Below the pieces are notes generated by a model, which worked only from the letters and a program-made list of their open reading frames with translations, made no database searches and was not told the DNA's origin. A stretch of 47,232 nt of DNA, taken from NCBI GenBank assembly GCA_024277375.1, contig JAJRVD010000002.1, forward strand, positions 1 to 47,232, written 5' to 3'. The DNA is from Candidatus Omnitrophota bacterium. GTDB lineage: Bacteria; Omnitrophota; Gorgyraeia; Tantalellales; Tantalellaceae. Shown in pieces: positions 1-47,232 of the stretch (within the stretch, counting starts at the first letter, position 1; every line of letters begins with the position of its first letter). The position numbers and the translations under genes were made by a program.

Positions 1-47
1 AACCATTAGGGTATGCCATTTTTTTATTTTTTCAAAGACCTTATGCC

Positions 48-86
48 AGATCCTTCGACTCGGGCTTCGCCCTCGCTCAGGATGAC
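48..86 (-). repeat. REP-like palindrome, GTCATCCTGAG...GAAGGATCT family
   Basis: Reverse complement GTCATCCTGAGCGAGGGCGAAGCCCGAGTCGAAGGATCT; related copies at 8382-8422 and 24841-24875. Confidence 0.85.
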
Positions 87-109
87 ACTTCGAAAGTGCC
101 CACAATATG

Positions 110-301
110 TTACACTATCTCCTCAGGCTTTGTAGCCGTGGTAGTGCAGTGCTGGAGCAATGTTTCCCAAACTTTCAGTTTATGATCATTCAGCCATATG
201 CCAATAGGAGCGGCCTCCTGTATAAATGGAGTGGAGTTGACTATGACCAAAAGCGCCAGACAAGTTGCTATGGTTTTAATTAGACGATTATTTCGGTGCA
301 T
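110..301 (-). CDS. Small hypothetical membrane or secreted peptide (63 aa)
   Basis: GGAGG RBS upstream of ATG, basic N-terminus plus hydrophobic stretch, own promoter at 345-373. Confidence 0.5.
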   Translation of the reverse strand: MHRNNRLIKTIATCLALLVIVNSTPFIQEAAPIGIWLNDHKLKVWETLLQHCTTTATKPEEIV

Positions 302-344
302 TTAATAAGCCTCCGTACAGGTTTTATGTCATTTCAGTTGAGCT

Positions 345-373
345 ATTCTACCAAAAACACACAATAAAGTCAA
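345..373 (-). promoter_or_regulatory. Sigma70-type promoter
   Basis: TTGACT-N17-TAGAAT with TGn extension on the minus strand. Confidence 0.6.
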
Positions 374-423
374 CAAAAACTTAGTTCCCCACGCTGAGAA
401 ACTATCCATAAGGGAACAGTATA

Positions 424-483
424 GGGACGCCATAGGGGACAGCCTCCTTTTGGCCAAAAGGAGGCTGTCCCCTATGGCGTCCC
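424..483. repeat. Perfect 60-bp palindrome
   Basis: GGGACGCCATAGGGGACAGCCTCCTTTTGG followed directly by its exact reverse complement. Confidence 0.95.
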
Positions 484-516
484 CTATGCAATTGTTTCAA
501 TGCTTCGTTATATGGG

Positions 517-544
517 TTGACATATTCCCTAAAATATGTATATT
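517..544 (+). promoter_or_regulatory. Sigma70-type promoter for tRNA-Gly/rex
   Basis: TTGACA-N16-TATATT about 20 nt upstream of the tRNA. Confidence 0.55.
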
Positions 545-564
545 AGTCTCTACGGTCTATGAGA

Positions 565-638
565 GCGAGCGTAGCACAATGGTAGTGCAGAAGCCTTCCA
601 AGCTTCTGACGTGGGTTCGATCCCCATCGCTCGCTCCA
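565..638 (+). tRNA. tRNA-Gly (TCC)
   Basis: Acceptor stem GCGAGCG/CGCTCGC, anticodon arm GAAGC-CTTCCAA-GCTTC, GGTTCGATCC T-loop, encoded CCA. Confidence 0.97.
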
Positions 639-695
639 CTAAATTATCGCGCATTATTTGACTTTGATCGTACTTTACGTGATATCGGGTTGTCT

Positions 696-1343
696 ATGAA
701 GGATAAGAAAAAAATACCAGAGCCGGCTATACCGCGTCTTTCTCTATATTCCAGGGCTCTTCATGCCGCTGGAAAGATAGAGTTCATCTCCTCAGAGGAG
801 TTAGCTTCTCTTGCCGGGGTTAAGGCTGCCCAGGTTCGCCGTGACTTGACGTATTTTGGTCAATTTGGCACTCCCGGCAAAGGTTATAATGTAAAGAAAC
901 TACATGGACAGATAGTTCGGATACTCGGCGGCGATAAAGAATGGAACGTCGCGCTGGTGGGTGTAGGTAATTTAGGTGCCGCTTTTCTTCATTTTGAAGG
1001 GTTTCGTCAGCGCGGGTTTAATATTGTTTGCGCTTTTGACCGCGACGAATCTAAGGTAGATAAAGATTTTGGAACGGTTAAGGTCCAGTCCATAAGCGAC
1101 TTACAGGAGACCCTGAAAAAGGGAGATATAAATATCGCGATCGTAGCGGTTCCCGGAGGGGCCGCCGAGGAAGTTATGAATGCACTTAGCGATGCGGGCA
1201 TAAAAGCGATACTGAACTTTACATCCTTTAGGCCGCAACTGCCGAAAAAGGTACAAGTTTTGAATATGAATTTGACAATTGCGTTGGAGCAGTTGGCATA
1301 CTTTTTGACAAAGGAAACGAAGGACAACGTTTTTTTTGTGTAA
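696..1343 (+). CDS. rex: Redox-sensing transcriptional repressor Rex
   Basis: IP..IPRLSLY, SSEELA, QVRRDLTYFGQFG..G.GY, GVGNLG Rossmann motif, ILNF; start moved to ATG 696 because the longer ORF runs through the tRNA. Confidence 0.96.
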   Translation: MKDKKKIPEPAIPRLSLYSRALHAAGKIEFISSEELASLAGVKAAQVRRDLTYFGQFGTPGKGYNVKKLHGQIVRILGGDKEWNVALVGVGNLGAAFLHFEGFRQRGFNIVCAFDRDESKVDKDFGTVKVQSISDLQETLKKGDINIAIVAVPGGAAEEVMNALSDAGIKAILNFTSFRPQLPKKVQVLNMNLTIALEQLAYFLTKETKDNVFFV

Positions 1344-1345
1344 CC

Positions 1346-1378
1346 TCGTGATAAAATTCACTGTGATATTTGTCACAA
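1346..1378. promoter_or_regulatory. Two tandem Rex-type operators (15-bp period)
   Basis: GTGA-TAAAAT-TCAC and GTGA-TATTTG-TCACAA match the Rex box TTGTGAA-N4-TTCACAA; lie between rex and the heme genes. Confidence 0.7.
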
Positions 1379-1379
1379 T

Positions 1380-2018
1380 ATGAAAAATCATTATCCGATA
1401 AACTTAGATCTGGAAAAGAAGCGATGCATTGTGATCGGCGGTGGTAACGTGGCTGAACGCAAGGTTAAGCGCCTCCTGGATTGCAATGCGGTAGTTACGT
1501 TGATAAGTCCGGAGGTTTCTTCCGGGATAATCCGACTTCGCAAAACTAAAAAAATTAAAGTTGAAATGCGGCGGGTTGCCCTAAAAGATCTTAAGGGCGC
1601 GCAGTTGGTTATTTCCGCTTCTGATGACAGGAAGGTAAACGCTTCGGTATCTGATTATTGTCATCGCAATAACATATTGATAAATGTTGTGGACTCGCCA
1701 AAAGAATGCAACTTTATTTTACCTTCGATCGTGACCCGAGGAGACCTCAGTATCGCGATATCTACAGGTGGAGTAAGTCCAGCTCTTTCTAAAAAGATCA
1801 GACAGGACCTTGAGAAAAGGTTTGGCATTGAGTACGCTAAGTTTTTGAGATTGATGAAAAAGGCGCGGCCAAGGGTAATTAAAGGGGTAAAGAACGCGGG
1901 GTCGAGAAAAACAATTTTTGAAAAAATTGTTAAGTCCAACATTTTAGTGTTGATAAAGAAGGGTAGAGAAAAAGACGCAAAACAAAAAATGGAACGTATT
2001 TTAAAAAATGATAAATAG
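1380..2018 (+). CDS. sirC: Precorrin-2 dehydrogenase / sirohydrochlorin ferrochelatase (SirC/Met8p, CysG N-terminal-like)
   Basis: YPINL, GGGNVAERK, NVVDSP..CNF..PS, IAISTGG.SP. Confidence 0.92.
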   Translation: MKNHYPINLDLEKKRCIVIGGGNVAERKVKRLLDCNAVVTLISPEVSSGIIRLRKTKKIKVEMRRVALKDLKGAQLVISASDDRKVNASVSDYCHRNNILINVVDSPKECNFILPSIVTRGDLSIAISTGGVSPALSKKIRQDLEKRFGIEYAKFLRLMKKARPRVIKGVKNAGSRKTIFEKIVKSNILVLIKKGREKDAKQKMERILKNDK

Positions 2019-2472
2019 ACTAACAGATTTTTCTTCAGGGTTCGGAAATGCGTATTTCGTTACGCACCTTATCGCTATTGTTGCCAGCTATGCTGTGTTT
2101 TTTGTGACGTTCTCTGCGGCGGTTCTATATTTGGTGCAGGATAATAACTTGAAGCGTAAACATCTGGGCGCGATGTTCAATAGATTGCCGGATCTATCTT
2201 TGTTAGACAAGCTTACTTATAGATCAATTGAGTTGGGGTTTCCTATTCTGTCAGTGGCTATCATTGCCGGATTTCTTTTACAGAAAGATATTTCGGGTTC
2301 TTACTGGAATTGGAATACCAAGGAAGTATATTCGGTAGTTTCATGGCTTCTTTACGCTGTAACACTACACGTGAGGTTGTCATCCAAGTTGCGCGGGAAA
2401 AAGGTAGCGCTTTTATCAATTTTGGCGTTTGGTATAATTGTATTCAGTTTGTTCGTCGGATGTGGGGGATAA
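2008..2472 (+). CDS. Short CcsA/HemX-like membrane protein
   Basis: LPDL..LD, W.W..KE..S..SW..Y...LH.R motif; typical position upstream of hemA; shorter than full CcsA. Confidence 0.8.
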   Translation: MINRLTDFSSGFGNAYFVTHLIAIVASYAVFFVTFSAAVLYLVQDNNLKRKHLGAMFNRLPDLSLLDKLTYRSIELGFPILSVAIIAGFLLQKDISGSYWNWNTKEVYSVVSWLLYAVTLHVRLSSKLRGKKVALLSILAFGIIVFSLFVGCGG

Positions 2473-3545
2473 TGAACTTGTTTGTTTTGGGCATAAATCA
2501 TAAAACGGCTCCCGTCAACGTAAGAGAAAAACTCTCTTTCAGCGATCAGGAGATCGTTGAGGCCAATAAAAAGCTCGTGTCAAAGACTTCATTGAACGAA
2601 GGGTTGATCCTCTCAACATGTAACCGCGTGGAAATTTATGGAGTTTCGAACGATCCGGATGCCGACCATTTTGGGGAGATAAAAGGGTTTTTAAGTGATT
2701 TTCACCAGTTGGATCCCGAATGTTTTGAGGATAGACTTTATAACTACAACGGTGATAGGGTGATTAGGCACTTGTATAGGGTTGCTTCCGGGCTTGACTC
2801 GATGGTGATCGGAGAGATGGAAATATTAGGGCAGGTTAAAAAAGCTTACCATGTCGCTAAGGAAAGTAAGACTACGGGAAAGATATTGCATAGATTGTTT
2901 CAGAAAACTTTTACGACAGCAAAGAAGATCAGAACTGATACCGCTATTACCAGGGGATTGGTTTCCGTAAGTTCGGTCGCGGTTAAACTGGCCGGAAAAA
3001 TATTGGGAACTTTAGTGGACAAAGAAGTTCTTGTCGTTGGTGCGGGGCAGATCGGGGAACAGTTGATGATGTTCCTGAAGAAGAATGGGATAAAATCTAT
3101 TTTAGTGGCCAATCGGACGTTTGAAAAAGCACAGGAATTAGCCGTAAAATTTAACGCGACCGCTGTAAAGTTTGAGGATTTCAAAGAGGGACTGGTAGAG
3201 TCTGATATTGTTATTGCTTCGACAGGAGCGCCTCATTGCCTGATACGAAAACAGGACGTTTCCGAATTTATGCCGCGCCGCCGGCAAAGACCGCTTTTTA
3301 TCATAGATCTGGCAGTTCCGCGTGATGTTGAGTCAGAAGTCAATGACATAGATAACGCGTATTTGTATGATATCGATGATCTTCAGGGAATAGTGGAAAA
3401 AAACATAGAATTAAGAAAGAATGAGCTAGAAAATTGTGACAAAATCATAGCAGATTCATGTGATAAGTTTCTGCATTGGCTGCAAGTCGAGAAGGCAATA
3501 AAGAATGACGAAAGATACGTTGATAATAGGGTCGCGTTCAAGTAA
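2472..3545 (+). CDS. hemA: Glutamyl-tRNA reductase
   Basis: GINHKTAP..RE, STCNRVE, SGLDS...GE.EILGQ, DLAVPRD; ATG overlaps the upstream TAA. Confidence 0.96.
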   Translation: MNLFVLGINHKTAPVNVREKLSFSDQEIVEANKKLVSKTSLNEGLILSTCNRVEIYGVSNDPDADHFGEIKGFLSDFHQLDPECFEDRLYNYNGDRVIRHLYRVASGLDSMVIGEMEILGQVKKAYHVAKESKTTGKILHRLFQKTFTTAKKIRTDTAITRGLVSVSSVAVKLAGKILGTLVDKEVLVVGAGQIGEQLMMFLKKNGIKSILVANRTFEKAQELAVKFNATAVKFEDFKEGLVESDIVIASTGAPHCLIRKQDVSEFMPRRRQRPLFIIDLAVPRDVESEVNDIDNAYLYDIDDLQGIVEKNIELRKNELENCDKIIADSCDKFLHWLQVEKAIKNDERYVDNRVAFK

Positions 3546-4425
3546 ACTGGCGCTTACTCAGACTCGTTTAATAAAAGATGCCATCGAGGCGGTATTTCCG
3601 GAGTTGAAGGTAGCGATCAAAACTATCAAAACAACCGGATATAAGATCCTGGATGTTCCGTTAAGCAAGATTGGTGATAAGGGGCTCTTTACTAAGGAGA
3701 TCGAAGAGGCGCTCCTGGCAAATGAAGTTGATCTCGCGGTTCATAGCATGAAAGACCTGCCGACTAAATTGCCTGAGGGCTTAGTGATCGGAGCGGTTAC
3801 GAATAGAGAAAATTCTTGCGACATACTGGTTTATTCCGAAGGCTATACTCTCGAGACATTGCCTCAAGGCGCTAAAGTAGGAACGAGTAGTCTTCGCCGC
3901 CGCGCTCAAATTCTTAACAAACGAAGTGATCTTGAGATCCTTGATCTTAGAGGGAATTTGGATACACGTGTTCGCAAACTTGAGCAAGGTCAATTTGACG
4001 CCATAATCCTGGCGTATGCAGGCGTGAAGCGTCTGGGGCTTGAGGTGAAGATGTCGATTATATCGGTTAGCGATATGTTGCCTCAGGCGGGACAAGGCGC
4101 GTTGGGGATCGAGATAAGGGAAAATGATCCTGATGTCAGCAGGATAGTTGACGTTTTAAATGACGCGAAATCGCGTCTTTGTGTTGAAGCGGAACGCGCG
4201 TTGCTTGCTGTGTTGGAAGGCGGATGCCAGGTTCCTATCGGAATGTCTGCCCGAATAGAGGATGAAATGATCCTTATTTCAGGTGGTGTGTTTTCATTAG
4301 ATGGGAAAAACGCCGTGCGAGATGAAATAGATGGCGACAAAAAGGACGCGTCTGGTTTAGGCGAAGAGTTGGCAAAAAATTTGCTAGACAAGGGCGCGGG
4401 AGAGATCTTAGAGGAGATCAGATAA
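3505..4425 (+). CDS. hemC: Hydroxymethylbilane synthase
   Basis: GSRSSKLA..Q, KGLFTKE, AVHSMKD, GTSSLRR, RGNLDTR, GGCQVP. Confidence 0.97.
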   Translation: MTKDTLIIGSRSSKLALTQTRLIKDAIEAVFPELKVAIKTIKTTGYKILDVPLSKIGDKGLFTKEIEEALLANEVDLAVHSMKDLPTKLPEGLVIGAVTNRENSCDILVYSEGYTLETLPQGAKVGTSSLRRRAQILNKRSDLEILDLRGNLDTRVRKLEQGQFDAIILAYAGVKRLGLEVKMSIISVSDMLPQAGQGALGIEIRENDPDVSRIVDVLNDAKSRLCVEAERALLAVLEGGCQVPIGMSARIEDEMILISGGVFSLDGKNAVRDEIDGDKKDASGLGEELAKNLLDKGAGEILEEIR

Positions 4426-4427
4426 TA

Positions 4428-5933
4428 ATGCCAAAAACAGTATATTTAGCGGGAGCCGGACCGGGAGATGAGCGGTTGATAACGGTTAAAGCACTCGACC
4501 TCATAAAAAAGGCCGATTGTATAGTCTATGACTACCTTGTCAATCCTAATTTGCTGCGATTCGCGAAAAAAAAGTGTGAACTTATATACGTGGGCAAGAA
4601 AGCGAAAGCACATACATTAACGCAAGAGAAGATCAATGAACTTTTGGTGCGAAAAGCCAAAAAGCATGATATGGTGCTTCGCTTGAAAGGTGGAGATCCT
4701 TACATCTTCGGAAGGGGAGCGGAAGAGGCTCTTCATCTCAAGAAAAACAAAATTAATGTTGAAGTTGTTCCGGGCATAACAAGCGCTATCGCGGTTCCGG
4801 CATACGCGGGAATATCGCTTACTCATAGAACGGCGAATTCTACAGTTGGCTTTATTACGGGGCACGAAGATCCTACAAAGGATATCTCCAGTATCGATTG
4901 GGACGCGCTTTCGAAGGCTTTAGGGACAATGGTGTTTTTGATGGGGGTTGGCAACCTGCCTAATATAACAAAGAAACTGATCGCGAGCGGGAAATCCAAA
5001 AAGACTCCTGTAGCTCTTGTTCGGTGGGGAACTACCGCTAAACAGGAAGCAGTCACAGGCACGCTGGGAAGTATTGTACAGATAGCGAAGAAAAATGGGA
5101 TTAAACCCCCCGCGATAATTGTTGTGGGAGAGGTTGTGAAGCTTAGGAAAACATTGAACTGGTTTGAGGAAAAACCTCTTTTTGGTAAAAGAATAGTAGT
5201 TACTCGTACTCGCGTGCAGGCAAGTGGCTTGTCGGAAAAATTTATCGAGTTGGGCGCAGAGGTTGTTGAGGTCCCGACGATCGAGGTCGTATCACTAAAG
5301 GCGGACAAAAAGGTTAAGGCCGCCTTTAAGAGGTCTGAATATGATTGGATCTTTTTTACAAGCCAGAACGGCGTTAAGGATTTCTCGGACATGTTGGACC
5401 GGATCGGAAAAGATAGTCGTATTTTTGGACGATCTAAAGTTTGCGCTATTGGCTCTGAAACGGCAAAAAGTCTGGCCAAAATTGGGATAAAGCCGGATTA
5501 TGTTCCCGGCGAATTTCGTGCCGAGGCGATAATTGATCATTTTAAGAAGAAACGTATGGCAGGTAAAAATGTGTTGATCTTGCGCGCGAAACAGGCGCGC
5601 AATGTATTGCCTGACGGACTTAAGAAATTAAAAGCGCTGGTTAAGGTCGTTGATCTTTATGATACACGTACTCCTAAAGAAAGCGACGGGCGGCTAAAAG
5701 ATATTTTTAACGATAAGGTGGACATGGTTACTTTTACCAGTTCGTCGACCGTTAAGAATTTTGTTAAACTCGCGGGGAAAAATTATAAAAAAATGGTCAA
5801 AGGCGTAAAGATAGCATCTATTGGACCGATCACGTCCAAGGCTATAAAGGAAGCGGAGTTGAGTGTTGATGTTAGAGCAAAGGTCTATACCATAAAAGGA
5901 TTGGTAGAGGCCATAGTAAAGAAGATAAAATAG
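4428..5933 (+). CDS. cobA: Uroporphyrinogen-III C-methyltransferase / synthase fusion (CobA-HemD)
   Basis: GAGPGD..LIT, RLKGGDP..FGRG.EE, followed by HemD domain (VVTR, FTS.NGV, FTSSSTV, IGPIT). Confidence 0.96.
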   Translation: MPKTVYLAGAGPGDERLITVKALDLIKKADCIVYDYLVNPNLLRFAKKKCELIYVGKKAKAHTLTQEKINELLVRKAKKHDMVLRLKGGDPYIFGRGAEEALHLKKNKINVEVVPGITSAIAVPAYAGISLTHRTANSTVGFITGHEDPTKDISSIDWDALSKALGTMVFLMGVGNLPNITKKLIASGKSKKTPVALVRWGTTAKQEAVTGTLGSIVQIAKKNGIKPPAIIVVGEVVKLRKTLNWFEEKPLFGKRIVVTRTRVQASGLSEKFIELGAEVVEVPTIEVVSLKADKKVKAAFKRSEYDWIFFTSQNGVKDFSDMLDRIGKDSRIFGRSKVCAIGSETAKSLAKIGIKPDYVPGEFRAEAIIDHFKKKRMAGKNVLILRAKQARNVLPDGLKKLKALVKVVDLYDTRTPKESDGRLKDIFNDKVDMVTFTSSSTVKNFVKLAGKNYKKMVKGVKIASIGPITSKAIKEAELSVDVRAKVYTIKGLVEAIVKKIK

Positions 5934-5961
5934 ATTCCCGATAAAAATATTCGGGAATGAC
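5932..5961 (-). repeat. REP-like palindrome AGATTCCCG...CGGGAATGAC
   Basis: Near-identical copy at 12043-12072; both overlap the preceding TAG stop. Confidence 0.85.
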
Positions 5962-5972
5962 ACGGGGGAATA

Positions 5973-7130
5973 ATGATAAATTGCACAAGATTGCTTTGCG
6001 GGGTAGCGGGTTCAAATGATGATATACGTTACAAAAAGGGGAAACCCGCCGACACCAACAGACCCATCGTTGTCTGGAATTCGACAAGAAAATGTAACCT
6101 TAAGTGTATACATTGTTACATTGACGCGACTCCATCAGCGAGTGCGGGCGAGCTCACGACTGTCGAAGCTAGAACGATGCTTGACGATTTGGCGGATTTC
6201 GGAGCACCGGTATTTCTCTTCTCAGGAGGGGAACCGTTCATGCGGGATGACCTTTATGAACTTGGGAACTACGCTAAGGGCAAAGGCCTTAGAACTGTTA
6301 TCTCTACGAACGGAACTATGATAACAGATGATGTTGCCAAAAAAATACGTGACACCGGTTTTTCATATGTGGGAATAAGCCTGGACGGCCTTGAAGATGT
6401 TAATGATAAATTCAGGGAACAGAAGGGCGCGTTCAAAAAGACATTGGAAGGCATAAGAAATTGCAAGAAGAACGGTGTTCACGTTGGGTTAAGATTCACT
6501 ATCAACAAACATAACTTCAGGGATATCGCGGGTATCTTCGACCTGATCGAGAATGAAGGCATTCCGCGCACATGTTTTTATCATCTGGTTTATTCCGGGC
6601 GTGGAACTGATATGGTAAAGGATGACCTTACTCATTCTGAAGCTCGCGATACAATGGATCTTATTTTTGATAGGAGTGAGGATATAGTTGCCAGGAAACA
6701 AGATACAGAGATACTAACCGTAGATAATCATGCTGACGGTATTTATCTGTATCTTCGACTGAAGAAAAAGGATCCTAAGCGCGCCGCGGAAGTATTAGAA
6801 CTTCTTCGCATTAATGGCGGGAATAAATCCGGCATAGGTATCGCTAATGTGGATAATCTGGGCGAGGTACACGCGGATCAGTTTTGGAGGCATTATTCTT
6901 TTGGAAACGTAAGAAAGAGAAAGTTTAGTGAGATATGGATGGATGAAAGTGACGAATTGTTGAACGGTCTGCGTCACAAAGTGCCTCTATTGAAAGGTAA
7001 ATGCGGAAGATGTAAATTTAAAGACGCGTGTGCCGGTAATTTCAGGGTCCGAGCCGAAGCGGTATACGGTGATATCTGGCAGGAAGATCCGGCATGTTAT
7101 TTGACGGAAGAAGAGATATTAAATGGGTAG
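5973..7130 (+). CDS. ahbC: Radical SAM/SPASM Fe-coproporphyrin synthase AhbC
   Basis: VVWN.T..CNL.C.HCY, SGGEP, DNHADG, HADQFW, C-terminal SPASM cysteines. Confidence 0.9.
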   Translation: MINCTRLLCGVAGSNDDIRYKKGKPADTNRPIVVWNSTRKCNLKCIHCYIDATPSASAGELTTVEARTMLDDLADFGAPVFLFSGGEPFMRDDLYELGNYAKGKGLRTVISTNGTMITDDVAKKIRDTGFSYVGISLDGLEDVNDKFREQKGAFKKTLEGIRNCKKNGVHVGLRFTINKHNFRDIAGIFDLIENEGIPRTCFYHLVYSGRGTDMVKDDLTHSEARDTMDLIFDRSEDIVARKQDTEILTVDNHADGIYLYLRLKKKDPKRAAEVLELLRINGGNKSGIGIANVDNLGEVHADQFWRHYSFGNVRKRKFSEIWMDESDELLNGLRHKVPLLKGKCGRCKFKDACAGNFRVRAEAVYGDIWQEDPACYLTEEEILNG

Positions 7131-7162
7131 AGATTGCTTCGTCGCCTGCGGCTCCTCGCAAT

Positions 7163-7281
7163 CAGGCTGTGTCGTAATTCGTTTTGCGGGTGGCCGCATA
7201 CAATATCTTGTAGGGGTTCGATTTATCGAACCCGATATAACGGGCTTGATGAATCAAGCACCTACATTATGACACAGTCTA
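7163..7281 (+). mobile_element. 119-bp MITE-like element, copy 1
   Basis: Ends CAGGCTGTGTC/GACACAGTCTA, AAT on both flanks, internal GTAG-type REP pair. Confidence 0.8.
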
Positions 7282-7373
7282 AATGACAACTCTTTCTGTC
7301 ATTGCGAGCGAACAACGTGAGCGAAGCAATCCCAAAAAACGGTATACGAAATATGAGATACGGAATACGAATT

Positions 7374-8378
7374 ATGGCTTTTCCAGAAGACAGGATGAGA
7401 GATAAAAGAATAACTGAGGAAACGAGGCGGAAGTACCGTGAAACCGGTGAACTTTCCCCTAAAGACCTGGTTATGCCTATTTTTGTTAAAGAAGGTATTT
7501 CTAAAAAAAATGAGATCTCTTCCATGCCGGGCATTTATCAGTTCCCTTTTGAAGATGTTGCCGCTGAAGCTCAGCGAATTTTAGATGCCGGTGTTCCGGC
7601 TGTTATTTTGTTTGGTATACCCGAGAAGAAAGATGAGACGGGATCGGGTTCTTATGCTGAAAATGGAGTAGTTCAGAAAGCTATTCGAATTATAAAGGAG
7701 AAGGTTCCTGAGATTACTGTTATTGGTGATGTGTGTATGTGTGAATATACTTCGCACGGTCATTGCGGGATACTTAACAAGTCAGAAAGCAGGGGTCGGG
7801 AGTCAGAATATATAGTTGATAATGATGCGACAATAGAGATTTTGGGGAAAATTGCCGTTTCTTATGCTAAGGCGGGAGCGGACATTGTCGCACCATCAGC
7901 TATGATGGATGGTCAGGTTAAGGCCATAAAGGATGCGCTTACGGTGAATGTTTATCCTGATGTTAAAATAATGTCTTACTCTGCAAAATATGCTTCCGCT
8001 TTTTACGGACCCTTCCGGGACGCGGCAGAATCTCCTCCGCGATTTGGAGACAGGCGAACGTATCAGATGGATCATTACAACTCTGACGAAGCAATTCTTG
8101 AGTCTGCGATGGACATAGAAGAGGGTGCGGATATTTTGATGGTGAAGCCGGCCTTGGCGTATCAGGACATTATATGCCGGTTAAAAAAAGAACTTAATTT
8201 CCCGCTTGCTTGTTATTCGGTTAGCGGAGAGTACGCGATGTTCAAGGCGGCCGCTGCTAAAGGTTATTTAAATGAAGAGAAGGTGGTTTTAGAATCCCTT
8301 GTAGGATTAAAACGCGCGGGTGCGGACACGATTATAACATACTACGCGGTAGAGGCGGCGAAATGGCTCACGAAATAG
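7374..8378 (+). CDS. hemB: Porphobilinogen synthase
   Basis: DVCMCEYTSHGHCG, APSAMMDG, SAFYGPFRDAA, MVKPAL, VSGEY. Confidence 0.97.
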   Translation: MAFPEDRMRDKRITEETRRKYRETGELSPKDLVMPIFVKEGISKKNEISSMPGIYQFPFEDVAAEAQRILDAGVPAVILFGIPEKKDETGSGSYAENGVVQKAIRIIKEKVPEITVIGDVCMCEYTSHGHCGILNKSESRGRESEYIVDNDATIEILGKIAVSYAKAGADIVAPSAMMDGQVKAIKDALTVNVYPDVKIMSYSAKYASAFYGPFRDAAESPPRFGDRRTYQMDHYNSDEAILESAMDIEEGADILMVKPALAYQDIICRLKKELNFPLACYSVSGEYAMFKAAAAKGYLNEEKVVLESLVGLKRAGADTIITYYAVEAAKWLTK

Positions 8379-9478
8379 AACGTCATCCTGAGCGAGGTCC
8401 GAAGGACCGAGTCGAAGGATCTCAATTAAGAATGATAGCCTGGGAGCTCACGCGGAGTTGTAATCTGTCGTGCGCGCATTGCCGCGCTTCAAGTGAGAGT
8501 GGTCCTTATGAAGGTGAGCTCACAACGGAAGAGTGCTTCAAAGTAATTGATGATATAACGACAGTAGCGAAACCTATTGTGATCTTGACCGGCGGTGAAC
8601 CACTCCTGCGTGAAGATGTTTTTGAGATCGCCAAATACGGGACAGAGAAGGGTCTGAGAATGGTTATGGCTCCGAACGGAACGCTTCTTACTCCTGAAAA
8701 TGTAAAACGATCAATTGAGGCGGGAATAAAGAGAATATCGATCAGTTTGGATGGACCGGACGCGGCTACTCATGACGATCTAAGACAAGTTCCGGGCGCG
8801 TTTGACGCGGCGATCAAAGGTATTTCCGCCGCCCGTGACGGCGGATTGGAATTTCAGATAAATACGACGGTTACTAAGCGTAATGTTACGCTTTTACCTG
8901 AGATGTTGACATTGGCACGAGACTTGGGGGCTAAAGAACATCACATATTTTTGCTTGTTCCGACCGGGAGAGGCAAAGAAATGGAAGAGGACGAACTTAC
9001 CCCGGAAGAATATGAAGATACCCTTAAATATCTCAGTGAAGAAGGGGACAATACGAACGTAGCTATACAGGTAACCTGCGCGCCGCATTTTAAACGTATT
9101 ATGCTGCAAAGTCATTCGAAGATGGCAAAAACCATTCGTGGCAGGGGCTGTATGGGCGGGATAAGTTTTTGTTTTATCTCTCATGTCGGAGATCTTCAAC
9201 CCTGCGGCTATCTTGAGCTTGATTGTGGCAATGTAAAAAGAGAGGGATTCAAAAAAGCCTGGGAAGGATCTGACGTCTTTAACAATTTGAGAAATCCGGC
9301 CATGTATAAAGGTAAGTGCGGGATATGCGAGTTCAAGAATGTTTGCGGTGGGTGCCGCGCGAGGGCGCAAGCCAAATATGACGATTACCTGGCAGATGAA
9401 CCATATTGTGTGTATGAACCAAAGAGGTGCGATAGTTCTGATGGTGAAAAAGCAGAGATCGCTGAGTGCGATAGATAA
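8363..9478 (+). CDS. ahbD: Radical SAM heme b synthase AhbD
   Basis: IAWELTRSCNLSCAHCRA, LTGGEP, LLVPTGRG, TCAPH, GCMGG, SPASM motif. Confidence 0.9.
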   Translation: MAHEIERHPERGPKDRVEGSQLRMIAWELTRSCNLSCAHCRASSESGPYEGELTTEECFKVIDDITTVAKPIVILTGGEPLLREDVFEIAKYGTEKGLRMVMAPNGTLLTPENVKRSIEAGIKRISISLDGPDAATHDDLRQVPGAFDAAIKGISAARDGGLEFQINTTVTKRNVTLLPEMLTLARDLGAKEHHIFLLVPTGRGKEMEEDELTPEEYEDTLKYLSEEGDNTNVAIQVTCAPHFKRIMLQSHSKMAKTIRGRGCMGGISFCFISHVGDLQPCGYLELDCGNVKREGFKKAWEGSDVFNNLRNPAMYKGKCGICEFKNVCGGCRARAQAKYDDYLADEPYCVYEPKRCDSSDGEKAEIAECDR

Positions 9479-9911
9479 AAAGATAATTAACAGGTTGCAA
9501 AGAGACATTCCTTTTGTGAAGAAACCATGGAGCGCGATCGCTCGTGAACTTGAGATAGATGAAGCGCGGCTCTTGAAGCGGATCGGACTGTTAAAGAAGA
9601 TCGGAGTGATCCGAAGGATAAGCGCAACTTTTAATCCGCAAAAAGTGGGATTTACCTCAACACTTGTAGCCGCGAAGGTCGCGTCGCGAGACATTGATAA
9701 AGTCGCTAAAAGGATAAACGCTTACGAGGAGATAACACATAACTATAAAAGAGATTCGGAATACAATCTTTGGTTTACGCTTGTAGCGCGGAGCAAGAAT
9801 AGAATTTCGCAAGTGTTGAGAGAGATAAAAAGGGACAATAAGGAAATCAAGAAGTTAGTGAATTTGCCCGCGAAACGTTTGTTCAAGATCGGGGTTAAAT
9901 TTAAGGTGTAA
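9441..9911 (+). CDS. ahbA: Siroheme decarboxylase subunit AhbA
   Basis: Lrp/AsnC-like; LQ.DIP...P, GVIRRI, STLVA, THNY.R...YNLWFT. Confidence 0.9.
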   Translation: MVKKQRSLSAIDKKIINRLQRDIPFVKKPWSAIARELEIDEARLLKRIGLLKKIGVIRRISATFNPQKVGFTSTLVAAKVASRDIDKVAKRINAYEEITHNYKRDSEYNLWFTLVARSKNRISQVLREIKRDNKEIKKLVNLPAKRLFKIGVKFKV

Positions 9912-9960
9912 GAGGGGATCTCTTCGTCGTCATTTGTTTCGCAAATGAGCTCCTCGCAAT

Positions 9961-10080
9961 CAGACTGTGTCACGACATAACGGGCTTGATTCATCAAGCC
10001 CGTTATGTCGGGTTCGATAAATCGAACCCCTACATTACATTGTATGAGGCTATCCGCAAACCGAATTACGACACAGCCTG
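9961..10080 (-). mobile_element. MITE-like element, copy 2
   Basis: CAGACTGTGTC...GACACAGCCTG, AAT duplicated at 9958-9960 and 10081-10083. Confidence 0.8.
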
Positions 10081-10138
10081 AATGACGGCTCTTGCTGTCA
10101 TTGCGAGCGAAGTGAGGGAAGCAGTCTCTAAAGAAACC

Positions 10139-10597
10139 ATGAATAATATTGACAAAAAGATCATCAGTTTACTTGCGCAGGATATCCCGTTGGTGGAGCG
10201 GCCTTTTGAGGCGCTTGCGAGCAAGCTTGGCACGCAAGAAGCGGAACTCATAAAAAAGTTGAAAGCATATAAGAAAAGCGGTCAGATGCGAAAACTCGCC
10301 GCGGTTTCTAACCACAGGAAGATCGGGTTCAAATATAATGCTATGGTCGTGTGGAATATTCCTGAAGATAAATCTGAAAAAACCGGAGAAATAATGGCTA
10401 CTTTTAACGGGGTAAGCCATTGTTATCAGAGAAGTAAATTCCAAGGCTGGAAATATAATCTGTATACCATGATACATGGGAAGACAAAAAAAGAATGTTT
10501 TGATCTGGCGGCTAAAATCGCGAAGAAGACAGGTTTTGAAGATAATATGGTGCTTTTTTCGTCAAAGGAGTACAAAAAAACCGGCGTTAAGTACTAG
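10139..10597 (+). CDS. ahbB: Siroheme decarboxylase subunit AhbB
   Basis: HRKIGF..NAMVVW, VSHCY.R, W.YNLYTMIH, E.KKT. Confidence 0.9.
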   Translation: MNNIDKKIISLLAQDIPLVERPFEALASKLGTQEAELIKKLKAYKKSGQMRKLAAVSNHRKIGFKYNAMVVWNIPEDKSEKTGEIMATFNGVSHCYQRSKFQGWKYNLYTMIHGKTKKECFDLAAKIAKKTGFEDNMVLFSSKEYKKTGVKY

Positions 10598-10618
10598 AAT
10601 TACGTAGGAGCCGCTTCC

Positions 10619-10728
10619 AAGGCTGTGTCGTAATGTAGGGGCTTGATTCATCAAGCCCGTTATATCGGGTTCGATAAGTCGAACCCCTGTAATATGTTGT
10701 ATGCAGCCATGACTTGTGACACAGCCCG
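10619..10728 (-). mobile_element. MITE-like element, copy 3 (variant)
   Basis: GGCTGTGTC...GACACAGCC ends, same internal REP pair. Confidence 0.75.
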
Positions 10729-10757
10729 GAAGGAGGAGAACCTTAAAGAGGTATATT

Positions 10758-12044
10758 ATGAAACATGCAAAATCGAAAAAATATTTCAAAGAGGCCAAAA
10801 AGGTGATTCCCGGCGGGGTAAACAGTCCCGTTAGGGCTTTTAAAGCTGTTGGGGGATGTCCTGTATTTATTGACAAGGCCAAAGGCGCGTACATTTACGA
10901 TGTTGACGGGAATAAATATATTGATTACGTTCTTTCCTGGGGACCGATGATACTCGGGCACGCTAATGATAAAATTTTAAAGCCTGTCAGCAGGCTTCTT
11001 AAGAATGGAACAAGTTTTGGCGCGCCGACTCGCAGAGAGGTTGAGCTTGCCCAACTTGTAGCGAAAGCATATCCTTCGATCGAAAAGGTAAGGCTTACTT
11101 CTTCCGGAACTGAAGCAGCAATGAGCGCGATAAGATTGGCAAGAGGATATACCGGACGGGACAAAATAATTAAGTTTGAAGGATGCTATCATGGGCATTA
11201 TGACAGCCTTTTGGTCAAGGCTGGCTCAGGTGCCGCGACTTTTGGGGTGCCATCTTCGGCGGGTGTTAATGCAAGTTTTGCCAAAGATACCATAACACTT
11301 CCTTATAATGATTTAGAAAGCGTTAAAAAGGTGATCAGGAAGGAAAAAAATAAAATAGCCTGCTTGATTCTAGAACCGATTCCTGCTAATATGGGGGTTG
11401 TTTTACCGGAGCGAAATTACTTAAAAGCACTGCGGAAGATAACGGAAGAAAACGATATTATTCTGATCTTTGATGAAGTAATAACAGGTTTTAGAGTCGC
11501 GTTGGGCGGCGCGCAAGAGATATACAATATAAAACCGGATCTAACCGTCTTGGGCAAGATCATAGGCGGAGGGTTTCCAATAGGAGCTTTTGCCGGTAAA
11601 GCGAAGATCATGAATTGTTTGTCTCCGGACGGATCGGTTTACCAGGCGGGAACTCTTTCAGGTAATCCGATCGCGGTGGAAGCGGGAATAAACACCATAA
11701 AAGCATTAAGGAACAAAAAAGCCTACAAACAACTCGATCGCAAAGGGGAACTGTTCGAAGATGGGTTGCGAAAAATATCGGACAGGACGGGAACCAAAAT
11801 AGTGATCAACAGATTCGGTTCATTGCTTACCGTGTTTTTTACAACGCAGGGAAGCGTAAAGAATTATGCAGACGCGGCAAAGTGTGACGCGGCAAAGTTT
11901 GGCAAGTATTTCGGAGGGATGTTGGATCAAGGCGTATATTGCGCCCCTTCACAGTTTGAGGCGAATTTTTTGTCAGTGAAACACACGGTTAAAGATATAG
12001 AGAGAACTTTAGAGGCAGCGGAGAAAGTGTTAATGGGAGTATAG
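10758..12044 (+). CDS. hemL: Glutamate-1-semialdehyde 2,1-aminomutase
   Basis: PGGVNSPVRAF, SGTEA, FEGCYHGH, FDEVITGFR, GKIIGGG, YQAGTLSGNP. Confidence 0.97.
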   Translation: MKHAKSKKYFKEAKKVIPGGVNSPVRAFKAVGGCPVFIDKAKGAYIYDVDGNKYIDYVLSWGPMILGHANDKILKPVSRLLKNGTSFGAPTRREVELAQLVAKAYPSIEKVRLTSSGTEAAMSAIRLARGYTGRDKIIKFEGCYHGHYDSLLVKAGSGAATFGVPSSAGVNASFAKDTITLPYNDLESVKKVIRKEKNKIACLILEPIPANMGVVLPERNYLKALRKITEENDIILIFDEVITGFRVALGGAQEIYNIKPDLTVLGKIIGGGFPIGAFAGKAKIMNCLSPDGSVYQAGTLSGNPIAVEAGINTIKALRNKKAYKQLDRKGELFEDGLRKISDRTGTKIVINRFGSLLTVFFTTQGSVKNYADAAKCDAAKFGKYFGGMLDQGVYCAPSQFEANFLSVKHTVKDIERTLEAAEKVLMGV

Positions 12045-12072
12045 ATTCCCGATAAAAACATTCGGGAATGAC
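12043..12072 (-). repeat. REP-like palindrome, copy of 5932-5961
   Basis: AGATTCCCGATAAAAACATTCGGGAATGAC. Confidence 0.85.
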
Positions 12073-12089
12073 ACGTTGGAGGATAGCAT

Positions 12090-12914
12090 ATGTTTATAAA
12101 AATTGTTGTTGAGAATTGGAAAAAGCTGTTCATCGCGATAGGCGTTTTATTCGTTATATTCATTGTCGTCTCGGCCGCTTTGATCCATTTTACGGAAAAG
12201 CCCGAATTTTGTAACACATGTCACCTTATGAAGCCCTACCATAAAGCATGGACAGAGTCGGCTCATAAGGATGTTAGCTGTCTTAAATGTCATATTGAGC
12301 CGGGTTTGAAATCGCATATTAAGGGGAAGATAGACGGTTTGATGCAGGTTCTGGAATATGCATCAGGTAGATACTCTGAAAAACCTGTAGCGACAGTACG
12401 GGATATTTCTTGCTTGCAAGAGGGTTGCCACGAGAAAGAGTCTCTTAGAAACAAGAAAATAATGTTCAAGGATAAGGTTGAATTCCATCATAAAACACAT
12501 TGGCAGGAACATCCCGAGCTAGGTAAGAACATAAGTTTAAGATGTGCTACGTGTCACATGTGGCTTACCTTTGATAAGCATGTAGCGGTTGATGAGAATA
12601 CTTGTTTTATTTGTCACTTTAAGACGGTACCAGTTGAAATGATCACCGAGCAATGCACTAAATGTCATACCGGGATAAGCGAGACTGAGACGCATCGGGA
12701 GTATATGGCCGAGGGGATGCATTGCGCGGATTGTCACGACACGATAAAGACCACAGACGCACCCGTCCTAAAGCAGATGTGTTATTTTTGCCATGCCGAT
12801 CAGGATAAGCTGAATAAAATAGATGACAGGGAACTGTTGCATCAAAAACATATACCTGACAACAATGCTGATTGTATAAGTTGTCATGAATTGATAGCGC
12901 ACGGGAAGGAATAA
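12090..12914 (+). CDS. Membrane-anchored NapC/NirT-like multiheme cytochrome c (8 CXXCH + 1 CX4CH)
   Basis: N-terminal TM, P.FCNTCH.M...W..S.H..V.C..CH NapC pattern. Confidence 0.9.
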   Translation: MFIKIVVENWKKLFIAIGVLFVIFIVVSAALIHFTEKPEFCNTCHLMKPYHKAWTESAHKDVSCLKCHIEPGLKSHIKGKIDGLMQVLEYASGRYSEKPVATVRDISCLQEGCHEKESLRNKKIMFKDKVEFHHKTHWQEHPELGKNISLRCATCHMWLTFDKHVAVDENTCFICHFKTVPVEMITEQCTKCHTGISETETHREYMAEGMHCADCHDTIKTTDAPVLKQMCYFCHADQDKLNKIDDRELLHQKHIPDNNADCISCHELIAHGKE

Positions 12915-12940
12915 GTTCTAACAAGAAGAAGGGGGTTAAT

Positions 12941-13474
12941 GTGAAGAAGAATGTTTTAGCGATTATGGTCGTGGCGGCCTTATTGGGTGTATCGACCCTT
13001 GTTTTTGCTGAAGGCGGTCACCAGTACATTGGCGTAAAGAAGTGCTCTATGTGTCATAAGTCCGCGTCAAAAGGTAACCAGTATGGTCAGTGGTTGGGTA
13101 CAAGACACGCAAAAGCTTATGAGGCTTTAGGTAGCGCGGCGGCTAAGGAAGCAGCGGCAAAATCCGGAGTTACCGGCAATCCACAGGAAGCACCCGAGTG
13201 TTTAAAGTGTCATGTGACCGGCTATGGAGCGGACGCGAGCCAGCTGGGAAAAGGTTACAAGAAAGAAGATGGCGTACAGTGTGAGGCTTGTCATGGTGCC
13301 GGCGGCGATTATTGGAAGATGAGTACAATGAAAGATAAAGCGGCAGCTGTTGCCGGTGGCCTTGTTATTCCGTCTAAAGAAGTATGTGTGAAATGTCACA
13401 ATGAAGAAAGTCCGAATTTCAAAGGGTTCAACTTCGATGAGTATAAGGCTAAGATAGCGCACCCGAGATCGTAG
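12941..13474 (+). CDS. Periplasmic tetraheme cytochrome c (c554-like)
   Basis: Signal peptide, YIG...CSMCH...W..T.HA.A, GVQCEACHG.G; 4 CXXCH. Confidence 0.88.
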   Translation: MKKNVLAIMVVAALLGVSTLVFAEGGHQYIGVKKCSMCHKSASKGNQYGQWLGTRHAKAYEALGSAAAKEAAAKSGVTGNPQEAPECLKCHVTGYGADASQLGKGYKKEDGVQCEACHGAGGDYWKMSTMKDKAAAVAGGLVIPSKEVCVKCHNEESPNFKGFNFDEYKAKIAHPRS

Positions 13475-13493
13475 TTAGAACCGTCATTGCGAG

Positions 13494-13583
13494 GGCTGCA
13501 TACAACATAATGTAGGGGTTCGATCCGTCGAACCCGATATAACGGGCTTGATGAATCAAGCCCCTACATTATGACACAGTCTG
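13494..13583 (+). mobile_element. MITE-like element, copy 4 (left end missing)
   Basis: Internal REP pair and right end GACACAGTCTG followed by AATGAC. Confidence 0.7.
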
Positions 13584-13608
13584 AATGACGACAAAAAAAG
13601 GAAAAATT

Positions 13609-16600
13609 GTGAATAGGATAGGTCATATTTTAGGGTTGGTCTTCGCGACGATCTTGCTGTTTGCGTCGAAAACGTTTCTTTTGCTCAACCCGATAGTGTC
13701 AGCGGGTTTTTTGTTGCTTGTCAGCATGTTCTATGTTGTTTGTACCGTTGTTTCCAAAAGATCACTGTTTTTGTATCCCGTAATGTTTTTTGGGGCACTG
13801 GCTTATTATTTGTGCCTATACGGTGCGGGTATATCGTATATATGGTATCCCGCGCATTCCTTTGTGCTTATCGTCCTTTTAGCGATAGCGAAATATATCG
13901 CCGGATCCAGAGGAAAAAGGGAGTATTCGAATGCTTTTCGGAAAGGCATTAATACGACGGTTGCTTTTTTTACCTTTTGGGCGTTGAGCTTTGCCAGAAC
14001 ATATTGGGGTTCTGATCCCATGGTGTATGTTCTGGCCTTTTTTTGTTACGCTGTTTTTTATCGTGTTCAGAACCGTCTTGATCCGGAAAGACGAAATCTT
14101 ACCTATGTATGGATCTTTTATGGAATAGTCGGAACTTTGGCGCTAGCGGGTATGCAGATTTTCCCTCCATTGGTCAAAACCGCGTTATTAGTGCTTTTGG
14201 TTTTTGCGCTTGCCCATAGGAGTATAAAAGTTTACAAGAAAGGTGGATACTTCGCGACTATGCCGTTTCTGATCGGGATTCTTGTAAGTACATTTTTTGC
14301 GTTTGTCTTTTTTTCCCGTCAGTGGAATGTGTTAGCAATTACATTTCTTTTTAGTTCTTTAGCGTTTTGGTACGTATACAAGGCTATTAAAGAAGAAATT
14401 GTTGGTGACCATATCAGCAATGCCGGCGAAAAATTTTTGATGATCGTTTTTAAGTCAGGTTTTATTCTATTGCCCGTGGTGTTTTGGGGCATTCTTTTAT
14501 CCAAAGGTTTTCCTCCCGGATACTTGAACATAACACTATCGCTTGTTTTTGCATTATTCTTCGCGAAGCTGACGCGTTCACCGTATAAAAGCTTGTTCAA
14601 GAAGAGGAACCACTATGTGTATCTGTCTGGCATGTTCTTTACGGCGCTGGTCTATTTGGTGGTGTTTTCGTTTGAGCGGTTTATATCTAGAGAGTATCTG
14701 TTCCTTTTTACCCCGGTGTGGATGGCGGTCTTGCTCAGTATTGCTGATTTTTTCAGGAAAAATGAAGACTTAAAAAGAGCAAACTCGATCATTGATGTCG
14801 CTTTTTTGCCTATCGCGATAAACGCGATACTCCTAATGACACTTAATGTTTTTAATCCAACGTTGGGCATGATCTTGTCGGGCATAACCATCGTAACGCT
14901 TTTTATGTTTTTGGCAATATTAAGGAGCCATATAGTTTTCTATTCGTTCTCACTGGCCTCCTGGTTCGCTTTGTATAGTGTGCTTCGATCTGTATCCGCT
15001 TCGACACAGGTCTTTGTATTATCCTACATGACGGTCGCGCTTGCCTGCGCTCTGTCCGGGTATCTGCTGACAAGGAAGAAGAATGTTACATCAAACGTAT
15101 TTAACTTTTCACTCGTATTGTATTCTTTGACCGCGATACAATTGGTCCCCGTAGGGTCAAGCTTGCGTTTGGTCGTTCTGTGCTCTATGGCGATAGTGTA
15201 TTTACTGCTGGGGGCTCTTTTGAGCTTGAACAAAAAGACTGATGGCCTTTTCTCGAAAATCGGACATTTCTGCGCGGGTATGATAATTTTTAGTGTTCTG
15301 TCCGATAAGTCATTCAATCAGGCGATATATGCCAGTTTTGCTTTGGCTGTAGCGTATTTGTTGCCGCTACTCTTGCATAAAAGAGAGAAATACGCGTATC
15401 CCGCGAGTCTTTTCGCGGCGCTGGGATATCTTCTTTTATTGATCAAAATATGCCCGTCCAATTGGGTCATGTTCGCATATCTACCGTTAATAGCGGTGTT
15501 TCTTTTTCATCGGAAGGCACCGGCGGCACGTACATCAGTCTATTTTTCCTCAGTCGCTATTGCTTTCTGGGCGCTGACCTCCAGTGCCCTAGTCCCGATT
15601 TTCGCGGCTGGGTCCTCAATTTTGTATGGTATTGTTTTTATTTTGTTCGACAGAAAAGCGGTCTCTTTTACTGCAACATTCGCGAGTTTTTTGTTCTTGG
15701 GAGTTTATTTTCTCCTTAACAGTTTTTTTCCGACAGAACAAGCTATTATGTTCTTTTGCGTGGTTACCTTCATACTTTTTGTCGGTGGTGTTCTCTCGAG
15801 GAATGTTGAGCGTATTAAACAATGGAGTAGTGCTTTTACGATCGCCGGGGTCGCGTTTCTTTTTCTTGCCGCGGTTATCTCAGCATTTGCCGGAGCGATT
15901 ACGGCAACTAAAACCGTTGTTGTTCTCTCGAGCGTCGCGTTTGTTCTGACCGCGTTAATATTCCGTAAGGAAATTTTTCTTTATCTTCTAACCTTAAATA
16001 TGGCGTTATTGTTTTTCAATTTTGTGCAAACTTCAGGGACGGTGTTTACTCAAGATTTGTTTGTATACTTCGTGTACGGAACTCTATTGATCGGGGCGTT
16101 TTTTGTCATACCTTATGTAAAGCGGTTGCGCAGGTATGATCGTGTTTTTACGATGTTCACGATCGCCAACTGGAAGGGTATACTTGTTTATTCTATTCCG
16201 GTATGCGTTATCCTTGTGATCACCTTGATGTTATACGCTGTCAAGATCACCGAGCATCCTCAATTTTGTAGTTCTTGTCACTATATGGATGACTATGTTG
16301 AATCCTGGGAGCATTCTAATCACAAAGATGTTAAGTGCGTTGATTGTCATTATGAGCCCGGAGTGAAAGCGATCGCGATAGGAAAAGTAGAGGGGCTTGT
16401 TCAGCTGGTGAAATATATGACCCATACATATGGTTCCAAGCCATGGGCGGAGGTTAGAGATAAAAGTTGTTTGCGTGAAGGCTGTCATGACAAGATGGAC
16501 AGAAAAAAGCCGGTAATATTCGAGAAGGGAATACCGTTCGCACATTCAACACATCTGGATAATCCGGCTCAAAAACATACTCTCAGGTGTACCACTTGTC

Positions 16601-16962
16601 ATGGTCAGTCAGACGATGAGGCGTAACATCTGTCTGTAACAAAGAGCGCCTGTTTTGTATGCCATTTCAAAGACAAAGAAGCCAATCAGACGTCTAATTG
16701 CGGAACATGTCATGGAATGCCGGATGCTCATAAGGAGTTCATTGAAGATACCACTAACGTAGATTGCATGGCCTGTCATGAGGGGATTACAGAAGGAAGC
16801 GGCAAGGTAGAGGCTTTTTATTGTTTGTTTTGCCATGGCAAAAAGGATGTTCGAAAGAAGATCTCTATTGAAGAGATGCACCAAAAACATGTTACGGATA
16901 ATAAAGTCGAATGTTTTCAGTGCCACGGTGTCGTGAAACATGGACCCGGGGAGGGAATATAA
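13609..16962 (+). CDS. Large polytopic membrane protein fused to NapC-like multiheme domain (8 CXXCH + 1 CX4CH); in-frame TAA at 16624-16626
   Basis: About 880 aa of successive hydrophobic segments; C-terminal domain collinear with 12090-12914; frame continues past TAA as HLSVTKSACFVCHF...CGTCHG into ORF 16717. Confidence 0.8.
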
Positions 16963-16963
16963 T

Positions 16964-17611
16964 ATGAAATGGGAAATATCGGATAAAGCAATGGAGTCCA
17001 GCTTTGTTCAAGAGGTTGAAAAGAGAAGCGAACAGAACGTTTCGTCTTGCTATCAGTGCGGGAAGTGTTCGGCGGGGTGTCCTATTTGCCAGGATATGGA
17101 TTTTTCCCCCAATCAGATACTTCGTCTTATTCAGATGGGGTTAAAAGATGAGATACTGGCAAGTTCGTCCATATGGATGTGCGCTTCTTGTCAGACCTGT
17201 ACAACAAGATGTCCTTTGAAGATAGACTTGGCAAAGATAATGGACGCTTTGCGGATAATTTCACATATGCAGGACCATCAGAAAAAGTTCAAACCGAAAT
17301 CTTTTGTGAAAGACCTTGCCGGACGAACATATGACAGTTTGCTTAAAACTCTCGATATGGATGTTACCTCTAACCTGAAAGTTTTTGCCAAGGTTTTTCT
17401 GGAAAGTATACGGCAATATGGAAGGCTTTCGGAAGTCGGCCTGATCTTGAACTACAATATCAATAGCGGATTTTTGTTCTCTAACGTTAAGAATTGTCCC
17501 GCGTTTCTTTCGAGGGGCAAACTGAAGATAAAACCGGCCGATCTTAAAAGGATCGACAAGGTAAGACGAATATTTGAAAAACTAGCTGAACTAGAGAAGG
17601 AAGAATTATGA
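16964..17611 (+). CDS. hdrC: Heterodisulfide reductase subunit C
   Basis: CYQCGKCSAGCP and IWMCASCQTCTTRCP. Confidence 0.93.
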   Translation: MKWEISDKAMESSFVQEVEKRSEQNVSSCYQCGKCSAGCPICQDMDFSPNQILRLIQMGLKDEILASSSIWMCASCQTCTTRCPLKIDLAKIMDALRIISHMQDHQKKFKPKSFVKDLAGRTYDSLLKTLDMDVTSNLKVFAKVFLESIRQYGRLSEVGLILNYNINSGFLFSNVKNCPAFLSRGKLKIKPADLKRIDKVRRIFEKLAELEKEEL

Positions 17612-18495
17612 AGTATGCCTATTTTCCGGGATGCTCACTACACGCGACAGCGGAAGAATACGCCCGATCAAGTGTCGCGGTTTGCGAAAAACTCGGTATT
17701 GAACTAGAAGAGATCGAAGATTGGTTGTGTTGTGGAGCTACACCCGCGCATATTACTAATCATCTAGCGTCTATTGCTTTACCTATAGCCAGTTGCGCGT
17801 GGGCTGAAAAGCAAAAGCTGGATGTTCTTACCTGCTGCGCGGCATGTTCCAGCAGGCTTAAATTGGCAAATCAGGAAGTGAAAGAAGATCCTGAGCTTCG
17901 CGCTAAGGTGAATAAAATTATTGAAGAGGACTATAAAGGAAATATAGAGGTACATCATATACTGGAAGTCCTCTCAAAAAAGGTGGGGTTCGAGAATCTA
18001 AGAGAACAGATCGTAAAGCCGCTCAATGGATTGAAGGTAGCTTGTTATTATGGCTGTCTTTTAACGAGGTTGCCTGAGCCTTTGCGGCTGGACAATCTTG
18101 AAGACCCCATGGTTATGGATGATCTCGCGACGGCAATGGGCGCGGAAGCGGTTGACTGGCCGTATAAAACCGAATGTTGCGGAGCTAGTCTCGCGGTTAT
18201 ACAGGAGCAAACAGTATTAAGGCTCGCTAATGACATTTTAACCATAGCTGAGGATAGCGGAGCCGAATGTATTCTTGTAGCCTGTCCTTTGTGTCAGTCT
18301 AACCTGGATCTGATGCAGTCGGGAGTAAATAAAAAATACAATAAAAACTTCAATATTCCGGTGTTTTATTTTACTCAACTTTTAGGGCTGGCGATGGGCA
18401 TAGATAGAGAGAAGCTGGCGTTATCAAAATTAATCGTTAACCCTTTCCCGCTTTTGGCGGAGAAGGGGTTCATAGAAAAAGAGGCGTATCTATAA
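17608..18495 (+). CDS. hdrB: Heterodisulfide reductase subunit B
   Basis: YFPGC, W.CCGA, YYGCLL.R, CCG, ACPLCQ.NLD (two CCG domains). Confidence 0.95.
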   Translation: MKYAYFPGCSLHATAEEYARSSVAVCEKLGIELEEIEDWLCCGATPAHITNHLASIALPIASCAWAEKQKLDVLTCCAACSSRLKLANQEVKEDPELRAKVNKIIEEDYKGNIEVHHILEVLSKKVGFENLREQIVKPLNGLKVACYYGCLLTRLPEPLRLDNLEDPMVMDDLATAMGAEAVDWPYKTECCGASLAVIQEQTVLRLANDILTIAEDSGAECILVACPLCQSNLDLMQSGVNKKYNKNFNIPVFYFTQLLGLAMGIDREKLALSKLIVNPFPLLAEKGFIEKEAYL

Positions 18496-21400
18496 TGGCT
18501 AGAATAGGCGTATTTGTATGTTGGTGTGGTTCTAATATCGCGGAAACGGTTGATTCCGAAGGCGTAGGGGAATATGCCGCGAAGTTGCCGGGCGTTGCAG
18601 TCTCAATGGATTACAAATATACATGTTCGGACCCCGGACAGAAAATGATAATCGAGGCTATCCGGGAGCATAAACTGACCGGAGTTGTTGTCGCTTCATG
18701 TTCTCCGCGTATGCATGAGACTACCTTTAGACGAACTGTTGCCGGTGTGGGGTTGAATCCCTATTTGCTTGAGATGGCAAATATACGGGAGCATTGCTCA
18801 TGGGTGCATCATGACAAGGAAGCAGGCACAGAAAAGGCAAAGATATTGGTTCGTATGATGGTAGAAAAGGTGAAACATAATCATAAGTTATATCCTATCA
18901 AAGTACCTGTGACAAATAGAGCTCTCGTAATCGGCGGGGGTATTGCCGGCATACAGGCCGCGTTGGATATCGCGAAGGAAGGTCATGAAGTAATAATTGT
19001 GGAAAAACAACCATCAGTGGGTGGGCATATGTCGCAGTTGGATGAAACTTTTCCAACGTTGGATTGTTCTCAGTGTATATTGACTCCCCGTATGGTAGAA
19101 ATAATCCAGGATAAAAATATAAAACTCTATGCCTACTCGGAAGTCGAATCGGTAAGCGGTTTTATCGGCAATTTCAAAGTAAAGATCCGCCGCAAAAGTC
19201 GCTACCTGAAGGAGAGTGAATGTACCGGTTGTTCTGATTGCGAAGAACCATGTCCGGTAGAACTTAAGAATGAATTTAACGAAGGTTTGGATACCCGCAA
19301 AGCTATTTATCGTCCATTTACACAGGCTGTTCCGAATTCATTTCTTATCGAGAAAACAAAAGAACCGGCCCCGTGTAAAGTGGTTTGTCCTATAGGACAG
19401 AATGTGCAGGGTTATGTAGCTTTAATGTCTAAAGGTAAATTTAAGGAAGCACTTAAAGTTGTGCGCGAAACCAATCCGTTCCCGTCGGTTTGCGGGAGGG
19501 TTTGCACCCACGTTTGTGAAACCGCGTGCAACAGGAGCCGTATAGATGAGCCTATTTCAATAGCGTCACTAAAAAGAGTTTTGGGAGACTTTGAGGCCGC
19601 CAATCCGGAGCTTATAACATACGCGAAACCTGAAGAAACAAAATCTGAAAAAGTTGCTGTTGTCGGCGCCGGTCCTGCCGGACTTGTATGTGCTTATGAC
19701 CTGGCAAAAGCGGGATATAAAGTTAAAGTGTTTGAATCTACACCCGTGGCGGGCGGGATGCTCTATTTAGGTATACCGGAATATCGGCTTACTCGCGATG
19801 TTATTGCCAGGGAGGTAAAGGCTATCCAGGATATGGGTGTTGAGATAGAACTGAATTCGCCGGTTGATGACGCGCAAGAACTCTTGAAAAAGGGATATAA
19901 AGCTGTTTTTCTCGGTATTGGTTGTCAAAAAGGAAAAGACCTTGGAATAGAGGGTGAAGATGCCGAAGGCTCTACGGACGCTGTCGCGTTCTTGAAAAAG
20001 GTGAACCTCGGAGAAACAACTAAAGTAGACGGTAATGTTATTGTTGTAGGTGGTGGTAACTCCGCTATCGATGCCGCGAGAAGCGCGCTTCGACTGGGGG
20101 CTAAGCAGGTAAAGATAGTTTACAGACGCTCTAAAAAAGAAATGCCCGCCGATCCGAGAGAAGTTGAAGATGCTGAGAAAGAAGGCGTGAGCATAGAGTT
20201 TCTTTCCAATCCGACCAAAGTAATAACTGAAAATGGCAGGATAACCGAGGTAGAGTGTTTAAGGATGGAACTCGGTGAACCTGACGGATCCGGGCGAAGA
20301 AGGCCTGTGCCCGTAAAAGGATCTGAATTTATTATCAAATCAGACCTCTTAATAAGAGCTGTAAGCCAGGCTATGGAACAGGATTTTGATAAGTCCGAAA
20401 ATATTAAATTAAGCAGGTGGAAAACTGTTGATGTAGATCCGTTGACACTGGCGACTTCAGTCGATGGAATATTTGCCGGCGGCGACGGTGTTAATGGACC
20501 GGAAACCGTAGTTAGAGCAATGGAAGACGGATATATCGCGGCAGAATCTATAAAGAGGTTCTTAACTTCCCGAGACCTGAAAGAAGGGCGTAACTTTCCT
20601 GCTCATAAGGTCACCGAAGAACCGGCAGAGAGGCTTTTTGAGGGAGTTGAAAAAGCCTCGAGAGTAAAAATACCTGAAATATCGATTGAGGACAGAAATA
20701 ACTTTAAAGAGGTAGCGAGTGTTCTTTCCGATGAGGACGCGATCAAGGAGGCTAAAAGATGTCTTAATTGCGGGATATGTTCCGAATGCGGGGAATGCGG
20801 CAAAGCGTGTGAAAAGGATCTGATAGACCATAATATGGAAGATGAGATCGTCGAAGAAGATGTGGGCGCTATTGTTGTCGCGACGGGATATGATCTTATG
20901 GACCCATCGGTATATGAAGAGTACGGCTACAAAAAATATCCGGATGTATTGACCAGTTTAGAATTTGAGAGAATGGTAAGTGCCTCCGGGCCGACAAACG
21001 GAAAGTTAATAAGGCCTTCAGACGGACAAACACCTAAAAATGTGGTTTTTGTCCAATGTGTCGGATCCCGGGATGAAGATAAAGGGTATCCGTATTGTTC
21101 AGGGATATGCTGTATGTATACGGCAAAGCATACGATGCTTTTTAAACATAAAGTTCCTGACGGAAAAGCTTTCGTTTTCTATGTCGACGTTCGAGCTTCA
21201 GGGAATAACTATTAGCAGTTTGTCAGGCGTGTTGTTAAGGAGAAAAAGGCAATATATTTACGCGGTAGGGTAGCGAAAGTATTTCCTCTGGGACCAAAGC
21301 TCATTGTTAGAGGTGCCGACACTCTAAGTGGAGGGCAGATCGAGATAGAAGCGGACATGGTAGTTCTGGCTACGGCTGTGACGGCGGCTCCAGGAGCGGA

Positions 21401-21863
21401 TAAGCTTGCGCAGACATTGAAAATTTCCTATGATGAGCATAATTTTCTTTCGGAAGCTCATCCGAAGTTACGTCCGGTTGAGACTAATACCGCGGGTATA
21501 TTTTTGGCGGGTACATGCCAGGCTCCCCGGGATATTCCTGAAACTGTCGCTCAGGCATCGGGTGCCGCGGCAAAGGTATTGGGTATAATTCATGGTAATG
21601 AACTGGAAAGAGAGCCCGCGACCGCGATCGTGGACGAAACCAACTGCAACGCGTGTTTCGACTGCGAGAAAGTATGCGCTTATAACGCGGTAGAGGAAAA
21701 AGAGATCAAAAACAGAAAAGGTGAACTAATAAAAGTTGTTGCCAGTATAAACCAGGGGATGTGTCAAGGGTGCGGGGCATGTGCCGCGTCCTGTAGATCC
21801 GGATGCATAGATGTTCAGGGCTTTACGGATGAACAGATATACGCGGAAATATTGGCAAGTTAA
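18495..21863 (+). CDS. hdrA: HdrA with inserted GltD/NfnB-like module (HdrL-like); in-frame TAG at 21213-21215
   Basis: GVFVC.CG.NI, NIREHCSW, GGGIAG, TFPTLDC, QCVGSRD, CSGICC; reading through TAG gives QFVRR...YLRGRV...ADMVVLA in frame with ORF 21357. Confidence 0.9.
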
Positions 21864-21872
21864 TTCAGCATT

Positions 21873-22066
21873 CGGGCTGTGTCGTAATTCGTTTTGCGGA
21901 TGGCCGCGTACAATATGTTTGTGGATGGCCGCGTACAATATGTTTGCGGATGGCCGCGTACAATATGTTTGTGGATGGCCGCGTACAATATGTTGTAGGG
22001 GTTCGATTTATCGAACCCGATATAACGGGCTTGATGAATCAAGCCCCTACATTATGACACAGTTTG
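21873..22066 (+). mobile_element. MITE-like element, copy 5, with internal 4 x 25-bp tandem repeat
   Basis: CGGGCTGTGTC...GACACAGTTTG; 194 bp = 119 + 3 x 25. Confidence 0.8.
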
Positions 22067-22086
22067 AATGACGGAACAGGAGAAAC

Positions 22087-22560
22087 ATGAAAAAGTGGGA
22101 ACCTAAAATAACAGCGTTTTTATGTAACTGGTGTTCTTACGCGGGCGCGGACCTGGCGGGGACAAGCAGATTTGAATATCCAACCAACATAAGGATCATC
22201 CGCCTACCATGTTCCGGAAAGGTGGACCCCTTGTTTATAGTGAAGGCTTTCGAGAACGGATCGGACGGCGTACTTGTCTCAGGGTGTCATCCGGGGGATT
22301 GCCATTATACGAGTGGCAATTATCACGCGCGAAGAAAATTCGCTATGTTCCGTAAACTAATTGAGTTTTATGGAATAGATATTAAGCGGATCCAATTTTC
22401 GTGGGTTTCCGCCGCTGAAGGCGGGAAGTGGGCAGAGGTAGCTACTCAGGTTACAGAGGACATCCGAAAACTGGGTCCGTATGAGCCGTTCAAGAAGGAA
22501 GCTGTTGTACAGGGATGCAGTGTACATCCGATGAATAATGAAAAGGGAATATTAAACTAA
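22087..22560 (+). CDS. mvhD: MvhD/FlxD [2Fe-2S] subunit
   Basis: FLCNWCSYAGADLAG, PCSG, DGVLVSGCHPGDCHY, WVSAAEG. Confidence 0.95.
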   Translation: MKKWEPKITAFLCNWCSYAGADLAGTSRFEYPTNIRIIRLPCSGKVDPLFIVKAFENGSDGVLVSGCHPGDCHYTSGNYHARRKFAMFRKLIEFYGIDIKRIQFSWVSAAEGGKWAEVATQVTEDIRKLGPYEPFKKEAVVQGCSVHPMNNEKGILN

Positions 22561-22571
22561 ATGGGGATAAA

Positions 22572-23375
22572 ATGAGTAAAATACTTAAAAAAGAAGTTTT
22601 GAGTCCGGATGTAAAGTTGTTTGTTGTCGAAGCTAAAGAAATAGCTAAAAAGGCCGAACCCGGTCAGTTTATTATACTTATGGTTTCCGAAGAAGGAGAG
22701 AGGATTCCGCTCACTATAGCGGATTTTTCCCGGGATGATGGGACTTTGACTCTTGTTGTTCAGGAAGTCGGTGTAACTACAAAAAAAATGGGCAAGCTTG
22801 AAGAGGGAGATGATATCCCTTACATCGTGGGACCTTTGGGGAAGCCTTCAGATGTAGTCAAAAGGGGTCTTATTGTTTGTATTGGCGGAGGGATAGGAAT
22901 AGCGCCTATATACCCTATTGCCAGAAAACTTAAAGAACTTGGAAATGAAGTGATCTCGATAATTGGCGCTCGAACCAAAGACATCCTTTTCTGGGAAGAA
23001 AAAATGGGAGAAGTGAGTAGCGAGCTTATCGTGACAACCGATGATGGCTCATACGGTAAAAAAGGTTTTGTAACACAGGTTTTGCAGGGGATTATTGATA
23101 GTGGTCGCGAAATAAGCGAAGTTATGGCGATAGGTCCGGTGCCGATGATGAAGGCGGTGTCGGATCTGACAAAGACATATGGGATAAAGACGGTAGTCAG
23201 TTTGAATCCCATAATGGTAGACGGAACAGGCATGTGTGGAGGATGTAGAGTTGATGTTGATGGCGAAAAGAAGTTCTGTTGTGTAGATGGTCCTGAATTT
23301 GACGCGCATTATGTAGATTTTGAAGGGCTTATTCAGAGACAACAGGCATATAAAGAAGAGGAACAACAAGGCTAG
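22572..23375 (+). CDS. nfnA: NfnA (NADH-dependent ferredoxin:NADP+ oxidoreductase small subunit)
   Basis: PGQF, GERIPLTIAD, GPLG, GGGIG, MVDGTGMCGGCRV, CVDGPEFD. Confidence 0.92.
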   Translation: MSKILKKEVLSPDVKLFVVEAKEIAKKAEPGQFIILMVSEEGERIPLTIADFSRDDGTLTLVVQEVGVTTKKMGKLEEGDDIPYIVGPLGKPSDVVKRGLIVCIGGGIGIAPIYPIARKLKELGNEVISIIGARTKDILFWEEKMGEVSSELIVTTDDGSYGKKGFVTQVLQGIIDSGREISEVMAIGPVPMMKAVSDLTKTYGIKTVVSLNPIMVDGTGMCGGCRVDVDGEKKFCCVDGPEFDAHYVDFEGLIQRQQAYKEEEQQG

Positions 23376-23388
23376 GAGAAGTGTAATC

Positions 23389-24786
23389 ATGGAAATAAAG
23401 AAAACTCAGCAGGATATGCCAAGACAAAAACCGGAAGAACGAAAAAAGAACTTCAATGAAGTGGCTTTGGGCTATACTGAAGATATGGCGCTTTCAGAGG
23501 CAGCTAGATGTATACAGTGCAAAAAACCGCTTTGTGTTGACGGGTGTCCGGTTGAAATAGATATTCCCGGATTTATTCAGCTTATTAAGGATAAGGACTA
23601 TATGGGCGCGGCATTGAAAATTAAGGAAAAAAATTGTCTTCCCGCCGTTTGCGGGAGAGTTTGTCCTCAGGAAGATCAATGTGAACTGAAATGTGTGCTG
23701 GGGATAAAGGGAGAGTCGGTATCGATAGGACGTTTGGAAAGATTTGCCGCGGATTTTGAGATTGAGCAAACTAAAGGCACGCCATTCAAGCGGCATGCCA
23801 TTTCTTCAGGCGCTAAAAAGATCGCCATTGTCGGGTCTGGTCCATCCGGACTTACAGTCGCGGCGGAACTTGCGCATTTGGATTATAAGGTTACGATCTT
23901 TGAAGCTTTTCATAAGGCAGGAGGCGTGCTCGTTTATGGTATCCCGGAATTTAGATTGCCTAAGTCAATAGTCGAAAGAGAAGTAGAATATGTAAAAAGT
24001 CTGGGAGTTGAATTAAAGACAAACTGGATCATCGGTAAAATCAAAACAATAGACGATCTTCTTGATAACGGGTTTGCCGCCGTTTATGTTTGCACAGGAG
24101 CCGGACTTCCATATTTTATGGAAATACCCGGGGAGAACAGTATTGGTGTATATTCCGCGAATGAATTTCTGACAAGAAGCAATCTGATGAAGGCATATAA
24201 ATTCCCCGAATACGATACTCCGATCAAACATGGTAAAAAAATAGCGGTTATAGGCGGGGGGAACGTCGCTATGGACGCCTCAAGGACCGCGTTACGCCTG
24301 GGTGCCGATAATGTGTATTTAATTTATCGCAGGTCCATGGAGGAGATGCCCGCTCGTGAAGAAGAGATAGAGAACGCCCAGGAAGAAGGAATTGATTTCA
24401 GGCTTCTAACCAATCCTATAGAGATTTTAGCGGATGAGAAGGGCAAAGTAAGAGGAATTAAATGCATAAAAATGGAACTGGGTGAACCGGATGATTCGGG
24501 AAGACGCAGACCCGTTCCAATTGATGGATCCGAGTTTGAGGTCGAAGTGGATACAGTAATAATGTCGATAGGAAACGGAGCAAACCCGCTGATATCCTCG
24601 ACTACGCCTGATCTTGATACGAATAAATGGGGGAATATTATTACAAAAGATGAATCCGGCCAGACTTCTAAAAAAGGAGTATTCGCCGGAGGAGATATTG
24701 TTACCGGCGGCGCGACTGTGATCCTTGCCATGGGGGCGGGTAAAAAAGCCGCGGAAGCAATTGATAAATATCTATCTTGTGAATAG
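23389..24786 (+). CDS. nfnB: NfnB (large subunit, GltD-like)
   Basis: EAARCIQC...C..GCP, CGRVCPQE.QCE, GSGPSG, YGIPEFRLP, GGGNVAMD, GGDIVTG.ATVILAMG. Confidence 0.92.
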   Translation: MEIKKTQQDMPRQKPEERKKNFNEVALGYTEDMALSEAARCIQCKKPLCVDGCPVEIDIPGFIQLIKDKDYMGAALKIKEKNCLPAVCGRVCPQEDQCELKCVLGIKGESVSIGRLERFAADFEIEQTKGTPFKRHAISSGAKKIAIVGSGPSGLTVAAELAHLDYKVTIFEAFHKAGGVLVYGIPEFRLPKSIVEREVEYVKSLGVELKTNWIIGKIKTIDDLLDNGFAAVYVCTGAGLPYFMEIPGENSIGVYSANEFLTRSNLMKAYKFPEYDTPIKHGKKIAVIGGGNVAMDASRTALRLGADNVYLIYRRSMEEMPAREEEIENAQEEGIDFRLLTNPIEILADEKGKVRGIKCIKMELGEPDDSGRRRPVPIDGSEFEVEVDTVIMSIGNGANPLISSTTPDLDTNKWGNIITKDESGQTSKKGVFAGGDIVTGGATVILAMGAGKKAAEAIDKYLSCE

Positions 24787-24821
24787 TTGATAGTGAATAG
24801 TGAATGGTTGATAGTGAATGG
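24781..24821. repeat. Heptamer tandem repeat (GAATAGT/TGATAGT)
   Basis: About 6 units overlapping the nfnB stop. Confidence 0.85.
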
Positions 24822-24840
24822 CAGGGGCGCGATCCCCCTT

Positions 24841-24875
24841 GTCATCCTGAGCGAGCGAAGCGAGCCGAAGGATCT
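24841..24875 (+). repeat. REP-like palindrome, GTCATCCTGAG family
   Basis: GTCATCCTGAGCGAGCGAAGCGAGCCGAAGGATCT. Confidence 0.85.
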
Positions 24876-24910
24876 AAATTATAATAGTGAGTGTAAAAGG
24901 TGGACAGTAT

Positions 24911-25747
24911 ATGGAAAATAAACTACAAGAAATAGCGAAAAAACTTTTGACTGACGGAGAAGTTGATCTCGTAATAGGTTACGGGGCGGATACCGATAGG
25001 TTTATTGAGCCTGTATTTATTACTAAGCCGGATGAGGCGAAAAAACTTCTGTGGAACAAAAAATGTTTTAATAATCTGGCAGTGTACTTAACGAAGGATG
25101 TAGTTAAACACGCGAATAAGGTGGGGATAATTGCCAAAGGCTGCGACATAAAAGCTATTGTGGGGCTGATCCAGGAAAGCCAGATAGATAGAGATAAAGT
25201 CGTTATACTTGGTATCTCATGCGATGGTGTCGGAGAGCCGCTTCTAAAAAAATGTAACGGTTGCGATGTGAATACCCCTAAACTATACGATCATTTGATC
25301 GGAGACCCTATTGAGTCGACTCTGCGGGAAGACAAATACGCGGAGGTAGAGGACTTTGAAAGAAGAAGCGGGGAAGATAAAAAGGCGTTTTGGGACAAAG
25401 AACTTGCCAAGTGTATAAAATGTTATGCTTGCAGGGCCGCGTGCCCTTTGTGTTATTGCGCCAAATGTGTTGTTGAGAAAAATATACCACAATGGGTGCC
25501 GACAAGTCCACATAGTGCCGGTAATTTTTCATGGAACTTTATAAGGAGTTTTCATCTTACCGGTCGATGCGTTGGCTGCGGGGAATGTGAAAGAGTGTGT
25601 CCTGTAGGGATACCACTGGGTCTTATCAATAAAAAGGCGGCTTTGGAGGTAAAAAGCGCCTTTGAATATGAGGCTGGTTATGACTACGAGGTTGAGCCGC
25701 CGCTTACTTGTTTTTAAAAAAATGATAATGAGGACTTTATAAGATGA
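24911..25747 (+). CDS. flxC: FlxC-like 4Fe-4S protein; in-frame TAA at 25715-25717
   Basis: KGCD, CIKCYACRAACPLCYC, H.TGRCVGCGECERVCP; reading through gives KNDNEDFIR and an ATGA overlap with the next gene. Confidence 0.8.
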
Positions 25748-26718
25748 AGAAAACATTAAAAGAAATATTCGACGCGTTAAGGACAAAAAATTATAGAGTA
25801 GTTGCCCCCGTTAGAGATGGTAATAAAATATTTTTCACAGAAGTTAGTTCCCCGGATGAAATAACGCTTGATTATGTTAATTCTGAGATCGCCGCGAAAG
25901 AATGGCTGTTTCCACGCACTGAGGTGGTAATGAAGTTCGATAACTTAGCGACAGAAAACGTAGAAATAAGTGACGATATTGAAAATCAAACTGTTGAGAC
26001 TCTAACGGCCATTATTGGAGTCCGACCCTGCGATGTGAAAAGTCTTCTTATCCTGGATAAAGTGTTTTCCTGGGATTACAAGGATGCCTTTTACCTGAAT
26101 AGACGTGAGAATACTGTGCTGGTAACGCTCGGATGTTCGAAACTCGGGGATGGTTGTTTTTGCGATAAAGTCGCCCTTGATATGAGCTCACAAGAGGGTT
26201 CAGATGTTTTTCTCGCGCAAAATGGTGACGGTTCATTTGAAATGAGCGTGGTTTCTGATAAAGGCGCGGAAATTTTTCCGGGAGAGAAAATTGTTCCTGA
26301 GGAGCAAAAAACGACCGGGGACGCTTTTGACAAGAAAAAGATAAAAGCGTGGCTTGACGGTAATTTTGAGGATGAGATCTGGGATAAAATGGCGCTTAAG
26401 TGTCTTAGTTGTGGTGCATGCGCTTATGTGTGCCCCACATGTCATTGTTTTGACGTGATCGATGAAGCATCCATTTCTGAAGGATGCAGGCGAAAGAATT
26501 GGGATTCCTGCGGTTTCGGGCAATTTACAATACATGCGTCAGGGCATAATCCCCGACCATCGCAAAAAGAGAGATTTCGCAACAGGATACTGCACAAGTT
26601 TAAGTACTATGTAGATAAGTTTGATGAGACAGCCTGTGTGGGGTGCGGTCGGTGCAGAAAAGTATGCCCGGTGAATATGAATTTGCGGGACATAGTAGGC
26701 GCGATAGAAAAGAAATAA
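25744..26718 (+). CDS. flxB: FlxB (AsrA-like 4Fe-4S protein)
   Basis: GVRPCD, CLSCGAC..VCPTCHCF, WDSC, SGHNPR, CVGCGRC...CP. Confidence 0.88.
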   Translation: MKKTLKEIFDALRTKNYRVVAPVRDGNKIFFTEVSSPDEITLDYVNSEIAAKEWLFPRTEVVMKFDNLATENVEISDDIENQTVETLTAIIGVRPCDVKSLLILDKVFSWDYKDAFYLNRRENTVLVTLGCSKLGDGCFCDKVALDMSSQEGSDVFLAQNGDGSFEMSVVSDKGAEIFPGEKIVPEEQKTTGDAFDKKKIKAWLDGNFEDEIWDKMALKCLSCGACAYVCPTCHCFDVIDEASISEGCRRKNWDSCGFGQFTIHASGHNPRPSQKERFRNRILHKFKYYVDKFDETACVGCGRCRKVCPVNMNLRDIVGAIEKK

Positions 26719-26740
26719 CGTTGGGAAAGACAGGAGACAT

Positions 26741-27574
26741 ATGGATAATTTATATAGATCTAATTTAGCTAAGATAGTAAAAGTGACGGACGAAACCCCG
26801 GACGTTAAAACCTTTAAACTTGAATTCGTGGATGAAAAATTCAGAGATTCATTCGACTTTAAAGCCGGACAGTTCGGGCTTTATGGGGTTTTTGGCGAAG
26901 GCGAATCAACTTTTTGCGTCGCGTCGCCTCCTACACGCAAAGGGTATATCGAGTGCAGTGTAAAAAAGACCGGAAGAGTTACGGACGCGTTGCACAATCT
27001 TGACGAGGGAGCGGTGATAGGGTTTAGAGGCCCTTATGGCAATAGTTTTCCTATAGAGGATATGAAAGGGAAAAATATTGTATTTATAGCCGGTGGTATC
27101 GGGTTGGCTCCTGTCAGATGCATTATATGGAACTGTCTTGACTTGCGTAAGGAGTTCAAGGACATAACGATAATATACGGATCTCGCAGTGTGGATGACC
27201 TAGTGTATAAGGAAGAACTTAAACAATGGGAAGAGATGTCCGATGTGAAATTGGTCAAAACTGTTGATCCCGGAGGGGAAACCGATGATTGGAATGGCGA
27301 AGTAGGTTTTGTTCCCACAATAGTGGAGAAAGTCGCGCCTGGTGCTGAGAATTCTATCGCGGTTATTTGCGGCCCTCCAATAATGATAAAGTTCACGTTG
27401 CCCGTTCTGGATAAGTTGGGATTTGAACCGGAGAGTATAATTACCACCCTTGAAAATAGAATGAAGTGTGGTCTTGGGAAATGCGGACGATGTAACGTGG
27501 GAAACGTTTATGTGTGCAAAGATGGTCCTGTATTTACATATAAGGACCTTAAAAAAATGCCCGAGGAGTTTTGA
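26741..27574 (+). CDS. flxA: FlxA (FAD/NAD-binding, AsrB-like)
   Basis: GQF, RGPYGN.F, AGGIGLAP, CGPPIMIK, LENRMKCGLGKCGRCN...VCKDGPVF. Confidence 0.9.
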   Translation: MDNLYRSNLAKIVKVTDETPDVKTFKLEFVDEKFRDSFDFKAGQFGLYGVFGEGESTFCVASPPTRKGYIECSVKKTGRVTDALHNLDEGAVIGFRGPYGNSFPIEDMKGKNIVFIAGGIGLAPVRCIIWNCLDLRKEFKDITIIYGSRSVDDLVYKEELKQWEEMSDVKLVKTVDPGGETDDWNGEVGFVPTIVEKVAPGAENSIAVICGPPIMIKFTLPVLDKLGFEPESIITTLENRMKCGLGKCGRCNVGNVYVCKDGPVFTYKDLKKMPEEF

Positions 27575-27576
27575 AA

Positions 27577-28623
27577 ATGAGTATAAAACGAAGTAAAGGA
27601 TGGAAGTTCTTTTCATCAATAAAGTTAGCGATATGGCTTTTGGCTTCGATCGCTACCGTTTCTATAATCGGAACATTGATATTACAGAACAAAAGCGCGG
27701 CCGAATATATTTCAAGATACGGACATTCTACATACAAAGTGTTTTCAGCAATGGGGTTTACTCATGTTTACTCGGCATGGTGGTTTATCCTTCTTCTGGG
27801 GCTTTTATCGCTAAATCTCACAGTGTGTTTATTGAATAGATTTTCTCTGAAGCTACGTTCATTAGGGACAACAATTGCGCATTTAAGTGTATTGGTTATC
27901 TTTGCGGGGGCATTGGTCGGAATGTTCTTTGGTCAAAAGGGCTTTGTAAAAATTTATGAAGGGCAGAGTATAGGCTCTTTCGAGTCCCATGGCAAAAAAG
28001 TGTCACTAGATTTTTCAGTGAGGCTGAACGATTTTATTTACGAGGAAAACATAAGTCCGGATGAGAAGATCGTGGTTTCCTCAGAAGACGGCTCAGTGCT
28101 GGAGGAGGTTTCGGTTGAGATTGGAACGGAAGCAAAGATCCCCCATACGGAAAATAGCATTAAAGTTTTGCGATATGTCCCGGATTTTATTTTGGATGTT
28201 TCTACCAAGAAAGTTGTTTCTCGTTCTTCCGAGCCCAGGAATCCCGCGGTGGAGATAGAGTTAAACACAGCCGGAGAGACTAAAACCCTTTGGGTTTTTG
28301 CCAGATATCCGGATATACACAATACGGTTGTGGGGGGGGTGAAGATTAAGTATGTGTGGGCATACAGACGCCCCAAAGATTTTATAAGCAACCTAACTGT
28401 TATAAAAGATGGCAAAGAGGTTTTAAAACAAGACGTTAGAGTGAATTGTCCTCTTAAGTTCGGTGGATATACTTTTTTTCAGTCCAGCTATGATAAAACA
28501 AACCTCGTTTGGACCGGCCTTCAGGTAGTAAAAGATCCCGGAGTGCCCATTGTCTATCTGGGTTTTGTATTGCTGGTACTGGGGTTAGGTATCAGATTTT
28601 ATGTTAATCCAATGATCAAATAA
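27577..28623 (+). CDS. ccsB: Cytochrome c maturation System II protein CcsB/ResB
   Basis: SIKLAI, IGT...Q, VY.AWWF, AHLS, VN.PL...GY.FFQSSY, DPG. Confidence 0.9.
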   Translation: MSIKRSKGWKFFSSIKLAIWLLASIATVSIIGTLILQNKSAAEYISRYGHSTYKVFSAMGFTHVYSAWWFILLLGLLSLNLTVCLLNRFSLKLRSLGTTIAHLSVLVIFAGALVGMFFGQKGFVKIYEGQSIGSFESHGKKVSLDFSVRLNDFIYEENISPDEKIVVSSEDGSVLEEVSVEIGTEAKIPHTENSIKVLRYVPDFILDVSTKKVVSRSSEPRNPAVEIELNTAGETKTLWVFARYPDIHNTVVGGVKIKYVWAYRRPKDFISNLTVIKDGKEVLKQDVRVNCPLKFGGYTFFQSSYDKTNLVWTGLQVVKDPGVPIVYLGFVLLVLGLGIRFYVNPMIK

Positions 28624-28639
28624 GGTAAGGGAGAAAAAG

Positions 28640-29431
28640 ATGAACCCTCTATATCTCAATGTTAGTTTCGCGGCATGTTTATTAGCGGCTGTTTTTTACG
28701 CTGGTAGCTTGTTTTTTAAGAACAAGTCCTTTGCTTTTCTTGCCAGGCTCTCGGCCTTGGCGGGTGTTATAGGGCTACCTCTCTATATTGGTGTACGCTG
28801 GCATATTGCTCAAAGGCCGCCTTTGAGCAATATGTTCGAGTCTCTTGTCGTTTTTGCCTGGGCCATATTGATAGCTGTCATTATAACGGATCTCAAGTAC
28901 AAAATAAAAAGTGTTACTCTTTGCGGGGCTTTTATGGCGGTAATTGCGCTGGGATACGCGTCCTTACTAAATAAGGAGATCGTGCCGCTTCTTCCGGCGC
29001 TAAAAAGCAACTGGCTTACCATCCATGTGTTAACGTGTTTCGTCGGATACGCGGCATTTACCGTGTCTTTTGTAGCCAGCATAGTATATCTTGTTCAGGT
29101 AAAGTTTACAGCTCAGGCCAACGCGAATGTAGAGAAGCTGGACTCTCTGAGCTATAATATGATAGCCTTCGGATTTTTATTTTTGACCTTGGGGATCATC
29201 ACCGGCGCGGTGTGGGCTAATTCCGCATGGGGAACTTATTGGAGTTGGGATCCAAAAGAGACGTGGTCTCTTATTTCATGGTTTGTTTACGCGATTTATT
29301 TACATGTTCGACACACAAAAGGGTGGCGGGGCGCGAAGGCCGCGTGGCTTTCTGTTTTAGGATATTTATCGGTCCTTTTCACATATTTCGGTGTAAATTA
29401 TTTATTGTCCGGATTGCATAGCTACGGATAA
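28640..29431 (+). CDS. ccsA: Cytochrome c synthase CcsA/ResC
   Basis: PALKSNWL.IHV, WGTYWSWDPKETW (WWD motif), GVN...GLHSY. Confidence 0.96.
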   Translation: MNPLYLNVSFAACLLAAVFYAGSLFFKNKSFAFLARLSALAGVIGLPLYIGVRWHIAQRPPLSNMFESLVVFAWAILIAVIITDLKYKIKSVTLCGAFMAVIALGYASLLNKEIVPLLPALKSNWLTIHVLTCFVGYAAFTVSFVASIVYLVQVKFTAQANANVEKLDSLSYNMIAFGFLFLTLGIITGAVWANSAWGTYWSWDPKETWSLISWFVYAIYLHVRHTKGWRGAKAAWLSVLGYLSVLFTYFGVNYLLSGLHSYG

Positions 29432-29441
29432 GAGGGGAATT

Positions 29442-30239
29442 ATGAAAAAGTTTTTCGCGCTTTTATTTATTTTTTGTTTTGGTATGACAGGGCTATCACA
29501 CACTGATGAAGCGAATTTCAGAAAGAAGTGTCAGACTTGTCATAAGAGAGTATTGGGCGAATGGGACGCGGCAAAGGTTGTTCACTTCCCGTACGCTGAG
29601 GGTAGTTGTGAATCGTGCCATTCATCAAAACATAAAAAGTTCACGGGAGAAATAAATGAACTTTGTTTGATATGTCATGACTTGGACGACGCGGTGCTTA
29701 AAAAGTCACATTTTAACGCGAACGTAGAGGGAGTCGCGTGTACGAGTTGTCATTACACCCATGGCTCGGACAGAAAAGCTATGTTCAAAGAATCTGTTCA
29801 TGAACCGTTTTCTTCCGGTATGTGCGACGCGTGCCATGAGGTTACACCGGAGGGAAAATTAAAACAACTGGATGGAATGAACGATATTTGTCTGACCTGC
29901 CACGATGGCATTGTCGCGAAGGACGAAAAGGTTATCCATCCGGCGTTCGAGATGCTGGAATGTACAAATTGTCATAATCCGCATACATCACCCGATATTA
30001 AACTTTTAAAGAAGCCTGTAAGTGAAGTGTGCTTTGAGTGTCATGAACCGATGGTGGCAAAAAAACATCCATATGATGTGACTCCTTCGAAAAAAATTAT
30101 AAAAAATGAGGCGCTTTTTGCGCATGGAGGGCACGTTACATGTGTAAGTTGCCATAAGCCGCATGCTTCAAAGCTTCCAGTGCTTTTGAAAGAGTCAATA
30201 GATAATCGGGAATTATGCTATAAGTGTCATAAAAAGTAG
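29442..30239 (+). CDS. Periplasmic decaheme cytochrome c (paired-CXXCH type)
   Basis: Signal peptide, 10 CXXCH, H.P...G.C..CH and CH.PH repeats. Confidence 0.9.
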   Translation: MKKFFALLFIFCFGMTGLSHTDEANFRKKCQTCHKRVLGEWDAAKVVHFPYAEGSCESCHSSKHKKFTGEINELCLICHDLDDAVLKKSHFNANVEGVACTSCHYTHGSDRKAMFKESVHEPFSSGMCDACHEVTPEGKLKQLDGMNDICLTCHDGIVAKDEKVIHPAFEMLECTNCHNPHTSPDIKLLKKPVSEVCFECHEPMVAKKHPYDVTPSKKIIKNEALFAHGGHVTCVSCHKPHASKLPVLLKESIDNRELCYKCHKK

Positions 30240-30266
30240 GGCGATTGTACTTACTACCATTTTTTA

Positions 30267-30295
30267 TTGCCTTGTAGTAAAAAATGTGATAAAAT
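30267..30295 (+). promoter_or_regulatory. Sigma70-type promoter of the NHL/cytochrome cluster
   Basis: TTGCCT-N17-TAAAAT with TGn extension; AGGAGG follows. Confidence 0.6.
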
Positions 30296-30325
30296 TTAAT
30301 AAATTTCAGGAGGAATGGTTCAACT

Positions 30326-31348
30326 ATGAAGAGATATAGATACAAATGTTTCAGTAAAGCGTACGAGTTAGTGAAATTATTCACAGTGACAAAGTTCACA
30401 GTGACTTTATTCACAATGCTGATGATTTTATTCGGGCACATCGGCACATATGAATCACTGGCCGAGGAAACAACCTCTTTGGACGGTTACAAATTTTTAT
30501 TTGAGATAACCTCCGACGATAGTGATGTCGGTGCTCTTAATCAGCCGGTTGATCTCGATGTTGCAGATGGCCAGATTTATGTAGCAGACACTATAAACAG
30601 CCGTATTGTTGTTTTTGATGATAAGGGCAATGTGGAAAATGTTTTTGGAAAAAGAGGTACGGGTGCGGGTGAATTGAAGGCACCAATGGCGATAGCCATT
30701 GACGAGGGGAACAACAAGGTCTATGTAGCGGACTCTTCAAATTATCGCATTCAAGTGTTTAAGACTAATGGCGATTTTATTATGTCGATAGATCCTAATA
30801 AAGAAATCAAGGGCTCAGCGAAAAAGGTTCGGCCAATCGGTGTCGCCGTTGCAACAAATGGTAATATTTATGTTTCTGATGTCGATAACAATTTTATCCG
30901 AGTGTATTCCCCTAAAGGGAAGTTTATCTTTAAGTTCGGTGGTTTCGGTGCGGAGAATGGAAAGCTTTGTGTACCTGTGGGGATATCAATAGATGAGAAT
31001 GATAGTGTGTATGTCGTTGATATGAGTAATTCTCGACTTCAGGTTTTCGATAAAGATGGAAATTTTGTTATGAATATTGGGTCACGGGGCGATATTAAAG
31101 GTTCTTTTGGAAGTCCTAAAGATGTCTGTATTGATGCGGCCGGAAGAATATATATTTCTGACGCAATGAATTTGGTTGTACAAATTTTTGATAATGATGG
31201 CAATTTTGTAGGTGTTATCGGCGCGGAGAAAGATGTTGATAAGCAGTTTGCATCTCCGTTTGGATTAGCGGTTAAGGGCGAACGCCTTTATGTGATCGAT
31301 AGATGGAGAAATAGTGTAAGAGTTTTGGGAACCAAATTTCAAAATTAA
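30326..31348 (+). CDS. Exported NHL-repeat beta-propeller protein
   Basis: Six repeats of P.GI/DV...IYVAD..N.RIQVF...G; N-terminal hydrophobic leader. Confidence 0.92.
   Translation: MKRYRYKCFSKAYELVKLFTVTKFTVTLFTMLMILFGHIGTYESLAEETTSLDGYKFLFEITSDDSDVGALNQPVDLDVADGQIYVADTINSRIVVFDDKGNVENVFGKRGTGAGELKAPMAIAIDEGNNKVYVADSSNYRIQVFKTNGDFIMSIDPNKEIKGSAKKVRPIGVAVATNGNIYVSDVDNNFIRVYSPKGKFIFKFGGFGAENGKLCVPVGISIDENDSVYVVDMSNSRLQVFDKDGNFVMNIGSRGDIKGSFGSPKDVCIDAAGRIYISDAMNLVVQIFDNDGNFVGVIGAEKDVDKQFASPFGLAVKGERLYVIDRWRNSVRVLGTKFQN
30369..30416. promoter_or_regulatory. Three tandem Rex-type operators (15-bp period)
   Basis: GTGA-AATTAT-TCAC-A-GTGA-CAAAGT-TCAC-A-GTGA-CTTTAT-TCAC-AA. Confidence 0.65.
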
Positions 31349-31366
31349 CCTAAGGGGGTAAATCGA

Positions 31367-32437
31367 ATGAAAAAGGTTCTAGTTTTATTAATGGCGATTG
31401 GTGTAGTTGTGGCCTGTTGTGGTAGCGCGGAAGCTGGTATTGCGAATACAAAACATGATATGTATACCTCGGGGAAAGGCACCGATCCAAACGTTTGCGG
31501 TTATTGTCATATGCCTCACAATGCCGCGGGGGACAAAATATGGTCTACTTGGGCTAATGAAGCTCAACTTACGTCAGGGCCATCAAGTACGGTAGGTAAT
31601 ATGTGTTATACCTGTCATGACGGAACTATAACCAACAAAGGACAGAACTCTGTTTTTAATGATGCTTTACAGCAGCATAAGACAGATGCCGGTAGTGATT
31701 GCAATATATGTCATACCGTGCATGATAACACAAACGGTAAGTTCTTAGGTGTAGTCAAAACTAACGGGACGTACTGTGAAACCTGCCATGGCGCAAATCA
31801 GCATGTAAATGCTACATATCTTGGCGACCATACAGCCGGTTCCGAGCATCCGAATCGAAGTGCCGGTGGCGAGGATTGTACCGGGTGCCATAAGATGCAT
31901 GGCGCTGCCGCATATGTTGATCCAAACTCAAGCATTACGCATCCGATTCTTTACATGGACAATACGGATTCCGCTATGTGTGTAGATTGTCACGGGAACG
32001 CTAAGGTTCAGGCGACAACCGGAGGGAATAAACATCCGGTTAATTTAGCAACTGCCGGTACCTGGGGAAAAATGGATTGTGAAAAGTGTCATGATGTTCA
32101 TCAGCCAAACAATTCGGGACGTACAGCCATTTTGGCGGAAGACAATACCGATTCGGCATACTGTATGACTTGTCATCAGCCCGTGGCAACTACTAATGGG
32201 CCAAAGATCGGTGACCATACACATCCGGCGGGAGTTGCTTTCACGTCAGTAGGCACTACTCCGTCAGGTAGCGACATTGATGATGACAATGCAAATGGTG
32301 TGGATTATGCCGGGAACTCCGCAAATTTGGTTTGCGAAAGTTGTCATTCAGTACATAGAAAAGGTGTTGCTTCTCCGCTATTACGTGTTACGGACGCAGG
32401 TGGTGCTTTGTGTGCTAACTGTCACGCTAATAAATAG
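31367..32437 (+). CDS. OmcE-like decaheme cytochrome c, paralog 1
   Basis: Signal peptide; GIANTKHD...CGYCHMPHNA...W...CYTCHDG at the start and HP...CESCHSVH...LLR....GALCANCH at the end; 10 CXXCH. Confidence 0.85.
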   Translation: MKKVLVLLMAIGVVVACCGSAEAGIANTKHDMYTSGKGTDPNVCGYCHMPHNAAGDKIWSTWANEAQLTSGPSSTVGNMCYTCHDGTITNKGQNSVFNDALQQHKTDAGSDCNICHTVHDNTNGKFLGVVKTNGTYCETCHGANQHVNATYLGDHTAGSEHPNRSAGGEDCTGCHKMHGAAAYVDPNSSITHPILYMDNTDSAMCVDCHGNAKVQATTGGNKHPVNLATAGTWGKMDCEKCHDVHQPNNSGRTAILAEDNTDSAYCMTCHQPVATTNGPKIGDHTHPAGVAFTSVGTTPSGSDIDDDNANGVDYAGNSANLVCESCHSVHRKGVASPLLRVTDAGGALCANCHANK

Positions 32438-32499
32438 ATCTGAGTGTTAGTGCTTTATTTATAGCGTTATATCGGTTGTTAATTTACCCCCTGTTCATG

Positions 32500-32533
32500 G
32501 GCCTCACGGGCATAAAATGCCCGTGAGGCCTTT
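32500..32533 (+). terminator. Strong stem-loop (terminator or mRNA stabiliser)
   Basis: GGCCTCACGGGCAT-AAA-ATGCCCGTGAGGCC followed by only TTT. Confidence 0.6.
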
Positions 32534-32545
32534 GCAAAATTTATT

Positions 32546-32568
32546 GTAGGGGCACAGCGTGCCCCTAC
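32546..32568. repeat. GTAG-type REP palindrome
   Basis: GTAGGGGCAC-AGC-GTGCCCCTAC; relatives at 38052-38079 and 46569-46596. Confidence 0.8.
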
Positions 32569-32582
32569 TTTGTGCCATAGAT

Positions 32583-33749
32583 ATGAAAAAAATACTGTCC
32601 ACACTATTTATAGTATTCGTTTTGGCCGCTGAGCCTGTTTTCGCGGGCGTAGCCGGGTCTAAGCATGACATGTTTGCCCAAGGGAAGGGCACCGATACGA
32701 ACATGTGTAGCTACTGTCATGTGCCGCATAACGCCGCGGGGGAAAAGATATGGTCCTTTTGGCCTAATGAAGCGAGGCTTACCCCCGGATACACAAATCC
32801 GAACCAACCGTGGTATCTGACGACCGGCGCTATTTCAGATATGCCGATAGAAAATATGTGCTTCAGCTGCCATGACGGGACTGCGGCCGGAGGAGAAAGT
32901 GAAATGGGGCTCACCGAAACACAAACTGTTTTTTACAATCGCAATCGTCACAAAACATGGGGTAGCGGGGATTGCGACATATGTCATACGGTTCACGATA
33001 ATACAAACGGTAATTTTTTGATAGTGCCTGCTACACAAAGCGCCGAAAGTGAAATGCCGACGTATTGTGAGACTTGTCATGGAGCGAATCCTTATCCCGG
33101 AGCCGGATCCTACGGAAATATGCTGGCAGGATCACAGCATCCATATAAGGATGCCGGATGGCTACTGAACGGATCCTGTAATTCCTGTCATACAATGCAC
33201 GGCGGCTCGGATTATACAACCACTGGAATAGCCCATCCAATATTAAAGACATCTAACGCGGATTCGGTGTATTGTGAAATGTGCCATAATCACGAACAAA
33301 AGACAACGGGAGGGAATAGACACCCGGCAAACTTATCTGCGGCAGGGGGCTGGGGAAAAGTAACCTGTGAATCCTGTCATGACCCCCATCAACCTGATAC
33401 TAACGATTCAGGGAAGCCGTTCATTTTGCTTGACGAGAATATAGATTCCGGGTTTTGTACAAACTGTCATGATGCTACATCAGAAACAAATGGCCCGATG
33501 ATCGGTGGAGGGCACCCGGTTAATAGGCCGTTTACAGTAAATCCCACTGATCCGCTCAAGGCACCCGCGGGAAATACAATCGATGATAATACCGATGGTA
33601 TCATTGATTATCCGTTAAATACCGCAAGCATGGTATGTGAAAGTTGTCATTCTGTCCATAGAAAGGGGATTGATGTCCCGGCATTGCGCGATACGAAGGG
33701 GAACAGCGCATCCTGTATAAATTGTCACGGCAACACAACCGGACCATAG
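32583..33749 (+). CDS. OmcE-like decaheme cytochrome c, paralog 2
   Basis: Collinear with paralog 1 (KHDM...GKGTD, CH.PHNAAG.KIWS.W.NEA.LT, ICHTVHDNTNG.FL, CESCHSVHRKG); 10 CXXCH. Confidence 0.88.
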   Translation: MKKILSTLFIVFVLAAEPVFAGVAGSKHDMFAQGKGTDTNMCSYCHVPHNAAGEKIWSFWPNEARLTPGYTNPNQPWYLTTGAISDMPIENMCFSCHDGTAAGGESEMGLTETQTVFYNRNRHKTWGSGDCDICHTVHDNTNGNFLIVPATQSAESEMPTYCETCHGANPYPGAGSYGNMLAGSQHPYKDAGWLLNGSCNSCHTMHGGSDYTTTGIAHPILKTSNADSVYCEMCHNHEQKTTGGNRHPANLSAAGGWGKVTCESCHDPHQPDTNDSGKPFILLDENIDSGFCTNCHDATSETNGPMIGGGHPVNRPFTVNPTDPLKAPAGNTIDDNTDGIIDYPLNTASMVCESCHSVHRKGIDVPALRDTKGNSASCINCHGNTTGP

Positions 33750-33757
33750 GATCTGAA

Positions 33758-35197
33758 ATGCGGCACAAATTAACGATATTGTTCTTAGCGGTTATACTAT
33801 TCTTTGCTTCCGGCCAGGCCTTCTCTGAGCCTCATGGCAATGGTGAGCCCTGCGCCACGTGTCATGATCTTCATCACAATGATGAATATAAACAACTGAA
33901 AATGGAAGCTATTCTGAGCGGGAAGGTATCCTGTTTTGCCTGTCACTCGGTCAAGTCGGACGCAGGCGCGCCTGATACGGAGCAAGAATTCATGATGTCT
34001 CAGTCCCATCTCCCCCTCGCTGATAGCAAAGAATGTCTTGTATGCCATGACCTGGGAGAAAAACATATGGATGGTCGTCTTGACAGTTGGCCGTCGCTTG
34101 AACTTAAGGATCCGGATCCAAAAGATTCTCATATATACTCCGGGGCTAAGATAAATAATTTCTGCTTAAGCTGTCATGATAATTCTCCGGTCACACTGGG
34201 CGATCCTCCGCAAACTCCCATAGATCTATCAAGCGCTTACGAATTCACCGGGCATGGTAAGATCGATATTGATCAGCCCTGTACGGCTTGTCATGAGCAC
34301 CATGCTTCTATGACAAAGCCCCATATGATCCGTGACATTATTAATAATTCGACGGTCATTGGCAATGATAACAGTGTTTGTTTCGCTTGCCACTCATATT
34401 CCAGCGAAAGTTATCCGGGAAAGATAATGTATCAATCTTCCGAACATGGGATGCGGGAAAAGTTGTGTATAGATTGTCACAATCCGCATGGGGACAATAA
34501 GGATCTCTGCTATCTGTGCCATAATGCTAAATATTCAGCACACTACAGCTCAAAACGAGATAAGCTTTGTGTCGACTGCCATAACCCTCACAAAAAAGAC
34601 GACTTAAAAATGACCATAGAGGACGAGGAAAAGCTATGCTTCCTTTGTCATGTCGAGTTGGAAAAAGAATTCGGCAATGTGAGAGACGGGGTATCAGGCG
34701 TCTACACTCATCACAAAGTTGATGATGAAGAATATGGCGGCGGCAAAGTGGAATGCTTTGATTGTCACAATCCACATTCTGTAACAAACATGAACATCGT
34801 TAGCGAGCCCGGCTCTTCCGGATGGAGCATGCCGCCACGCGCGTTCCCTAAGGATTCATATTCGTTTAAGACTGACATGTATGACGAGTTTTGTTTGAGC
34901 TGTCACGACGGTTCATCTTTTTCGGCGGCGGATATCAAAACCGAGTTGAGTTTTAATTCAACGCTTGAGAGCGAATTCACCGAAGACGGCGCGACCAATC
35001 TCCATAAGGCACACAAAGACAAAGGGTACGGTTGTCAAAACTGTCATGACGCGCATTCATCGAGAGGAACAAGTGGGATCAAACGCGGCGCTCTTTTGCA
35101 TGAAAAAATACGAATTAACAGTTGGAGCGAAAGCGGGAAATATAATGAAGGTAAAAATTCTTGCTCAAGCTCGTCTTTGGGGGCAGGATGCCATTAA
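33758..35197 (+). CDS. Exported multiheme cytochrome c (13 CXXCH + terminal CX8CH)
   Basis: Signal peptide ending AFS; motif count from the translation. Confidence 0.9.
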   Translation: MRHKLTILFLAVILFFASGQAFSEPHGNGEPCATCHDLHHNDEYKQLKMEAILSGKVSCFACHSVKSDAGAPDTEQEFMMSQSHLPLADSKECLVCHDLGEKHMDGRLDSWPSLELKDPDPKDSHIYSGAKINNFCLSCHDNSPVTLGDPPQTPIDLSSAYEFTGHGKIDIDQPCTACHEHHASMTKPHMIRDIINNSTVIGNDNSVCFACHSYSSESYPGKIMYQSSEHGMREKLCIDCHNPHGDNKDLCYLCHNAKYSAHYSSKRDKLCVDCHNPHKKDDLKMTIEDEEKLCFLCHVELEKEFGNVRDGVSGVYTHHKVDDEEYGGGKVECFDCHNPHSVTNMNIVSEPGSSGWSMPPRAFPKDSYSFKTDMYDEFCLSCHDGSSFSAADIKTELSFNSTLESEFTEDGATNLHKAHKDKGYGCQNCHDAHSSRGTSGIKRGALLHEKIRINSWSESGKYNEGKNSCSSSSLGAGCH

Positions 35198-35232
35198 TTG
35201 AAGGTGCTGGGTGATCGATTATCAATTTTCAT

Positions 35233-36999
35233 ATGTGTGTGTTCAGGAATATTATTGTCGTCATATTTCTATGTGCGGTTGTCTGCATGTCGGCGGCTTC
35301 GTCTGCCTCTTCCGAAAGGCTTAACATGAAGGCTGAGACTGAATATGGTCTAAGCGATTTTTATCGCTCCCCGGAGCCGCCGGAAGGTTCCACCGGAACC
35401 CACCTTTCACAAGACTATAGATTGTACTTAGAGGGCGGGATATTCAAGCAGGGCATGCTCGACGCGATGGTCGGAGCGGAACTACAGGACAAGTACGGAA
35501 CCAGGGATTTCAATACTGAAAATAAAGTACGTTTTGATTATGGCAAGTGGCTTAGAATTGAAACTTTATCGAAGCAGGAGATCGATGAAGATATGTTTTT
35601 TGCCGGTTCGATCCAGCCGCAATCACCGATACGTACCGTTACAAATAAATATTCGGGGAAGCTTAAAATAGACAAAGTTACAACGGTGGATTATGTTCTC
35701 GAGGATAGAGAGAGAAGGGATCTTCTCCTTGGAACCGTTACGGGAGAAGAAACAGAAACAAAGACACTTAAATTCAAAAGAAGGGCGCGTGGCTTGACCA
35801 TAAGCGGAAAATACAGGCAACGGGATTTTAAGGACCTATTAGGGACGCGCAGTGATATAGCCTCGAAGGATATTGGAATGGAAATCTTTTATCGACCAAA
35901 AAACTACATCAGTATTCTGGCAGGGTTTGACGACGAAACCGACGAGGACGTTGACAAGGGCACGGAACTACATTCCAGAAACTCCAGGATGGAGCTTGCT
36001 CTTAAGCCCGTTCAGGGGCTGAAGATCCGCGACCGCGTAACCTTGCGACAAGATGATGACTCCAAAACCGGAGAAAATATTATTAACGTATCTAATGAGA
36101 TCATAATAAATTTTGACCCGAGAAAAGAGACTACTTTTGAACTTGCGTACAAGAGGTCAGAAGAAGACAAAGAAAGGAATGTGGACATTATCTCAACAAC
36201 GGATGAGACAAGATTCAAAATGCGTCTCATACCCATAAATGGAGTTACAGTGCAGTCGGGAGTCGAGATTACCGATAAAGTAAGTTCATCGTCCGCTGAA
36301 AATCTCCTAAATACAAAAGTGTATACTGATCTGACGCTCGAACCGGTTAAAACAACAAAGATCGGGGCCAACATTTCAAATACGTCACAAAAGAACACTT
36401 TCACCTCTCAAGTTATATCCAATACAACGGCTATGTCAGCTACGCTGCAATACAGGCCCAGGGGGCGTTTTTATTGGTTTCTTCAGGGAAATACCTCGAT
36501 AACGGATAATCCATCAACAGATTCATTTACGCGGACAGATACGGTAAGTTCCAGCCTGAACATGGATCCTTTCTCGTTTCTGGATATATCTTTCAGGACA
36601 AGCGGCCAACGAACGACGGGGTCGTCTGGATCGGGAGATTCCAATAGGCTTTTGAACTCAATTGAGTTAAGCATGAAGCTTTTGAATAATATGAATTTTT
36701 CCGCTGAATATGAAATGATCAATTCTACCGGAGCAAGCTCGACAAACGAGAGTCTTGTAGACTTGTCGTTGTTCTATCATTTGACAAAAATGGATTTTTC
36801 GTTAAGATACCAGATACGTGATATATCGGGATCGGCCACAACGGGAAAAACTTTGATCTTGAGCGATTTAAAGTATAGAATAAGCAAAAACATTGTTTTT
36901 AGTGTCAGGTTTTCTATGACTGATTATTCGGATCAGGTGGATTCTTTTAACAGCTACGATACGACATTGATAGAAAGCTTACTTTCTATGAAATTTTAA
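35233..36999 (+). CDS. Putative outer-membrane beta-barrel protein
   Basis: Signal peptide, repeated amphipathic strand pairs with Y.P/L.P turns, Ser/Thr/Asp-rich loops, C-terminal Phe (LLSMKF). Confidence 0.75.
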   Translation: MCVFRNIIVVIFLCAVVCMSAASSASSERLNMKAETEYGLSDFYRSPEPPEGSTGTHLSQDYRLYLEGGIFKQGMLDAMVGAELQDKYGTRDFNTENKVRFDYGKWLRIETLSKQEIDEDMFFAGSIQPQSPIRTVTNKYSGKLKIDKVTTVDYVLEDRERRDLLLGTVTGEETETKTLKFKRRARGLTISGKYRQRDFKDLLGTRSDIASKDIGMEIFYRPKNYISILAGFDDETDEDVDKGTELHSRNSRMELALKPVQGLKIRDRVTLRQDDDSKTGENIINVSNEIIINFDPRKETTFELAYKRSEEDKERNVDIISTTDETRFKMRLIPINGVTVQSGVEITDKVSSSSAENLLNTKVYTDLTLEPVKTTKIGANISNTSQKNTFTSQVISNTTAMSATLQYRPRGRFYWFLQGNTSITDNPSTDSFTRTDTVSSSLNMDPFSFLDISFRTSGQRTTGSSGSGDSNRLLNSIELSMKLLNNMNFSAEYEMINSTGASSTNESLVDLSLFYHLTKMDFSLRYQIRDISGSATTGKTLILSDLKYRISKNIVFSVRFSMTDYSDQVDSFNSYDTTLIESLLSMKF

Positions 37000-37014
37000 T
37001 GTATACTTTGTAAA

Positions 37015-38037
37015 ATGACAAAAACTCGAAATATCGTAGGAGTGGCCTCTGGCCGCGAACACTTTTCAGGCCTTTCCCCGAGATCCTCCACTCGACTTCG
37101 CTCGGGACGGGCTGGTCTCGGGATGACCTCTAGGCTGATGCCCTTCGGTCTCGTTTTGCTCAGGATGACAGGGCTTGCCATGTCTGTTCTATTAATTTTA
37201 TCGTGTTTTTATGTTAACGCCTTTGCTTCTGATGAATGTTGGGATTGTCATCCGGTTGAAACAGATAGCGCTGATCTTACGGTACACTTCGATCGAGACG
37301 CCCAATGCGACATGTGCCATGGCGATCCGGAAGAACATCTGACCCAGAGAGACAAAAGTGACAATATAATTAACCCCGCCAGCCTGGGGAGAGCAAGATC
37401 AAATGCCGTTTGTTTGAGGTGTCATGAGGAAAAAGATAAAGACATAAGAGAGCGTTTTTCAGCGGTGACAAATGGTCACGATGATTTGAACTGTTTCGAC
37501 TGTCATGAAGCACATATGAAGGTCCCGGCGACACTTGATGACCTGGACAACTTTAAAAAGAATATGTCGGTAGATTGCGCAGGGTGCCATGAAGACATCT
37601 ACAATGTTTTTTATTCTTCCTCACACGGAGAATCTAACCTGACCTGTTCCGATTGCCATAAATTGCATGACATTCATACAATAAGCCAGGAGGTCGAACA
37701 GCAGATAGAACGCTGTCTTTTTTGTCATCCGACACAGGATTTGGAATTTAAATATCCGAATGTGCATCCGTTGCGCGAAAGACAGATAAAGTGTACAAGT
37801 TGTCATAATCCTCATAGTAGCGAGCACGATTTGATGCTTAATGAGGATGGGGATGATCTTTGTGAATTGTGTCATGCGGATATTGTTATAGCAGGGGGAC
37901 AACATCCTGAGTCGAGGAATACAAATCACTCGCGAAGTACGGTTAAATGCGGGGATTGTCACAAACCACATGGGGCAAATTTTGAGATGTTATTGATACA
38001 TAGTCCGGATACGATATGTACCACATGTCATAATTAG
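37015..38037 (+). CDS. MtrA/DmsE-like 11-heme periplasmic cytochrome c
   Basis: IINP.....A.SNAVCLRCH, S.HG...L.CSDCH..H, F.YP..HPL.E....CTSCHNPH; 11 CXXCH; start uncertain because of repeats. Confidence 0.85.
   Translation: MTKTRNIVGVASGREHFSGLSPRSSTRLRSGRAGLGMTSRLMPFGLVLLRMTGLAMSVLLILSCFYVNAFASDECWDCHPVETDSADLTVHFDRDAQCDMCHGDPEEHLTQRDKSDNIINPASLGRARSNAVCLRCHEEKDKDIRERFSAVTNGHDDLNCFDCHEAHMKVPATLDDLDNFKKNMSVDCAGCHEDIYNVFYSSSHGESNLTCSDCHKLHDIHTISQEVEQQIERCLFCHPTQDLEFKYPNVHPLRERQIKCTSCHNPHSSEHDLMLNEDGDDLCELCHADIVIAGGQHPESRNTNHSRSTVKCGDCHKPHGANFEMLLIHSPDTICTTCHN
37036..37169. repeat. Stack of three REP-like palindromes
   Basis: GTAGGAGTGGCCTCTGGCCGCGAACA (near-copy at 38905-38930), AGATCC...GGATGAC, ...GCTCAGGATGAC. 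Confidence 0.75.
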
Positions 38038-38099
38038 GTATGGATAAAATGGTAGGGGCGCGGCGTGCCGTGCCCCTACACAATTAAAAGGAGTTAGAG

Positions 38100-38891
38100 A
38101 TGTTCTGGAAATTAAAGAAGACCAAACTATTAAAGCTTTTCACTATCCACTGTTTACTAAGCACCGTAGTGCTCTCAGGCTGCGCCGGAGGGCCATCCAG
38201 CTACTTTCGCAAAGAGGAACTGCCACCTGAAGCATACGTAAGGGTAGGTACAATACCTCTCGTGAATTTGGCTGCCCATAGAGACGCGGACAAAAAGGTT
38301 GTGTACTCACTGCTGACGCAGCTTTTAAGGACAAATTATTTTGACGTTGTGGAAATGGGCGAAGTCGACAAGGCGATAAAAGACGCTAAGGTACGAAAAG
38401 ATGCGGCACTGTCCAATGATAACATAATCAGGATAGGTCAACTTACGGGTGCGGATGTCCTTTTGATGGGCGCGGTTAAGGAGTATAAGATCGATTCAAG
38501 TACAATGTTGGGTGAAAAAGTATTCGTTCCGGAAGTTTCGATAAGCTTGCGCTTGGTCTCAACTAAAGACGCGTCGATCATATGGGCCGCTAATCATCAC
38601 CGCCGCGGCGATGACAGGGTTACGGTTTTCGGGTTGGGGAGGATCGATTCTATAAGTCTCTTGACGGATGTCATCGTTACCGATAGCGTTAGAGCCTTGA
38701 CTCGCGCAATGAAAAACCGCCAGGCGGCCTTGCGCGCGTTTAAGCACAGTCAAACAATGGTTGTCCCGAAGAAAGAGGTTACACGGGCAACAACGACCAG
38801 AAAAAGCGCTCCAACTACAAAAAAGTCAGGACCAAGAACCACAAAGGAAAAATATAAAGACGCATATCAGCAGATAAAAGCACAATATTGA
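38100..38891 (+). CDS. Lipoprotein, CsgG/HfaB/DUF799-like fold
   Basis: Lipobox LSGC; RVG.IP..N, FDVVE...VD, IG...GAD.LL.G.V.EY, V.ISLRLV......IIW. Confidence 0.7.
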   Translation: MFWKLKKTKLLKLFTIHCLLSTVVLSGCAGGPSSYFRKEELPPEAYVRVGTIPLVNLAAHRDADKKVVYSLLTQLLRTNYFDVVEMGEVDKAIKDAKVRKDAALSNDNIIRIGQLTGADVLLMGAVKEYKIDSSTMLGEKVFVPEVSISLRLVSTKDASIIWAANHHRRGDDRVTVFGLGRIDSISLLTDVIVTDSVRALTRAMKNRQAALRAFKHSQTMVVPKKEVTRATTTRKSAPTTKKSGPRTTKEKYKDAYQQIKAQY

Positions 38892-38954
38892 ACAGTAAAT
38901 GGTCGTAGGAGCGGCCTCTGGCCGCGAACAGAAAAAACAAATACTAATCGTCAA

Positions 38955-39073
38955 TAGACTGTGTCTTAATGTAGGGGCTTGATTTATCAAGCCCGTTATA
39001 TCGGGTTCGATGAATCGAACCCCTACAATATATTGTATGCGGCCATCCGCAAAACGAATTACGACACAGTCCG
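38955..39073 (-). mobile_element. MITE-like element, copy 6
   Basis: TAGACTGTGTC...GACACAGTCCG, 119 bp, splits GTCA.../ATTGCGAG. Confidence 0.8.
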
Positions 39074-39166
39074 ATTGCGAGGAGTGAACACAACGACGAA
39101 GCCGAGGGACACCGTTCCCGAGGTCATCCTGAGGCCAGAGGGCCTCAGGGGAGCAATCTCTAAAAA

Positions 39167-39586
39167 ATGAAAATATTTGTAGCCATATTAATTTTACTTT
39201 CTACCGTCGGCCTGACCTTGTATTGCACCAGCCAGGACGGCCGGGATCCTGACGGTTGTCTGGGCTGCCATATGGACGCCTTTCAAAATATACAGTACTT
39301 ACATCCCCTGGTAAGGCAGGGGGAATGCACAGTGTGTCATATCGAGTATGATATTGAGACCCATCAGGATTCCGGAGATGTGACGTTTGATGTTTGTGTG
39401 GAGTGCCATAATGATGAAAACCTTGGGCGCTCTCATTCTGTCGGCCCCGGTGTTTTGGATCCAAATACGGGTGGTACGATGACCTGCACTTCTTCTTGTC
39501 ATTTTCCACATGGGTCTGATAATAAGTTTCATTTGTCGTTTCGCGACAAAGCTGATCTGTGTCGTAGTTGCCATGCTGAATTTTAA
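39167..39586 (+). CDS. Small exported multiheme cytochrome c (4 CXXCH + 1 CX3CH)
   Basis: Leader peptide; CLGCH, CTVCH, CVECH, CTSSCH, CRSCH. Confidence 0.88.
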   Translation: MKIFVAILILLSTVGLTLYCTSQDGRDPDGCLGCHMDAFQNIQYLHPLVRQGECTVCHIEYDIETHQDSGDVTFDVCVECHNDENLGRSHSVGPGVLDPNTGGTMTCTSSCHFPHGSDNKFHLSFRDKADLCRSCHAEF

Positions 39587-39598
39587 GGGAGGGATGTA

Positions 39599-47232: not shown

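Follow-up and report, generated by a model that had tools for sequence, protein, structure and literature searches.

The complexes HdrDE, DsrMKJOP, QmoABC, TmcABCD and HmeCDE place a cytoplasmic HdrB/C/D-like module with CCG and FeS elements beside a membrane subunit, and some of them also carry periplasmic c-type hemes. Their membrane subunits are of the NarI/HdrE-type di-heme b kind or of the NrfD type. In Geobacter, CbcL and ImcH each join a membrane part to a multiheme c domain in the periplasm and act at the quinone pool during extracellular electron transfer; the membrane part of CbcL is of the di-heme b type, that of ImcH has few helices, and to our knowledge neither protein is linked to hdr. 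For the soluble FlxABCD-HdrABC system of D. vulgaris we know of no membrane or cytochrome partner, and in anaerobic energy metabolism it is not yet understood how soluble, flavin-based bifurcating complexes of the Hdr type reach the membrane and extracellular acceptors. FlxABCD-HdrABC is mentioned as an NADH-oxidising complex with a suggested reduction of DsrC by flavin-based bifurcation (PMC4759654, citing Ramos et al. 2015).

Here we present a locus from a Candidatus Omnitrophota bacterium, contained in a window of 47,232 nucleotides (the whole stretch of DNA that was analysed; assembly GCA_024277375.1, contig JAJRVD010000002.1). With the membrane-bound Hdr-related complexes it shares the general plan of an HdrB/C module beside a membrane subunit, and with CbcL and ImcH, as far as they are likened by description, the fusion of a membrane part to a periplasmic multiheme part. 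Judged by domain content and gene order, the same soluble parts as in FlxABCD-HdrABC occur in one cluster, whereas in the window a membrane cytochrome gene abuts hdrC. The operon is a conserved, concrete candidate for an Hdr/Flx module in line with a multiheme cytochrome of an undescribed membrane family, and its position directly before hdr-like genes in many uncultured bacteria suggests a possible connection between electron carriers of the cytoplasm and hemes on the outer side of the membrane. A confident structural model and a clear gene set make the operon directly testable. In the literature no title or abstract was found for a NapC/NrfH cytochrome that carries a large membrane domain and neighbours hdr; an earlier description is possible in subscription papers or supplements.

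Gene organization

All features described here lie on the + strand. The fusion gene is a single frame from GTG 13609 or ATG 13585 to 16962; residues are numbered with the ATG at 13585 as residue 1. The ORF 13585..16626 (1013 aa) is stopped by an in-frame TAA, behind which the same frame is open to TAA 16960-16962. With readthrough the gene encodes 1125 residues and nine heme motifs, and its first part up to the internal stop (13609..16623) comprises a 33-helix membrane domain and an NrfH-like tetraheme module. GTG 13609 is the better start because AAGGA is located 6 nt upstream and because it agrees with the N-terminus of the relative P0004 and with the database gene call P0003, which begins at 13609; the alternative ATG 13585 is without an AAGGA-like ribosome-binding site. 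An Rfam scan of the upstream spacer gave no match. Between the final stop of the frame and ATG 16964 lies a gap of 1 nt. This ATG is the likely start of hdrC, since GGAGG occurs about 9 nt upstream and the HdrC N-termini of relatives align to MKWE. A preliminary description of this DNA had placed the start of the fusion gene at 13609 and its reconstructed stop 1 nt before the hdrC ATG, and both positions are borne out.

The hdrC-like gene (16964..17611) contains two 4Fe-4S motifs. By profile matches it is followed by a putative hdrB-like gene with two CCG domains (17608..18495), an hdrA-like gene with an inserted GltD/NfnB-like NAD(P)-binding part (18495..21215), a gene for a separate HdrA ferredoxin-domain protein (21357..21863) and a gene for an MvhD/FlpD-like protein (22087..22560). 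A Flx-like module of three genes (24887..27574), coding for an FeS protein, an AsrA/HydB-like FeS protein and an AsrB/HydG-like FAD/NAD(P) protein, lies in conserved synteny with the cluster; the conserved order in relatives is hdrC/hdrB, then hdrA, mvhD and the three genes of the Flx-like NAD(P)H module. In its predicted products (HdrA, HdrB, HdrC, an MvhD-like protein, FeS proteins and an FAD/NAD(P) subunit) the cluster has FlxABCD-HdrABC-type content. HdrB scores 205.9 bits against the HdrB model and 188.5 bits against the model of SdhE, the anchor of menaquinol:fumarate reductase, and HdrC also matches the QmoC model (70.1 bits). The contig further encodes heme synthesis, ResB/CcsA and at least six more multiheme cytochromes. 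No nrfA was seen among the window ORFs scanned, where the neighbours of the fusion gene are hdr genes.

Cytochrome part

The NrfH-like tetraheme module with hemes 1-4 (16252..16623; CSSCH, CVDCH, CLREGCH and CTTCH) follows TM33, and the pentaheme C-terminal part with hemes 5-9 (16627..16962; CFVCH, CGTCH, CMACH, CLFCH and CFQCH) continues in the same frame to TAA 16960-16962. The sole Pfam match of the fusion protein is PF03264, which covers residues 866-956 and scores 29.9 bits where 24.1 are required (33.1 bits in the genome search). Among solved structures the closest in sequence is D. vulgaris NrfH (2j7a_C, E 1.4e-6), and the alignment spans the anchor helix and the CxxCHxM motif, which reads CSSCHYM in the window protein and CTSCHIM in 2j7a_C; CxxCHxM is present in 30/30 family ORFs examined. 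With PF03264 above its cut-off and a helix directly before the CxxCHxM heme 1, the domain is, by sequence, of the NapC/NirT/NrfH type. The NrfH equivalog TIGR03153 is matched with 44.7 bits, below its cut-off of 134.2.

As in D. vulgaris NrfH (PDB 2j7a, 2vr0), the anchor helix leads straight into the CxxCHxM heme 1, with heme 2 next; a Lys conserved at a distance of 12 residues from the heme-2 His may be a further common feature. NrfH consists of one helix and four hemes in about 160 residues, whereas the window protein has 33 helices and nine hemes; most relatives carry twelve hemes. The Lys (Lys934, 12 residues past the heme-2 His) occurs in 28/29 membrane-linked and 98/111 stand-alone sequences and, by its spacing, may correspond to NrfH Lys82. 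NrfH Lys82 and CymA Lys91 are referred to as menaquinol-binding lysines in PMC2762525. A menaquinone site at the NrfH heme 1 is probably the working point of the module. A MenA homolog above cut-off is encoded in the source genome; because MenB and MqnA/D were not found in this 95.7%-complete genome, menaquinone synthesis in the source is uncertain.

The fusion cytochrome is 37% identical over 276 residues (E 4e-66) to the stand-alone NrfH-like nonaheme cytochrome at 12090-12914, in line with the previous assignment as a nonaheme NapC-like domain paralogous to that protein, and the alignment passes uninterrupted across the internal TAA. The paralog and a c554-like cytochrome (12941-13474) form a pair (12090..13474) that also adjoins the fusion gene in several relatives.

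Internal stop codon

The in-frame TAA (16624-16626) parts hemes 1-4 from hemes 5-9 and is located directly before the invariant His1015, at a position where relatives carry Q, E, K, V or T. A reassigned TAA was rejected because this codon is the commonest stop of the window (19/38 long ORFs), and conserved recoding was rejected because 0/24 relatives have a stop at the position. Both results agree with the view that the TAA is real and that this copy is truncated after the tetraheme module, either as a recent pseudogene or as a shortened, usable protein, leaving the last five hemes unmade; we give this a slightly less than even chance. There is no in-frame start after the TAA before 16717, and the match to the NrfH model ends at residue 1008 of 1013, just ahead of the stop. 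The gene is also isolated in its phylum, being found in 0/300 other sampled genomes; it therefore lies outside the core metabolism of this lineage, and a recent acquisition that is possibly being lost would fit.

Against a real truncation stands the absence of any sign of decay downstream in the invariant columns and in the identity to relatives. All invariant family columns after the TAA are intact, including five CxxCH motifs and the distal His residues. Identity to relatives changes from 49.7% before to 37.4% after the stop, and from 44.9% to 35.2% in an intact control pair, a drop judged to be no larger than that between intact relatives. The ribosome-binding site of hdrC is located in the tail of the long cytochrome frame, and a single-base error or a minor allele in the metagenome assembly would look identical to a real stop. 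Because of the TAA in this assembly the window copy may yield only the membrane domain and four hemes.

Membrane domain

The membrane part of the fusion protein comprises residues 1-889, in which a script run on the sequence detected 23 charge-free stretches plus further helices. The AlphaFold2 model from 80 sequences contains 33 transmembrane helices (pLDDT 91.2, pTM 0.80), with the N-terminus inside and the C-terminus outside; an earlier model from 16 sequences reached a pLDDT of 60.8, for which reason the fold search with it was unusable. The N-module (residues 1-560, TM1-20; 13585..15264) is a gene of its own in the split forms L013, L017 and L117. According to the model and the alignments, the C-module (residues 561-862; 15265..16170) consists of TM21-32 and a conserved short cytoplasmic helix (853-859). 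TM33 (residues 863-888; 16171..16248) corresponds to the one anchor helix by which NrfH and the paralog at 12090-12914 are each fixed in the membrane. Basic loops are found on one face of the domain and recur about every 50 residues. With 33 helices, almost no loops and no cofactor ligands the build is unusual. An ancient duplication within the domain is possible: the C-module profile matches the N-terminal 225 residues weakly in three relatives (i-E 1.7e-4 to 9e-3; 79 in another), and hhalign comparison of seven slices gave probabilities of at most 21%, apart from one artefact of overlapping slices.

Searches of the membrane part matched no family in Pfam or NCBIfam and 0 families in PHROGs, and a PDB sequence profile search gave a chance match only (E 0.24). 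Pfam detects no cytochrome b or NrfD signature in the fusion protein, and at E values up to 10 none of 16 members matches antiporter-like, NrfD or di-heme b families. The domain differs from the di-heme b subunits (HdrE, DsrM, the C-terminal part of QmoC, NarI type), whose conserved His pairs it also lacks. In the fold searches no solved membrane family stands out, EccD being the only membrane protein among the matches listed; NrfD/PsrC-type subunits are absent from the fold matches listed, an absence that does not exclude a shared fold. These results support the membrane part as a new family relative to those of Pfam and NCBIfam, to PDB sequences and to known folds. The preliminary description, which had counted more than 20 helices by eye, recognised no cytochrome b or NrfD signature and suggested a new membrane module, agrees with the model and the searches on all of these points.

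A protein atlas pointed to DUF2339 with a score of only 0.83, the family being represented in 13% of that cluster; 0/16 members match DUF2339 at E up to 10, and this assignment was rejected.

In alignments of 16 and of 80 sequences the membrane domain is without an invariant His or Cys, and charged residues are not conserved at its buried positions. Columns conserved at 75% or more in the 80-sequence alignment are hydrophobic or aromatic, with the exception of one His column (81%) in which the window protein has Tyr. Without conserved cofactor residues no quinone or electron site can be named in the domain. A DsbD/CcdA-type thiol relay as substrate of HdrB was ruled out because conserved Cys is absent.

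Neither an ion-coupling role, as first suggested for this module, nor a direct passage of electrons across the membrane is supported by these alignments. The domain could still be viewed as an H+- or Na+-translocating module by which electron flow between Hdr and the hemes would be coupled to the membrane potential, given its large size and its location, with a redox module on the cytoplasmic side and hemes on the periplasmic side; the complex I subunit NuoH was not found in the source genome, and another coupling site would be useful. We consider this very improbable, as no Lys, Glu, Asp or His is conserved at mid-membrane positions of the 80-sequence alignment, 0/16 members match antiporter-like or NrfD families in Pfam at E up to 10, and a quinone redox loop would be a simpler way of energy coupling.

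Relatives and gene linkage

A profile search of 1.84 billion proteins with the membrane part delivered 104 relatives, all of one family. A word-index protein search returned just four proteins including the window's own and understates the family in comparison with the loci scans and the exhaustive profile search. Carriers of the operon are uncultured Planctomycetota and, to judge by record titles, members of several further phyla; it could for this reason be of importance in sediments, where electrons are transferred to iron or manganese or between species.

Among the relatives, 29 distinct loci contain the membrane module; 24 of these have hdrC/hdrB directly downstream (within 1.5-2.5 kb), and at many of them the fusion gene and hdr abut or overlap. 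The same linkage is seen at 1/115 loci with the stand-alone cytochrome only, namely at L099, where the 5' end is cut off. These counts include related loci, which are not independent of each other, and taxon labels of MAG contigs may be wrong. In a tree the 29 membrane-linked cytochrome domains group with L099 (SH-aLRT 96) and are separate from the 110 stand-alone ones, and by this phylogeny the membrane-linked domains share one origin. Whether homologs keep the fusion and its adjacency to hdrC had been named earlier as a point to check, and both are conserved in relatives from several phyla; of the proposed module connecting HdrBC to periplasmic hemes, the gene linkage is conserved, and the contact of HdrC/HdrB with the membrane domain is suggested by gene order.

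The loci L017 and L078 contain the membrane-cytochrome pair without hdr, L017 beside UbiA and UbiE and L078 beside Rieske/cytochrome b genes. Such quinone-related neighbours, together with the NrfH-type heme-1 region and the lack of a conserved docking surface or cofactor site in the membrane domain, would suit an NrfH-type quinol dehydrogenase that has an enlarged anchor and works by itself, feeding periplasmic cytochromes from the general quinone pool, while the adjoining Hdr/Flx proteins would be a separate soluble complex that is merely co-regulated. This is regarded as unlikely: hdr goes with the membrane module and not with the stand-alone cytochrome, the stop of the fusion gene meets or overlaps the hdr start in many relatives as well as in the window, and the conserved operon contains no other membrane protein.

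Proposed function

We propose, with an even chance of being correct, that the fusion protein is the membrane and periplasmic end of an Flx-Hdr-type oxidoreductase. The soluble Hdr/Flx proteins would oxidise NAD(P)H, possibly bifurcating electrons to ferredoxin. HdrCB, to judge from the gene order, would dock on cytoplasmic loops of the membrane domain, which are short and basic, and hand high-potential electrons to quinone, which would be re-oxidised on the outer face at the NrfH-like heme-1 site. A part for quinone is favoured by the score of HdrB against the SdhE model, nearly as high as that against the HdrB model, by the UbiA, UbiE and Rieske/cytochrome b neighbours at L017 and L078 and by the MenA homolog. 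From there electrons would pass via hemes 1-9 into the many periplasmic multiheme cytochromes of the same contig, and the flow could equally go in reverse. The membrane domain would serve as scaffold and as quinone/lipid environment, neither as wire nor as pump. A co-fold of HdrB, HdrC and membrane residues 561-889 scored 0.00 and has no bearing either way. Counted against the proposed oxidoreductase are the lack of conserved residues that would mark a quinone or electron site in the membrane domain, the uncertain menaquinone synthesis, the pair without hdr in L017 and L078, the possibly truncated or dead copy in the window and the absence of the gene from the 300 genomes of the phylum.

The shape of the domain offers a further lead. 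Mycobacterial EccD (ESX) forms a one-helix-thick wall of membrane helices around lipid. Two EccD structures were matched in the fold searches (7np7_D2, Z 12.2, rmsd 7.5 over 264 residues; 6lar_B, Z 9.2, rmsd 6.3 over 241 residues), values within the chance range for helical repeats; EccD has no sequence similarity to the domain and an unrelated biology, and serves as a shape lead only. The 33 helices might form a cofactor-free wall of hairpins around a private patch of lipid and menaquinone, in which HdrB would reduce quinone inside and heme 1 of the same polypeptide would re-oxidise it outside, a self-contained redox loop building a proton gradient without a pump. We hold this to be rather improbable. 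If true, it would join flavin-based bifurcation directly to extracellular electron transfer in a type of respiratory complex so far undescribed.

Reading frame and gene boundaries

On the + strand, the ORF of the fusion gene begins with ATG 13585 and closes after 1013 codons with an in-frame TAA (16624-16626); its frame is open for 111 codons beyond this stop and ends with TAA 16960-16962. GTG 13609 is the more likely start, because AAGGA is found 6 nt upstream of it, the resulting N-terminus is the same as that of the closest relative, and the database gene call (P0003) begins there. With readthrough the protein has 1125 residues (counted from ATG 13585), about 889 of hydrophobic helices followed by nine heme-binding motifs, four before the internal TAA and five after it. 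The cytochrome part shares 37% identity over 276 residues (E 4e-66) with the stand-alone cytochrome 12090-12914, in an alignment that reaches from a short pre-anchor helix to the last heme, across the internal TAA. A single base separates the final stop from the hdrC start, ATG 16964, which is preceded by GGAGG and aligns with the HdrC N-termini of relatives. The large run of hydrophobic helices, the paralogy to the 12090-12914 cytochrome and the spacing of 1 nt before hdrC had all been noticed in the preliminary description and are borne out here.

Of 38 long ORFs in the window, 19 end with TAA, more than with any other stop, so the genetic code is the standard one. The 24 relatives with a residue at the position of the internal TAA carry Q (16), E (4), K (2), V (1) or T (1), and codons for Q, E and K are one base away from TAA. 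The distance from the heme-4 His to the next invariant His is 7 residues in the relatives and 8 in the window counting the stop; no close in-frame start follows the internal TAA. Because all invariant family columns downstream of it are intact and the drop in identity to the relatives is no greater than between intact relatives, the internal TAA is probably recent, a minor allele or an assembly error. If it is real, the product would still comprise the membrane domain and a complete NrfH-like tetraheme module.

Membrane domain

No family was found for the membrane part in Pfam at E 0.01, and at E up to 10 no meaningful Pfam family appeared in any of 16 members. NCBIfam and PHROGs delivered nothing, and the PDB sequence profile only a chance match. 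A weak protein-atlas lead to DUF2339 (score 0.83) was not borne out by the Pfam scan; the atlas otherwise placed the membrane part in unnamed clusters. A profile of the 16 domains had 104 matches at E <=0.001 among 1.84 billion representative proteins (87 at 1e-10, 44 at 1e-30), all of which, judged by the matched ranges, are full-length members, halves or fragments of one family. A match to a well-known family, which would have spoken against the preliminary description, was thus sought in Pfam, NCBIfam, PHROGs and PDB sequences, and none was found.

AlphaFold2 gave a poor model of the membrane part with 16 sequences (pLDDT 60.8) and a confident one with 80 (pLDDT 91.2, pTM 0.80), with 33 transmembrane helices and very short loops. 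Basic residues cluster in every second loop with a period of about 50 residues; this alternation gives a predicted topology with the N-terminus inside and the cytochrome outside, consisting of approximately 16 helical hairpins and a final anchor. Foldseek of the model against the PDB returned nothing at E <=0.001, and its top entries were soluble TPR/HEAT solenoids (TM-scores 0.1-0.25). In a wide structural search designed helical repeats ranked first (Z 13.4, rmsd 9.7 over 217 residues) and EccD of ESX systems provided the sole membrane proteins among the matches listed (Z 12.2 and 9.2); all these scores, including those of EccD, are no higher than chance can produce with helical repeats. As a whole the model resembles a wall or solenoid built from membrane hairpins, for which the solved structures offer no clear counterpart. 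Judged by its sequence the domain belongs to no known family; as parts of the model were barely probed by the fold searches, we do not claim the fold itself as new.

The alignment of 16 membrane domains contains no invariant His or Cys; where polar residues are invariant, they are for the most part Tyr, Ser, Thr or an Arg in a loop. With 80 sequences, 32 columns are conserved at >=75%. Most of these are hydrophobic or aromatic, including several Tyr close to the cytoplasmic side in helices that run outward; there are also an Arg in a loop and a His in mid-membrane (81%), replaced by Tyr in the window. On the cytoplasmic side, conservation is highest in a short helix, residues 853-859, before the last helix. 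This pattern indicates neither b-heme ligands nor a thiol-relay Cys pair nor buried Lys/Glu. A di-heme b membrane subunit is therefore disfavored by the lack of conserved ligands in both alignments, a thiol relay through the membrane part by the lack of a conserved cysteine pair, and the domain differs from antiporter-like pumps, which carry buried Lys/Glu. There is weak evidence, from sequence comparison, for an ancient internal duplication.

Cytochrome module

The only Pfam match of the fusion protein is NapC/NirT (PF03264; 29.9 bits, cut-off 24.1, residues 866-956), in agreement with the earlier remark that no cytochrome b or NrfD signature is recognizable. In NCBIfam NrfH ranks top with 44.7 bits, far under the equivalog cut-off of 134.2. 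Among solved structures the Desulfovibrio vulgaris NrfH (2j7a_C, E 1.4e-6) is closest in sequence, in an alignment that covers the anchor helix as well as the CxxCHxM motif of heme 1. All 30 family ORFs examined contain this motif. A Lys at heme-2 His+12 occurs in 28 of 29 membrane-linked and 98 of 111 stand-alone sequences and corresponds by spacing to NrfH Lys82 / CymA Lys91, a residue with a demonstrated role in menaquinol binding (PMC2762525). From the PF03264 and NrfH matches, CxxCHxM and the spaced Lys, the last membrane helix and hemes 1-4 are assigned to the NrfH type. Known members of this type are menaquinol dehydrogenases, an activity that the fusion protein may share.

Relatives and gene neighborhood

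Contig scans confirmed 98 relatives in genomes (from 150 matched stretches) and 139 in metagenomes (from 212). Among the best 80 of each, 37 of 160 loci contain the membrane domain according to the module profiles; the remaining loci have genes for stand-alone cytochromes, which possess a single helix and 9 to 25 hemes. Most fused relatives have 1330-1470 residues and 12 hemes, while nine-heme forms are represented by the window and the database protein P0004, which is 45% identical in the membrane part. In three loci (L013, L017 and L117) the protein is split into a gene for the N-module (residues 1-560) and one for the C-module (561-862) with the cytochrome. According to record titles, and with binning errors possible, the carrier MAGs belong to the Planctomycetota (Phycisphaerae, Brocadiia), Actinomycetota, Nitrospiraceae, Anaerolineae, Cloacimonadota, Hydrogenedentota and others.

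A tree of the shared cytochrome region (140 rows, leaving out ORFs without the heme-1 motif, ORFs with less than 230 residues in this region and exact duplicates) contains one branch (SH-aLRT 96) that parts all 29 membrane-linked sequences and L099 from 110 stand-alone cytochromes. Actinomycetota rows are interspersed among Planctomycetota rows. The single branch and the mixed phyla indicate that the membrane-cytochrome association arose once and has spread.

Among the best loci, with identical sequences collapsed, hdrC and/or hdrB directly follow in 24 of 29 loci with the membrane module, in contrast to 1 of 115 without it, so that homologs largely keep both the fusion and the hdr adjacency. 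L093, which has the module and hdrCB, is outside this count for want of an ORF record. The one module-free exception, L099, is 5'-truncated and clusters with the membrane forms; enough downstream sequence is available for 77 of the 115 module-free loci, and none of these 77 shows hdr adjacency. The conserved order is hdrC, hdrB, long hdrA, a gene for the HdrA ferredoxin domain, mvhD, an FeS gene, and AsrA/HydB-like and AsrB/HydG-like genes, preceded in several loci by a divergent set of c554-like, nonaheme, ResB and CcsA genes. Only two of the five module loci without hdr, both with split pairs, have at least 1.5 kb of downstream sequence: L017 (5684-11927), where UbiA- and UbiE-type genes immediately precede the pair and a gene for a diheme cytochrome c lies downstream, and L078 (7307-13164), with Rieske and cytochrome b genes directly downstream.

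In the window HdrA occurs in pieces (18495-22560). A protein of 906 residues comprises the N-terminal part of HdrA together with a GltD/NfnB-like NAD(P)-binding region as an insertion; an HdrA ferredoxin-domain protein of 168 residues and an MvhD-like protein come next, each encoded separately. The first hdrA gene of the relatives is longer still (approximately 1430 residues). An NfnA/NfnB-like pair (22572-24786) between mvhD and the Flx-like genes has no match in the related loci examined.

Proposed function

The fusion protein is genuine and conserved, and as a membrane-cytochrome partner of Hdr/Flx genes it appears to be undescribed; our literature search found no account of such a partner. 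The operon fits a known plan, an Hdr-related module with a membrane subunit and periplasmic hemes, in which the membrane domain without known family is new. Its soluble genes share the parts list of Flx-Hdr, which is described as oxidizing NADH and is proposed to reduce DsrC via flavin-based bifurcation (PMC4759654, citing Ramos et al. 2015); in the fusion family the membrane cytochrome occupies the place beside hdrC. PMC4759654 also describes enlarged HdrA proteins with NADH-binding domains, which the HdrA of the window resembles.

The preliminary description had proposed a new membrane anchor or ion-coupling module connecting HdrBC to periplasmic hemes. The family without known match and the conserved hdr link stand, whereas ion-coupling residues and a membrane-spanning cofactor site are missing. 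The architecture, the NrfH-type motifs and the conserved gene order are directly observed. As no cofactor site spans the membrane, we infer a quinone as the link, with HdrCB docking and electron flow in the following direction: on the inner side of the membrane HdrB would reduce the quinone, on the outer side the quinone would be oxidized by the NrfH-type heme 1, and the membrane domain would serve as docking platform and quinone/lipid environment. HdrB scores 188.5 bits against the model of SdhE, a menaquinol:fumarate reductase anchor, almost as high as the 205.9 bits against the HdrB model. The quinone context is favored by the hdr-less L017 (UbiA/UbiE) and L078 (Rieske/cytochrome b).

Host genome and surroundings

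The fusion gene is single-copy in the host genome (2.07 Mb, 95.7% complete), which encodes a MenA homolog (118.8 bits, cut-off 102.15) and, on another contig, two more HdrB-like genes; searches for MqnA/D, for MenB above its cut-off and for NuoH were negative. The membrane domain was not found in the 24 other genera of the same family searched and, at E 1e-10, in 300 other sampled genomes of the phylum; 16 genomes from other families of the class delivered one noise-level match with four internal stops. The fusion gene is an isolated occurrence in the phylum, as expected for a horizontally acquired gene.

All long ORFs scanned on the contig lie on the + strand. The stretches 450-12044 and 27571-38037 (+) encode Rex, enzymes of heme synthesis by the siroheme route (siroheme synthase, HemA, HemC, HemD/CobA, HemB and HemL), two radical-SAM and two NirDL-like proteins (alternative heme route), ResB, CcsA, at least six further multiheme cytochromes and an NHL propeller. 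Taken as a whole, the contig looks like an island that serves to build and feed a heme network in the periplasm or outside the cell. A 588-residue protein without Pfam or NCBIfam family (35233-36999), encoded amid multiheme cytochrome genes, is a candidate outer-membrane partner of these cytochromes. A 1645-residue protein (40891-45828) matches only a starch-synthase-type glycosyltransferase domain, weakly (E 1.7e-7).

The spacer just upstream of the fusion gene contains an 81-nt palindromic element (13500-13580; RNA fold -45.1 kcal/mol, z -7.3) with no match in Rfam. It is dispersed in the host genome in at least 40 places with 94-100% identity (40 scored of 273 first-look candidates), several copies being located at contig ends, and looks REP- or MITE-like.
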